A stretch of 59,650 nt of DNA, counting the filler. It is 3 parts of 3 records of this genome, joined end to end, with 100 filler letters (N's around TTAATTAATTAA, not from the genome) between each part and the next. Parts side by side here need not be neighbours in the genome. Positions count along the whole stretch, not along the records: positions 13,246 to 37,136 come from SRR20825019_1186; 2 more parts are not named here. One strand, written 5' to 3'. This document shows, in pieces, positions 1-59,650 of this stretch. Numbering within the stretch: the first letter of the stretch is position 1; every line of letters begins with the position of its first letter. The notes under the pieces were generated by a model. The model saw only the letters and a program-made list of their open reading frames with translations. It was not told the origin of the DNA and did not search any database. The translations under genes and the position numbers were made by a program.

Positions 1-28
1 AACCAACCAACCAACCAACCAACCAACC
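1..28. repeat. (AACC)7 microsatellite at contig start
   Basis: Seven perfect AACC units; lies inside the intron opened by the minus-strand GTGAGT donor at 157. Confidence 0.9.
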
Positions 29-157
29 ACTCCCGAAGACAATCGAATTCTATAGTACACTAGAACACATGTTCAAAAGAGTATTCCATATCACAAATAC
101 TAGTATTGGGCAGCTGATATCTAGACTCTCAGACAACGGCTTGGAATCCCCACTCAC

Positions 158-715
158 CCTTCCTCGCGGTCATGCGCCACGGAGAGTTTGATCTGGTCCT
201 CGTCCTCGCCCTCGTCGTTATCGCCCGCCAGCTGAAACAGAACAAAGAGATCAGACATCAACGACGGCCGCACGAACCGCGCCAGACACCAGCACTCACG
301 TCGGTGGCGCTAGCGTAAGTGGACGAGGCGCGGTGAACGGCTCCCATTCGGGGGGAGTGAGCGTGGCCATGAGAAGTCTCGGCGGCGGATAAAATCTCTG
401 TTACGAGCCAGTCAGAAACAAAAACAGCAATAACCATGGGGGTGGAGCGTGAATATTCTCCAGCTGGACGTTTCCATCAAGGAGTTGGAGGGTGTCAAGT
501 TGGTAATATTGATGGGAGAAAAATGTGATGTGTGCAGGCAAGTCACTGGAGCTAGTGGCGCATGCACGAGGTAAGGCTACTGACGTCCTGTGCATCCACC
601 AAGCGAAAAATATGAAGGCGTTGTGCCAAACAGGCAACTCACCGCTCACGGTCTGTCCGTCACCCGCACTGAAGTTGGAGTCACTGCGACGACAATGCTT
701 AGGCTCGGTGTCCAT
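158..715 (-). CDS. 5' part of a spliced eukaryotic gene of unknown function, running off the contig
   Basis: Exons 715-643, 397-300 and 231-158 are joined by GTGAGT...CAG introns (642-398, 299-232) with CTGAY branch sites. They read in frame as MDTEPKHCRRSDSNFSAGDGQTVS-EILSAAETSHGHAHSPRMGAVHRASSTYASATD-LAGDNDEGEDEDQIKLSVAHDREE. Confidence 0.55.
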
Positions 716-1822
716 GGCTCGTTATGAGACAGCGGTGGTCGTTCACCGCCAATATTTCAAGAGGGTAACCGATGGCTAAACGGTCCCATGGCGCCTTGGT
801 CCACAGACGGTAGGCCCGTTGCCACGCTGCAAAAGCGAAGACCGCCGGTCGGCCTCCGCGGGAAGTTCCGTCAGCCGGCCAGCCCGGCCGCTGCGGCCAC
901 GGGTCGCACCGCGCCTGTCCTGGGGGGCGGCCGCCCGTGTGCGCCCGGGCCGGGCCTGGGCGCGGGGCGGCCCGGCCCGGCCCGGGCGGCCGGCCGGGCC
1001 GGCGGCGCCCGCCCCGGGGCGGGGCCCACCGGGCACCGGTCGTCGGGGGCTTGTCCGCGGCACTGCACGGCACGCGGCAGCAGGGGTTGCAAGCCTCGGC
1101 AAAGTTGACCCGGCCTGAGGTCCGTGACGAGGCCATGACAGTCCGGCTCCAGCCATAACCATGGTGGTTTGAACATTTACTCTGGACGTCAAACATTTTG
1201 GCGTCGCCTTAGGGATCATGATACCCGATACTTCCGGTGATCATTGGAGATCGAATCTCTCTCCCTGCGCGGACAGTGAGTGACGATCGCGACCGTGCCC
1301 AGGCGAGGAGGCCGGCCCGGCCGCCCGGCCGCCGGGCCGCGGGCGGCCCTCCGGCGGCACGAGCCCCGACAGCCTCGGGCGCACGTCCCAACCCTCAAAC
1401 GGTAGTCGGTCCTGGCCGCCAGCCGCCGGGACGTGGCGGCCCATGATGGCCCAGTGCTGGTCGATCATGGTCTTTTCAGAGAATAGAAGCGCGAGTCAAC
1501 TTTCGTTTCAGCGCCTCCCCGACGCACCCTGGCCGGCGGGCCGTGCCGGGGCCTAGTGACTCGAGATGCTGCTTGCCTGCGCCGAACATGACACGCGAAC
1601 TGGCCGGATCTCAGGGGAAGTTTCAGTCGAAAGCTGAGGGTGGTCGTGGTAGGTGGGGTTGCAGTGCCGCCTGATCCGAGTGAGGAACCCCCGACGGCAG
1701 GGCATTCGGCGGGGAGAGTGGGTTGTTCTGGCTAAGCGCCTCGACGTGGACCCCGGAACAGCCTGCGCCACTTAGATAGATAAAATCGAGTGATTGTGAA
1801 GTTTTGAAGCTCACAATTGAGG

Positions 1823-4800
1823 ATGGTCGTGGCGGAGGCTCAGGCAACTGCGGCGTTGCCTGGCAGTCCAGACACGCTTTCGGATAGGCCTGTTCGTGGG
1901 TCTGACTCAGGTGGTGATGGCGGTGAGGACGGAGGACACGGCAGCAAGGTCCCCAAAAGCCGCAGCCCGGACGGGAAGCCGCCACTCGCTCCGCAGGGTA
2001 GTCCCACTCTGGGCCACAAGGTCGCCGCGATCAGCGGCGATGACGCAGACAGGCTTGTCCGTGAGGCAGGACGGGCCAGTGCAAACTTCAAGTACGACAA
2101 AGCTATCCGCACACTACAAAAAGTCATTTCGCACGAGAGCAGGTTCGAACCCCGGGGGTCCCATTAGGGGAATGCCGCGCCTGCTAGTAAGGCCACTGAT
2201 ACTTTAATGCGCAGGACCGGAGGGAATGCTGTAAGACTCGCGATCGCGCTGGACGCGACAGCTGCGGCGGAGCGGCTACAAGGCAACTACGAGAAGGCGT
2301 TGGAGAGGTATCGATGCTTTCAGAGTGCGCTTCAGTTGCCTCGTGTTGAGTCTGCCTCAGGTACAAGCAGTGCTTCGACACGACGACAAAGCTGGTTTCA
2401 GGGGACGATGAAGGCGCCGACTACGGTTCGTCTGGCAACAGGGCCCTCCATCTCTCCGCCATAAACAACCTGGCGGCGATGCAGAGACGGCTGGGGCAGT
2501 ACCAGGCGGCTGGGGAGCTGCATGTGAAATGCCTGCAGGATCGCATCATGACGCAAGACGCCATCATGTAAGCTCTAACGCCACTTGCCATCCCCGGTCC
2601 ATCGCAACCTCGCTCCATGCACATGTCAGTCGGAAACAATTGAGCTTACCTTCCTTGCAGGATCGCCCGGTCGTTAAACAATGCCGCACTGGTGGACATT
2701 GATCTTGGATACTACGGCTCGGCCCAAGAGATGCTGGAGCAGTGCCAAGATCTCTTGGCTAAGGGCCCTAGGCAGTACTGGGCGCGTCGTGTGGGCCGTT
2801 TAAGCCTAGGAGGTGAGAGGTCCCAGGCCTACATCGTCCCGGCACTACGCGGCGTTGTGGTGGTGGTAAGTTGTGCAGAGGCGGGGGTATTCGCGGCGGA
2901 AGAACTTATCGATGACGCCAGAATGATGACTTCAAAATGCTGGGAAAAGAGGGCAGTCTCCAGGCAAGCTACCGAGCACCAATCCGTGATGTCGCTTATT
3001 CTACTTACGAGTCGCTTGTGGCGGTGAGTGACTTTGCGGGAACCAAGTGTACCAATATTTGTTCGGACTCCTAATTCATTTGCCGTCAGGTTGCCGAACG
3101 GGGCCATGGCGGTCGCATCGTTGTGTCATTGGCATCTCAAGGCCCTGGGGAGAGTGTGGCTCTTCCCGAGCTAGCGGTGTGGCAGCTAGGACAGAGCGTG
3201 GAGGTATGCCGAGACCCTATTGATGACTGTAGATTCAGGGCCACGCCTAACCTCGATTTCAGGCTGTTGCCGTCAGCCTCGTCCCCGAGAGACGCGGCGT
3301 GGTTTGGGCGACGGTACACCGCGCGACCGGGGAGATGGAGCTGTCTGTGGGCCAGATTCCCTCCTTGGCAGAGACTGACGGGCCCGCACCGCCGGTCACC
3401 GTTCCTCTGGCTCCACTTCCAAAACGGTGCATCGCCGTGAACCTGGCGACAACATTCACCACCAGCGGCAGGATACTCATCGCTCTATCGGCGCAGAACT
3501 GCGCTCAGCCGTTGCTGACCCCTTCAGGAAAGACTGAAGAGCCCACGGCGAGAACAGGGCATCTCCTATTTATTTCTCTAGATAACACGGGCTCTCCCTC
3601 AGTCTCTGCATGGGAAGGCTCAAGTGATGGCTTCCTGCCCGAGTGCCTCAGCTGGACCAGGTTGGTTAGTTGGACCCGGGCTAGGACATAGCACTGACGG
3701 TATATGTTGCAGCACAATGAGTCTGGCCGTCGGCTGTCGGGATGGGTCAGTCGTGATCATATCTCACGATGGACCAATCTCCACAACAACCACCCAACCG
3801 CACAGTATGGTCTATCGCAGTGCAGATTCAAGCCGACATACTGACGTTTTTGTTCCAGAACTCCGAGGCACTGGTGGTGATTCACACGGGATTTCTACCT
3901 TGATACCGTGGAGATGCCCTTTCGACTCGGAGGGATTTTTGGCGGGTGATCGGAACGGAACAATATACGCATGTGGCCAGGCTCCTTCAAGTGAAGGACT
4001 GACAGTACAAGTTTCGGCTCTGCTGGAGCCGCTCATGGCAATCCGAGATATCACACTTATGCGCGTGGACGGGGCGGCGGCGGCGCGCGCAATGTGCGTT
4101 CTGGATGATGGCCGCATCTTCGCCGTGACTTTGCCCACTAGTCAGTCACACGTCGCGGCCAAATCGCCGTGGGCACCCACAGTGCAGTACATGACATCTC
4201 AAGGTAGGACATGGCCATTATGATCTCATAATCAGCTCCTGATTGGTCGCTCCAGGACACTTCCTGCCCGACCCTCCACCCCAGCCACAAGCGGGAAAGA
4301 CGGCGATGTCTAACGATGATGCTGGAATCGAGGAGGCGACACTGAGGAGTGTTCAGGGCTGGCTGGGCCTCGAAAAAGGGTCTTATGTCACCGCAGGTAC
4401 GGCCGGGCATCGGTAGTGGCAAGCGCTCCTATCTGACACCCTATTGCAGGAGAGGACTTCCGCCGAGCTGTGACGGCGTATGAATCCACCCTCGGGCCCT
4501 CACATCCCGACACCACCGAGGCCCGCCTAGGCTTCGCCACTGCAATGGATTGTGTAGGGGACTATACAACCGCCCGTAACATCTATGAACAGTGCCTCGC
4601 CACGACACAGTCCACACTGGGTACCCGGCACCCTTTGTACGCCGCGGCGCTGAACGGACTAGGGAGTGTGAATCAATCGGAGGGCAACACTGAAAGCGCG
4701 ATGGAGAATTACCAGCAATCGGCACAGTGAGTGGTGGATTGTTGGGAATGACTGATTGCAAAGTGACATGGGGTGCTTTTGCGTAACCAGGGTTTATCGA

Positions 4801-7800
4801 GGGGTGCTCGGCGAGCGGCATCCGACCTTGGCCACCGTTCTCAACAACATTGCCTCAATTCACGTTGAGAATGAAGAATATGACGAAGCCCTGCGCTTGT
4901 ACACCCAATGCCTGGAGACCGAGGTAATTCCGAGCTGGTCATTGACGCATCGGTGCGCTAACCCACTATGCGACTAGACCGCTGCATTGGGTAGCATTCA
5001 CCCTCACTGCGCACGAACACTGAATAATCGTGCTCGGACCCTCGAGGCGACAGGGCAGCTGGAGGATGCGCGACTGGAGTATCAGGTGGGGTGCTCATTG
5101 TTGATTCCGTGAACGGGCTGGGGATGAACTCTTTCCATCACAGAAATGCATCGATGCTTTGGAGCGGACGGTCGGAGTGCATAGTGCACACTACAACACC
5201 GTCCTGGCAAACCAGGCCTACCTGAACGTGGAGCTTGGAAACTTCGCAGAGGTACTATTATTCCATATCATACAATATTCCCCAGGTGCTAATTTTCAAA
5301 ACGTGCTCAGGCCATGGTCCTCTATGAGACTGCCGAGCGCTTGTTGGCAACCCGGCTCCAGCCTATCCTTCAATCCAAGGCAACCAGTCTCTCGCTCGAG
5401 TCCATACATGAGCTCATGGCTTATGTTGATATACTGCGCCATCTAGGTACCATCAATCCTGCCAGGATCACCATATTGGACATTACTAACGATTGCTGTG
5501 AATTGCAACCCCAGGGCAAGCGTGTTACGAGGACGGCAATGAGGATGACGCCCTGAACTGGTTCCTAAAGTGCCGCGACACCTACGAATTGTTCGTGTGG
5601 AAATCGACGAATCTGTCATCGGAAGTTGTATCCGCGGCAGGTGAGCTCCTCCGAGACGCCTGAACGAAACATGATTCTGATTGAGAATTACCTAGCACAC
5701 ACTGGCCTGCCCAATGGAATGTCCAGGCCGCGCCTTAACAGCGGCGCCTATGACTACCAGGAGGATGTGGAGCATGATAGTCACGATGATGCAAGCGTGA
5801 GGAGCGTGCCGGAAATCGCTGAAGAGGCTGGTGGAGTGCCGGAGGACGATGATGCGGTGGTGATCGGAGACATAGAGGGACTTCGCAGCCGGCAGGAAAC
5901 AGCATCAGTTGGCGCAGCGGCAGGTGACATCAAACCAAATGAAAGGTGCGTTGGTCAACTGTGGTGAGTGCTTTGTGATGCTGATTTTGCCGGCGTCATA
6001 GCCTGGGACCGCGCGAGGCGGAGGAGGCCTTGGATGACTATGAGAGTGTGTTGGGTGATATTGCGGTTCTTCAAGAGAAGCAAGGGGACATGAAGGATGC
6101 ACTGGCCACTCATGAGTAAGCAGAGTTTGCAGGGAGCACCATTGGCATCGGTATAACAAAGACTGCAGAAAACGACTCCTAGTTTTTGACGGGAGGTTAC
6201 GGCAAACAGCGACCCAGCCGAAGCCGTCCCGGCAGCCTTCTGATATTTCTCCAGAGGCGCCGCCCGATATGGCTGGGCCCACTCTAGATTCAAGCTTTGA
6301 CGAAGCTAACGGAAGGTGATGTCGGCGCGGGCGAGGTACTGGCTTGGGATATCTAACCTCCTCGGCACAGCATGCGAATCAGGAAACTTGGGCCAACCGA
6401 TACATTTGGCATGGATTCCTTCTCCCGCACCAACTCACGTTCGGGCGAGATGGCACTGAGACGTGCGCGTGTATACAACTCCATCTCGTATGTGTACCTT
6501 ACGGTAGGTTCCGTTTTGAGATTTCGCAGCTGTACCTGACTCCGACGCGAAGATGGGGAGGCTTGACTTGGCACACCAGTACTTCAATGAAAACATTGAT
6601 CTGTGTGCCCAATACCTTACGGGCGGGGCGGTGGCTGCAGCGGTGGTGGCGCAGTCCACGCCCTCGCCCGCACTGAGGCACTCGGCCGCTCATTCTCCCC
6701 AGGACTCCTTCAGTCTTGACAAATCATCTCCCATCATCGGGGTCCCTGTAGGCAGCAGTATTCCTGTTCCTTCGCCTCCCTCGTCACCATCGCCGCCCAA
6801 CCGCCGCTTGGGGTCGCGCTCAGGATCACTGAATGGACGGGGTGAGAAACTCTGACGCTTTGATGATAATATGCAGCTATTGACAAGTCTCTTCTCGAAA
6901 TGCAGCGACGCCAGTGCCTCTTCATCACCAGTCATCGTCATCATCAGTTGGTGTCCTTCAGCGTGTGGGCCCGGACGTCATGGACCTTGTCAAGAATGCC
7001 GCCAGGTCCAATGAGCTTGTGGCAACAACCTTTGCAACAGCGCTCGAAGGCCTGGGGACTCTCGCGTTTAAGAAGGTGTGCCGCGCATGCGGATTCAGAC
7101 ATTGAGGGATCCGGGTTAACAAATTCACAGAATGAGTACATGCGGGCCATGGAGTGCTTCCAATCTGTTCTCTCGATATATGAACAGCAACAGGGCGCGG
7201 TGTCTCCACAAAGCAGCGGCCGCGATGTCTCCATGGGTGGAAAGGGCAGCGGCCTTCGATCACCACGCCGCACCACACTCACGAGTCGAAGGTACGTTCT
7301 CTCACAAGGTCATGGGCTGGGGAGCTTATGCAGTCACATTCGTAGCCCCGGCATTGCCATCAAACGCCTGCTGAATCACGTCTTGGCGCTTCACGAGGAG
7401 AGAGCACTTCTAGCCGTGGAGGAGCACGTAAGTTGGAGTTGGAGTCGCCGTTTGAAGTCATCGGGCACCAACCACTATACTTACCAGGACCATTCCCCCG
7501 CCTTGACGCACTACAACGTGTGTGTTCAGATCATCACAGACCAGAATCTGGACTCCCTGGTTAGAAATGCCGACATCAATGACGATGATGACCTTGTTGG
7601 GTAAGTGTTCGGGCCTTGGTATCGCCAGAGCCTCTCTCTGACATCCGATGGCAGTGGTGAGCGCGCACTGAATGAAATCAAGCTTTCGAAACTTGGGCAC
7701 GATTTCGAGCGGTTGGAGCGGTTGCTCCGTATCCTTGTTGCCAAGGCCGCTGTAATTGAGAAGCAGGGCAATTACAGTGCGGCTACGGATCTCTGCGCTG

Positions 7801-10800
7801 AAATCCGGAGCATTATTGAGGTGGAAAAACTTATGCTGACTTGGACGTTGCGGTTGATCTGACGGCCCATATACGATAGCGGAGTGTGGAAGAGATACTG
7901 GTGGAGGGGGTACACCCCGATATTGCCTTGATACATAGCGAGGCTCGAAATATGATCAGTAGGCGAAAGCGATAGTTATTTCAAGGGGACCGGAACTGAC
8001 TGGACTGATATCGCAGAGAGAGATAAGATCCTTGCGGAATATCGAGTGGGCCTTCGTCAGGTGTATCTCTACCTTCATGCCCGCTATGACGAGATCAAGG
8101 GAGTGTTCACTGCCTTCTGTGAACCCTTCCCCGCGGACAACGACTTTGGCGACAATGCCGAAAATGCAAGTGCGAACGTGATGCACACCGACGCATTCAA
8201 AAGATTTGTTGAGGAAGCGAAGCTGGCTGGCGATGACCAGACGGGACCGCCTTATGTGACAGCTTTCGTTGATGATCTGCGACAGCGGGCAGTACGGGCA
8301 CTGGGTGACGACCCCAGGGATGACGGTGCGTCCCTTCTCTGTGCTTTCTTCTTGTGGTTTTGGTGTTTCGGTTATTGGATACATGCCCGTGTGATCCAAG
8401 GCGCCACCGATAGCATTTGTTTCTAACTTCACTGCAGATTCCAGTCTCGATGAGGGAGCCGATGATCAGCTCACGCTGCCAATGTTTATCATGTCTCTAT
8501 TATTCTTTGCGCATGAGAAATATCACGTGAGTTGTTGGCGAAGGGTTGCGACCGTAGAGGGTTTCTCACACAACCTCAGGAGGAGCTGGATATCCTCTCA
8601 ATAGACAAGGTCAAGAGTATGTTTGAGGGGCATATCATTGGGGTGGCGCACTCTGAGGGCCCACATTCTGGCCCGGTGAACGTTGACACTCCGCCATCGT
8701 TGTTAAGGAACATGAAAATCATTGAGGATATTGAGTCGAAAGTTCGAAGTGTAGACACGCGTACCCAGGCGCCCTTAGGCAGACAGGATAACGATGCTGC
8801 GGAGTCATCAGCAGGTAAATGAACCCGTCTGTGCCAATGCGGAGTGTGATAGCCGACGTGGGTGTACAGATGATGGAGAGGACGATGACGATGACTATGA
8901 CGATGAATGGGAAGAAAATGAGGTGGAAGAGGCGTGGTACACCAGCGAATCGGAGTCATCTGAAGGAACGAACCTGGAGGACCCCGGTATATGATATCGA
9001 ACAATGAGGATGAAACGTTGGATGCTGAATATTTATATCTCAGATGAGGAGGTCGGAGTGGACATAGACGGAGTCGAGCTTGACGATGGAGCCATCCCCC
9101 ACCATTTCAAGTGCCCTATAACCCAAGAGCTTATGACATTTCCAGTCGTCGCGGTGGATGGCCAGACGTATGATAGGCAGTCCATCCGCAAGTGGTTCCG
9201 TCGCAGTCGCCGATCTCCCCTTACGGTAACCCTCGCGCCTCACACACATCGTAGCCATTGACATACCATACTTCAGGGCTTGCGGCTTCGACGGATCTTT
9301 ATTCCCAACTATAATCTGAAAAGTCAGATCAGCGACTTTGTTGACACCGAGCGAGAACGGCAGACTGCGACGAATACGAGCCAGTCGGGATCCCTTCCTC
9401 GCGCACTTGATTTCTCCGCCGAGCTGTCCACATCCCAGAATGTGCATCAGGATGCCAGCACGACGGCTCCATCCGATACCGACCTCAGCGTCGATCGCTC
9501 ACGTTACTTCAACAATTCGAGGGTAGGCCCCTGGAGTCTTGTCATTGCCCCAGCTCACTCCGGTCCGTGTGTCCTGCCATAGGCATCAGCTCAATCCGAG
9601 GGTGCGGAGAGTTCTAGCACCTCGCGTCACCGCCAATCACGGACAACCTCCGCCAGGCACCGGTACGACTGGCGCATCCTTATGTATATCAACCAGCGCC
9701 ATGATGAACTGACATTCGATTCCAGAATTATGGAACGATTCAGACTGGAGGCGGGGCTTCTCTCGCGTGCACTCAGGGTTGCTACGGATGTCTCTGATGA
9801 TGCTGTCCCCGGTTCTTCAGATTGCCCGATCCACAAGGCGGCTCCCCTTGAGCCGATGAATGAATCATCTGAGTGCACTTGTGCTGTTGAACAGGTTTCA
9901 TATTGGAGATCACTGTGCCACTCGCTTCGTCACCGGACCGCCAGGGTAGACCTGGCAGGCTGGTCGGAGCCCGGCCGAGTGAAGGAATTGTTTGAAAAGT
10001 GTAACGCCGCTGAACTTCTTGAAACGGATCTCTTCAATTGGATTGAGTCGAGGCTGGGCGAGGGTAAGGATTGCAAGGTAAGTAGGGCGCTTCCGAGGAA
10101 CGGGATGCGGTGCCATGTACCAACTGTGTCGTCCTGCAGGTCCTTCGGCATTCACCGCAAGAGATCGCAGGATCACTCGGCGAACCAAATGCCGCGGACG
10201 TGGTGGCATGGACATACATAGGTGAGGCGGCACTGGGATGTCGCTGAATTGATAATGGCTGACGAATGTTGACCGGATTCAGATGTTCCGACGCTTCCAG
10301 CGGTTCGTAAGCTGCCAGCCTGCGCGCACACCCTGACACACCTCGGCATGGACACTTGCCAAGTGTTCATTGAGCTTGAGGGTAGCCTTGTGATCAGTGT
10401 GGACAGCAGCAGCACATTCAACAGCGATGAGAGCAAGGAGCTTCTGGAATCCCTCTGCAACATTGCGACAATGGATCCCGGGCTGGTGGCGTATGCGCGC
10501 GCAATCGCTCGCACCCATGTGCAGCCCCGGGCGGCCGATGATGACTCCTCACCAATAGCCACGACTGATGGAGCGGAGAAAGAGGAGAAGGCGGCGGATA
10601 CTGTGCCCAACTCGGTCGGAACGGACGAGGAAGCCACCCCGCGATCCAGCAATGGTGGCTCTCAGCCCCAATCCAGCGGCACGCGGAGCGACTCGTCGTT
10701 TGGTGCACTCTTTCCTGCCGGAATCTGCCATGACTTGGGCGAGGTTGCTCGGGAGCTGTTGCGAAAGCGGGTGATGTGTCAACGTGTCGTGAGCGCCCAG

Positions 10801-12648
10801 TCACTGGGGGTTGGTGCGGCCGTCATTGAAATGACAGTTACCGGGCCTGCGGGGTGGCTTGCGACACGGGTTGAAAATGAGGAGCGCATCCGCCGAGGGC
10901 CCGACGCGGGGATTGCCGATGACGTAAACAGCGTCGGGGCACTTCAGGACGGAGAGTAAGTCGAAATTGTACGGTTGCGCCAACACGGCTCTGATATCTG
11001 TCTTAGGCTTTGGTGGATGCCCCGTTGCTTGGTGCCGGTAGACTTCGATCATGACCGGTACGGGGAGGCACAAGTGAAGTCTTGCCTCAGCAAACTAGGG
11101 ATTCCCGCCGGTGATGTAATGTCGGTATCCCGACGAGATGATGCGACACACAAACGCTCCGTCAAGTTCAATGAAGAGGCCGACCCTGGTGAGAATAATT
11201 CCCGCCAATCAACCTGTTTCTATATTTAGAACTCATGGGCGGTTTGATACAGATGATGAGAACGAGGAAGGCTTCGATATCAGCATCCGGGTGTTTCCGT
11301 ACCACGTGGAGTGCGTTACCTCGGGATGGACTGAATCCGTCTCCCGCGGCCTGAATCTTTCCGATAACGAGCGGCTGGTCCGGCATCGGCCTTCGGGCTT
11401 GGTCGAGACTGACATCACAGGTGCGTTGGCTGTGATCATGGGTGGACCCCCTCTGACTGTGGTTTCCAGGGACAGTGGATGTCAAGTGGATTGCAGGAGA
11501 AGATGTGTCTTGTCTCCCAGGCCACGCGGCGGCGTCCGATGCCATTGTGAGTGCACTTGTATGATAGATGAGACACCTGTCTAACTGAATGTATAGTGCC
11601 GGGTCTCGTGTGAGTTAGAGCTTGCGGAACTGATTCAACAGGCTGATCGGACACCCGCACCATCTGCCCCACCTGCCCCTGCCGTCCTAGCTGAGTACCG
11701 CAACGAGGTTCGAAAACTGCTGGGGCTGGCTGCGCAAGGCCACGATGGGGAGAGATCCAAAGATGAAATCATGGAGGAACTCGGCTCTGTTCCAATCAAC
11801 CAGTTATCCTTGTCCTCTGACGACCATGACAAGGCACTTTGTATCATAGCATGGGACGAGATTGCTGCGGTAGGTGGTGGCGGGTGGCGGCGGACCGGCG
11901 CGGTTTTGAGCTGATAATTCCGTGCTGCAGCACCATATCAGCAAAAAGGAACCCTCCAAGGCCATGAAATACTATCAAAGGTAAGTGGCTCCGGCTTCCC
12001 AAGGGTGACAATGGGTTAACCCCTACTATCCAGAATCGTCGACTCCACAAGCAATATGGACCGCCCTGACCTCTCGGAGACTTACGCACGCGCCATAGCC
12101 TCCATGGCAGGTGTTCACAGGTACTATCCCAGTCATCCATCGAACCCCGCCATCCGGATCTATATACACATGCATGGATCTCTATACAACCCCATTGCAC
12201 CAGCACCACTAACAAAGTATACACATATCAGATCTCTCAAGGACCACTCAGAGAGCGAGAAGCATTACACACGCGCACGGGAAGTGTGCCGCGCCAACAA
12301 GCTCCAGTCCACTTCGGTATACCATGACATTCTTTACGACTTTGCTGGAGTGTCGTGCCTATTGGCAAAAGAACGCAAGGACGAACCCGAAACCGCCGAA
12401 ACCCACGGCCAGGCAGCCCTGGACGCCCTGCAAGAACTCCGTGGACTCCTGGGGAAGAATCACTCCAAATATTGTAGGGAAACACCCTTGCACACAACTG
12501 AAACATGAACTAATTGTGTCTGTTTGCAGTGAGCACGCTTCACCTCACCGCCCGAGTGGCTCGGCTTGTGAAGGATGGCAAGGTGGTCGCTCAGGTGGAG
12601 AAGGAGTTTGCATCCGCGGTAGCGGGCCTCTCCTCGCCCGTCAAATAG
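1823..12648 (+). CDS. Large multi-exon eukaryotic gene: KLC/NPHP3-type TPR repeats, beta-propeller-like region, U-box domain, C-terminal TPRs
   Basis: More than 25 short GT-AG introns restore frame (e.g. 2143-2214, 2308-2360, 2568-2660, 4924-4977, 6116-6168, 9226-9276, 12474-12529). TPRs include LGERHPTLATVLNNIASIHVENEEYDEALRLYTQCLE; WD40-like strands include IRDVAYS and LAVGCRDGSVVI; the U-box reads HFKCPITQELMTFPVVAVDGQTYDRQSIRKWF..SPLT..IPNYNLKSQI; stop TAG at 12646-12648. Not every junction was resolved, so it could be two genes. Confidence 0.75.
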
Positions 12649-13108
12649 CGAGCATCGTCGCCAGTGTAAAAATAGAACCACCTTGTTTCAGTTCTTTTTG
12701 GTTCAAAGTACACTAAGGCAACCGACTCACGGATTCACTGTGACATAGGCGGCTCAGTCATCACAACCCTGCCTGAACCCGCGCCATGATTCTATGAACA
12801 TGAAAATCGGTCCTCCGTGCCGGTTTGTCGTTATCAAGTCTGCCTCTCGCGGTTTACTTAAGCGGTGAAGCCACACCCGCACCCACCAGCTCCGCTCCCC
12901 GCCGGAGACGGTCAGCCGCGAGTTAGGCGCCGGGGGGCCAACCGGGTCCCGCAAACCACCGCCGTCGCCCGGGGCCGGAGCCCGGGCACGGCGCCCGGTG
13001 CCCGCGCCGGCGCCGCGGCCCCCCCCCGGCTGGGGCCGGCCGCCGCCCGGCCTCCCGGCTCCCGCGGTGGGCCAACGGCCTCTCGAGGCCCGGCAAAGAA
13101 AAAAAAAT

Positions 13109-13145
13109 TACAAGAGGTGGGGATCGAACCCACGACCTTGTGCGT
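13109..13145 (-). tRNA. 3' half of a tRNA gene truncated by the contig end; isotype not determinable
   Basis: Minus strand AC-GCACA-AGGTC-GTGGG-TTCGATC-CCCAC-CTCTTGT-A gives 3' anticodon stem, variable loop, T arm and acceptor strand; no encoded CCA; followed by a T-run (13099-13107) typical of a Pol III terminator. Confidence 0.85.
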
Positions 13146-13245
13146 NNNNNNNNNNNNNNNNNNNNNNNNNNNNNNNNNNNNNNNNNNNNTTAATTAATTA
13201 ANNNNNNNNNNNNNNNNNNNNNNNNNNNNNNNNNNNNNNNNNNNN
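13146..13245. other. Artificial contig linker
   Basis: 44 N + TTAATTAATTAA (stops in all six frames) + 44 N. Confidence 0.99.
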
Positions 13246-13271
13246 GTCCCGGCTCTCCGGCCGGGATGACG
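13246..13271. repeat. Right arm of an alphaproteobacterial intergenic palindromic repeat at the contig edge
   Basis: GTCCCGGC-TCTCCG-GCCGGGATGACG hairpin; resembles the right arm of the element at 46642-46718. Confidence 0.55.
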
Positions 13272-13302
13272 ATTACTTTTAGTTCCTTCTCAGAACCCAC
13301 CC

Positions 13303-14127
13303 TCAGAACCCGGCGTCGCCTTCCCAGTATTTGTCGTTCAGATTGCGCATCAGTTTGTCGTGGCTCTTTTCCAGGCAGCCGCGCAGGCGGACCTTGTAGC
13401 CTTGGTCACCATAGGCCTTGCAGCGCGCGTAGGCATCGCGGGCGGCCTCGATGCCCTGCGGTGCGAACTGCTTCAGATTGGCGGGCGTGGTCGCCTTGTC
13501 CCAGACGCCGCCGCGCAGCGCTTTCCCTGCATACCCGTCAGCCGGCAGCAGATTGATCATCCGCGAGATCAGGGCGCCGCTATCGGCGCGGGGCGAGCCG
13601 TTCTCGAAATAGCCTTCCGCCAGCACCCGCTTCTCGCCGAGCGCAGCGTCCAGATCCTCTTTGCTGGGCCGGGCGGCGACCGTCGGCGCGGAACGGGGCA
13701 GAAGGGAGACCCGGCGCGGCACACTCAGGGCGATCGAGGCGGCATCGAGGGAGGCGAGCCGCCCTGCATCCATAGAGATCCGGACCGAGGTATAGGCGCC
13801 GGTGCTTTCGAAATGCAGCAGGCCCGCGGCCGAGAACTCGGCTGTGCTGCCGTCCTTCTTCGCCACCACCATGGTGATATCGCCTTCCCCGGCGACGTCA
13901 TAGACATGGCCGGCGTCCGGCTTCGGGCGGTGTTCCTGCAAGCAGAAGGCGGAGAAGAACCCGGTGCAGGTTCCGTCCGTACAATCGAGCGGGACCGGGA
14001 GCTTGGTGGCCACGAGGCCGAGAACCTGGGGCAGTTTTATTTCGGCCGCGCTGGCCTCGGCTTTGCTGCTGACGGCGACAGCGGCAAGGCCCAGGCAGAG
14101 GGCGAAAGACGCAATATGTCGGAACAT
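13303..14127 (-). CDS. Secreted hypothetical protein with paired cysteines
   Basis: GGAGGAG SD before ATG 14127; signal peptide MFRHIASFALCLGLAAVAVSSKAEA; CTDGTC..C and C-terminal C..C; host-like codon usage. Confidence 0.8.
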   Translation of the reverse strand: MFRHIASFALCLGLAAVAVSSKAEASAAEIKLPQVLGLVATKLPVPLDCTDGTCTGFFSAFCLQEHRPKPDAGHVYDVAGEGDITMVVAKKDGSTAEFSAAGLLHFESTGAYTSVRISMDAGRLASLDAASIALSVPRRVSLLPRSAPTVAARPSKEDLDAALGEKRVLAEGYFENGSPRADSGALISRMINLLPADGYAGKALRGGVWDKATTPANLKQFAPQGIEAARDAYARCKAYGDQGYKVRLRGCLEKSHDKLMRNLNDKYWEGDAGF

Positions 14128-14425
14128 GGCTATCTCCTCCGGAGCTGGCCGGTCTGTCCCGCAACCATGAAGACCGGGACGTCCGGCTTTATGCGTTGAA
14201 GAAAGCATCTCACCCGGCGCGCATAGGTTCAATCGCCGTCTTGGCTGTTCACGCGCATGGGAAGTCCGCCACCGGCAGCAGGAGCAGGCTGTGTCGCAGG
14301 CTCAGCAAGGGATTACGCCAGATCAAATCTGGCTCAAGGGCGACAACAGATGACGCGCATTTGAAAGTTCGGACTTCCAATCGTGCTCATATCAATCCAG
14401 CGAACAAAATTGTGGAGGACACGAG

Positions 14426-16021
14426 ATGACCGCTGAAGCTCGGGATCTCGAAGGAGCCGGTAACGGTATTGATGCTGCCGGCGAAGCGCGCGGCCGTCGC
14501 GGCCGCAGCGGTGGTGGCCGTGAAGCCCGCCGCGCCTCCAGGGCGAAGCCGAGCCAAGTGCAGGCGCCCTACATCACCCGCAACGTGCCGGTCTATGAAG
14601 TTCTCACAGAGGAAGGTCTCGAAATCATCGAGGCCAATGCCGAGACCATCATGGAAGAGATCGGCATTGAGTTTCAGGACGACGAGGAAGCCCTCGCCCT
14701 GTGGCGCGATGCCGGCGCGGACGTGCAGGGCACGCGCGTGCATATCCCGCGCGGTCTCGCCCGCACGCTCTGCGCGACGGCGCCCTCCACCTTCACCCAG
14801 CATGCCCGCAACCCGGCCCGCTCGGTTGAGGTCGGCGGCAAGAACACGATTTTCGCGCCGGTTTACGGCCCGCCCTTCGTCAGCGACGTCGATGGTGGCC
14901 GCCGCTATGCGACCATCGAGGATTTCCAGAATTTCGTGAAGCTGACCTACATGCTGCCGTCGCTGCACCATAGCGGCGGTACGGTGTGCGAGCCGGTCGA
15001 TCTGCCCGTGAACAAGCGGCATTTCGACATGGTCTACGCGCACATGAAATACAGCGACAAGCCGTTCATGGGCTCCGTCACCGCGCCGGAACGGGCGCAG
15101 GACACGGTGGACATGGCGAAGATCCTGTTCGGTGTCGAGTTCGTCGAGAATAACACGGTCTGCACCAGCCTGATCAACGCCAACTCGCCGATGGTCTGGG
15201 ACGGCACCATGCTGGGCGCCTTGAAAACCTATGCCCGCAACAACCAGGCCTGCATCACCACGCCGTTCATCCTCGCGGGCGCCATGTCGCCGGTGACGGT
15301 GGCGGGGACGCTGGCCCAGACCCTGGCCGAAGCCATGGCGGGGATCGCCTTCGCCCAGCTCGTTCGGCCGGGCGCCCCGGTGATCTTCGGCTCCTTCGCC
15401 AGCTCCATCTCCATGCAGTCGGGCGCCCCGACCTTCGGCACGCCGGAGCCTGCCATGGTGCTCTATGGCTGCGCCCAACTGGCTCGCCGTCTCGGTGTTC
15501 CGTTCCGTTCCGGCGGCTCCCTCTGCGGCTCCAAGACCCCGGATGCGCAGGCGGCCTATGAATCCGCGCAGACCCTGAACCCGACGGTGATGGGCGGCGT
15601 CAATTTCGTGCTACACGCGGCCGGCTGGCTCGAAGGTGGCCTCGTCGCCTCCTACGAGAAGCTGCTGATGGATGCGGACCAGCTCGCCATGATGCCGACC
15701 CTCCTGGGCGGCGTCGACCTGACCGAAAACGGACAGGCCATGGACGCGATCCGCGAGGTCGGCCCCGGCAAGCATTTCCTCGGCTGCGCCCATACCCAGG
15801 CGAATTTCGAAAACGCCTTCTTCCGCTCGAAGGTCGCCGACAACAACACCTACGAGCAATGGGCCGCCGAAGGCTCCCGCGACGCCTACCAGCGCACCGG
15901 CGACCGGGTGAAGACCATGCTGGCGGAATATCAGGCCCCGGAAATCGATCCGGCCGTGGACGAGGCGCTGGTCGAATTCATGACCAAGCGGAAGGCGGAG
16001 TTTCCAGATTCGATGGTCTGA
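14426..16021 (+). CDS. Trimethylamine methyltransferase (MttB) superfamily protein, non-pyrrolysine; probable glycine betaine methyltransferase
   Basis: Motifs APVYGPPFV, SGGTVCEPVD, DKPFMG, INANSP, PFILAGAMSP, SGAPTFGTPE, HAAGWLEGGL, GPGKHFLG; GGAGG SD; no in-frame TAG. Confidence 0.92.
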   Translation: MTAEARDLEGAGNGIDAAGEARGRRGRSGGGREARRASRAKPSQVQAPYITRNVPVYEVLTEEGLEIIEANAETIMEEIGIEFQDDEEALALWRDAGADVQGTRVHIPRGLARTLCATAPSTFTQHARNPARSVEVGGKNTIFAPVYGPPFVSDVDGGRRYATIEDFQNFVKLTYMLPSLHHSGGTVCEPVDLPVNKRHFDMVYAHMKYSDKPFMGSVTAPERAQDTVDMAKILFGVEFVENNTVCTSLINANSPMVWDGTMLGALKTYARNNQACITTPFILAGAMSPVTVAGTLAQTLAEAMAGIAFAQLVRPGAPVIFGSFASSISMQSGAPTFGTPEPAMVLYGCAQLARRLGVPFRSGGSLCGSKTPDAQAAYESAQTLNPTVMGGVNFVLHAAGWLEGGLVASYEKLLMDADQLAMMPTLLGGVDLTENGQAMDAIREVGPGKHFLGCAHTQANFENAFFRSKVADNNTYEQWAAEGSRDAYQRTGDRVKTMLAEYQAPEIDPAVDEALVEFMTKRKAEFPDSMV

Positions 16022-16143
16022 TCTGATTGAGGACGGCGCAGCGGCTTATGCTTACTGGCATCTCCTGCTCCACCAAGTGGACAGTTCGGTCGTTTCTCTA
16101 ATAATGCGCAGGACGAGGCGAGACTTACGTACATTTAGATTGG

Positions 16144-19100
16144 TTATTGCCACGGCCATTGGACGCCTTGCGCTATTGGCGTCCCAAAGAGAGTCTTTTC
16201 CGCGTCACGCTGCTGCCGATCAACGGAATTCTTCAGTTCTTCCGACGACAGGGCCCAATGAGCAAACCATATGGGGGCGATGTTTTGCTTGGCTTTGTGA
16301 ATGAGTGGCCCGCTCCAATGGAGCGCCCTGAGATCAGCTAATTTGGTGTAGAGACGAAAGTAACCGTATGCTTTCGCACGATCCGATTGCTCGTCGATGA
16401 ATTTGTTGAGCCAGTAACGAGCGTCTCGGTTTCGTTCATAATTTTGTTTCGCGTTGGAGAATACTTTCTTGAGCCATCCGTCACATGGCGGCGCTTCGAG
16501 TTTTCTACCCCAGAGTTTTTCTGATTCTTCGGACTGGTCCAATAGTCCGGCCATCCAGATTCCTCGCGCAATCGAGCCGGACGAACCTGAAGTCAGTAGT
16601 TCTTCGACATAGCCGATCATCCAACTGTCTTGCTCGTAGCCAATGGCCGTGCTGGCGATCACCAGAAGATCTCTGTCTGTTTTTGCTTCGGAACAAACCG
16701 TTCGGCGGAGTTCACCCACCGGGGATGAGTCCGGAACTCTAAATGGTAGATAGTCATTGTCGGATGATGTGAACGTACCTTCGTCTCGTGCGGCTTTCAT
16801 CAGCTTCCATAGTTTAGCTCCCTCGTCGGGTGCAGCGCTCAATAATCCATAACAAAGGTCCTGCAGGGTTTCTGCTTCTAGCCCGAGATGTATGGTTCTT
16901 AGCTTGAACTCTCCATTCAGTATCGGCTGCAGCCAATCCAGTACCTGCTGGTGCCTCACTTCAACAAATGCGCAAATTGTGCCGCGCCTGAAAATCGTCT
17001 CTCGGTGATACACGCGACTCCTGGCTGGGGAGTACACTTCTTGATTGAGGCATTGGCGAATGGACTCAGCGAGAGAATCTAGTTCTTCTTTCTCACCGAT
17101 TTCGGTTTCTTGGAAGGCAGACCCGCCCCAGGATTCAACGAGTGTTCTAGCTCGAAGTTCTTCTTGGGTAGTAGATTGGGTCGCTCGTGCCATTACAAGT
17201 GACCCGTAGATCGCTTCCCCTCGGTCCATATCGTCTTCGATGCGCCATCCAGTTGCCGCCAGTGCGTCCGCGAGCTCCCGCTGACCCGATTTATGCGCTA
17301 CTTCAAAAGCCCGATGCCGTACGCGAGCGTTTGCGTGAGAGAAGCTGGCAACAAGCGGAGGGAAACCCCGTGGAAGATTCATCAGTGGCGCGCATCGGAG
17401 ATACCAGAGCCAGTTAATTAGGGCCGTGTCGTCAGGAGCATTGGAGATGCATCGACCGGTGATCTCGAAGTCTTCTTTACTTGGCGGGGCAAGGATAGCT
17501 TTATGCTGGCGGTCAATTACTGGACCCTTCGCCGACCTCCGGAGAATTTCAATCTGCTCTTGGGCGGGTTGATCCGCGAGCGCTATAAGTTGCCGTCGAT
17601 AGGAGAGGCGTTTCTCGTAGTCACCAGTCCAAATTTTTTCGCAAAGCTTCTCAACTAATTCAGGAGCCGCAGGCGTAAGAGCCAACAAGTGACTGGGTAT
17701 ATGGAACGCCACATTATCGGTTTCTTCCTTCTCGCTCGTTTGTCTGGAAAAACATATTCTTCTGATCAAATCGACCAATGCATGCGGTGCCCACCTTGCT
17801 AATGCGGCTTCGGCATCGTCGAAATCGCTTTCTGCGCCGGTCTTCCCAACTGCGGTCCAGATTTCGTCAGGGGCAGTCGCTTTGGCAAAAGAACCCAATC
17901 TTTCCTGGTCATCGTGACTTAATTCCACCTCGGGGTCTGTGGAGTAGCGGGAAAGCTCTGCTGCAATTCGTAACGGTGTCGAAGGCGCATTGGGCGGATC
18001 GTTCCTGTCCCATTTGAGCATTCCTTTGTCATCGACGGTCACGCGTCTTCGCCAGTTCAAGCCGGGAAGACAAGGCTTGGGGATATCCGCGCGAAGCGCC
18101 ATTGCCCTCGGAGTGGATAGCGCGTCCAAAAGGATGCTGGCGGCATCGGTGGTTATTCTATGACCGTATGCCTTCAGGTCTCTTGCTTTCTTAAGTACCG
18201 CTTTTTCGAATTGATCGAGAGAGGTCGCGTTTGCCAAGCGCATGATCCAGGCGATCTTGTCGAAGCCGTGGCACCCGTGCTCTGTGCCGTTCATGATGCT
18301 GCGGCTGACGGACCATGCCACGATCGGAGAAAGCACTCTTTCTACCGGCAAATATGACAGAATGCCGATCACCCGATATGCCAGCCAGGGTACATCGCCG
18401 GTAATCTTGTCTCGTATCGGAATGGAGGTAAGGAACTCTTCGTCTGAACTTAGCTTTTCCCAAGACTTGCGGTTTCTCTCGGTGCTCTGTGGACTCTGTT
18501 CAGCATCTTCATCTTCCGGATGATCCCAATGGGTCGCCAGCCATTCGGTGGACCATTCAACGATCCCGAGTTTGTCCCAGTTTTCGGCTGCGTTCGCGAA
18601 AGCTTTGATCATGAACTCATCTCGAACTGGGTCACCAGCTCTCCGGAGCCACATTTCTTCGTAGAATGCGAGGAAGGTATTGATGTCTTCTGGAATGATC
18701 CGCCAGAAGACATGAAAGTCGTTTGCTGAAAGGTTCTGGCGCCGAAGCCAATGTTTCAAAATGCTTTGACGAACCACTGTCGAACACCGTTCGTCCAGAT
18801 GGCAGATCACCGCAGCATGACGAAAGATCTGGGTAGCATAATCCTGCTCATTCAGAGGGTCGGAAAATTCAGCGATCGCGCCGTCTAAAGCTTTGTCGTC
18901 GACTTCCGACAATCGATCCACGAGCAGCATCGAAAGGACAAATGGGAGTTTGTCTTTCTGTAGCCGGAAACGGTTTGGTTTGCCTACAATTCCCTCCATC
19001 CAATTTCCGTCAACAATCTCGCTGATCGAGTAACGGATTACGTCTTCGGACGGCGTGCTCTCCGTCGACAGGAATTCGGCAATCTCTTTGCGGTTGAGTG

Positions 19101-20610
19101 TCAGATCGGAATGGTTGGCCGACTCGATTTGTTCATATAACCGCGTTCCCAATATGCGGACGTACTCGTGGAATTCCTCGCTGGAGATCAAGTGCGCGCC
19201 TTTGTAGCGAGATACGCGGTCTTTCCAGTCCTCAAATACCAAACGCTCGGGCGTGATATCGCCGGACTCGGCCATCGTGGCTCTGTGTCGGATGGCCAGC
19301 ACACTAAGTCGGGGTATCTTGAGCAGAGAGATTAGTGCGGGAACAAACTCAGCACGGTCCAGTCCGTGAAGCTCTAGCAAATTATCGAGCTCTTCATCGC
19401 TGAATGGAGGAACTGTGACTTCAGTGGGTATCAGGCCAATAGGCTCGATATCCTGCCGCACCCTGCGCCAGTGATCGGGACGGCATGACATTGCAATCTT
19501 GGCATTATGCTTCCAGTCCCCATCATTCAATTTTGCGATGACCTCGCGCCATTGCGAGAATTCCCAGTTCTCGTTCAATCCATCGAAAAACAAAAGGAAG
19601 CGTGGATGTTGTTTGGTCGCAGATAGCCAGAGATCGAGTCGGCGGCGCCAGAACTCAACGTTCCTCTTTCTTGTTCTTTCGTGCAGGGTCTGGGCGATGA
19701 GGCCATTTATGTCGCCACCTCCAAACTGAACGGCTGGTATGACGAGGGTCACCGGCAAGGTGGATTCAGTGGATTGTGATTGTTTGATCCACCAGGCTAG
19801 GAATGACCATGACTTGCCGACACCTTCTCTTCCTAGGAGTGCCAGCAACGGATTCTGGCTACTAAACCACTCACTCACCAATAGCGAGAGCTTCGGCCGC
19901 GATGCTACTTTCGTTTGTTCATCGAGAAGATTGACGACGGAGTGTAATCGCGAGAATCCGCGATCGCGTTCTGCCATAGCTTCCAAATGCCAATTCTCGA
20001 TGGACGCGCGAGCGCTTTCCCAACCCATGTCCGGCTGCGTAAGCTCCTCGATTAAGTTCTCAGACTCGGCTTTGAAATTCGGATGTGCGGCAATTTCTGC
20101 TAGCTGATTGGCAATGTTTTCACGGCCGCCCGATTTCGCACGTTCGATCAGTGTCTCAGGAAGTAACGCACAAAGAACGGCGAGGCGGGGGAGCATGGTG
20201 GACGATTCCGACCAATCGATAAATGCGACACCGACACCGAAGTCGTCCCCACATGCATCGAGCGCCATGCGATCGTTTTGGTTGATCTCACAGGTTGCAC
20301 CGTAAACCATCACATCGAGATCGGATTTCGATCTGACTGCGTCGATGAGCTTTGCCTTTAGATCATCAAGTTTCAGTGGCGCGGTTCCGTATCGCTTTGC
20401 TTCGACAGCGATAGCCGGGCCTTGGGTGGCAGAGGACGTGCCCATGTCTGAACCGCCTTGGGCTCCACCACCCTTTGATAAAATTAGACGCTTCTGGATT
20501 ACCTTTGAAACCGCATCGCGGAGTAATCCTTCAAAACCGGACTCGCCTGCAGGTCGAAGTGCATTCAGATGGTTCTTTATGAGTGTAAGATTCTTAATGT
20601 GTTCGCCCAT
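16144..20610 (-). CDS. Mrr-like PD-(D/E)xK nuclease + STAND NTPase + long helical-repeat protein (Avs/NLR-like defence candidate)
   Basis: N-terminal GFEGL..QGGSD..VEAKRY; Walker A GREGVGKS (19810-19833); Walker B FLLFFDGLNE (19570-19590); sensor MSCR; VPPFSDEEL; HEAT-like LVASFSHANARVRHRAFEVA; lower GC than the flanks. Confidence 0.8.
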   Translation of the reverse strand: MGEHIKNLTLIKNHLNALRPAGESGFEGLLRDAVSKVIQKRLILSKGGGAQGGSDMGTSSATQGPAIAVEAKRYGTAPLKLDDLKAKLIDAVRSKSDLDVMVYGATCEINQNDRMALDACGDDFGVGVAFIDWSESSTMLPRLAVLCALLPETLIERAKSGGRENIANQLAEIAAHPNFKAESENLIEELTQPDMGWESARASIENWHLEAMAERDRGFSRLHSVVNLLDEQTKVASRPKLSLLVSEWFSSQNPLLALLGREGVGKSWSFLAWWIKQSQSTESTLPVTLVIPAVQFGGGDINGLIAQTLHERTRKRNVEFWRRRLDLWLSATKQHPRFLLFFDGLNENWEFSQWREVIAKLNDGDWKHNAKIAMSCRPDHWRRVRQDIEPIGLIPTEVTVPPFSDEELDNLLELHGLDRAEFVPALISLLKIPRLSVLAIRHRATMAESGDITPERLVFEDWKDRVSRYKGAHLISSEEFHEYVRILGTRLYEQIESANHSDLTLNRKEIAEFLSTESTPSEDVIRYSISEIVDGNWMEGIVGKPNRFRLQKDKLPFVLSMLLVDRLSEVDDKALDGAIAEFSDPLNEQDYATQIFRHAAVICHLDERCSTVVRQSILKHWLRRQNLSANDFHVFWRIIPEDINTFLAFYEEMWLRRAGDPVRDEFMIKAFANAAENWDKLGIVEWSTEWLATHWDHPEDEDAEQSPQSTERNRKSWEKLSSDEEFLTSIPIRDKITGDVPWLAYRVIGILSYLPVERVLSPIVAWSVSRSIMNGTEHGCHGFDKIAWIMRLANATSLDQFEKAVLKKARDLKAYGHRITTDAASILLDALSTPRAMALRADIPKPCLPGLNWRRRVTVDDKGMLKWDRNDPPNAPSTPLRIAAELSRYSTDPEVELSHDDQERLGSFAKATAPDEIWTAVGKTGAESDFDDAEAALARWAPHALVDLIRRICFSRQTSEKEETDNVAFHIPSHLLALTPAAPELVEKLCEKIWTGDYEKRLSYRRQLIALADQPAQEQIEILRRSAKGPVIDRQHKAILAPPSKEDFEITGRCISNAPDDTALINWLWYLRCAPLMNLPRGFPPLVASFSHANARVRHRAFEVAHKSGQRELADALAATGWRIEDDMDRGEAIYGSLVMARATQSTTQEELRARTLVESWGGSAFQETEIGEKEELDSLAESIRQCLNQEVYSPARSRVYHRETIFRRGTICAFVEVRHQQVLDWLQPILNGEFKLRTIHLGLEAETLQDLCYGLLSAAPDEGAKLWKLMKAARDEGTFTSSDNDYLPFRVPDSSPVGELRRTVCSEAKTDRDLLVIASTAIGYEQDSWMIGYVEELLTSGSSGSIARGIWMAGLLDQSEESEKLWGRKLEAPPCDGWLKKVFSNAKQNYERNRDARYWLNKFIDEQSDRAKAYGYFRLYTKLADLRALHWSGPLIHKAKQNIAPIWFAHWALSSEELKNSVDRQQRDAEKTLFGTPIAQGVQWPWQ

Positions 20611-20611
20611 A

Positions 20612-21739
20612 CTACCAGCCGTTGCGCCGATCCCACCGGGCGATGATTTCGTCCGAGCCTTCCTCGAACACCTCGTATCCCTCATACGCGGCAACCGTCA
20701 TGCAGACATGGTTCGGCAGGACGCGGACGCGGGCGCCAATGGGCAATTCCTCGTAGAGCGCCGGGTCGGGCAGATGGACTTCGCCGTGCTCCTGATGCGT
20801 GCCCCGGATGGTGAGGCCGTGCAGAGGTTTGCCTGTTTCCAGATCCGCCAAGAGGCCGAAGCCCATATCGCCACCCTTGCCGAGAGCTTCGGTCGAGCGG
20901 TCCTTGGAGAGGGCGATGCCGCCCGCATCGAGGATCAGGGTGCCGCGTGCCTTGTTATGGGAGATCACGCTGGCGACAACGGCTGAGGCGATATCGTCGA
21001 TGCCGTGACTGCCGATCCCGGCTTGGAATAGATCGCCGAGCGTATAGACGCCGGGGCGCATTTCGGTGACGCCGTTGAGGTGATCGGCATAGAGCGCGGT
21101 CGGGGTCGAGCCGACGCTGACGATCGGGCAGGCGATGCCGTCCGCCCGGATCAACTCGGCCGCCGCGACCGCCGCGTCCCGTTCGGCACTGGCGACGGCT
21201 TTCATGTCTTCCGGCGTGCGGCCGCGATAGGAATGGCCGCCATGGGTCATCACGCCGGCGAGGCGGGAGCGCGGGGCCTTGTCCAGAATCCGGGCGATGG
21301 CGATCAGGCGGTCATTGTCCTGATCGACGCCCGTCCGGTGCTCACCGCAATCAATCTCGATCAGGGCCGCATGGGTACCCGGGTGGGCGGCGATGGCGTC
21401 TGCCACCTCCGTACTGTCGATCAGGATCTTCAGGTCCGCGCCCCGGGCCGTCAGCGCGGCGGCGCGGTCCAGCTTCGAGGGCGGGATGCTGACGGCGTAG
21501 ACGATGTCGGCAAAGCCGTGTTCGAACAGATATTCCGCTTCCGCCAGCGTCGAGACGGTGACGCCGCCAGTCTGGCCCGCTGTTGCGATCTTCGCGATCT
21601 CCGCCGATTTGCCGGTTTTCATATGCGGGCGCAGGGCCACGCCGAGCTCTTTGGCACGCGCGCTCATGCGGGCGCAATTGCGCTCCACCCGGCTTTTGTC
21701 GAGGATCAGGCAGGGGGTCTGGAGGTCGGAAAGTTTCAT
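20612..21739 (-). CDS. PLP-dependent DSD1/D-threonine aldolase family enzyme (alanine racemase fold)
   Basis: TPCLILD, LRPHMKT (PLP lysine), VGSTPT, EMRPG, QEHG, VLPNHVC. Confidence 0.92.
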   Translation of the reverse strand: MKLSDLQTPCLILDKSRVERNCARMSARAKELGVALRPHMKTGKSAEIAKIATAGQTGGVTVSTLAEAEYLFEHGFADIVYAVSIPPSKLDRAAALTARGADLKILIDSTEVADAIAAHPGTHAALIEIDCGEHRTGVDQDNDRLIAIARILDKAPRSRLAGVMTHGGHSYRGRTPEDMKAVASAERDAAVAAAELIRADGIACPIVSVGSTPTALYADHLNGVTEMRPGVYTLGDLFQAGIGSHGIDDIASAVVASVISHNKARGTLILDAGGIALSKDRSTEALGKGGDMGFGLLADLETGKPLHGLTIRGTHQEHGEVHLPDPALYEELPIGARVRVLPNHVCMTVAAYEGYEVFEEGSDEIIARWDRRNGW

Positions 21740-21811
21740 GGTGGCTCGCGGGGGCTGGTGTCGGCGGGACGAGCAGCCTAGAGCCTCACCGGGCCGGGCG
21801 GCAAGCGGCGA

Positions 21812-22186
21812 TCATTCGGCGGCCTGGTTCACCCTGCCGTGGCTCTGCCGGGACTTCAGCTTGTGCCCGACCGCAACGATTGCGTTGATCGCCGGGACCA
21901 GCTCAAGACCGAGATCGGTCAGCGCGTATTCGACGGAGGGGGGAGAGGTCGGGAGCACCGTCCGGGTGATGACGCCAAAATCCTGCAACTCCTTCAGCCG
22001 GGTCGTCAGCATCTTGGCGGAGATGCCGGGAATATCCGCTTTCAGCTCGCTGAACCGGCGCGGGGCCTCGCTCAGATACCAGATGATGTTTGGAGCCCAG
22101 GTGCCGGAAATCAGGTTCAGGCACGTGCTGAGCGGACACCCGCCGGGCGGCGGATCGACCTTGCTCTTGCGCATTTTCAGAGCCAT
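21812..22186 (-). CDS. HxlR/DUF24 winged-helix redox regulator
   Basis: CPL..LNLISGTW, RRFSELKADIPGISAKMLTTRLKEL, PPSVEYALT. Confidence 0.92.
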   Translation of the reverse strand: MALKMRKSKVDPPPGGCPLSTCLNLISGTWAPNIIWYLSEAPRRFSELKADIPGISAKMLTTRLKELQDFGVITRTVLPTSPPSVEYALTDLGLELVPAINAIVAVGHKLKSRQSHGRVNQAAE

Positions 22187-22202
22187 GTGCACTCCGGAAG
22201 AT

Positions 22203-22262
22203 AGTTACTTGCGAGACGGGTTACCGCCCGGTTACCCGATAATGAAGTTACTAAAGGATACT
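22203..22262. promoter_or_regulatory. Putative HxlR-family operator region
   Basis: Four GTTAC half-sites clustered between the divergent regulator and monooxygenase genes. Confidence 0.4.
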
Positions 22263-22326
22263 TCATTTACAAAGGTAATCCAGTGTTTCTACATGGCAGG
22301 CGTCATTGCAGCAGGAGGAACGCAGT

Positions 22327-23403
22327 ATGACAGTGAACCAGGACGCGATTGCCCGGCTGGGCATCAGACACCCGATCATTCAGGGGCCGTTCGGCGGCGG
22401 TCTATCGACTATCGAGTTGGCGGCCACTGTTTCCAACAGAGGCGGGCTCGGGTCCTACGGAGCGCACATCACTGCGCCGGAGGACATCGGAGCTCTCACC
22501 CGCGCCCTTGAGAGCGCGACCGCCGCACCGTTCGCGCTCAATCTCTGGGTCTCGGACCATGATCCGGGCGGGGAGCATCTGAGCGACGAAGCGTTCGAGC
22601 GGCTCTATCCGGTTTTCGCGCCGTATTTCGAGGAACTCGGGCTGGCCAAACCTACCCCGCCGGAACGTTTCCACCACCGCTTCGACGATCAGATCGAAGC
22701 GCTGCTGGAAGCGCGTCCTCCGGTGTTCAGTTTTGTCTTTGGTATTCCCTCGAAGAAGATACTGGAAGAATGCCGCCGTCTCGGTATCCGGACCATGGGC
22801 GCCGCCACCACGCTGGCGGAGGCCGAAGCGCTGGACGCGGCCGGGGTCGATCTTATCGTCGCCACGGGCCTTGAGGCCGGCGGGCACCGGGTCTCCTTCC
22901 TGAAATCCGCGGAGGAAAGCCTGACTGGAACCTTCTCGCTGGTTCAGGTTGCCGCTGCCCATGTCGCGGCGCCGGTGATCGCTGCCGGCGGCATTGTCGA
23001 CGGGCGCGGTGCCCGTGCGGCGCTGACACTCGGTGCGGGCGCGGCGCAGATCGGCACCGCCTTTCTTGCCTGCACAGAATCCGGCACCAACCAGGCACAC
23101 CGGGACATGCTTTTCACCGATGCGGCACGGGAGACCGCGCTCACCCGTTCCTATACCGGGCGGCTGGCCCGGGGAATCCGGAACCGCTGGGTCAGCGAGA
23201 TGGCGGCCCGCGAGAACGAGTTGCCGCCGTTCCCGGTGCAGAGCTGGTTCTTCGGTGCAATCAAGGCAGCGGCGCTGAAGGCAGGGCGGGAGGATCTGGT
23301 TTCGCTCTATGCCGGCCAGTCCGCGCCAAACCTGAAACACCGGTCGGCCATCGCACTGATGGATGATCTGATCGGCGACCTCGAATCCGTCCGCGCCGCT
23401 TGA
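22327..23403 (+). CDS. Nitronate monooxygenase family flavoprotein
   Basis: HPIIQGPFGGG, GLEAGGHR, PVIAAGGIVDG, AQIGTAFL, TGRLARG; AGGAGG SD. Confidence 0.92.
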   Translation: MTVNQDAIARLGIRHPIIQGPFGGGLSTIELAATVSNRGGLGSYGAHITAPEDIGALTRALESATAAPFALNLWVSDHDPGGEHLSDEAFERLYPVFAPYFEELGLAKPTPPERFHHRFDDQIEALLEARPPVFSFVFGIPSKKILEECRRLGIRTMGAATTLAEAEALDAAGVDLIVATGLEAGGHRVSFLKSAEESLTGTFSLVQVAAAHVAAPVIAAGGIVDGRGARAALTLGAGAAQIGTAFLACTESGTNQAHRDMLFTDAARETALTRSYTGRLARGIRNRWVSEMAARENELPPFPVQSWFFGAIKAAALKAGREDLVSLYAGQSAPNLKHRSAIALMDDLIGDLESVRAA

Positions 23404-23499
23404 GCGATGCCGGACGTCCCTGCCGCCGGACCATTTCACTTTTCATGCCGCGATGCGGCGCAGGTCTGGCGAACCTTTCATCAACAGGAGATCAAGATC

Positions 23500-24120
23500 A
23501 TGAAGCTTTATTACATGCCGGGCGCCTGCTCCCTTGCGTCCCATATCGTGCTTTACGAAACCGGTGCGGCCTTCGATATCGAGAAGGTCGACGGGGCCAC
23601 GAAAAAAACGGAGACCGGTGCCGATTTCAGGCAGGTGCATAACAAAGGCTATGTTCCGGCCCTGCAGCTTGATGGTGGAGACGTGCTGACCGAAGGCGCC
23701 GCCATCATGCAGTATCTCGCTGATAATTCAGATAAAAAGGAACTTTCTCCAGCCTTGGGGAGCATTGCGCGCGCCCGGCTGCAGGCGCAAATCAACTTCG
23801 TCGGCACGGAATTGCACAAGTCCTTCAGCCCGCTGTTCAAAAAAGACTCAACAGAGGATGAGAAGGAAGCTGCCCGCAAGAAAGTCGCGTTGCGCCTGGA
23901 CGATGTGGAAGCAGAGCTTTCCGACGGCCGCGCGTTCCTCCTCGGCGACGATTTCTCCATCGCGGACGCCTACCTCTTCACCGTTGCCAACTGGACCAAG
24001 CCGACCGGTCTCGGTCTGGGCGAGCGGCCGAACCTGATGGCCTACATGGCGCGGGTCTCTGAGCGTCCGTCCGTGCAGGCGGCATTGCAGGCGGAAGGCC
24101 TGATCAAAAAAGAAACCTGA
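23500..24120 (+). CDS. gstA: Glutathione S-transferase, beta class
   Basis: MKLYYMPGACSLASHIVL, GYVPAL, LTEGAAI, ELHKSF, FSIADAYLF. Confidence 0.92.
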   Translation: MKLYYMPGACSLASHIVLYETGAAFDIEKVDGATKKTETGADFRQVHNKGYVPALQLDGGDVLTEGAAIMQYLADNSDKKELSPALGSIARARLQAQINFVGTELHKSFSPLFKKDSTEDEKEAARKKVALRLDDVEAELSDGRAFLLGDDFSIADAYLFTVANWTKPTGLGLGERPNLMAYMARVSERPSVQAALQAEGLIKKET

Positions 24121-24334
24121 TCAGGTTCCCTGTTGTGGCGGGAGGTCGCTGAGTCATCCAGTGGCGAGACCTTCCGCCCGATCGGGACGGCGGCACTCAA
24201 TTCCGAGTGGCGCCATCTGCGGCGTTTTGTTTTCAGTCCAGTATGATATGGGTTTTGACGGGATCGGGTCCGGTTTGCCGGATTTGGCGAATGAAAATTG
24301 ACCTGCGCGCGGATGGGGGCGAAAAGTCAAATCC

Positions 24335-25114
24335 ATGGCTGAGGAGAACCTGAAGAAAAGGCTGGAGCTTCTTTATACAGGACGGAGCCGCAGGGCGGAG
24401 CTGTTCCGGTACGCGCTCATCGTGTTTGATATTTTCACGATCGCCTTCTTTATCGCCACGATCCCCATGACCCCGTCGACCACGATCTTCCTGATCGATA
24501 TTGTCGTCGGCCTGCTGATCTTCGGCGACTTCATGGTCCGGCTTTGGATCGCTCCCAGCAAGATCCGCATGCTGCGGCAAATCTATACAATCGCGGATAT
24601 TTTCGTGATTCTGTCCCTGCTGCTGGCGCCGATCTTCAGCCAGAGCTTCGCCTTCCTGCGCATTCTCAGGGCACTCCGGCTGCTGCATTCCTATCATGTG
24701 CTGCGCGATCTGCGGTCCGAAACGCCGTTTTTCCGCCGGAACGAGGAGGTCATCCTTGGCTCGGTCAATCTCGGCGTGTTCGTCTTTTTCGTGACGTCTC
24801 TGGTGTTTGTGCTGCAGTTCGGCGCCAATCCGGGGATCGAGGACTTCATTTCCGCGCTCTATTTCACCGTGTCCGCGCTCACGACGACCGGGTTCGGCGA
24901 TATCGTGCTGACCGGAACGACCGGGCGTCTGCTCGCGATTGTCATCATGGTCGTTGGCGTGACCCTGTTCCTGCGGTTGGCCCAGGTAATTTTCCGGCCG
25001 CGGAAGGTGTCCTATACCTGTCCGTCATGCGGCCTGAACCGGCATGAAGAGGATGCGGTTCACTGCAAGCATTGCGGTGAGCCGTTGAAGATTGAAACAG
25101 AAGGCAGCGACTAG
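24335..25114 (+). CDS. Potassium channel family protein with C-terminal Zn ribbon
   Basis: Six hydrophobic segments, S4-like LRILRALRLL, filter TTTGFGD, CPSC..CKHC. Confidence 0.92.
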   Translation: MAEENLKKRLELLYTGRSRRAELFRYALIVFDIFTIAFFIATIPMTPSTTIFLIDIVVGLLIFGDFMVRLWIAPSKIRMLRQIYTIADIFVILSLLLAPIFSQSFAFLRILRALRLLHSYHVLRDLRSETPFFRRNEEVILGSVNLGVFVFFVTSLVFVLQFGANPGIEDFISALYFTVSALTTTGFGDIVLTGTTGRLLAIVIMVVGVTLFLRLAQVIFRPRKVSYTCPSCGLNRHEEDAVHCKHCGEPLKIETEGSD

Positions 25115-25123
25115 CCCAGTTTT

Positions 25124-25894
25124 TCAGCCTTTTACGGTGGCCGCGAAGGTCTCGTCGCTGATCCAGCCGCTGTTGAGGCCTTCCGCCCAGGAGGCACGGC
25201 CGAGATCGGCCGCCAGCTTCACGGCGGCTTCCTTGTTGTAGGGCACGTGGCGGTGATTGACCGACCAGCCGTTGCTCCGCTTTTCGATAATCGCGTAGCA
25301 GGCGTCCGGCGTGCCGGCCTGGACCCGGTGCGGGGTCGGCTCGATGTCGATATAGGCGGGGCAGCCGACGCTGCCGGGATTGACGATCAGCCGTCCGTCA
25401 CCCGTCATCACACTGCGCGGGATATGGGTGTGGGCGCACAGGATGAGGGATTGCGGTACGCCCTTGCCGTGTTCCTCGATCAGATCGCGCGGCGCCAATG
25501 TGACGCCGTCCCCGACGATCTGCTCCAGCCAGTAGGTATTGTCGTCCTGCGGCGTGCCGTGACAGAGGAAAATCTCGTCCCGCCAGACCAGATGCTGCGG
25601 TAATTGCCGCAGCCAGCCGAAGGTTTCCGGTGTGAGCTGGTCATGCGCGCAGCGGTCGGAAAAGCCCATCTCCTCCGGCGCCTGCTCGACCAGCCAGCGA
25701 TCATGATTGCCGGCGATGCTGGCGGACGCGTCCAGTTCGGCCAGCAGGACCGCCGTGCCTGCCGCATCCAGCGGGCTGCTGAAATGATCGCCCAGATTGA
25801 CGACATCGGTGATGCCCGCGGCCCGGATATCGGCGATCACCGCCTCCAGCGCGAAACTGTTCCCGTGAATGTCGGCAATGACGGCAAAACGCAT
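25124..25894 (-). CDS. Metallophosphoesterase
   Basis: DIHGN, LGD, GNHD, CHG, HTH, NPGSVG. Confidence 0.92.
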   Translation of the reverse strand: MRFAVIADIHGNSFALEAVIADIRAAGITDVVNLGDHFSSPLDAAGTAVLLAELDASASIAGNHDRWLVEQAPEEMGFSDRCAHDQLTPETFGWLRQLPQHLVWRDEIFLCHGTPQDDNTYWLEQIVGDGVTLAPRDLIEEHGKGVPQSLILCAHTHIPRSVMTGDGRLIVNPGSVGCPAYIDIEPTPHRVQAGTPDACYAIIEKRSNGWSVNHRHVPYNKEAAVKLAADLGRASWAEGLNSGWISDETFAATVKG

Positions 25895-25913
25895 GGCTGG
25901 CTCCTCTCCGGGT

Positions 25914-26837
25914 CTATTCGGCTGCGATAGTCGTAGGTGAAGCGGGGGCTGCGTCCCGGCTCGGACTGACACCGAACCGGCGGCTGTAATCCCGGCTGAA
26001 CTGGGTCGGGCTTTCGTAGCCGACGGCGAAGGCGGTCTCCGAGACGGAGAGAGTCCCGCCATAGACCAGCCGCCGCGCTTCCAGCAGGCGAAGCTGCTTC
26101 TGGAACTGCAGCGGGGCCATCTGTGTGATGGCTTTGAAATGCGCATGGAAGGAAGAGGGGCTCATCCCGGCGGCGTCGGCCAGAGCGGCGACTTTCAGCG
26201 GGGCGGTGATATCCCGGCGGATCAGGGCGATGGCCTCCGCGATCCGGCTGGCGTGGCTTTCCGAGCGGGCAAGCAGGCGGACCATGCTGCCGTGCTCCGC
26301 CGTCAGCAGCCAGTAATGGATTTCACGCTTGATCAGGGGGGCAAGTATGGCGGCGGCTTCCGGCTTGTCCGTCAGGGCGAACAGGCGGGCCATCGCATTT
26401 TCGATCTCGGGCGGCGTCCGGCCCGCGGCGATTGTCCGGCCCTCTGTGCCGGGCGGCGTCGCGTCACTCCGGACCTCCCGTGCCAGCTCCCGCAGCAGTG
26501 CGATGTCCAGCGTCAGGGCGAGGGCAACATAGGGCGCGGCCGGGCTGGCCTCGACGATCCGGCTGTTCAGCACGACGTCATGGCTGACGATCAGCGATTG
26601 CCCGGCGCTGAAGGTGACCACGGCATCGCCAAAACAGGCTTTCTTGGCGCCCTGGAGAACCAGACAGAAGATCGGCTGGTAGCAGCAAGGCTCCAGGATC
26701 GTCGGCTGACGGCTGCGGACCAGGCTCAACCCGTCGATCACGGTTGGCCATGGCACGGCGCCCGCACCCTCCCCGTCCGCGTAATTCGTCACGGCGGCAA
26801 TCAGGGCGGTGAGATCTTTCGAGGTATCTTCCTGCAT
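25914..26837 (-). CDS. AraC family regulator (YqhC-like)
   Basis: CLVLQGAK N-domain; MSPSSFHAHFK, QLRLLEAR, VGYESPTQFSRDYSRRFG. Confidence 0.92.
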   Translation of the reverse strand: MQEDTSKDLTALIAAVTNYADGEGAGAVPWPTVIDGLSLVRSRQPTILEPCCYQPIFCLVLQGAKKACFGDAVVTFSAGQSLIVSHDVVLNSRIVEASPAAPYVALALTLDIALLRELAREVRSDATPPGTEGRTIAAGRTPPEIENAMARLFALTDKPEAAAILAPLIKREIHYWLLTAEHGSMVRLLARSESHASRIAEAIALIRRDITAPLKVAALADAAGMSPSSFHAHFKAITQMAPLQFQKQLRLLEARRLVYGGTLSVSETAFAVGYESPTQFSRDYSRRFGVSPSRDAAPASPTTIAAE

Positions 26838-26985
26838 TGGTTAAAGGTGGGACAGTCCGGCGCCGCGATCAATGCGTTGAACGGTTAAATTTGGAGAATC
26901 GGGCAGATCATTCGGAGAAAGCGGCAGGCGCCGCCGTCTCGGTGCTCCTACCTTCCGGTCATCAAGGATTTTCTGGAGACAGAGC

Positions 26986-27750
26986 ATGACCACAGACCGA
27001 AAAATCGCCCTGATCACCGGCGGCAGCCGGGGGCTTGGCCGTAACAGTGCGACCCATCTCGCGGCCAAGGGCATCGACACGATCCTGACCTACCGCACGG
27101 ACAAGGCGGCGGCGGATGAAGCCGTTGCTGCGATCGTCAAAGCGGGCGGCACGGCCGTCGCCCTGCAGCTCGACACGGCGGAGGTCGGCGGCTTCGATGA
27201 TTTCACCTCCCGCCTCGCAGTGGCGCTGAAACAGACATGGGACCGGGAGCAAATCGATTTCCTGGTGAACAATGCCGGCTCCGGCGTCTTTAAACCTTTC
27301 GCGGAGACCACCGAATCTGATTTCGACGCCATGTTGAACGTGCATCTGAAGGGCGTGTTCTTTCTGACGCAGAAACTGGCCCCGATGATCGCGAATGGTG
27401 GCCGTATTCTGAACATCTCGTCCGGCCTTACCCGTTTCGCCCTGCCGGGCTTTGCCGCCTATGCCACGATGAAGGGCGGGATCGAGGTGCTGACCACCTA
27501 TCTGGCGAAGGAGCTGGCGGAACGACAGATCACCGTCAATGTGCTCGCCCCCGGTGCCATCGAGACTGATTTCGGCGGCGGCATGGTGCGCGACAATGCG
27601 GAGATGAACGCGCATATCGCCTCGACCATCGCGCTTGGGCGGGTCGGGCAGCCGGACGATATCGGCGGTGCCGTCAGCAGCTATCTGGCGGGGGACTTCG
27701 GCTGGATGACGGCGCAGCGGATCGAAGTGTCCGGCGGTCAACTGATCTGA
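26986..27750 (+). CDS. Short-chain dehydrogenase/reductase
   Basis: TGGSRGLG, NNAG, YATMK, PGAIETD; divergent from the AraC gene. Confidence 0.93.
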   Translation: MTTDRKIALITGGSRGLGRNSATHLAAKGIDTILTYRTDKAAADEAVAAIVKAGGTAVALQLDTAEVGGFDDFTSRLAVALKQTWDREQIDFLVNNAGSGVFKPFAETTESDFDAMLNVHLKGVFFLTQKLAPMIANGGRILNISSGLTRFALPGFAAYATMKGGIEVLTTYLAKELAERQITVNVLAPGAIETDFGGGMVRDNAEMNAHIASTIALGRVGQPDDIGGAVSSYLAGDFGWMTAQRIEVSGGQLI

Positions 27751-27767
27751 TTGTCTTTAGTGGAAAA

Positions 27768-27796
27768 GGCGGGCGGGAGCACTGTTCCCGCCCGTT
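27768..27796. terminator. Hairpin between convergent SDR and soxG
   Basis: GGCGGGCGGGAGC-ACT-GTTCCCGCCCGTT preceded by AAAA. Confidence 0.65.
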
Positions 27797-27802
27797 GTAT
27801 TC

Positions 27803-28405
27803 TTATCCGCGCGGCTCGATCCGGACGCCGAATTCCAACCCTGCATCTTCCAGATACATCCAGAGATATTCGGCGAAACTGGCCCGGACGAGAATGTCGT
27901 AGGTCGGTGTCTCGTCGGTCTGGTCGAACAGTACGGTGATCCGGCCGAGATGGCTCTGCACGCACTGGCCGGGGCCGAATTCACGCGGATGCAGGTCGAT
28001 GGCGCAACCCTTGATCATCACATCGCGGGCATGACGGCCGGACAGCCGGATCAGCGTGTAATGCTCGGTCACCTCGGTGACGGCGGCATGCAGGCCGGAG
28101 ACGGCCTTCGCCAGCGTGGCGGCAAGGTTCGCATCGTCGCTATAGACCATCCACTCGTTCGGGCCTGTCCACAGCACGCGGGCTGTCTTCGAGCTGGCGA
28201 CGGTGCCCGGCTTTGCCGGCGCCTCGACACCGAGCGCTTTCTTGACGGCGGCGGTGAACGTCTTGTCCGACGGTAGGCCGCGCAACACCAATCTGGTCTG
28301 GAACGGGATCTCGGTCAGCGTGACACCGGCATCGGACGGGCCGCCGATGACGATATCCATCGGGTCGAGCGCGGTGCGGGCGGTGATGTTTGCCAGATCA
28401 GCCAT
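27803..28405 (-). CDS. soxG: Sarcosine oxidase subunit gamma
   Basis: LWTGPNEW, IDLHP, VRASFAEYLW; overlaps the soxA stop. Confidence 0.92.
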   Translation of the reverse strand: MADLANITARTALDPMDIVIGGPSDAGVTLTEIPFQTRLVLRGLPSDKTFTAAVKKALGVEAPAKPGTVASSKTARVLWTGPNEWMVYSDDANLAATLAKAVSGLHAAVTEVTEHYTLIRLSGRHARDVMIKGCAIDLHPREFGPGQCVQSHLGRITVLFDQTDETPTYDILVRASFAEYLWMYLEDAGLEFGVRIEPRG

Positions 28406-31400
28406 CGATCCGCTCTCCTTCCAGATCAAAGAACCGGGGTTCGGTCACCGTGACTTTCACGACCTTGTCCTCAAGCGGGACATGCAGGGTCTGGCCGTGC
28501 CGGGCATGGCCACCCTTGATCAAAGCCATGGCGATGGAGCGGCCGCAATTCGGGCTGTAATAGCTCGATGTGACATGGCCGAGCATTTCCATCGGTGGCT
28601 GCGGTTTCAGCTTTTCGACCACATGGCCGCCTTCCGGCAGCACGGTCTGCGGATCTTCCGTCAACAGGCCGACCAGTTGCTTGCGGTCCGGTGAGGCCAT
28701 GGACTCACGCTCGAGGGAGCGCTTGCCGACAAAGTCCGGTTTCTTTTTCGAGACGATCCAGTCCATGCCGAGGTCGAGCGGGTTCACCGTACCGTCGGTT
28801 TCCTGACCGACGATGATGAAGCCCTTCTCGGCGCGCAGCACATGCATGGTCTCCGTGCCGTAAGGCGTGATGTCGTACTCCTTGCCGGCTTCCATCAGCG
28901 CTTCCCAGAGGGCCAGGCCGTAGCGGGCCGGGACGTTGATCTCAAAGGACAGCTCACCTGTGAAGGAAATCCGGTAGAGCCGCGCCGGGATGCCCGCGAC
29001 CGTGCCTTCCTTCATCGCCATGAAGGGGAAGGCTTCGGCGGAGAAATCGACGTCATTGCAGAGTTTCTGCATCACCGCCCGGCTTTTCGGGCCGTTGATC
29101 GCCACCACGGACCATTGTTCGGTCACAGTGGAGAAGAAGACCTTCAGGTCCGGCCACTCGGTCTGGTGCCATTCTTCCAGCCAGGACAGCACGTTCGCCG
29201 CGCCGCCGGTTGTGGTGGTCATGTGATAATGGTTGTCGCCGATGCAGGTGGTCACGCCGTCATCCATGACCATGCCGTCTTCCTTCAGCATCAAGCCATA
29301 GCGGCAGCGCCCGACACCAAGCTTGAGCCAGGCATTGGTGTAGATGCGGTTGAGGAATTCGGCGGCGTCCGGGCCCTGGATGTCGATCTTGCCGAGGGTG
29401 GACGCGTCGAGGATGCCGCAGCCGTCGCGCACGGCCTTGACCTCGCGGTCGATGGCCTGACGGAAGGTTTCACCCGTCTTCGGGAAATACCAGGCGCGCA
29501 TCCACTGGCCGACATGCTCGAATTTCGCGCCGTTGGCCCGGGCCCATTCGTCGATCCGGGTCTTGCGGATCGGCTCGAACAGCTTGCCGACATTCCGGCC
29601 CGTATAGGCGCCGATGGTAGCAGGCGTGTAGGGCGGGCGGAAGGTTGTGGTACCGACCGAGGGGATCTCGGCGGCGAGCACGTCCGACAGGATGGCCAGC
29701 GCGTTGACGTTGGAGGTCTTGCCCTGGTCCGTGCCCATGCCGGTGGTGGTGTAGCGCTTCAGATGCTCGACCGAGCGATAGCCCTCACGGGCAGCGAGCT
29801 GCACGTCGGCGGCGGTCACGTCGTTCTGGAAATCGACGAAATGCTTGCCCTTGCGGCCGAGTTTGGCCTTGCCCGGTGCGATCCAGAGCGGGCGCAGGCT
29901 GCCCTGTTCCGGCTCGGAGGCTTTCGGGGCGGCGGGTGCACGTCCCTTGTGTCCGGCCTCGCGGGCGGCTTCGGCGCCGAGCTTGAGGCCTTCTTTCAGG
30001 CTGTCGGCCAGACCCATGGTGCCGTTGCAGGCGCCGGCGCTGGCCAGGGCCTGACTTGCCGTGCCGGGAATGAACGCGGCCATTTCCGTATCCCAGGTGA
30101 GCTTGCCCTTGGACTGGGAGAACAGGTGGACCGTCGGGTTCCAGCCGCCAGACATGGCGATCAGGTCGCAATTGACCGATTTGGCCGTGCCGGTGACGCC
30201 GGTGCCGTTCGCATCGAGCTGCATGACCTCCACGCCGGACACCTTCTGCGAGCCCCGCACCGAGACGATGCCGTGGTTCTCATAGACGGTAATGCCCTTG
30301 GCCCGGACCGCATCGGCCAGCGGGCCGGTGACGGATGTGCGGACATCGACGATGGCGGCGATGCGGCCGTGTGCTTCCTCAAGGGCGAGGGCGGTGCGGT
30401 AGGCATCGTCGTTATTGGTGAAGATCACCGCCTTGCGGCCCGGCAGCACGCCATACCGGTTGACGTAAGTGCGCACGGCCGAGGACAACATGACGCCCGG
30501 ACGGTCATTGTCCGTGAAGACCAGCGGCCGTTCGAGGGCACCGGTTGCTAGTACCACGCGTTTCGCCCGGATCTTCCAGAGACGCTGGCGCGGTGTATGT
30601 TCCGGCGCTGCGCCGAGATGGTCGCTTACCCGCTCCAGGCCGGTCAGGTAGTTGTGATCGTAATAGCCGGTGATGGTGCAGCGCTTGACCAGAGTGACCT
30701 CCGGCATCGCTTCCAGCTCCGCCACTGTCTCCTCGACCCAGCGGGCAGGCTCCTTGCCGTCAATCTCGCAATCGCTCTCGGACAGCAGCGATCCGCCCCA
30801 GTCGGCCGTCTCGTCCGCCAGGATTAACCGGGCGCCGGTCTTGCCAGCCGCCAATGCCGCGGCCAGACCGGCAGGTCCGCCGCCAACGATCAACACGTCG
30901 GCATGGGCATGGACCTTCTCGTAGCGATCCGGATCGCGGTCCGGCGGCGCCTTGCCGAGACCGGCTGCATGCCGGATGACATGTTCGTATTTCAGCCAGA
31001 GCGAGGCCGGCCACATGAAGGTCTTGTAATAGAAGCCCGCCGGGAACAACCGGTGGAAGACGGAGTTGATCGCGCCGACATCGAACTTCAGGTTCGGCCA
31101 GCGGTTCTGGCTGGCGGCTTCCAGACCGTCGAAGATCTCGATCTGGGTTGCCCGCAGGTTCGGCTCCGACTTGTTGCCGCTGCCGAGCTGAATCAGCGCG
31201 TTCGGCTCTTCCGATCCGGCGGCGAGGATGCCGCGCGGACGGTGATACTTGAAGCTGCGGCCGATCAGGTGAACGCCGTTTGCGATCAGGGCAGAGGCAA
31301 GCGTGTCGCCCTCAAAGCCCTCATAGCTCTTGCCGTCGAAGGTGAAGCGGACCGGCTTGGAGCGGTCGATGCGACCCTTGTCGCGGATCCGGAAAGACTG

Positions 31401-31409
31401 CCCGCTCAT
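28398..31409 (-). CDS. soxA: Sarcosine oxidase subunit alpha
   Basis: GDTLASAL, RSFKYHRPRG, AGFYYKTF, KRYTTTGMGTDQGK, GcvT-like C-domain. Confidence 0.96.
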   Translation of the reverse strand: MSGQSFRIRDKGRIDRSKPVRFTFDGKSYEGFEGDTLASALIANGVHLIGRSFKYHRPRGILAAGSEEPNALIQLGSGNKSEPNLRATQIEIFDGLEAASQNRWPNLKFDVGAINSVFHRLFPAGFYYKTFMWPASLWLKYEHVIRHAAGLGKAPPDRDPDRYEKVHAHADVLIVGGGPAGLAAALAAGKTGARLILADETADWGGSLLSESDCEIDGKEPARWVEETVAELEAMPEVTLVKRCTITGYYDHNYLTGLERVSDHLGAAPEHTPRQRLWKIRAKRVVLATGALERPLVFTDNDRPGVMLSSAVRTYVNRYGVLPGRKAVIFTNNDDAYRTALALEEAHGRIAAIVDVRTSVTGPLADAVRAKGITVYENHGIVSVRGSQKVSGVEVMQLDANGTGVTGTAKSVNCDLIAMSGGWNPTVHLFSQSKGKLTWDTEMAAFIPGTASQALASAGACNGTMGLADSLKEGLKLGAEAAREAGHKGRAPAAPKASEPEQGSLRPLWIAPGKAKLGRKGKHFVDFQNDVTAADVQLAAREGYRSVEHLKRYTTTGMGTDQGKTSNVNALAILSDVLAAEIPSVGTTTFRPPYTPATIGAYTGRNVGKLFEPIRKTRIDEWARANGAKFEHVGQWMRAWYFPKTGETFRQAIDREVKAVRDGCGILDASTLGKIDIQGPDAAEFLNRIYTNAWLKLGVGRCRYGLMLKEDGMVMDDGVTTCIGDNHYHMTTTTGGAANVLSWLEEWHQTEWPDLKVFFSTVTEQWSVVAINGPKSRAVMQKLCNDVDFSAEAFPFMAMKEGTVAGIPARLYRISFTGELSFEINVPARYGLALWEALMEAGKEYDITPYGTETMHVLRAEKGFIIVGQETDGTVNPLDLGMDWIVSKKKPDFVGKRSLERESMASPDRKQLVGLLTEDPQTVLPEGGHVVEKLKPQPPMEMLGHVTSSYYSPNCGRSIAMALIKGGHARHGQTLHVPLEDKVVKVTVTEPRFFDLEGERIDG

Positions 31410-31762
31410 GTGCCCGACACTCCCGCTTTCGCGTTCTTCTCAGCCGCGCTCTGGCGCCGCCAGTTGCCTTCATAGGCCTTGATGCCTTCGGGGCTCTTCG
31501 GTAGCTCGCCCATCGGATAGATCTCGATGATCTCGTCGGTGGCGGTATTGCGCACGACGTTGAACCATTGCCGGCATCCGGCGCTGTGCGACCAGCGTTC
31601 CAGGAACGGGCCCTTGGCGTTCTGCTTCAGGAACAGATACTCGGCCCATTCCCCGTCGCTCAGCTTTTCCGGCGCGGCCGGGCGCAGGATGTGGGCCTCG
31701 CCGCCATAGTGGAATTCGTTGTCGTCGCGCGGTCCGCACCAGGGACAGGTGATCTTCAGCAT
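31406..31762 (-). CDS. soxD: Sarcosine oxidase subunit delta
   Basis: CPWCGPR..EFHYGGEAH..W..YLF..ERWSHSAGCRQWF. Confidence 0.95.
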   Translation of the reverse strand: MLKITCPWCGPRDDNEFHYGGEAHILRPAAPEKLSDGEWAEYLFLKQNAKGPFLERWSHSAGCRQWFNVVRNTATDEIIEIYPMGELPKSPEGIKAYEGNWRRQSAAEKNAKAGVSGT

Positions 31763-31773
31763 GTTGTGTCTCC

Positions 31774-33066
31774 CTAGTGCGCGACGCCGGCGGCGCCGTG
31801 CTCGTCGATGAGGTAGCCGGTCTCGAAGCGCTTCAGGCTGAACGGCGCGGCGATGGCGTTCGGCTCGTCCCGGGCGATCAGGTCGGCGAAGACATGGCCG
31901 GAACCCGGTGTTGCTTTGAAGCCGCCGGTGCCCCAGCCGCAATTGAAATAGAGCCCGTCGACCGGGGTCTTTGAGATGATCGGCGAGGCGTCCGGGCAGG
32001 TATCGACGATACCGCCCCAGGTCCGCAGCACCCGCAGGCGTGAGACGATGGGATAGAGCTCGACCGCCGCTGCCAGCAGCCCCTCTACCGTCGGGATGCT
32101 GCCGCGCTGGCTGTAGGAATTGTAGGCATCGACACCGGCGCCGAACACCAGCTCGCCCTTGTCGGACTGGCTGATATACATATGCACCGCGTTCGACATC
32201 ACGACCGTATCGATGCAGGGCTTGATCGGCTCGGAGACGAGTGCCTGCAGCGGACGGGAATCGATTGGCAGGTTCAGCCCGGCCATGGACGCGACGACGC
32301 CGGAATGACCGGCGGTGACAACACCGACCTTCTTCGCCTTGATGGTACCGCGACTGGTTTCGATGCCGGTAACCTTGCCGCCGTCGCGCAGGATGCCGGT
32401 GACTTCGCAATTCTGAATAATGTCGACGCCGAGATCGTCGGCTGCGCGGGCATAGCCCCAGGCCACGGCATCGTGCCGGGCGGTGCCGCCACGGCGCTGG
32501 ATGAAGCCGCCCATGACCGGATAGCGAATGCCGGGATTGGTATCGATGATCGGCACCAGCTGCTTGATCTGGGCCGGGCTCATCACTTCGCTGTCGATTC
32601 CGTTCAGGCGGATCGCCTCGACCCGGCGACGCATTTCCTTCAGCTCATGTTCGGAATGCGCCAGTGTCAGCACGCCGCGCTGGGAGAACATGACATTGAA
32701 GTTCAGCTCCTGGCTCATGCCTTCCCAGAGCTTCAGCGCATGCTCGTAGATGCCGGCGCTTTCGTCCCAGAGATAGTTGGAGCGGATGATGGTGGTGTTC
32801 CGGCCGGTATTGCCGCCGCCGACCCAGCCCTTTTCGACCACGGCGATATTCTTGATGCCGTGCACGGAGGCGAGGTAATAGGCGGTAGCGAGGCCATGGC
32901 CGCCGCCGCCGACAATGATCACGTCGTATTCAGGCTTCGGTTCTGGCGAACGCCAGGCCTTTTGCCAGTTCTCGTGATAGCTGAGCGCGTTGCGCGCCAG
33001 TGCGAAGATCGAGTAGCGGGAAGCCCCGCCTCTCAGCGCCCGCATGCCGTTCGCGGAACCTTTCAT
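31774..33066 (-). CDS. soxB: Sarcosine oxidase subunit beta
   Basis: [62 protein letters not shown]. Confidence 0.96.
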
Positions 33067-33216
33067 CGCCTTGCCCCCATAGGACCTAGATTCGCCAGAA
33101 TGATCCGGACGGTAATCGGAGCTGTCCAGCCCCTGTTGTTCCGGCCCGACCTGCGGTGACGCCGCTGGAACAGGCCGGATGGGTTCTTTTACCGCAGGCG
33201 GGGGACGGGCGGGTTT

Positions 33217-33765
33217 TTAAAGATTTGGAATATAGTCCGCCGGGGCCGGCCGCTTGTCCGGGTTGGCATGCAGATCGATCGCCATCACCACGTTAGGCCC
33301 ATCGGGCTTGTCGCGAACCGGCAGGCGGACACAGCAGATGCCGTATGTCCGGTTGAGCCATATAAAACGGTTCTCGTGTATGGTCGGTTTACCTGAAGTC
33401 AGGCAGTGCCGGTTTTGCCGGATGAGGGCAGCGGCATAATCCGGATAGGGCATCTCGCTGACATGCATGCCGGTGAAATCCATGCCGCCCTTGTTCGCGG
33501 CGATGACCGAATAGAGCCGGTAGATGAAATCCGTGCCGTCTTTGACGGGAGCGAGCAGGGAAATGCGGCCCATCAGCTTGCCGAAACTTTCCGGCGGGAA
33601 ATGTGATCGCAAGGGAAGACCGGGCCCGGTCCAGCTTTCCCAGCGTTCCAGCATATGCAGGGCTGGCTGCACTGCAGGCACATCGCGCGAAAGCTCAACA
33701 GAGGATATCAATCCGCCGCGTCTCGTGCCGTCGAGGTTCGGAACGAGATGGTCTTTATCGGGCAT
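33217..33765 (-). CDS. PAS_5-like domain protein
   Basis: W..LPLRSHFPP, DFIYRL, DFTG, RLP pattern typical of stand-alone alphaproteobacterial PAS proteins. Confidence 0.65.
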   Translation of the reverse strand: MPDKDHLVPNLDGTRRGGLISSVELSRDVPAVQPALHMLERWESWTGPGLPLRSHFPPESFGKLMGRISLLAPVKDGTDFIYRLYSVIAANKGGMDFTGMHVSEMPYPDYAAALIRQNRHCLTSGKPTIHENRFIWLNRTYGICCVRLPVRDKPDGPNVVMAIDLHANPDKRPAPADYIPNL

Positions 33766-33780
33766 GTTTGGACCGGTGGT

Positions 33781-35652
33781 CTAGTTGAGCTGAAACTTCC
33801 GCATCAGGCCTTCATGGAAAAGCCGTTCCGCATGGTCTGACGGCGTGGGTGTACCCGCAGGGTTGTCCGCATACCAGTCCCGATAGTCTGCAAGCCGGAC
33901 AGGGTTCAGGAATTCCTGGCACTCACGGCCGCGATTGGCAGCCTTGAAGCGCAGAATGTCGTCGAATGTGACACCGGTCACCTCGACCCTTTCCACGAGG
34001 CCGCCATCGTCGAACCCGAGGACGATCCGGTTAAGGTAGGGATATTGCGCTTCCGCCAGAAGCATGGCGGTGCCGCCCGTGTCGGAAACCGGCGCGTAGA
34101 TCCAGCACCCGACATGGGCCCATTGCTGGTGCAGCATACGCAATACGGACTCCCGTGAGCTGGATGCGGCCTGGCCCTTGCGGCCGAAGCGGACGGCGAC
34201 AGGGTCGTTGATGGCCGCCTTGATATCCTGCAGCCGGGCGCCGCTCTTGGCAGCGGAGGCGAAGTCCAGCAGCAGTTTCTTGACGACATCCTGGTTTGCC
34301 GTGCCCGATTCCGTTTTTGTTTCAATCGCGGGTGCCATGGCGAGATCGACCACGGGGGCATCCAGCGCCTGCCAGTCGGCTGCAAGCTCCCCGGAATGTC
34401 CGGCGGCACCGGAATCGGAACAGCCATGCTGGTCCGCTGGCGAGAGGGCCGTCAAAAGGCCGGTTGGCCTGGCCGCGATATAGGTCGCAACGGCCGCATC
34501 GAAGCGGCTGAAATCCTGACGCATGGCAGCGTAGAAGGCGATGCAGGCCCGGCCTGCCTCCCACTGGGCGGTGGCGGCTTCTTCGCTGGCATCGAGCCGT
34601 GAGACCGATTGCGATTGGAGCTTCTCGTGGGCGGCCTGGATACGGGCGCTGGCTGACGGTCCGGCGGCAACGACCCGGCGCATCAGCCAGCCGCTTGTGC
34701 CGGGGGGCAGGGCTCCGGAGGCCGTCAGAATCCGCGCGGGGTTCACGCCATTGGACAAAATGTCGGAAAACAGCAGGGTCGCGGATGTCCGCGCCCGGAT
34801 GCTGATTTGCTGGAATTCAGGGGCGCCGGTGGAAATGCGCACCATTGTGCCGTTTTCCGCCAGCGGAATGTCTTTGTTTATGCGGGAGGTTTCGGTTGCG
34901 TCCGGGGATATCATGACAACCAGCTTCTCGACGGAAATCCCGGTCGGGGAGCCGGTAAGACCTTCTGTCCATTCAAGTAGAGGCATGGAAAATACAGGTC
35001 TGGCAGAGAGGTTCAGGGAACGCGGCGGGACGGCACCACCAGCCAACAGAACCGGGTTTCCGGTAAGGCGCGCGCCGTCATGCAGAGGCAGCGTATCGCC
35101 GTTGGCATTCAGCGTCCGGGGTAGATTGCCTGATGAGTCCTTGTATCCGGCCGTGATCATCAGGGATCGCTCGACCACCACATCGCAGCAGAATTTGTCC
35201 ATTCCGGTTTTCGCGGCTGCGGCAGGTGCGGAGACCGTGATCTCTTCGGAAAGATAGCAATCCTCGAAATGTCCGGCGATGGCCGGACAGGCTACGGGCC
35301 CGCCATTTGGCGCAATGGCAGCCTCGAATGGCCGGGATGTTTCAGACAGGCAGAAGGCGAACAGCGCAGGTCCGCCGATCAGAATAATCGCGATCACGGC
35401 GGCAATTGAGAGTGCCGCCCGCTTTCCCCAGGAAGCGCCCTGAGGCGGGGAGCCAGGTTTTTCCTCGGCGAGTTTGTCCGCCGGATCTTTCGTCGCGGAA
35501 AGTTCGGGTTTTGGTTTTTTCTTGGCGGCGGCCGGCTTCTTCTCCGCGGATGCTTCGGCATCGTTTTTTTCGGGAGTAGGCGTTTCCGGCTGGCTGGCGT
35601 TCGAAGTCTTGTTGAGATCCTTCTTGTCGTCGGGATTGTCGGGTGCCGACAT
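33781..35652 (-). CDS. Hypothetical single-pass membrane protein
   Basis: 623-aa ORF, GGAG SD, charged low-complexity N-terminus, one TM helix, Cys-containing external domain. Confidence 0.7.
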   Translation of the reverse strand: MSAPDNPDDKKDLNKTSNASQPETPTPEKNDAEASAEKKPAAAKKKPKPELSATKDPADKLAEEKPGSPPQGASWGKRAALSIAAVIAIILIGGPALFAFCLSETSRPFEAAIAPNGGPVACPAIAGHFEDCYLSEEITVSAPAAAAKTGMDKFCCDVVVERSLMITAGYKDSSGNLPRTLNANGDTLPLHDGARLTGNPVLLAGGAVPPRSLNLSARPVFSMPLLEWTEGLTGSPTGISVEKLVVMISPDATETSRINKDIPLAENGTMVRISTGAPEFQQISIRARTSATLLFSDILSNGVNPARILTASGALPPGTSGWLMRRVVAAGPSASARIQAAHEKLQSQSVSRLDASEEAATAQWEAGRACIAFYAAMRQDFSRFDAAVATYIAARPTGLLTALSPADQHGCSDSGAAGHSGELAADWQALDAPVVDLAMAPAIETKTESGTANQDVVKKLLLDFASAAKSGARLQDIKAAINDPVAVRFGRKGQAASSSRESVLRMLHQQWAHVGCWIYAPVSDTGGTAMLLAEAQYPYLNRIVLGFDDGGLVERVEVTGVTFDDILRFKAANRGRECQEFLNPVRLADYRDWYADNPAGTPTPSDHAERLFHEGLMRKFQLN

Positions 35653-35877
35653 ATTGAAACTCCACATGCAAAACGCTGATGGAAAAGATATGCGAAAACA
35701 GCGTGAAATACCAACTTGTTGGCATGCTTAGCGGAGGGCGGTCTGTCCTGTCCTTACTCTTTCCGGGTATTCACTTTGTTTAAACGGCCTGTTTGGGCCA
35801 AGGCGCCGCCTATTTCGGGGAATCTCTGACTCTTCGAGATTTCTCCGGGCGGCCGGTAAATGAGTAGCCGTTAAAAA

Positions 35878-35947
35878 AAATCGTACACGATTTAATCGCC
35901 ACCTATTGACTTTGAGGTATGTCGAATCCAAATAGATCGTGCACGAT
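35878..35947 (+). promoter_or_regulatory. Promoter with two related palindromic operators (OhrR/MarR-like)
   Basis: AAATCGT-AC-ACGATTT (35878-35893) and ATCGT-GC-ACGAT (35936-35947) flank TTGACT (35906-35911). Confidence 0.6.
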
Positions 35948-35995
35948 AAAATCGAGAAAGATTTTGAACCTGAACCCTGGAGGAAAACCTCGCGA

Positions 35996-36952
35996 ATGAA
36001 CCGAATAACCCAAACCCCGCATCTTTCCCGCCGTCAGGTGCTGATCGCGGGAGGCCTTTCCGGACTTGGCCTGGCGTTGCTTTCCCAGGCCGCAGCAACA
36101 ACCGCATTTTCAAAGATTGGAGACATCACCATGACCACTTTCACCACAACGGACGGAGTTGAAATCTTCTACAAGGACTGGGGCAAGGGACAGCCGATCG
36201 TGTTCTCCCACGGCTGGCCATTGTCGTCGGACGCCTGGGACGCACAGATGCTCTTCTTCGGCCTGAACGGGTATCGGGTCATCGCCCATGACCGCCGGGG
36301 GCACGGCCGTTCGGCTCAGCCCTGGGACAATAACAACATGGACCGCTATGCCGACGACCTGGCGGAACTGATCGAGCATCTGGATCTGCAGGACGTCATT
36401 CTGGTCGGTCACTCGACCGGTGGTGGTGAGGTCTCGCACTATGTCGGACGGCATGGAAATGACCGCGTGGCAAAAGTCGTGCTGGTTGGCGCGGTGCCGC
36501 CACTGATGCTGAAAACCGCCGATAACCCGAACGGAACGCCGCTTGAGGTATTCGACGGCATCCGCGAGGGGACGGCTTTGAACCGCTCGCAGTTCTTCCA
36601 GGATCTGACAGTGCCCTTCTACGGCTTCAACCGCGACGGGATTGAGGAAGTGCAGGGGTTGCGGGACAGCTTCTGGCTTCAGGGTATGGCCGGCAGCATC
36701 AAGGGCCAGTACGACAGCATCCGGGAATTCTCGGAAGTGGATTACATGGACGACCTGAAAGCGATCCGGCGGCCGACCCTCATCGTGCACGGTAGCGACG
36801 ACCAGATCGTGCCGATCAAGGCTTCAGCACATCTCGCCGCTGAAATCGTGAAGGATGCCGAGCTGAAAATCTATGAAGGCGGCGGGCACGGTCTCGCCCA
36901 GTTGCAGGCGGCACAATTCAACGCCGATGTTCTGGAATTCATCCGCCGCTAG
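35996..36952 (+). CDS. cpo: Non-heme chloroperoxidase/perhydrolase (alpha/beta hydrolase) with a possible Tat leader
   Basis: [38 protein letters not shown]; leader SRRQVL + hydrophobic stretch; alternative start at 36131. Confidence 0.88.
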
Positions 36953-36983
36953 GCCGGGCTGGATCTTACGGAGAGAACAAACA

Positions 36984-37013
36984 AAAAGGGCCGGCGCATG
37001 CGCCGGCCCTTTT
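36984..37013. terminator. Bidirectional intrinsic terminator
   Basis: Perfect palindrome AAAAGGGCCGGCGCA/TGCGCCGGCCCTTTT between convergent genes. Confidence 0.85.
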
Positions 37014-37035
37014 CTCTGTTGTGTTCCGCGTCAGG

Positions 37036-37136
37036 TCAGGCGACGGCCTGGCCTTCCTTCCGGAGATGATCGAGCGCACGGTCGAGGCCGCGCCGGAAGC
37101 ATGCGAACATGTCGTCGATCTGGGTTTCGGTGATGA
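37036..37136 (-). CDS. C-terminal fragment, probably a class III aminotransferase (truncated by contig end)
   Basis: ITETQIDDMFACFRRGLDRALDHLRKEGQAVA* resembles the tail after the PPL motif. Confidence 0.55.
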
Positions 37137-37236
37137 NNNNNNNNNNNNNNNNNNNNNNNNNNNNNNNNNNNNNNNNNNNNTTAATTAATTAANNNNNNNN
37201 NNNNNNNNNNNNNNNNNNNNNNNNNNNNNNNNNNNN
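37137..37236. other. Artificial contig linker
   Basis: 44 N + TTAATTAATTAA + 44 N. Confidence 0.99.
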
Positions 37237-38216
37237 CCTTCCCGCTTGGCATGTTCATAGGCGGCGAGCATCCGCTCGCGCCCGACAAGTGCCGAGACCA
37301 GCATCAGCAGGGTCGATTTCGGCAAATGAAAGTTTGTCAGCAGCATATCCACTGCCTTGAAGCGATAGCCCGGCGTGATGAACAGCCCGGTCTCTCCAGA
37401 GAAAGCCGGGACGGTTCCATCTTCCAGTACCGCGCTTTCCAGAAGGCGCAGGCTCGTGGTGCCGACGGCAACGACACGGCCGCCCGCAGCACGGGCGCGG
37501 TTGATCCGGCGGGCCATTTCCAGCGAGATCTCACCCCATTCGAGGTGCATCTTGTGATCGTCCGTATCCTCGGCCTTTACCGGCATGAAGGTACCGGCAC
37601 CGACATGCAGGGTCAGCTCGGCACGTTCCACACCCGCTGCGTCAATCGCGGCCAGCAACCGGTCGGTGAAATGCAGTCCGGCGGTCGGCGCCGCGACGGC
37701 ACCGTCACGGGCGGCGAACATGGTCTGGTAGGAGGTCGCGTCATCAACCTCTTCCTCGCCGCGCTTTATATAAGGCGGCAGCGGCATCCGGCCGACGCGT
37801 TTCAGGGTCTCGATCAGGGCGGCGCCGGTTTCCGGAAAGCCAAGGATGACTTCGCCGCCATCGCGCTTCTCGCGGACTTCCGCTTCGAGTTCGCCCTCGA
37901 AGAGGATGATGTCACCGACCCGGCAGCGTTTTGCCGGACGCACGAAAGCGGCCCAGGAGCCGTCGGCCTCCGCCTTGTGCAGCGTCGCCTCGATCCGGGC
38001 ATCGCCCCGACGGCCGGTCAGCCGGGCGGGGATCACGCGGGTATTGTTATAGACAAGAATATCGCCCGCCCGCAGCAGGCCCGGCAGATCCGAAACACCC
38101 CGATCCACAAGCCCCGCGCCTGTCAGGTCAAGAAGCCGCGCGCTGTCGCGCGGCTCCGCCGGTTCCGTGGCAATGAAATGTTGCGGCAGTTCGTAGTCGA
38201 ACAGATCGACGTGCAT
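37237..38216 (-). CDS. queA: SAM:tRNA ribosyltransferase-isomerase (3' truncated)
   Basis: [61 protein letters not shown]. Confidence 0.96.
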
Positions 38217-38225
38217 ACGGAAACC

Positions 38226-38801
38226 TTATTGAGTGCTGTCCGCCACGGCCCCGTCCCGCGCGAAACGCTGGGGCAGCAGGGCAATGAAGGCACGGAAGGG
38301 CACCAGCAGGGCCGCCGCCATGGCCAGCTTCGCGCCGTAATCGCCGATCGCCCAGGTCACCCAGGGAAGCCCCGTCGCATAGAAGGCGAGCGAGAAGAAC
38401 AGAGCGGTATCAAGCGCGGAAGAGAGCAGCGAGGAGGCCAGCGGCGCTTTCCACCAGCTCTGCCGGCGCAGACGGTCAAACACCCAGATATCCAGAAGCT
38501 GCGCGGTCAGGAAGGCAGTGCCGGACGCAAGCGCGATACGCTGGTCGGCGAACCAGAGAGACAGCCCGACACCGAGGGCAAAACCGGCATAGACCACCTT
38601 GCGGGCAAAGGCCGGGCCGAAGATGCGGTTCATCAGATCTGTCACGAGAAACGCGATCGGATAGATCAGCGCGCCCCAGGTCAGCCAGTCATTGATCGGA
38701 AAATTGACCGCGATGTTCGAGACGAGCACGACAACGCCCATGGCGCTCATACCCGCGACAAGGCCTGTACGGCTGAACGCGGCAGTTTCGTTGGAGGTCA
38801 T
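38226..38801 (-). CDS. yhhQ: Queuosine precursor transporter (VUT/YhhQ family)
   Basis: LTWGALIYPIAFLVTD, RIALASGTAFLTAQLLDIWVF, DTALFFSLAF, GDYGAK; 9 nt upstream of queA. Confidence 0.9.
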   Translation of the reverse strand: MTSNETAAFSRTGLVAGMSAMGVVVLVSNIAVNFPINDWLTWGALIYPIAFLVTDLMNRIFGPAFARKVVYAGFALGVGLSLWFADQRIALASGTAFLTAQLLDIWVFDRLRRQSWWKAPLASSLLSSALDTALFFSLAFYATGLPWVTWAIGDYGAKLAMAAALLVPFRAFIALLPQRFARDGAVADSTQ

Positions 38802-38882
38802 GGACCATTCCTTTTCTGTTCTGCCGATGCGGGAAGCCACACCGGCACGTTGTTTCCTGCCGGTGTGGGGAGCCTCACCGGC
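38802..38882 (-). promoter_or_regulatory. Twin-hairpin 5' leader of yhhQ-queA (candidate cis-regulatory RNA)
   Basis: Two homologous 24-nt hairpins at 38882-38859 and 38846-38823, each followed by an A-rich tail; the second ends 21 nt before the ATG. Confidence 0.5.
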
Positions 38883-39160
38883 CAAACAGTGCGGCAGCTC
38901 TTAGGTCTTTCATCGCGCTTTGTCGATGTGAAACTGGCCCGGAGACCATCAACGATCCAGAAGGCCTCCGACAAGCGCGCAAAATACTGCAGCGCAACAT
39001 GAACAATACTGCACATTCGCGCTGCCCGCGATGCAATCGCCTGCTGCATAGCAGCTTCCATTTAGATCCATAAAGGAACCAATTTGATGTCAATATCATT
39101 AATTACCGGTCAAAAGGAATTTGTTATGGTGCGTTCATAGCCAATTCAAAGGAGGCCGAC

Positions 39161-39355
39161 ATGCAAACCACCCTGATCCGCACTCCGAGTAACGCCGAAA
39201 TCAATGCTGGCATCGCCAACGGCAAACGCGAGCGCTCAATGGCAGTAAAATCAATGCTTTCGGGAATTTACAATGCTGTCTGGAAGCATTTTGAATGGCG
39301 CGAGAACATGAGCCGCACGGCGATTTCCGCCCGGTGCCCGAACTGCAGTTGCTGA
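39161..39355 (+). CDS. Small protein, RSP_7527-like
   Basis: GGAGG SD; core GKRERSMAVKSML shared with the downstream paralogue. Confidence 0.7.
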   Translation: MQTTLIRTPSNAEINAGIANGKRERSMAVKSMLSGIYNAVWKHFEWRENMSRTAISARCPNCSC

Positions 39356-39542
39356 TGACAGGGCAGGTCAATGCCACCATTCGGCATTTCGCACCTGCAC
39401 CATTTCCAAAATGGCATACCAGCCTTGCTGCATTGCAACATTGAAATGTCAGCGAACCTGACCTAAATTGTCAGTCATTGGGAAACGCAACTAGCCAAGC
39501 AGCGAAGATCAGCGGGCTCGTTTACAAATCAGGAGCACTGTT

Positions 39543-39755
39543 ATGACTGCTAACAAAACCCTCATCGAACGCGAAACCATCGATTTCGCACAGGTTGAAC
39601 GCTACATCGCCGCCGGTCGCGCCGAGCGGTCCAAGGCCGTCCACGAAGCCCTGCGCTCATTCGGCCGTCAGATCGCGTCACTGTTCGACCTGCATGCAGC
39701 GATGCAGAAGAAGATCAGCTTCGAGCCGACCGTCAAGATCGCCCCGAAGCACTAA
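39543..39755 (+). CDS. Small protein, RSP_7527-like
   Basis: AGGAG SD; core VERYIAAGRAERSKAVHEAL; strongly host-like codons. Confidence 0.8.
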   Translation: MTANKTLIERETIDFAQVERYIAAGRAERSKAVHEALRSFGRQIASLFDLHAAMQKKISFEPTVKIAPKH

Positions 39756-39783
39756 ACCAATACTCTCCCCCGAGTTCGAACCC

Positions 39784-39811
39784 GGGAAACCGCCTGATCA
39801 GGCGGTTTCCC
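39784..39811. terminator. Palindrome at convergent gene ends
   Basis: Perfect 28-bp palindrome GGGAAACCGCCTGA/TCAGGCGGTTTCCC overlapping the ligase stop codon. Confidence 0.6.
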
Positions 39812-41345
39812 TGAGTTTGAAACGCTGGATTTTCCCGGTCGCCGTTTTCGGCAGCTCATCCGCATAGATAATCCAGCGCGGATATTTGAAGCTCGCCAGG
39901 TCTTTCTTGACGAAATCCGTCAGGTCCGCCGTCAGCTCGTCCGAGGCGTGCGCGCCCTCTGCCAGCACGACATAGGCCTTCGGCTTCATCAGACCGTCAT
40001 GGTCCGGATGGCCGACCACGGCCGCCTCAAGCACCGCCTGGTGCTTCAGCAGCGCCCCCTCGACTTCGAACGGCGACACATAGATGCCGCCGACCTTCAT
40101 CATGTCGTCATTCCGCCCGCAATAGGTATAGACCCCGTTCTCGTCCGCGACATACTTGTCGCCGGTCCGCGTCCAGGCGCCCCGGAACGTGTCGATGCTT
40201 TTCGCCCGCTGGTTCCAGTACATCACGGCCGATGTCGGCCCGGACACCTCCAGAATGCCCATCTCCCCGGGCTTGCACGGGGCGCCCTTCTCGTCGAGCA
40301 GGCGCAACTCGTAGCCGGGAACCGCTTTTCCGGTTGCCCCCGGAACAATCTCGCCCACCCGGTTGGAGACGAAGATATGCAGCATTTCCGTGCTGCCGAG
40401 GCCGTCCAGAATGTCCGTGCCGGTACGCGCCTTCCAGCGATTCAGCAATTCTTCCGGCAAGGCTTCCCCGGCGGACACACAGAGCCGGATGGCATGCTCT
40501 TCCGCGCCCGGCAGATCCTTTGACGCCAGCAGCATGCCGTACAGCGTCGGCACGCCGAAGAACAGCGTCGGCTTGTGCTCCCGGATGATCTGGCAGACGG
40601 CGGCGGGTGCGGGCGGCCCTTCCAGCAGAATTGCCGTGGCCCCGACCGCGAAAGGGAAAGTCAGCCCGTTGCCGAGCCCATAGGCGAAGAACAGCTTGGC
40701 CGCCGAATAGACGACATCTTCTTCGGAAATATCCAGCACCGGCACGGCGTAGAGATTGGCGCTCTCCATCAGGTGGGAATGCAGATGCACCGCCCCCTTC
40801 GGCATGCCCGTTGTGCCGGACGTGTAGAGCCAGAAACAGAGATCGTCCGGCGTGGTTTCCGCCGGCGCCGTGTCGTCTCCCGGCGCCGCGATGAAATCCG
40901 CGAAGGACTGCCGCCCGGCCACCTCGGCACCGGAGACCACGACATGGCGCGGCTCCGTTGCGACTTCAGAGAGAACGGACTCGATCAGATTATCGGAAAC
41001 GAACAGGGCCTCGGCCCGGCTATCCGCCAGGATATAGGCATAATCCCGTGGCGCGAGCCGGGTGTTGATCGGCACCGGGATCACCCCGGCCCAGATCGCC
41101 CCGAGGAAGGCCGTCGGGAAATCAATCGTGTCATGCAGCGCCAGGATGACGCGCTGCTCCGGCAGTACACCCGCCGCCCGGATGGCGTTCGCGAACCGCT
41201 CGATCCGGTCCGCCAGCTCCTGATAGGTATATGAACCGCGGCTGTCGATGACAGCCTTCTTGCCCCCGCGACCCGCCGTGAGATTCCGGCCGATCAAGTC
41301 TTCTGCCGCGTTATAGAAACGCGCGGCAACGGCGTTCTCCGCCAT
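39798..41345 (-). CDS. Benzoate-CoA ligase family
   Basis: FWLYTSGTTGMPKG, AAKLFFAYGLGN, DGLGSTEMLHIF, PKTATGKIQRF. Confidence 0.93.
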   Translation of the reverse strand: MAENAVAARFYNAAEDLIGRNLTAGRGGKKAVIDSRGSYTYQELADRIERFANAIRAAGVLPEQRVILALHDTIDFPTAFLGAIWAGVIPVPINTRLAPRDYAYILADSRAEALFVSDNLIESVLSEVATEPRHVVVSGAEVAGRQSFADFIAAPGDDTAPAETTPDDLCFWLYTSGTTGMPKGAVHLHSHLMESANLYAVPVLDISEEDVVYSAAKLFFAYGLGNGLTFPFAVGATAILLEGPPAPAAVCQIIREHKPTLFFGVPTLYGMLLASKDLPGAEEHAIRLCVSAGEALPEELLNRWKARTGTDILDGLGSTEMLHIFVSNRVGEIVPGATGKAVPGYELRLLDEKGAPCKPGEMGILEVSGPTSAVMYWNQRAKSIDTFRGAWTRTGDKYVADENGVYTYCGRNDDMMKVGGIYVSPFEVEGALLKHQAVLEAAVVGHPDHDGLMKPKAYVVLAEGAHASDELTADLTDFVKKDLASFKYPRWIIYADELPKTATGKIQRFKLRETA

Positions 41346-41438
41346 ATGTCCCTCCCAGTTTGGCCGCTATGGCCGAAATGACCGGGTGCCGTTTGCCGGC
41401 ACTCCATTCTTGTTTGAAAGAGGCGCCGCGCCCGAGGC

Positions 41439-41903
41439 TCAGGCGGCGGCTTTCGCTTCCAGTGCGCCAAGCCAGCCTTCGATCCACTCGATGGCCTCGT
41501 CTTCGGCGAGCGCGCCGGAATTCGCATCATGGATATGACGCTCGATCACCCGCTCGGCGCCGCATTCCGACAGGATCGCGTCGAACTTCTCGCCGGCGAA
41601 ATTGAAGGTGTCTTCATAAGTTGTATCGCCAAGACCGAAGACCGCGAAGCTGACCCGCGCGAGGTCCGGCTTTCCGGAAACCAGAGCTTCGTAGAATTCG
41701 GTGCCGTTATCGGGGATCTCGCCATAGCCGTAAGTCGCTGTGCAGATGATGACGTGGCCGCCCTCATCGAACACCTCAAGGCCGAATTCCCCCATCAGGG
41801 TCGCTTCCGCCTCATACCCCCGGTCTTCCAGGATGTCGACCATCTCCTGTGCGCAGAGATCTGCCGTACCGCCTTGTGTGGCAACGAGAATTTTTACCTT
41901 CAT
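41439..41903 (-). CDS. Short-chain flavodoxin (MioC-like)
   Basis: ATQGGTA, TATYGYGEIPDN, VFGLGDTTY. Confidence 0.9.
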   Translation of the reverse strand: MKVKILVATQGGTADLCAQEMVDILEDRGYEAEATLMGEFGLEVFDEGGHVIICTATYGYGEIPDNGTEFYEALVSGKPDLARVSFAVFGLGDTTYEDTFNFAGEKFDAILSECGAERVIERHIHDANSGALAEDEAIEWIEGWLGALEAKAAA

Positions 41904-42021
41904 TCCTCGAATACTCCTCTTCGGCCGGGTCCCGGTTTGGTAATATGAGCTAAATCAGACACGCACTATAATTCATGTTATCGTAAGGCGCAAAGAATGA
42001 TAATTCAGGTTCTTCCGGTTT

Positions 42022-42981
42022 ATGGTGAACCGGGACCACAACCGCAAGGAATTGTCGCACGGCCATGAGGCACAGAACGGCATGAGGCAGAGAACGCACA
42101 GCGACGTGCCGCACCAGCGCCGCAATACGCTCGGGATCGAGGATTACCTCACCCGTCTCGGCGACCGGGTGCGCGCGGCACGGGCCCAGCGCGGCATGTC
42201 CCGGAAGATCCTGGCGCGGGATTCTGGTGTGTCCGAGCGCTATCTCGCGCAGCTTGAAAGCGGCCGGGGCAATCCGTCCGTCGCGGTTCTGCATCAGGTT
42301 GCCGACGCCATGGACATGTCAGTGATGGAGCTGGCGGACCCGCATGGCGGCACCGACCCGGCGCTCGCCGAAATTCAGGCGCTGCTGGCCCCGCTCGCCC
42401 CGGCGGAGCTGTCGGAAGCGGCTGAAATTCTGGAGCGGCGCTTTGCCGGAAGCGGCACGCGGGGGCGGCGAATCTCCCTGATCGGCCTGCGCGGCGCCGG
42501 AAAAACCACCCTCGGCAAGGCACTGGCGGACGCGCTCGGCTTTCCCTTCATCGAGCTGAACCGGGAGATCGAGCGGGATTACGGCGCCAGCATCGGCGAG
42601 ATGCTGTCCCTCTCCGGCCAACCCGCCTTCCGGCGTTACGAGAATCGCTGCCTGAACGCTATCCTGAACGAGTATGACGAAGCGGTGATCTCCACTGGCG
42701 GCGGCATTGTCGCCAACGCGGACACCTACACCATGCTGCTCCGCCGTTCGCACACGATCTGGCTGCAGGCCAGTCCGGAAGAGCATATGCAGCGCGTTGT
42801 CGAGCAGGGCGACATGCGCCCGATGGCCCAGAATCGGGAAGCCATGTCCGACCTGCGCGCCATCCTCGAAGCCCGCGCCCCGCTCTATAACCGGGCCGAG
42901 GCGAGCGTCGACACGGCAGGCGAGACGGCGAGCTACAGCCTGACGAAACTGACGGAAACCGCGCGCGAGCTAATCACCTAG
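42022..42981 (+). CDS. BzdR/BoxR-type regulator (XRE HTH + shikimate kinase-like domain)
   Basis: GVSERYLAQLESGRGNPS, LIGLRGAGKTTLG, STGGGIV, EEHMQRVVEQGDMRPM; start codon uncertain. Confidence 0.92.
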   Translation: MVNRDHNRKELSHGHEAQNGMRQRTHSDVPHQRRNTLGIEDYLTRLGDRVRAARAQRGMSRKILARDSGVSERYLAQLESGRGNPSVAVLHQVADAMDMSVMELADPHGGTDPALAEIQALLAPLAPAELSEAAEILERRFAGSGTRGRRISLIGLRGAGKTTLGKALADALGFPFIELNREIERDYGASIGEMLSLSGQPAFRRYENRCLNAILNEYDEAVISTGGGIVANADTYTMLLRRSHTIWLQASPEEHMQRVVEQGDMRPMAQNREAMSDLRAILEARAPLYNRAEASVDTAGETASYSLTKLTETARELIT

Positions 42982-44129
42982 GCGAAAGCGGAAATATCCA
43001 CCGGCATCCGTTTCTGCCCCCAGTTCCCCGGTTTTTCCTCGATCACGCCCGCCAGCTTCGTGCCGCAGCCGGTGCAGCATCCGCCTGCATCCAGCTTCCA
43101 TTCAGACAGCACATACCAGTCCCGGCCGATCACCCGTTCGCCGCAACCGTGGCAATAGGTGCTCTGGCGGCCGAGATCATGGACGTTGCCGGTATAGGCA
43201 TGCCGCACGCCGTTGCGGCGGGCGATCCGGCGCGCCCGGGCCAGGGTGTCGAATGGGGTGCGCTCCTTGTCCAGCATCCGGTAGTCGGGATGGAAGGCTG
43301 AGAAATGCATCGGTATGTCGGGGCCGAGATGCTCGACCACCCAGCCGGTCATCTCGTCGATCTCCCGCTCGCTATCGTTCTCGCCGGGGATGATCAGGTT
43401 GGTGATCTCGAACCAGACATCGGTCTCGTGCCGGAGATAGCGCAGCGTGTCGAGCACCGGACCAAGCTCGCTCTTAGTCACGGACTTATAGAAACGCTCG
43501 GTGAAGGCCTTCAGATCGACATTCGCCGCATCGACATTGCGGAAGAAGGCAGGCCGGGCCTTGTCCGTCAGATACCCCGCCGTCACCGCGACATTCTTCA
43601 CCCCCGCCTCCCGGCAGGCAATCGCCACGTCGTCCGCATATTCATGGAAGATGATCGGATCGTTATAGGTGAAGGCGACGGAGCGGCAGCCGAGCTTGGC
43701 GGCGGCCCGGGCAATCGCCTCCGGCTGCGCCTCGGACTGCATTATGTCCATCTCGCGGCTTTTCGAGGTGTCGTGGTTCTGGCAGAAATTGCAGGCCAGA
43801 TTGCAGCCCGCCGTGCCGAAGGACAGCACCGGGGTTCCCGGCAGGAAATGGTTCAGCGGCTTCTTCTCTATCGGATCGACACAGAATCCCGATGACCGGC
43901 CATAGGTGGTCAGCACGATCCGGTCATCCTGCCGCGCCCGCACGAAACACAGCCCGCGCGCGCCTTCCTTCAGCTTGCAATAGCGCGGGCACAGCTCGCA
44001 CTGCACCCGGCCGTCCTCCAGCAGGCTCCAGTATTCCGTCCCGACAATCGGCCCTTTTCCTTTCAGCGCGGGAGGCGCGCTCTCGGCAAGGTTCGGGGCT
44101 TCCTGCATAACCATATCGCTCACCAGCAT
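42978..44129 (-). CDS. amrS: AmmeMemoRadiSam system radical SAM enzyme
   Basis: CELCPRYC..C, DPIEKKPLNHF, CNLACNFC, FTYNDP, HFSAFHPDY, C-terminal CxxC pairs. Confidence 0.92.
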   Translation of the reverse strand: MLVSDMVMQEAPNLAESAPPALKGKGPIVGTEYWSLLEDGRVQCELCPRYCKLKEGARGLCFVRARQDDRIVLTTYGRSSGFCVDPIEKKPLNHFLPGTPVLSFGTAGCNLACNFCQNHDTSKSREMDIMQSEAQPEAIARAAAKLGCRSVAFTYNDPIIFHEYADDVAIACREAGVKNVAVTAGYLTDKARPAFFRNVDAANVDLKAFTERFYKSVTKSELGPVLDTLRYLRHETDVWFEITNLIIPGENDSEREIDEMTGWVVEHLGPDIPMHFSAFHPDYRMLDKERTPFDTLARARRIARRNGVRHAYTGNVHDLGRQSTYCHGCGERVIGRDWYVLSEWKLDAGGCCTGCGTKLAGVIEEKPGNWGQKRMPVDISAFA

Positions 44130-44217
44130 TGTTCTTGGCTCCGGGTTCGCGCCCGGGCATTTACCGCACTATACTCCGCCGCCCTTGCAGCCGCTTCCCC
44201 AAACCCGGGACAGATCC

Positions 44218-45156
44218 TTGTTCTTCGACCTCATCCTGCCCATCGCCCCGATCTTCCTGCTGATCGTGCTCGGCCATCTGCTGCGCCGGGGCGGCATTCC
44301 GAGCCTGGAATTCTGGAACCTGAACGACAAGCTGGTCTACTGGGTGCTGTTCCCGTGCCTGCTGTTCAACAAGATCACATCCATCGATTTTTCCGGCGTG
44401 CATCTGGGCGGGCTGGCGGTCGCGGTGTTTTCCGGGTTCGGCGCGGCGGTGCTGTTCTCACTGCTGCTGTTCTTCCTGTTCAGCAAGGAAAAGCCACTCT
44501 GGACCTCGGTCATGCAGGGCTGCTCCCGGCACAATACCTTCATCGCGCTGGCCGTGGGTGAGCAGGTTTTCGGCTCGGAGATCCTCGGCACCGCGGCGCT
44601 TGTCACCGCCCTGCTGATCCCGGTCACCAATGTCGTGGTGGTCTGCCTGATGGCAACCGCGCTGGCCAAAAAGGATGACGGCAACCTGCTCATCTCGGTG
44701 TTCCGGGATCTGGCACGCAACCCGCTGCTGCTCGCGGTCGGGCTGGGGTTGATCTTCAATGTCCTCGGCTGGTCCACAGTCCCGATCCTGACCGACATGA
44801 CGGCGATCCTCGGCGCCGCCGCCCTGCCCATCGTCCTGCTCTGCGTCGGCGCCAACATCCGAATCCAGGCCATGAGCGCCGATGTGAAGGCAACCATACT
44901 CTGCGTCTTCGGCAAGATGGTGGTGTTCCCGGCGGCCATGGCCCTCGCCGGTCTCGCCATCGGGTTGGAACCCGAGCTGTTCATGGCCGCCATGCTGTTC
45001 GGCGCCTCCCCTGCCGCCGCCAGCGCCTACACCCTCGCCCGCGCCATGGGTGGAGACGCCCCGGCCATGGCCGGGATCGTGACGATCCAGACGGCACTGT
45101 CCTTTGTGACCATGCCGGCGACGCTGTTGCTGGCGCAGTATTTGATTGGGCAATAA
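44218..45156 (+). CDS. AEC (auxin efflux carrier) family transporter
   Basis: ~10 TM segments; LVYWVLFPCLLF, RNPLL, ALPIVLLCVGA, YTLARAMGGD; probable TTG start. Confidence 0.88.
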   Translation: MFFDLILPIAPIFLLIVLGHLLRRGGIPSLEFWNLNDKLVYWVLFPCLLFNKITSIDFSGVHLGGLAVAVFSGFGAAVLFSLLLFFLFSKEKPLWTSVMQGCSRHNTFIALAVGEQVFGSEILGTAALVTALLIPVTNVVVVCLMATALAKKDDGNLLISVFRDLARNPLLLAVGLGLIFNVLGWSTVPILTDMTAILGAAALPIVLLCVGANIRIQAMSADVKATILCVFGKMVVFPAAMALAGLAIGLEPELFMAAMLFGASPAAASAYTLARAMGGDAPAMAGIVTIQTALSFVTMPATLLLAQYLIGQ

Positions 45157-45195
45157 ACCCTCCCGCTCGCCTCGGTCCCCGCCTATATTCAAGAC

Positions 45196-46602
45196 ATGAC
45201 ACAGGTATCGACCGAAACCACCGCCGTCCGCGCCCCGCACGTCGCGGGTGCCTTCTACCCCACCGCCCCGGACGCGCTGGAAAACATCGTCGCGCAGTGC
45301 CTCACCGGCGCGGCGGAGACGCCGGTGCCGGATGCGAAGATCATTATCGCGCCGCATGCGGGTTATGTCTTTTCCGGCCCCATCGCCGGGACCGCGTTCA
45401 AGCCGCTCGCCAGGCGCCGCGAGAGTATCAAGCGCGTGGTGATCGTCGGCCCGGCGCACCGGGTCGGGTTCAAGGGGCTGGCGACGACCAGTGCCGATGC
45501 CTGGGCGACGCCGCTCGGCACCGTGCCGGTTGCCTGGGACGCTTTGCGCACGCTTTTGACCCTGCCCGGCTTTCAGGTTGCCGACCGGGTGTTCGAGGGG
45601 GAGCACAGCCTTGAGGTGCACGTGCCCTTCCTGCAGCAGGTGCTGGGCGATTTCGAGATCGTGCCGATCCTTGTCGGCGATGCCGGGGCGCGGCAGGTGG
45701 CGCAGGCGCTCGACGCGGTCTGGGGCGGGCCCGAGACGCTGATTTCCGTCTCTTCCGACCTCTCGCATTTCCTTGATTATGACAACGCCCGCAATCTCGA
45801 CCGCGCCACCATGCAGCGGATCGAGCTGATGAAGCTGGAAGCGCTCGACGGTAAGGGCGCCTGCGGGCACCGGGCGATTGCCGGTGCGCTCAGCCTCGCC
45901 CGGCAGCGGGACATGCGGGTGACGGCGCTCGATACCCGCAATTCAGGCGACACGCGCGGCGCGAAGGACCGGGTGGTCGGCTATGGCGCGGCGGCGATGG
46001 AATATGCCGGAGCAGCGCGGCTGCCGGACGCGGACCGGGAGCAGATGATCGAGGCTGCCCGCTTCGCCCTGCGCTTCGGCGCCGAGCATGGCCGCCCGCC
46101 GGATGCACAGCTTGGCAAGAACCTGTCCCCCTGCCTGACGGCCATGCGGGCCAGCTTCGTCACGGTCAATATCAAGGGCAAGCTGCGCGGCTGCATCGGC
46201 AGCGTGATCGCGCATCAGCCGTTGCTGCTCGACGTCATCACCAATGCCTACAAGGCCGGTTTCGGCGATCCCCGCTTCCCGCCACTGACAGCGGAGGAGC
46301 TGGCGACGGCGGACCTGCACGTCTCCATCCTCTCCACCCCGCACGCCCTGCCCTTCACCAGCGAGAAGGATCTGGTGTCGAAAGCGCGGCCGGACGTGGA
46401 CGGGCTGATCATGCAGGAAGGCAACAAGCGCGGCCTGTTCCTGCCGAGCGTCTGGGAAGGCCTGCCGAAAGCCGAGGATTTCATCCGCAACCTGAAGCGC
46501 AAGGCCGGTTTGCCGATGGATCATTGGTCGGAGAACCTGCGGGTGTTCCGCTATACGACGGAGAGCTTTGGAGCGCCGTTCGCGGGACCGGGGCTGGGGT
46601 AG
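45196..46602 (+). CDS. amrB: AmmeMemoRadiSam protein B (MEMO1) fused to protein A (AMMECR1)
   Basis: VAGAFYP, PHAGYVFSG, EHSLEV, SSDLSH, ACG, VVGY followed by FVT..LRGCIG, DPRF, VSILS, FLPSVW, LKRKAG. Confidence 0.92.
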   Translation: MTQVSTETTAVRAPHVAGAFYPTAPDALENIVAQCLTGAAETPVPDAKIIIAPHAGYVFSGPIAGTAFKPLARRRESIKRVVIVGPAHRVGFKGLATTSADAWATPLGTVPVAWDALRTLLTLPGFQVADRVFEGEHSLEVHVPFLQQVLGDFEIVPILVGDAGARQVAQALDAVWGGPETLISVSSDLSHFLDYDNARNLDRATMQRIELMKLEALDGKGACGHRAIAGALSLARQRDMRVTALDTRNSGDTRGAKDRVVGYGAAAMEYAGAARLPDADREQMIEAARFALRFGAEHGRPPDAQLGKNLSPCLTAMRASFVTVNIKGKLRGCIGSVIAHQPLLLDVITNAYKAGFGDPRFPPLTAEELATADLHVSILSTPHALPFTSEKDLVSKARPDVDGLIMQEGNKRGLFLPSVWEGLPKAEDFIRNLKRKAGLPMDHWSENLRVFRYTTESFGAPFAGPGLG

Positions 46603-46641
46603 CGAGGTGCGGTTGCGCGGCTAAATAAAATAAATAACCGT

Positions 46642-46718
46642 TTTCCCGGACGTGATCCGGGACCTTTCGACGTGAGCGCGCCTTATGATCACAAAGGTCC
46701 CGGATCACGTCCGGGAAA
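46642..46718. repeat. Composite palindromic intergenic element (REP/MITE-like)
   Basis: Perfect 26-bp inverted arms (46642-46667 and 46693-46718); each arm is itself a hairpin CCCGGA-N5-TCCGGG. Confidence 0.85.
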
Positions 46719-46735
46719 CACGTGTGGGGAGATGC

Positions 46736-48046
46736 TTACCCGCCCGGCAGGGCCGTCATCTGTTTCGACCAGACAGCCAGAGGCGCTTCGAAGCCGCGAA
46801 TTCTTTGCTCGCCGAGCGGCTTCAGCAGATCGTCCGGCTTTGCTTTTCCCGCGACCCCGGCATCCGCCAGCACCGACGCGCCGACATCTTTTGCCAGCAC
46901 TTCCAGCCGGGCGGCGCGGTTCACCGTGTCGCCATAGATCGTGAAAGCCTGCCGCCGTTCGGAGCCGACGCGGCCCGAGGCGATCTGGCCTGCCGCGAGG
47001 CCGACGCGGACCTGGAAGCCGGACTCGCGGGCGCATTTCAGCAGGTCCGTGGCGGCATCCAGTGCGGCCCGTTCGGGCTGGCGGATTTCCAGCGGTGTGT
47101 TGAAGGCGGCGAGCAGGCCGTCGCCGGTGAAGCTGATCACCACGCCTTCGCGGTCAGAGATCGCCTCGGCGGAGCGGGCCAGGAAGACGCCCAGCGTTTC
47201 GATCACCTCTTCCGGCGGACGGCCGTCGGCATAGGCGGTGAAATTCTCGATATCGAGGACCAGCGCAACCCCGTGCCGAACCTGCGGCGCCAGCGCGCCC
47301 CGGTCCGAGGCCAGCTTCTCGGCGATGGTTTCGGGAACGAACCGGCCGAATGTCCGGACCGCACGGTCGCGCTCGGCCTCGGCCTCCACCTGTGCCACGA
47401 AAACGCAGCGCGCTCGATAAACCGCAAGGGCAAGGACCAGAGCCGCAATCATCAAAAGGGCGGTTTCCTGCAACCGGGTTCCATAGCCGACGAAATCCGG
47501 GGAGAGGAATATGCTCAAATACTGGTCTGCCGTCGGTTCCGGCGGCAGGTCGCGCCATGAAAGCCGTTGATCCATATCGGCAATGGCAAGGCCGAAGGCG
47601 GCCCACCAGCCCACGACGGCTGTCAGCCCGGACCAGGCCACCAGGCGCCAGGACAGGGTCAGGCACGCCATGGCGACCAGCGGAAACAGGTAATGGACGC
47701 CGAAGGACCGGAAAGCGAGCACCTGCGGCAATTCCGGGGCAAACCGGCTGACCGGAATAACGATGAAAACGGCACAGACCGCGAGGATGTCGATCGCATA
47801 CAGGGCATATTTCAGCCACCACCGCTCGTACCGCGTGCCGATCACTGTATAGCTTGCAATGCCGATGATACCGAACAGGGCAAGCGCCGTCAGGGCCATC
47901 GAGCTGGGAGCGAATCCGGCAAGGTTCCAGCCGACCGTCAGCCAGAGCACCCCGATTCCGACCACGGCAGTCCGGCAAAGAACGGCGAGTTTGAGCCCTT
48001 GCCGTTCCGCCACCAGCAGACGCTTCAACGCCACCCGACTTGCCAT
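46736..48046 (-). CDS. Membrane-anchored class III nucleotide cyclase
   Basis: ~6 TM segments, then RTFGRFVP, DIENFT, FTGDG, FTIYGDTVNRAARLE. Confidence 0.9.
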   Translation of the reverse strand: MASRVALKRLLVAERQGLKLAVLCRTAVVGIGVLWLTVGWNLAGFAPSSMALTALALFGIIGIASYTVIGTRYERWWLKYALYAIDILAVCAVFIVIPVSRFAPELPQVLAFRSFGVHYLFPLVAMACLTLSWRLVAWSGLTAVVGWWAAFGLAIADMDQRLSWRDLPPEPTADQYLSIFLSPDFVGYGTRLQETALLMIAALVLALAVYRARCVFVAQVEAEAERDRAVRTFGRFVPETIAEKLASDRGALAPQVRHGVALVLDIENFTAYADGRPPEEVIETLGVFLARSAEAISDREGVVISFTGDGLLAAFNTPLEIRQPERAALDAATDLLKCARESGFQVRVGLAAGQIASGRVGSERRQAFTIYGDTVNRAARLEVLAKDVGASVLADAGVAGKAKPDDLLKPLGEQRIRGFEAPLAVWSKQMTALPGG

Positions 48047-48122
48047 ATTTCGTCCCCGGCTCACGCGGGCACGAAAGTGCGCGCCGCAATCATTGCATTC
48101 AGCCTGATCGCGGCGCTTTAGG

Positions 48123-49700
48123 CTAGACCGCGAGTGCTGCCGACAGCGGCGTCGTCGGATGTGCCGACGCCGTCACCCCGCTTTCGGAAACCATTGCCCC
48201 GAGCGGGCAGGCATACATGATCGGGTAGGTGGTCGCCGGCCAGCTCTCGGTCGGGGCCACTGCCTTCAGGGCTGCCATGGTCGCCGCATCGAAGCGGGCA
48301 TCGGCATAGATTGTGTCGATCGCGCTCAGATCAACACGCGGCATGTTCAGCGCGGTCTGCATGTCCATGCCGAAATCGTTCATGAAGGAGCAAAGCTGAT
48401 AGACGGCCGGCATGATCTTGCGGCCGCCGGAGGCGCCGAAACCGAACCAGGGCTTGCCGTCCTTCGTCACCACCGCGGGGACCATGTTGCAGAGCGGCTT
48501 GGTGTCCGGCTTCAGCGAATTCGGACGGCCCGGGCGCGGATCGAACCAGTTGATGCCGTTATTCATCATGATGCCGGTTTCCGGGAACAGCACCCGGCTG
48601 CCGAAGCGGGACAGCAAGGTCGTCGTGATCATGACGATGTTGCCCTCGGCATCGGCGGCGGCGATATGACTGGTGCAGCTCCGGTCTCCATGATCCCCGG
48701 CGTGGCCGAGATTTTTCATCCGGTACTCATAGGCGGCCTTCAGGGTGCGGGCATAGGCGGCGTAGGTGTCCGCGTCAGGCGCATCACCGGAGAAGGCCGG
48801 CAGATCTTTCAGGGCATCGGCGAAGCTTGGCCCGGCGGTCAGGCCACCCGGCACATGATAGGTTGCCTCGCCGCGTGTCATCGACAGCGGCTCCTGGATT
48901 TCCGCCTCGTAGGCTTCCAGATCCGCCATCCGGACGGAGGAGCCCAGACGCTCGGCGTCTTTGGCAATGCGTTCCCCGATGGCGCCGCGATAGAAGCTCT
49001 CGGCTCCGTCCCGGGCAAGTTCATCAAGCGTGTCGGCGAGCTTGCCGAGTTTCAGGAATTTCGGCTCCGGGTCCGCACCCATTGCCGGAGGAAAACCACC
49101 CGGCAGCCAGGTTTCCGCCGTCGCCGGGCTTTTCTGCAGCGCGGGCATGTCGGCGCCACACATCAGCATGGTCCACCAGGTGACGCGATGGCCACGCCGC
49201 GCCAGGGCGGCGGCAGGCGCGATGACATCGGCCAGGCTCTTCGTGCCGTATTTCTCCATCGCCAGCGCATAACCGGCAACCGTTCCCGGCACGGCAATCG
49301 AGTACGGGCCGTTCACGTTCCGGTCGTCCACCACGGCGGGCCAGCCGAACAGGTCCGCACCGGTGCCCTCGGCCAGCGGATAGTCCGCCGGGTTCAGCCC
49401 CTTGGCGGATTTCATGGCGAAATCGACGACCCGGACCGCCTTTTCCTTCGCCGAATAAAGCGTGATGTAACCGCCGCCGCCAAGGCCGCTCATCCAGGGC
49501 TCGGCGACGGTCAGGGCGAAGGCCGTGCCGATGGCCGCGTCCATGGCATTGCCGCCATCCTTGAGAATTGCCTGTCCGACAGCGGCCGCTTCGACATTCT
49601 GGGAGGCCACGGCGCCGCGCGGGCCGGTTGCCGCAGGCTTTTCCGAATGCCATGTCTCATAGGTCCGCTCGAATGCGGTGACGGAAGCGGGAACGCTCAT
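48123..49700 (-). CDS. ggt: Gamma-glutamyltransferase family
   Basis: GGNAMDAA, EPWMSGLGGGG, VPGTVAG, catalytic TSH, GIMMNNG, GASGG. Confidence 0.9.
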   Translation of the reverse strand: MSVPASVTAFERTYETWHSEKPAATGPRGAVASQNVEAAAVGQAILKDGGNAMDAAIGTAFALTVAEPWMSGLGGGGYITLYSAKEKAVRVVDFAMKSAKGLNPADYPLAEGTGADLFGWPAVVDDRNVNGPYSIAVPGTVAGYALAMEKYGTKSLADVIAPAAALARRGHRVTWWTMLMCGADMPALQKSPATAETWLPGGFPPAMGADPEPKFLKLGKLADTLDELARDGAESFYRGAIGERIAKDAERLGSSVRMADLEAYEAEIQEPLSMTRGEATYHVPGGLTAGPSFADALKDLPAFSGDAPDADTYAAYARTLKAAYEYRMKNLGHAGDHGDRSCTSHIAAADAEGNIVMITTTLLSRFGSRVLFPETGIMMNNGINWFDPRPGRPNSLKPDTKPLCNMVPAVVTKDGKPWFGFGASGGRKIMPAVYQLCSFMNDFGMDMQTALNMPRVDLSAIDTIYADARFDAATMAALKAVAPTESWPATTYPIMYACPLGAMVSESGVTASAHPTTPLSAALAV

Positions 49701-49812
49701 CGGGGATACTCCGGGCATGAAGGTTGCATTGTCGCGAGAAGCTGCGACACCCTGAGTGTGGTATCGATGGCATGCAAAAAGCAATTCGGACGTCAGAAAG
49801 GGTGATGTTCCA

Positions 49813-50484
49813 ATGACCAGCTACGGGAAATCGGCCCGGATGACGGTCCTCACGATTCTGGGGGCGCTGGCGCTCCAGCTTTTCATGCTGCCGCCAGTGG
49901 AGGCGCAGCAAACACCGCCGGACGAGCCCCCAAAAGACGTCAATGACGAGGATTGCTCAAAGATTCCGGGCGGTAATGCGCCGATCAACATCCTGGCCCG
50001 TCTGAAAGGCGGCATGGCAGTCGAGAATCTGGAATTCACCTACTTCAGGAAAAAACTCTACGAGCTGAAGCAGGAGGATTTCGACTATCTGAAAAAATTG
50101 ATCCCCTATTGCGGCGACCAGAAGACGGAACAGGTCGAATATATCCTCGACCGTCTTTCGGTTCTTGTGCTCGAAGCGCAGCAGACAAGGCAGAAATCCA
50201 TCGACTGGATCAAGGAGACGGTCGAGAAACTCGAGAAATTACCGGCAACGAAGGCCTCTATCGAGGAAGTTCACAATATCGAGGTCGCGCTGAAAAACCG
50301 GCAGCTGGAGATGACCCGGGCGGACGGAAACTATCTCGCCATGAAGCTGAACGACACCCGCAACCGGCTCTATCGGGACGCAAACGTAAATGCGACCGGC
50401 ACAGAGACACAGGATCCAGGCCTCCTGATCAGTCCCTTCCTGCCGGAGATCCCCGCCGACGAACGGAAACCCGATCCCGGCTGA
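49813..50484 (+). CDS. Secreted hypothetical protein
   Basis: Signal peptide ending VEA, two Cys, helical charged body. Confidence 0.7.
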   Translation: MTSYGKSARMTVLTILGALALQLFMLPPVEAQQTPPDEPPKDVNDEDCSKIPGGNAPINILARLKGGMAVENLEFTYFRKKLYELKQEDFDYLKKLIPYCGDQKTEQVEYILDRLSVLVLEAQQTRQKSIDWIKETVEKLEKLPATKASIEEVHNIEVALKNRQLEMTRADGNYLAMKLNDTRNRLYRDANVNATGTETQDPGLLISPFLPEIPADERKPDPG

Positions 50485-50572
50485 CATGACAGCCTTTGCA
50501 TTTTTCCGCGTGCCAAGCTGCCGCGCGCGCGACACACTCCCGCTCTCAAACGAAAAATGACGGGAGGAAGTC

Positions 50573-51337
50573 ATGTCGGGGAACGGAAAAACCGCACTCG
50601 TAACCGGGGCCGGAACAGGGGTCGGGCGCGCGGTCGCGCTGGCATTCCAGAAAGAAGGCTACAATGTCGTTCTGGCCGGACGCCGGCTGGAGCCGCTTGA
50701 GGAAACAGCCGCCATGGCCCATTCAGGCGGTGGCGCCATGCTCGCGGTGCCCACCGATATCGGCAAGGTTGCCCAAGTCGACGCATTGTTCGATGCGCTG
50801 AAGAAGACCTTCGGCAGGCTCGACCTGCTGTTCAACAATGCCGGCATGGGCACACCGGCGATCCCGATGGACGAGCTGACGGCCGAGCAGTGGCAGGCCG
50901 TGGTCGATGTCAATCTGACCGGCTCGTTCCTGTGCGCCCAGCGCGCCATGGCGATGATGAAGGCACAGAAGCCCCAGGGCGGGCGGATCATCAATAACGG
51001 CTCGATCTCGGCGCATACGCCACGGCCGAATTCCGCGCCCTACACCTCAACCAAGCACGCCATCACCGGGCTGACGAAATCGATCTCCCTCGACGGCCGC
51101 GCCTTCGACATCGTCTGCAGCCAGATCGATATCGGCAACGCGGTAACGCCGATGACCGAGCGCATGGTCAATGGCGAGGGTGTGCCGCAGGCGAACGGCT
51201 CGATGATGATCGAGCCGCGCATGGATGTGGAACATGTGGCCAGCTCGGCAGTGCATATCGCCCGCATGCCGCTCGACGCGAACGTCCAGTTCATGACGGT
51301 GATGGCAACCAAGATGCCCTTTGTCGGGCGGGGCTGA
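50573..51337 (+). CDS. Short-chain dehydrogenase/reductase
   Basis: [31 protein letters not shown]. Confidence 0.93.
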
Positions 51338-51363
51338 CTTGGGTCGGGCGCGGCTGATTTGGC

Positions 51364-51780
51364 TCAGAGATAATCCTGCAGCATCGCCACCAGGGGCACA
51401 TCGGCGGGCGGCATCGGGTAGTCCTTCAGACGCATCGGACGCACCCACTTGACCGCCTGCCCTTCCTGCGGCGCGATATCTCCCCACCAGCGGCGGCAGA
51501 GATAGAGCGGCATCAGCAGGTGGAAGTCATCATAGGCATGCGACGCGAAGGTGAAAGGCGCAAGGCAGCTCTCCTTCGTGTCGATGCCGAGTTCTTCCTG
51601 CAGCTCCCGGATCAGCGCGTCCTCCGGGCTTTCCCCCGGATCGACCTTACCGCCGGGAAACTCCCAGAGCCCGGCCATGGATTTGCCTTCCGGCCGCTGC
51701 GCCAGAAGCACACGCCCGTCCGCATCGATCAGGCCGACGGCAACCACCATGACAATCGGTTTCGCTGTGGCGGCACTCAT
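51364..51780 (-). CDS. mutT: 8-oxo-dGTP diphosphatase
   Basis: WEFPGGKV..GESPEDALIRELQEELG, MPPAD; argJ/secA context. Confidence 0.93.
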   Translation of the reverse strand: MSAATAKPIVMVVAVGLIDADGRVLLAQRPEGKSMAGLWEFPGGKVDPGESPEDALIRELQEELGIDTKESCLAPFTFASHAYDDFHLLMPLYLCRRWWGDIAPQEGQAVKWVRPMRLKDYPMPPADVPLVAMLQDYL

Positions 51781-52334
51781 ACCGGCACAACCTTCCCGCC
51801 GCGCGCCTGCCAGTCGGAACGCAGCATGTCGAGTTGCATCATATCAACCTCATCACCGAAATTCGGGCGCTTCACACGCATCGTGCCGGCATGGGCAAGC
51901 CCGCATTTCTCCATCACCCGGATCGAGGCCGGGTTGTCCGGCATCGCCGCCCCCCAGATCCGCTTCAGCCCGAGCGCCCCAAAGCCGAAATCAAGCAGAG
52001 CCGCAAGCGCTTCGCTGGCATAGCCCCGCCCCCAGACCGGAGTGGCAAGCCAATAGCCGAAATGAGCGACCTCATCCGGATCGAAGCGCAGGTCGATGGT
52101 GCCGACAGGCTCCTTCGTCACCCGGTCGAGGATCAGGTAGTAAAGCCCCTTCTCCTCCGCACATCCGGTCCGCGCCCGCTCGATATAGGTGTCCGCATCC
52201 GGCCGCGTATAGGGCCACGGCACCGACGTCAGATATTTGACGATGCCGAAATCGTTCATCAGCGCATAAAGCGCGTCCCCATCCGCCAGCTCCGGTGCCC
52301 GGAAGGCCAGCCGTTCCGTCGTCACACGTTCCAT
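51777..52334 (-). CDS. RimJ/RimL-type GNAT acetyltransferase
   Basis: TERL, GYWL..WGRGYASEA, NPASIRVMEKCG. Confidence 0.9.
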   Translation of the reverse strand: MERVTTERLAFRAPELADGDALYALMNDFGIVKYLTSVPWPYTRPDADTYIERARTGCAEEKGLYYLILDRVTKEPVGTIDLRFDPDEVAHFGYWLATPVWGRGYASEALAALLDFGFGALGLKRIWGAAMPDNPASIRVMEKCGLAHAGTMRVKRPNFGDEVDMMQLDMLRSDWQARGGKVVPV

Positions 52335-52345
52335 CGCGCGGAACC

Positions 52346-53578
52346 CTAGCTGCGATAATCCGCGTTGATGCTGATATAGCCGTGGGTCAGATCGCAGGTC
52401 CAGACGGTGGCTTTTCCGTCTCCGGTACCGACATTGACGTCGATGCCGATTTCCCGCCCCTTCAGATGGGCAGCCACCGGCGCTTCGTCATAATCCGGGT
52501 TCCGCTTGCCATCGACGGCAATATCCACCCCGCCGAAGCCGATGCTGATCCGGGACACATCAATCGGCTGCTCGGACTTGCCGACCGCCATGACCACACG
52601 CCCCCAGTTTGCGTCCTCGCCCGCGATGGCCGTTTTCACCAGCGGTGAATTGGCGATCGAAAGAGCGATCTTGCGGGCGGATTCATCAGACACGGCGCCC
52701 GTCACCCGGACCTCGATCAGCTTCTGCGCACCCTCGCCGTCACGCACAACGAGAAGGGCAAGCTCCCGCAGGACTGTTTCCAAAGCCTGCTTGAATCCCT
52801 CAAGAGACGGATCCGACACCGAAGCCGGAGCCGCGTTGCCGGCGGCACCGGTCGCGAACAGCAGCAGAGTGTCGCTGGTCGAGGTATCGCTGTCGACGGT
52901 GATGGAGTTGAAGGTTCTGTCGATCGCCGGGGACAGAATCTCCTGCAGGATCGCCGCCGGGACTGCCGCGTCGGTGAAAACGAAGCTCAGCATCGTCGCC
53001 ATGTTCGGCTGCACCATGCCGGAGCCCTTCGCGATACCGGCGATGGTCACGGTCTTGCCACCGATCTCGGCCGTGGCACTGGCGCCCTTCGCAAAGGTAT
53101 CCGTCGTGCGGATCGCGCCCGCCGCCGCATCCCAGCCATTGTCAGTCAGCTTGGCTTTCGCATCCGGCAGTTTGGCGATGATCTTGTCATGCGGCAGGAT
53201 CTCGCCGATCACCCCCGTCGAGGCGATGAAAACCTCGTCCGGTGCGCAGCCGAGAACACCCGCAGCGGCAGATGCCGTTTCCCGCACCGAGGCATCGCCG
53301 ATGGCGCCGGTGAAGACATTCGCATTCCCGGCATTGACGACGAGCCCGCGTCCGCTGCCCCGGACCAGGATTTCCCGGCACCAGGTCACGGGCGCGCCCG
53401 GTGTGGTCGAGCGCGTCAACGTACCGGCGACGGTGGTGCCCGGCGCAAGTTCGGCCACCAGCACGTCGTCACGGTTCTTGTATTTGATCCCGGACGAAAC
53501 CGTGGCTGTACGCACGCCGGCAATCGCCGGAAGGGTTGGAAAGCTGTCCGGAGCGAGCGGCGAAACCTGGTCGGTCAT
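52346..53578 (-). CDS. argJ: Glutamate/ornithine acetyltransferase
   Basis: NAGNAN, STGVIG, TTDT, AKGSGM..PNMATML, DSDTSTSD, DGEGA, NWGR, YISINADYRS. Confidence 0.96.
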   Translation of the reverse strand: MTDQVSPLAPDSFPTLPAIAGVRTATVSSGIKYKNRDDVLVAELAPGTTVAGTLTRSTTPGAPVTWCREILVRGSGRGLVVNAGNANVFTGAIGDASVRETASAAAGVLGCAPDEVFIASTGVIGEILPHDKIIAKLPDAKAKLTDNGWDAAAGAIRTTDTFAKGASATAEIGGKTVTIAGIAKGSGMVQPNMATMLSFVFTDAAVPAAILQEILSPAIDRTFNSITVDSDTSTSDTLLLFATGAAGNAAPASVSDPSLEGFKQALETVLRELALLVVRDGEGAQKLIEVRVTGAVSDESARKIALSIANSPLVKTAIAGEDANWGRVVMAVGKSEQPIDVSRISIGFGGVDIAVDGKRNPDYDEAPVAAHLKGREIGIDVNVGTGDGKATVWTCDLTHGYISINADYRS

Positions 53579-53612
53579 GATCGGAATCCCAAGGAAACGA
53601 TGTCGATGAAAA

Positions 53613-54542
53613 CTACTTTGTCTGAAGCGCGGAGCCATCCGGCCCGTAACGCTTGATATCAACGCCGGCCCGGAGTTCCTCGATAGCCTTCGTCAGGATT
53701 TCACGGGTCATTTCCTGCGCCAGCTGCGGCTGCATCTGCTCGAAGCTCGGCGGCTGCACGGCGCGCCGGTCCTCAACCTTGATAACATGCCAGCCGAACT
53801 GGGTCTGTACCGGCGCCTCGGTGATTTCACCCGGCTTCAGGGCAAAGGCGGCCTCGGAGAATTCGGGGACCATGGCTTCGGCGGTGAAGTAGCCAAGATC
53901 GCCGCCGCTGGTGCCGGACGGGCCGGTGGATTTTTCCGCTGCGAGCTCGGCGAAATCGGCGCCCTTCTTCAACTCTTCGATAATGGCTTTCGCGTCTTCT
54001 TCGCTGGCAACCAGAATATGCCGGGCCTTGACTTCCTCACCCTGCTCCGCGCTGTCCTTGATGCTCTCTTCATAGCGCTTGCGCAGTGCGTCTTCGCCTA
54101 CCGTCTCCTTCACCTTTTCGGTCATGTAGACCTCTGAGATGATGCCGGATTCCGCCTGTTCCACACGTTCCTTGACGTCCGCGCGATCCTGAATGCCAGC
54201 TTCGCGCGCTGCGGCGGCGATCAGGCGTGAATCAATCACCCGGTCCAGCATCGGCGGATAGATCTGCTCCATCGGCGCCTGCTGATATTGCTGCGGGAGC
54301 TGCTGGATCTGCAGGAGAATTTCCGAAAGGTAGATCTCCTCCCCGTCGACGGTGGCGACGACGGTTGTTGCCGGATCGATCGCGGCCTGCGCGGCCGGCT
54401 TGGTCTCGGGCGTAGCGCTCGTGCTCTGCGCAGCCGCCGGAAGGGCCAGAGTCATCCCCAGGGCCAGTACGGGAAGCATCGCCGTCAGCGAGACGCGCAA
54501 GGCCGGGACGCACAGTTCAGGCCGGAAGCGGGAATGTTTCAT
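53613..54542 (-). CDS. Periplasmic parvulin-type peptidyl-prolyl isomerase
   Basis: Signal peptide; KARHILV, FAELA, GGDLG, MVPEF, PVQTQFGWHVIK. Confidence 0.93.
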   Translation of the reverse strand: MKHSRFRPELCVPALRVSLTAMLPVLALGMTLALPAAAQSTSATPETKPAAQAAIDPATTVVATVDGEEIYLSEILLQIQQLPQQYQQAPMEQIYPPMLDRVIDSRLIAAAAREAGIQDRADVKERVEQAESGIISEVYMTEKVKETVGEDALRKRYEESIKDSAEQGEEVKARHILVASEEDAKAIIEELKKGADFAELAAEKSTGPSGTSGGDLGYFTAEAMVPEFSEAAFALKPGEITEAPVQTQFGWHVIKVEDRRAVQPPSFEQMQPQLAQEMTREILTKAIEELRAGVDIKRYGPDGSALQTK

Positions 54543-54703
54543 GGAAGCGCCTTTCACCGGACCTTCGGCCCGCGATTTGTTCTGAAGAATGACGCGGGAG
54601 CCCGGCTTCCGCGCGACGAGCAGCCCTATCAGATCGACCAGAGAGCGGCAAGACGCGTTTGCGGCCTGCAGTATGACAAATGCGCGGGGAGCGGGGCTGG
54701 GTA

Positions 54704-55612
54704 TCAGGGCTTGCGGAACGGCAGGATAAGATCGAAACGCAGCCATTCCGCCGGCGCGCGATGGTCGGAGAAATCGCTGTTATCCGCCCGGATCAGCACG
54801 ATGGCGCCTTCGGTGTCCTCGCTGCCGCCGAAATGCGGCAGATCCCGCCGGACGGTCTCGATAATCCTGTTGGCGATGGCCGCGCCGTGAGTGCCGGTAT
54901 CTACGAAAATTCCCGGCCGCGCATCATGCACAGCCCCGTTACCGCGCACGTCGAACACGACACCGGTTGCCCGCATGTCTATGCGGTCCAGAAAATCGGC
55001 CGCCCCGATCTCGATCGCCGCCGTGCCGCGCAACCCGTCATAGCGCACGGAAATATTCTCGAACGCGAGACCGAGCGGGTTGCTGTTCGCACTTCCTGTT
55101 TTCCGCAGATAGCGTTCCCGTCCGAGCCGCACCGCACTCAGCGCGGCGATATGAAAGCGCCGCTCGACGTCATGGGCGGCATTGTCCGGAACCTGCATGA
55201 GGCCATGCACAAGCAACCCGACATTGCTGACAGCGCGGCGGATCAGGCTGCTGAGATCTTCCGTCAACAGAACCGCCGTGGACCGGGAAATCAGCACATC
55301 GTCAGAGCTCGCCAAAGAAGATGACGTTGCCGCACTCGCATACGCATTTGCCCCATAGGGCGAGCGGGACGGCGGCCGTACAGGCGTACTGGCCGGCGCA
55401 TTGGAGAGGCGCACATCAACGCTATCATCATCATTCGGGGACTGCTTTTGATCGTGATCAGAGGATTGATTGCCCGCACCATTCTCGTCACGCCGTTCTT
55501 CACGGCGCGGCACAACTCTCTGATTAAGCGCCTCTCCAGCAACCTGGCGGCTTCTCCGCGCTGCTGTCGGCGCGATCACCCCGGACGTGTATCCGGTGAT
55601 CCGATCAATCAT
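54704..55612 (-). CDS. Hypothetical protein
   Basis: 302-aa ORF with SD; disordered N-half, beta-rich C-half. Confidence 0.65.
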   Translation of the reverse strand: MIDRITGYTSGVIAPTAARRSRQVAGEALNQRVVPRREERRDENGAGNQSSDHDQKQSPNDDDSVDVRLSNAPASTPVRPPSRSPYGANAYASAATSSSLASSDDVLISRSTAVLLTEDLSSLIRRAVSNVGLLVHGLMQVPDNAAHDVERRFHIAALSAVRLGRERYLRKTGSANSNPLGLAFENISVRYDGLRGTAAIEIGAADFLDRIDMRATGVVFDVRGNGAVHDARPGIFVDTGTHGAAIANRIIETVRRDLPHFGGSEDTEGAIVLIRADNSDFSDHRAPAEWLRFDLILPFRKP

Positions 55613-55846
55613 GCGCTCACCCTTTCTAGGCAATGCATCGCGTGCATTAACGAATTTTAATCTAAATTAATCGTAATTTCTAATTATCTCCAGAAATCGA
55701 TTTTCATTAAAATGAAGACCTAATATATCACGCATTGCAGCTTAATTCACACCCATACCGCGAACACTCGGCGGCGCCCCGCGATTCATGGCAGCGGAGC
55801 GCCTTCGCCGGACCAGGACAAGAAACACGGCGCGGCCGAGGGGGTA

Positions 55847-56992
55847 TCAGCGAAAAGCCACGGAATTCCGTGTCAGGTCCTTGACGTTGCTGCAGCCCAT
55901 CAGCCGCATGTCACGCTCTATTTCCGCCTTCATCAGGGTGAGAGCCCGCTCAACACCAGGCTGTCCGGCTGCCGCAAGCGGATAGAGATAGAAGCGTCCG
56001 CCGCCCACCGCCTTGGCGCCGAGCGAAAGTGCCTTCAGGACATGGGTACCGCGCTGCACTCCGCTATCCATGATGACATCGATCCGGTCGCCGACCGCCT
56101 GCACGATGGCGTCGAGCTGATCGAAAGAAGAGCGTGAGCCATCGAGCTGCCGGCCTCCATGGTTCGAGATCACGATGCCGGTGCAACCGATATCGGCCGC
56201 CTTCTTCGCGTCCTCGACTGACATCACGCCCTTCAGGCAGAACTGCCCGTCCCAGAGCTCGACCATCTTGGCGACATCGTCCCAGGTCATCGAGGGATCG
56301 AGCATCTCGGTGAAATAGCGCCCGATGGACATTGCCCCGCCGCCCATATCCACATGCTCGTCGAGCTGCGGCAATTTGAAGCCCTCATGGGTCAGGTAGT
56401 TGATGCCCCACATCGGCTTCAGCGCGAATTGCAGCATGCCCTCGAGAGTGAGCCGGAAAGGAATGGAGAAGCCGGTCCTGAGATCGCGCTCCCGGTTACC
56501 GCCGGTGATGCTGTCCACGGTCAGCATCATGACATTGATCCCGGCTTCCTTGGCCCGCTCCATCATCGCCTTGTTCAGGCCCCGGTCCTTGTGGAAGTAG
56601 AACTGGTAGCATTGCGGGTTATCGTGCTTACGCCGCAGCTCCTCGAGGCTGACCGTGCCGAGAGAGGAAACCCCGAACATGGTCCCAAACTTCGCCGCCG
56701 CCGCGGCTACGGCCCGCTCGCCGTCATGATGGAACAGCCGCTGCAGGGCCGTCGGCGAGCAGTAAATCGGCATGGCGAGCTTCTGCCCCATCACCGTCAC
56801 CGACATATCAACATCCGCCACCCCGCGCAGGATGTTCGGCACTAGATCGCAGCGCTCGAAACTCTCCGTATTACGCCGGTAGGTCACCTCGTCATCGGCG
56901 GCCCCGTCGATATAGTTAAAGATCGGACTGGGCAAACGCCGGCGCGCCAGCTCCCGGAAGTCCTGGAAGTTATGACAATCGGAAAGTCTCAT
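55847..56992 (-). CDS. lldD: FMN-dependent alpha-hydroxy-acid oxidase (L-lactate dehydrogenase-like)
   Basis: YIDGAADDE, LTVD, NRERD, LKG, SNHGGRQLDG, DSGVQRGTHVLKAL. Confidence 0.9.
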   Translation of the reverse strand: MRLSDCHNFQDFRELARRRLPSPIFNYIDGAADDEVTYRRNTESFERCDLVPNILRGVADVDMSVTVMGQKLAMPIYCSPTALQRLFHHDGERAVAAAAAKFGTMFGVSSLGTVSLEELRRKHDNPQCYQFYFHKDRGLNKAMMERAKEAGINVMMLTVDSITGGNRERDLRTGFSIPFRLTLEGMLQFALKPMWGINYLTHEGFKLPQLDEHVDMGGGAMSIGRYFTEMLDPSMTWDDVAKMVELWDGQFCLKGVMSVEDAKKAADIGCTGIVISNHGGRQLDGSRSSFDQLDAIVQAVGDRIDVIMDSGVQRGTHVLKALSLGAKAVGGGRFYLYPLAAAGQPGVERALTLMKAEIERDMRLMGCSNVKDLTRNSVAFR

Positions 56993-57312
56993 TTTTCCTC
57001 GCACGCCATGGCCATGGTGATCGGTGACGTCAGTGCTAAACCAAGTTGAGGCGGCGTGTAACGGGAAATTCACAGATAGGGATGGCAGAGTTTGAACGCC
57101 GGAATTATCTGGAATAGTCGCCGATCATCTTTGTCGGCACTCGATGTGGCCTGCCGTCAATTGCTTCTCTACGATACAAGATGAGCGAGGTTGCGCACGT
57201 AAAGCGTTCCACGTCGACATCACGCAAGAAGCCGGGAGAAATAAGTCGCGCACCCCTTAATTTTGTGCGCGGTGAAACTTGGCGAAACATCAACTATTGA
57301 AATGTATTGCAA

Positions 57313-58500
57313 ATGATTCTGTCCGAAACTCCAGCCCAATTTCACGACCGGCTCCGATTGAACCAGGCTTCAAAAAGCGAGTGTGTTGCTGCTGTCGATG
57401 CGTCCATCGCAAACAAACGGCCACTAGAAGCAATCTATATTCTCGATCGCGCTCTGGTGCGCTTCCCGTCGAGCAAATTTCTGCACACACGCGTTTCCGA
57501 CTTAGTGGGTAGCTTGATGAATTCCGTCGGCTCCGCGAAGGAAATGTTGGACCTTCAACCCATGGCAAAGGAAGATTTTTCTGAAATATTCAATAAGGTA
57601 GAAAATAGATTTCTTCCTCTGCACGGCGTCAACTCCACAGAATGGACAGATAATATATTCTTGAATTGTGTGATTTTTAAAACAATGTGCATGATGATAG
57701 ACAATGAAGAACCCATATGGAACGTTTTAGCCCGGTTATCTGAGGAATTTGGCAGACGTTCCGCTAATATCAACTTTGGAGGAACGGCAAGCTCCGCTGA
57801 AATTAAAAACAATATTGCAAAAATTTTAATTGGTGGTAATGTTGTAAAACATCATATTTCGAACAACTTCATTGACTTCAGGATTAAGTACTTTTTTGCA
57901 CACGAGCCGGGCCTACTACGATTGATATCTTCATTTAATCATGATGATATTTTCATCGATATCGGAGCTAATATTGGATCTTTTTCGATCGTTGCTGCAA
58001 AGGCGAAAAAATGTCGCGTATTTTCACTCGAACCATATTCCGTTAATTATTCAGAATTACAAAGAAACATCTCCCTCAATAACGCCACCAACTTGGTAAC
58101 CCCGCTTCGCGTAGCACTTTCTGATACAACCAAAGAAGGGGCACTATCGTATCAGCGTCAATATCCAGGCGCTGCGACACAGACCTTCGACGGCTCGGAT
58201 ACTGATGCAGCCCAGAACGGAAATTCCATAGAGCAGGTACAAGGATATCGCCTTGATGACCTTATTTCCGAAGGCCTCGTTGATTTCCCGAACCATATCA
58301 AGATCGATGTCGACGGCACCGAACATCAAATTATCGCGGGAATGCAACATACGCTGAACGACCCTCGACTTCGCTCGATCCGATTGGAAATTCGCCTTGA
58401 GGACCCCCTAAACGCCGCAGCACTTCGCACCATCGAAGCGGCCGGGTTCACGTGCAAAATCGGTGATGATCTGAAGAACATGAATTGCTTACGGGATTAA
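57313..58500 (+). CDS. FkbM family methyltransferase with N-terminal helical extension, low GC
   Basis: FIDIGANIGSFS, LEP, RLDDL, PNHIKIDVDGTE; AT-rich codons. Confidence 0.88.
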   Translation: MILSETPAQFHDRLRLNQASKSECVAAVDASIANKRPLEAIYILDRALVRFPSSKFLHTRVSDLVGSLMNSVGSAKEMLDLQPMAKEDFSEIFNKVENRFLPLHGVNSTEWTDNIFLNCVIFKTMCMMIDNEEPIWNVLARLSEEFGRRSANINFGGTASSAEIKNNIAKILIGGNVVKHHISNNFIDFRIKYFFAHEPGLLRLISSFNHDDIFIDIGANIGSFSIVAAKAKKCRVFSLEPYSVNYSELQRNISLNNATNLVTPLRVALSDTTKEGALSYQRQYPGAATQTFDGSDTDAAQNGNSIEQVQGYRLDDLISEGLVDFPNHIKIDVDGTEHQIIAGMQHTLNDPRLRSIRLEIRLEDPLNAAALRTIEAAGFTCKIGDDLKNMNCLRD

Positions 58501-58688
58501 TGCAAAAGAGCGTTTCGAGGACCAGCTCACGCACGCTGAAATTGTCGCGCAGAAACATGCCTCCCGCCATCGGGCACATCTGACCAAGCGCTCCTCTGGG
58601 TCGCCCGCGTTGACAGAGTTTGCGCGACCCCCTATCTGTCAGCCACCCGGTTTATAGCCGGGTACCCGTTTCCATATCAGAGGTCGGC

Positions 58689-59650
58689 ATGTTCGGCGCA
58701 CTCGCCAAGGCCATCTTCGGCTCGGAAAACGAGCGGATACTCAAACGTCTGCAAAAAACCGTCGACGCGATCAACGCGCTGGAGCCCGAAATTTCGGCGC
58801 TCGACGATACGGCTCTTGCAGGCAAGACCGATGCATTCCGGCAGCGCCTGAAAGACGGGGAAAGTCTCGACGACATTCTGCCCGAAGCCTTCGCGACTGT
58901 TCGCGAAGCGGCGAAGCGGACGCTCGGTCAGAGGCATTTCGATGTTCAGCTGCTCGGCGGCCTGGTGCTGCATCAGGGCCGGATCGCGGAGATGAAGACC
59001 GGTGAGGGCAAGACCCTTGTCGCCACTCTCGCCGTCTATCTGAACGCCCTCGAGGGCAAGGGCGTCCACGTTGTCACCGTGAACGACTATCTGGCCAAAC
59101 GCGACGCCGGCTGGATGAGCCAGGTCTACAATTTCCTCGGTCTGTCGACCGGCTGCATCGTGCATGGACTGACCGATGCCGAGCGCAAGGCAGCCTACGC
59201 GTCGGACGTGACCTACGGCACCAACAACGAATTCGGTTTCGACTATCTGCGCGACAACATGAAGTTCCGGCTGGAAGATATGGTCCAGCGCGACTTCAAT
59301 TTCGCCATCGTCGATGAAGTCGACTCGATCCTGGTCGATGAAGCACGGACCCCGCTGATCATCTCCGGCCCGGCCGAGGACAGCTCTGCGACATACACCG
59401 CCATGAATGCCGTGATCCCCGGACTGGTTCCGGAAGATTACGAAAAGGACGAGAAGCAGCGCACGGTGGCCTTCACCGAAGCCGGCCAGGAGCATATCGA
59501 AATGCTGCTGAGCGAGGCCGGCATGCTTGAAGAGGGTGGCCTCTACGACATCAACAATATCTCGCTGGTGCACCACGCCAACCAGGCGCTCCGGGCGCAT
59601 CACCTCTTCGCCAGGGACACGGATTACATCGTCAAGGACGACAAGGTCGT
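58689..59650 (+). CDS. secA: Preprotein translocase ATPase (5' part; runs off the window, absent from the ORF track)
   Basis: [16 protein letters not shown]..., [58 protein letters not shown]. Confidence 0.97.

Follow-up and report, generated by a model that had tools for sequence, protein, structure and literature searches.

A foreign one-gene insertion encodes a predicted nuclease–NACHT–solenoid protein, probably an NLR-type anti-phage system

Introduction

The closest described counterparts of the protein analyzed here are found among bacterial NACHT and Avs proteins. bNACHT25 and bNACHT32 from E. coli (Kibby et al. 2022 preprint; Conte et al. 2025) are composed of PD-(D/E)XK, NACHT and NCH1 parts, belong to NACHT clade 6 and are described as protecting against phage, and the nuclease-site mutant D48A of bNACHT25 is reported to lose defence (PMC12169576). 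Avs4 (AVAST type 4) joins a nuclease, a STAND NTPase and a helical repeat sensor in this order; its sensor is of the TPR type and binds the portal protein, and the structure 8dgf represents Avs4 bound to the portal of phage PhiV-1. For Avs3 and Avs7, the account of Lee et al. (2026) describes target binding followed by tetramerisation, assembly of the nuclease domains and degradation of dsDNA; the same work extends the types from Avs7 to Avs24, with NTPases sorted into 589 clades and sensors into 684 clusters. The animal NACHT NLRs (NLRC4, NLRP3, NOD2) combine the NTPase module with a CARD or PYD adaptor and an LRR sensor.

Here we describe a gene within a window of 59,650 nt (the whole stretch of DNA that was analyzed, filler included), in the part derived from SRR20825019_1186 (positions 13,246 to 37,136). 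As modelled, the architecture of its product matches those of bNACHT25 and Avs4, and represents an already-known kind of anti-phage defence: like bNACHT25/32 in their published description, it is one chain in which a PD-(D/E)XK (Mrr-like) DNase domain at the N-terminus is followed by a central NACHT module and a helical C-terminal region, and it shares the domain order of Avs4. The differences lie in the sensor and in the relation to sequences of described systems.

Domain anatomy of the protein

The intact reading frame of about 1488 codons reported by a first-pass annotation was recovered on the minus strand, with every motif listed there at its place in the protein (Table 1). A longer frame of 1516 aa opens at a TTG (16144–20694, minus strand). 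Judged from the sequence, the ATG at 20610 is the better start, since homologues start at the aligned position and the 84 nt upstream belong to conserved flank DNA outside the insert. Sequence searches found 79 full-length-type relatives of the 1488-codon frame and 451 cluster representatives related to the C-terminal part searched alone, so the frame is more than a chance occurrence. The protein has a three-domain anatomy with conserved catalytic and NTP-binding residues.

Table 1. Features of the gene, its product and the insertion site; positions count along the window.
Feature	Residues	Position	Strand	Basis or remark
ORF encoding nuclease, NACHT and solenoid parts		16144–20610	-	1488 aa; stop codon 16144–16146
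PD-(D/E)xK (Mrr-like) nuclease domain, predicted	1–140	20191–20610	-	E27, D55, E70-x-K72
GFEG	25–28			motif scan of protein
GGSDMG	52–57			contains D55
VEAKRY	69–74			contains E70, K72
Helical linker, nuclease to NTPase	141–245	19876–20190	-	helices 142–222 in model
NACHT nucleotide-binding domain	246–420	19351–19875	-	Pfam (below gathering score), conserved residues, VIA
GREGVGKS	260–267	19810–19833	-	Walker A; within nucleotide-binding domain
LLFFDGLNE	339–347	19570–19596	-	Walker B; within nucleotide-binding domain
SCRPDHW (SCRP)	375–381	19468–19488	-	motif scan of protein; within nucleotide-binding domain
PPFSDEEL	401–408			motif scan of protein
Helical and winged-helix domains of STAND module	421–620	18751–19350	-	structural alignments
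All-alpha HEAT/ARM-like solenoid, presumed sensor	621–1488 (~870 aa)	16147–18750	-	model
Insert, gene and 98 bp 3' tail (4566 bp)		16046–20611	.	blastn against relative's orthologous site
MttB-family methyltransferase gene, left flank		14426–16021	+	Pfam MTTB 8.4e-239
Ala_racemase_N / D-ser_dehydrat gene, right flank		20612–21739	-	Pfam; junction sequence

The N-terminal domain is a predicted PD-(D/E)xK nuclease of the Mrr-like kind. Between residues 26 and 105 the structure model comprises a helix (26–38), three strands (42–44, 56–58, 66–72), a second helix (81–94) and a final strand (98–105); this is an alpha-beta-beta-beta-alpha-beta order, with E...D...(E/Q)xK placed on helix 1, strand 2 and strand 3 as in the PD-(D/E)xK core. 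An alignment of 35 rows (A1; residues counted over non-gap rows) displays invariant E27 (30/30), D55 (33/33) and K72 (34/34), while position 70 is occupied by E in 31 and by Q in 3 of 34 rows. D55 is the putative equivalent of bNACHT25 D48, the residue described as required for defence in that protein. The Pfam family Mrr_cat (PF04471) has no match on the protein itself at E ≤ 1, and is matched in 4 of 33 homologues at E ≤ 0.05 (P0063 scores 21.2 bits, the cutoff being 21). Comparison of the profile with a genuine Mrr_cat protein by hhalign gives a weak match (probability 3.8%, E 0.011), with the motifs in register. The nuclease assignment of the first-pass annotation is borne out by the fold order, the invariant acidic/Lys site, the Mrr_cat matches in homologues and the structural alignment to Avs4 given below. 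The linker that follows is the least conserved of the N-terminal segments (mean identity 0.30 in A1).

The central module had been described as a STAND NTPase, and is more precisely placed in the NACHT clade by VIA, with Pfam matches mostly below the gathering score. Both the P-loop Walker A pattern GxxxxGK[ST] and a Walker B of the form hhhhDG followed by acidic or amide residues are present. K266 of Walker A and D343 of Walker B are each conserved in 35/35 rows of A1; in the Walker B tail, N (29 rows) and D (6 rows) occur at position 346, and E (18 rows) and Q (17 rows) at position 347. The match of the protein to Pfam NACHT (PF05729) has an E of 6.3e-4 and, at 20 bits, falls short of the 26.7-bit gathering score; the family is found in 24 of 33 homologues at E ≤ 0.05, with 3 of the 33 above the gathering score. 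The model of residues 1–620 (pLDDT 86.9, pTM 0.83) has an NBD-HD1-WHD fold like that of solved NACHT proteins, by VIA on this predicted structure: the comparison with NLRC4 gives Z 17.9 (rmsd 5.0, 367 aligned, model residues 193–620), followed by NLRP3 (Z 16.4) and NOD2 (Z 16.3). The alignments to all three NLRs extend through model residue 620, and P433 and R434 are invariant in the family. The best Foldseek match to residues 1–620 is Avs4 (8dgf; E 6.9e-9, 629–642 columns), with Avs3 ranking 19th; VIA against chain 8dgf_B gives Z 14.6 over 459 aligned residues (model residues 10–612), nuclease domain included. On the predicted model, the NTPase thus resembles NACHT proteins (NLRC4-like, bNACHT) more than it does Avs4. 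The animal NLRs superpose best and share the NACHT-type Walker B (DG-L-N/D-E), but their effector is an adaptor, whereas here it is an enzyme, a predicted nuclease, and the sensor is a HEAT/ARM-like solenoid instead of LRR.

The family also displays variation in the putative sensor-1 residue: Arg377 is replaced by Trp in 11 of 35 members, so NTP hydrolysis may differ within the family.

The C-terminal part is predicted with high confidence as an all-alpha structure (pLDDT 87.9, pTM 0.90). A helical, Trp-rich C-terminus with a HEAT-like repeat had been proposed from the sequence, and the model, the solenoid matches and a Trp content of 3.7%, compared with 2.4% over residues 1–620, agree with it. 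The structural matches are generic (Foldseek E ≥ 6e-5, TM ~0.2; best VIA Z 10.9): those listed for the C-terminal model are HEAT/ARM solenoids, with no Avs chain among them, the portal-binding TPR sensor of Avs4 included. By description, the solenoid also differs from the NCH1 C-terminus of bNACHT25/32. Within the protein, divergence is highest here, with a mean identity in A1 of 0.26–0.27 compared with 0.38–0.39 in the nuclease and nucleotide-binding domains. Neither the query nor the 33 homologues contain Pfam families beyond NACHT, AAA-type and Mrr_cat.

A full-length match to a described Avs type was sought with PADLOC 2.0.0 and PDB sequences, and none was found: PADLOC 2.0.0 gives no match on the protein, with no Avs model at E ≤ 1, and the family profile searched against PDB sequences, 8dgf included, has its top match, at E 0.37, in an unrelated protein. 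Unlike the shared architecture, sequence similarity to Avs4 is therefore absent by both searches. NCBIfam does not recognise the protein, and no E. coli or bNACHT-named protein occurs among the 79 matches of either the single-sequence or the profile search. The finding is less new than the first-pass annotation suggested: the sensor fits no described Avs type in PADLOC 2.0.0, PDB sequences or PDB folds, but experiments on bNACHT25/32 had validated the PD-(D/E)XK-NACHT architecture before.

Insertion site and origin of the gene

The gene is a foreign, precise one-gene insertion. In the relative G134 (contig C88), blastn matches window positions 13300–16045 to L057 6965–9713 (92.7% identity) and positions 20612–21785 to L057 9714–10887 (93.0% identity). 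The first match ends at 9713 and the second resumes at 9714; the flanks therefore abut in this relative and the insert is absent there. Wide vertical conservation at the locus, which would argue against a defence role, was looked for in the related genus: the insert is found in 0 of the 10 genomes searched, and the flanks are directly abutting in 7 of them. Another of the ten, G409, carries a cassette of C5-methylase, HTH and EcoRV-family REase genes at the same intergenic site, by sequence a type II restriction-modification system. Both flanking genes are matched in 10/10 of these genomes, and the MttB-family gene on the left, with DNA 88–94% identical, is a conserved host gene. Composition agrees with the foreign origin: as noted in the first-pass annotation, GC is lower than on both sides (0.51–0.53 over 16000–20500 vs 0.64–0.67), and GC3 of the gene is 0.55 vs 0.71–0.84 in 14 other window genes.

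Assembly error does not account for the insertion: three runs from two studies yielded contigs that cover positions 15800–20900 without differences (the runs may include the window's own source), and one metagenome contig bridges the right junction. On its upstream side the insert reaches 1 nt beyond the ATG, with no upstream DNA of its own; the stop codon of the right-flank gene lies 1 nt ahead of the ATG (stop-T-ATG). No promoter, ribosome-binding site or terminator is recognisable in the insert, and the promoter and terminator scans are at chance level. With these signals unrecognised and the ATG 1 nt past the upstream stop, expression at the locus is putative. Pfam searches found no defence genes among the window neighbours, which are metabolic genes, and no mobile-element genes travelling with the gene.

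Distribution and neighbourhood of homologues

Homologues have the same architecture, carry no informative names and are scattered over at least five phyla; 12 plasmid records also carry one. Their neighbourhoods were examined at 32 loci, chosen from 46, with near-duplicates and truncated loci dropped ahead of counting. Clear defence genes occur within 4.5 kb in 15 of the 32 loci, a raw tally without matched background; among them are Thoeris, Lamassu, AbiL, AbiE, Cmr5, QatA and several PDC candidates, together with restriction-modification genes of types I, IIG and IV. Integrase, transposase, conjugation or plasmid-replication genes are present at 8/32 loci, and genes of one or the other kind, defence or mobile-element, at 20/32. 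Transfer is also visible at the level of DNA: a 15–17 kb element with a homologue recurs at 94–100% identity in genomes labelled Novosphingobium, Sphingobium and Sphingomonas, and a MAG labelled Pseudorhizobium matches it over stretches of 11.2 kb (96.5%) and 3.7 kb (99.97%). Relatives in viral DNA are limited to 1 among 2.9 million viral contigs, and none were found in 50,697 phage records. The family is thus patchily spread, horizontally transferred and found in defence islands or hotspots, the neighbour tally being a raw one.

Discussion

The gene probably encodes a single-protein NLR-type anti-phage (abortive-infection) system, horizontally acquired as a one-gene cassette. Single-gene defence had been proposed from the sequence alone, and genomic context now supports it: a precise one-gene, low-GC insertion at a site occupied in a relative by a restriction-modification system, and homologues residing in defence islands and mobile elements. 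The order of events, oligomerisation, DNA substrate and nature of the trigger are modelled on Avs3/4/7 and bNACHT25; Avs3 and Avs7, which have a Cap4-family nuclease and different sensors as described, serve as the mechanistic template. At rest, the protein would be a nucleotide-bound, autoinhibited monomer. The solenoid would bind an infection signal, be it a conserved protein of the phage or a host factor that the phage perturbs, and thereby free the NACHT module for NTP exchange or binding and for oligomerisation. Oligomerisation would gather the N-terminal Mrr-like domains, and the assembled nucleases might then cleave DNA regardless of its sequence, so that phage and host DNA are both destroyed and the infection is halted.

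The Mrr-like domain could instead belong to an NTP-regulated type IV-like restriction enzyme, in which nuclease and P-loop NTPase act directly on DNA that is foreign or modified, with the solenoid as a DNA-binding or regulatory scaffold, not a sensor of protein patterns. Mrr_cat is the catalytic domain of modification-dependent enzymes, and restriction-modification genes often adjoin the homologues. The NTPase, however, is a STAND/NACHT switch by its similarity to NLRC4, NLRP3 and NOD2 (Z 16–18) and not a translocase or a McrB-type motor; the long, fast-diverging repeat domain is typical of STAND sensors, and Pfam finds no DNA-binding domain in the query or the 33 homologues. We consider this reading very unlikely. 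Carriage of homologues by plasmids and integrative elements, and a link to phage that is indirect given the near absence of relatives from viral and phage DNA, would suit a STAND protein serving another conflict or regulation: plasmid/ICE exclusion, mobile-element addiction or stress-triggered cell death. Such a role is very unlikely, since the genes co-located with homologues mostly belong to anti-phage systems, the gene in the window moves alone, and the tested proteins of such architecture in the literature as described are anti-phage.

Irrespective of the role that the family has in other genomes, the gene might here be a silent passenger, a promoterless, recently acquired and unexpressed cassette. 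The lack of own upstream DNA and of any promoter-like site on the coding strand in the scan speak for this. Against it, the 1488-codon frame is intact, its sequence is identical in contigs of three runs, and the stop-T-ATG junction would fit read-through transcription and translational coupling with the upstream gene; we consider silence unlikely.

Under the preferred reading of an anti-phage system, a more specific proposal can be offered tentatively, and is itself rather doubtful. The solenoid may represent a sensor class outside the characterised Avs and bNACHT families, with an undescribed trigger (a non-core phage protein or a host factor), and the cassette may be a promoterless immune gene captured at an intergenic defence hotspot, right behind the stop codon of the D-amino-acid dehydratase-like gene. 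If so, expression of the immune gene would be tied to a host metabolic operon.

Insertion of the gene at a conserved locus

A search of 401 genomes of one class with the product of the upstream, D-Ser-dehydratase-like gene returned a 95%-identical copy in G134, a genome of a related genus. The two stretches flanking the gene in the window match adjacent stretches of the G134 contig, and the DNA between them is thus an insertion. By this comparison, the 4566-bp insert sits between convergent genes of the MttB-family methyltransferase and the D-Ser-dehydratase-like protein. Neither a target duplication nor a mobile-element gene was found in the insert. Among ten genomes of the related genus, the insert is present in none; the flanks abut in seven, and other DNA occupies the site in the remaining three. 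Wide vertical conservation at this locus, named in the first-pass annotation as an argument against a defence role, is not seen in these ten genomes.

The other DNA differs between the three genomes, which makes the site a small hotspot of variable content. In G409 it holds 2.5 kb with a C5 DNA methylase (PF00145, 1.2e-51), an HTH protein and an EcoRV-family endonuclease (PF09233, 8.5e-15; PADLOC REase_II), which make up a type II restriction-modification system. The same site holds 0.9 kb with an unknown 160-aa ORF in G406 (C19; L059) and 0.5 kb with a DUF805 protein in G404 (C1; L060). Counting the cargo of the window, two of the four known cargoes of the site are defence or defence-like.

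The intact reading frame of about 1488 aa described earlier is borne out by the ORF listing, which itself places the start at an upstream TTG codon. We prefer the ATG, because homologues align there and because the 84 nt upstream of it are conserved flank DNA, also present in relatives without the gene; the TTG start lies outside the insert, homologues start at the position aligned with the ATG, and it was rejected. The GC content of the gene is indeed below that of both neighbours (0.51-0.53 versus 0.64-0.67 on either side), and its third-position GC is 0.55 versus 0.71-0.84 in 14 other genes of the window. The gene is of foreign origin. Contigs of three runs (from two studies, and possibly including the source of the window itself) cover positions 15800-20900 without difference, and the right junction is crossed by one metagenome contig, so the arrangement did not arise in assembly.

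The ATG follows the upstream stop codon after a single nucleotide, a stop-T-ATG arrangement that suggests read-through from the upstream gene and coupling to it. The sequencing runs listed for the locus include no RNA run. Promoter and terminator scans stayed at chance level, with no promoter upstream on the coding strand, and the 125-nt 3' tail folds no better than shuffled sequence (z = +1.3). The window has no Rfam matches and no tRNA genes by tRNA scan.

Two other parts of the window differ from the related contig. Positions 1-13300 have lower GC (0.52-0.59 over most of their length), contain only small ORFs of up to 234 aa, and have no counterpart in L057, the G134 contig region. Of these ORFs, 24 were scanned against Pfam and PHROGs and 18 against PADLOC without a match; the last two in the scan lie at 13303-14229, just beyond the stretch. 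The region has the look of an island specific to the strain, made up of ORFans or decayed DNA. Further right, 2.5 kb with nitronate monooxygenase and GST genes separate blocks that are only ~140 bp apart in L057.

Coordinates of features in the window, the encoded protein and the compared loci
Feature	Sequence	Position	Remark
Left flank	Window	13300-16045	92.7% match to G134 contig
Insert	Window	16046-20611	4566 bp
Gene under study	Window, minus strand	16144-20610	ATG at 20610; 1488 aa
Rejected TTG start	Window, minus strand	20694	1516 aa
Codon of Arg377	Window, minus strand	19480-19482	Putative sensor 1
Right flank	Window	20612-21785	93.0% match to G134 contig
Stretch with nitronate monooxygenase and GST genes	Window	21786-24306	2.5 kb
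GFEG	Protein	25-28	Contains E27
GGSDMG	Protein		Contains D55
VEAKRY	Protein	69-74	Contains E70 and K72
GREGVGKS	Protein	260-267	Walker A, K266
LLFFDGLNE	Protein	339-347	Walker B, D343
SCRPDHW	Protein	375-381	Contains Arg377
PPFSDEEL	Protein	401-408	
Restriction-modification cargo	G409 (C16; L058)	1258-3775	2.5 kb
MmeI-like type IIG gene	L026	14562-17375	
MmeI-like type IIG gene	L028	14722-17535	
MmeI-like type IIG gene	L036	5382-6089	Fragment
MmeI-like type IIG gene	L038	14693-17473	
Second NACHT gene	L004	15479-19816	1446 aa

Tripartite architecture of the protein

The protein consists of a nuclease domain, a NACHT module and a C-terminal solenoid, and the sequence motifs reported for it in the first-pass annotation were all located. 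Its structure was predicted as two overlapping models, of residues 1-620 (pLDDT 86.9, pTM 0.83) and 561-1488 (928 residues; pLDDT 87.9, pTM 0.90). In the first model, residues 26-131 run helix-strand-strand-strand-helix-strand-helix-strand, with E27 on the first helix, D55 directly before the second strand and E70-x-K72 in the third, the predicted fold thus having the standard PD-(D/E)xK layout. The catalytic residues are conserved among the 35 aligned family members: counting only rows without a gap, E27 is found in all 30, D55 in all 33 and K72 in all 34, and position 70 has E in 31 rows and Q in the other 3 of 34. The Q-x-K variant of the site is that of Mrr. The Mrr-like nuclease fold proposed earlier is accordingly present in the model. 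Pfam Mrr_cat does not match the window protein; it matches four of 33 homologues at E <= 0.05, one of them at the gathering score. When compared by hhalign with a genuine Mrr_cat protein, the match has little statistical strength (E 0.011, probability 3.8%) but places FE, D and (E/Q)xK in register. An inactive nuclease (Pfam NA-iREase1) was considered and rejected, as no such match was obtained and the catalytic residues are conserved. Complex prediction for two copies of residues 1-160 scored 0.00, which counts neither for nor against dimerisation.

NACHT is the only Pfam family matching the window protein, at 20 bits, below the cutoff of 26.7; it is also found in 24 of 33 homologues and exceeds the cutoff in three of them. 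The NTP-binding site is intact, with K266 of Walker A and D343 of Walker B unchanged throughout the family alignment. In a Foldseek search with the model of residues 1-620, Avs4 bound to portal (8dgf) came first (E 6.9e-9, 629-642 columns), ahead of animal NLRPs and NLRC4. Structural comparison by VIA ranked NLRC4 highest (Z 17.9, rmsd 5.0, 367 residues aligned, model 193-620), then NLRP3 (Z 16.4), NOD2 (Z 16.3), Avs4 (Z 14.6) and Avs5 (Z 12.8); the Avs4 alignment takes in the nuclease domain, with 459 residues aligned between model 10-612 and chain 4-524. From the two rankings, the switch module is predicted to be NACHT-like and the whole N-terminal architecture Avs4-like. The STAND module claimed for this protein is present, and motif and predicted fold place it in the NACHT clade of STANDs.

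One position of the module varies within the family. The arginine of the SCRP/TCRP motif, Arg377, is Trp in 11 of the 35 aligned members (P0020, P0023, P0032, P0039, P0044, P0048, P0052, P0053, P0055, P0058 and P0061), and the window protein keeps Arg. Nucleotide handling may differ in the Trp subgroup.

The C-terminal ~870 residues are all-alpha in the model and match HEAT/ARM solenoids, in agreement with the helical C-terminus and HEAT-like repeat noticed earlier. Foldseek matches to CAND1, CRM1, importins and SF3B1 have E-values of at least 6e-5 and TM of about 0.2; the best VIA match reaches Z 10.9 and is followed by Kap123, beta-catenin, CAND1 and designed armadillo proteins. As modelled, these matches are generic, falling under the level where helical-repeat similarity exceeds shared arrangement. 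No Avs sensor chain is among the fold matches listed for the whole 928-residue model, and the ESM Atlas returned only unnamed clusters with scores below 0.9 for residues 621-1488. The earlier failure to assign the sensor to an Avs type is thus repeated with PADLOC and the listed fold matches.

The presumed sensor diverges fast: mean identity to the query is 0.26-0.27 versus 0.38-0.39 for the nuclease and nucleotide-binding domains, which by the alignment makes it the most divergent part of the family. A phmmer search with the C-terminal part alone found 451 matches at E <= 0.001, 267 of them at E <= 1e-10, among 1.84 billion cluster representatives (50% identity). Among the 150 matches listed, the full-length proteins carry the region at about 600-1500 of 1400-1600 aa. 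Given this constant place, the sensor seems tied to a single architecture; shorter matches may be fragments or split forms.

An unnamed family with defence and mobile neighbours

Searching 5.8 billion proteins with the single sequence yielded 79 relatives, whose only names are 'hypothetical' and 'NACHT domain-containing'; most have 1400-1560 aa and share 22-41% identity along their whole length. The same 79 proteins came back from a profile search of this set, with no more distant, named relatives. For the window protein, PADLOC 2.0.0 gave only OloA (E 0.056) and NCBIfam only the Sll1717 ATPase (E 0.02), both noise; the family profile found nothing among PDB sequences (best E 0.37, ATP synthase gamma). 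Membership in Avs4 by sequence was rejected, the PADLOC and PDB-sequence profile searches having given no Avs4 match. A literature search with three homologue locus tags found no match. Most members of the family are from Pseudomonadota, and others come from cyanobacteria, Desulfobacterota and further phyla; 46 loci in species-representative genomes belong to Alpha-, Beta- and Gammaproteobacteria, cyanobacteria, Desulfobacterota and Binatia. In several of these loci the GC content of the gene is well under that of the flanks.

Neighbourhoods, taken as ORFs within 4.5 kb of the homologue, were compared in 32 of the 46 loci, leaving out near-copies (L007, L009, L011, L015, L025, L023 and L046) and short or truncated loci (L016, L031, L033, L034, L037, L039 and L041). 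All 250 ORFs were searched against Pfam and 60 chosen ORFs against PADLOC, and were classed by match names. The family has a defence and mobile context. In raw counts, clear defence genes occur in 15 of the 32 loci and defence and/or mobile-element genes in 20; integrase, transposase, conjugation or plasmid-replication genes are present in eight. Five loci (L018, L019, L029, L043 and L044) have ambiguous genes only (lone DNA methylase, SieB, second NACHT protein, TPR-S, HipA), and seven (L003, L005, L006, L012, L024, L030 and L032) are without any defence-related, toxin-antitoxin or mobile-element gene. The defence neighbours include Cmr5, AbiL, type I, IIG and IV restriction-modification, AbiEii, several PDC candidates, Thoeris ThsA/ThsB with Uzume and a SIR2 candidate, Lamassu LmuABC, QatA with SoFic, and a second NACHT protein.

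A conserved partner gene was sought and rejected: the most we see is an MmeI-like type IIG restriction-methylase directly downstream in 4 of the 32 loci. These four span two distant branches of the family, in gammaproteobacterial MAGs and in Desulfobulbaceae/cable bacteria. In Rahnella ecdela (L004), a second, unrelated NACHT protein is encoded 1.2 kb downstream of the homologue, with N-terminal PADLOC endonuclease-effector matches (SAVED_HNH-type, PDC-M68A) and a C-terminal NCAB2 domain.

Homologues are found on 12 plasmid records, in none of 50,697 phage records and in one of 2.9 million viral contigs. Genomes labelled Novosphingobium, Sphingobium and Sphingomonas have in common, at 94-100% identity, a homologue-bearing element of 15-17 kb (L008 compared with L025, L007, L009, L011 and L015), and a Pseudorhizobium-labelled MAG shares 11.2 kb of it at 96.5% and 3.7 kb at 99.97%. 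Besides the homologue, the element carries an integrase, AbiL, an ADP-ribosyltransferase-like gene and a PIN protein. A homologue of this type is also present on four Sphingobium plasmids.

Relation to known systems and possible mode of action

The mechanistic analogues are solved and tested STAND nucleases: Avs4 (8dgf, with portal), Avs3, Avs7 (Lee et al. 2026) and bNACHT25. By analogy with Avs and bNACHT proteins, the window protein would act as a single-protein receptor. The solenoid would bind either a protein of the phage or a host factor that infection has altered, and binding would free the NACHT switch, allowing it to oligomerise; once assembled, the Mrr-like domains could then degrade DNA and abort the infection. 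Avs4 shares the N-terminal architecture by predicted fold, but sequence gives no membership in it. The PD-(D/E)XK-NACHT layout is common to bNACHT25/32 as these are described, and the bNACHT25 account reports sensing through DnaJ and loss of defence in the nuclease mutant D48A (PMC12169576). REase effectors and HEAT sensors are among the bacterial NACHT architectures of Kibby et al. The catalogue of Lee et al. (2026) comprises 589 STAND clades and 684 sensor clusters, with seeds that included Mrr-containing ones, and the present family may well be in it. As the layout is known and the family may be catalogued, we rate it as an unnamed family and not as a new principle.

The locus is a clean natural case of scarless insertion of one gene into a hotspot where a sister species has restriction-modification, and is useful for studying the exchange of single defence genes without mobile-element machinery. 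PADLOC 2.0.0, run on the window protein, misses it, so that counts of defence genes in marine and soil alphaproteobacteria would leave such genes out. The family, known from sequences, is a sizeable unnamed addition to the bacterial NLR-like repertoire, and if the trigger of its sensor is new, it would lengthen the list of phage or host patterns read by bacterial STAND receptors.
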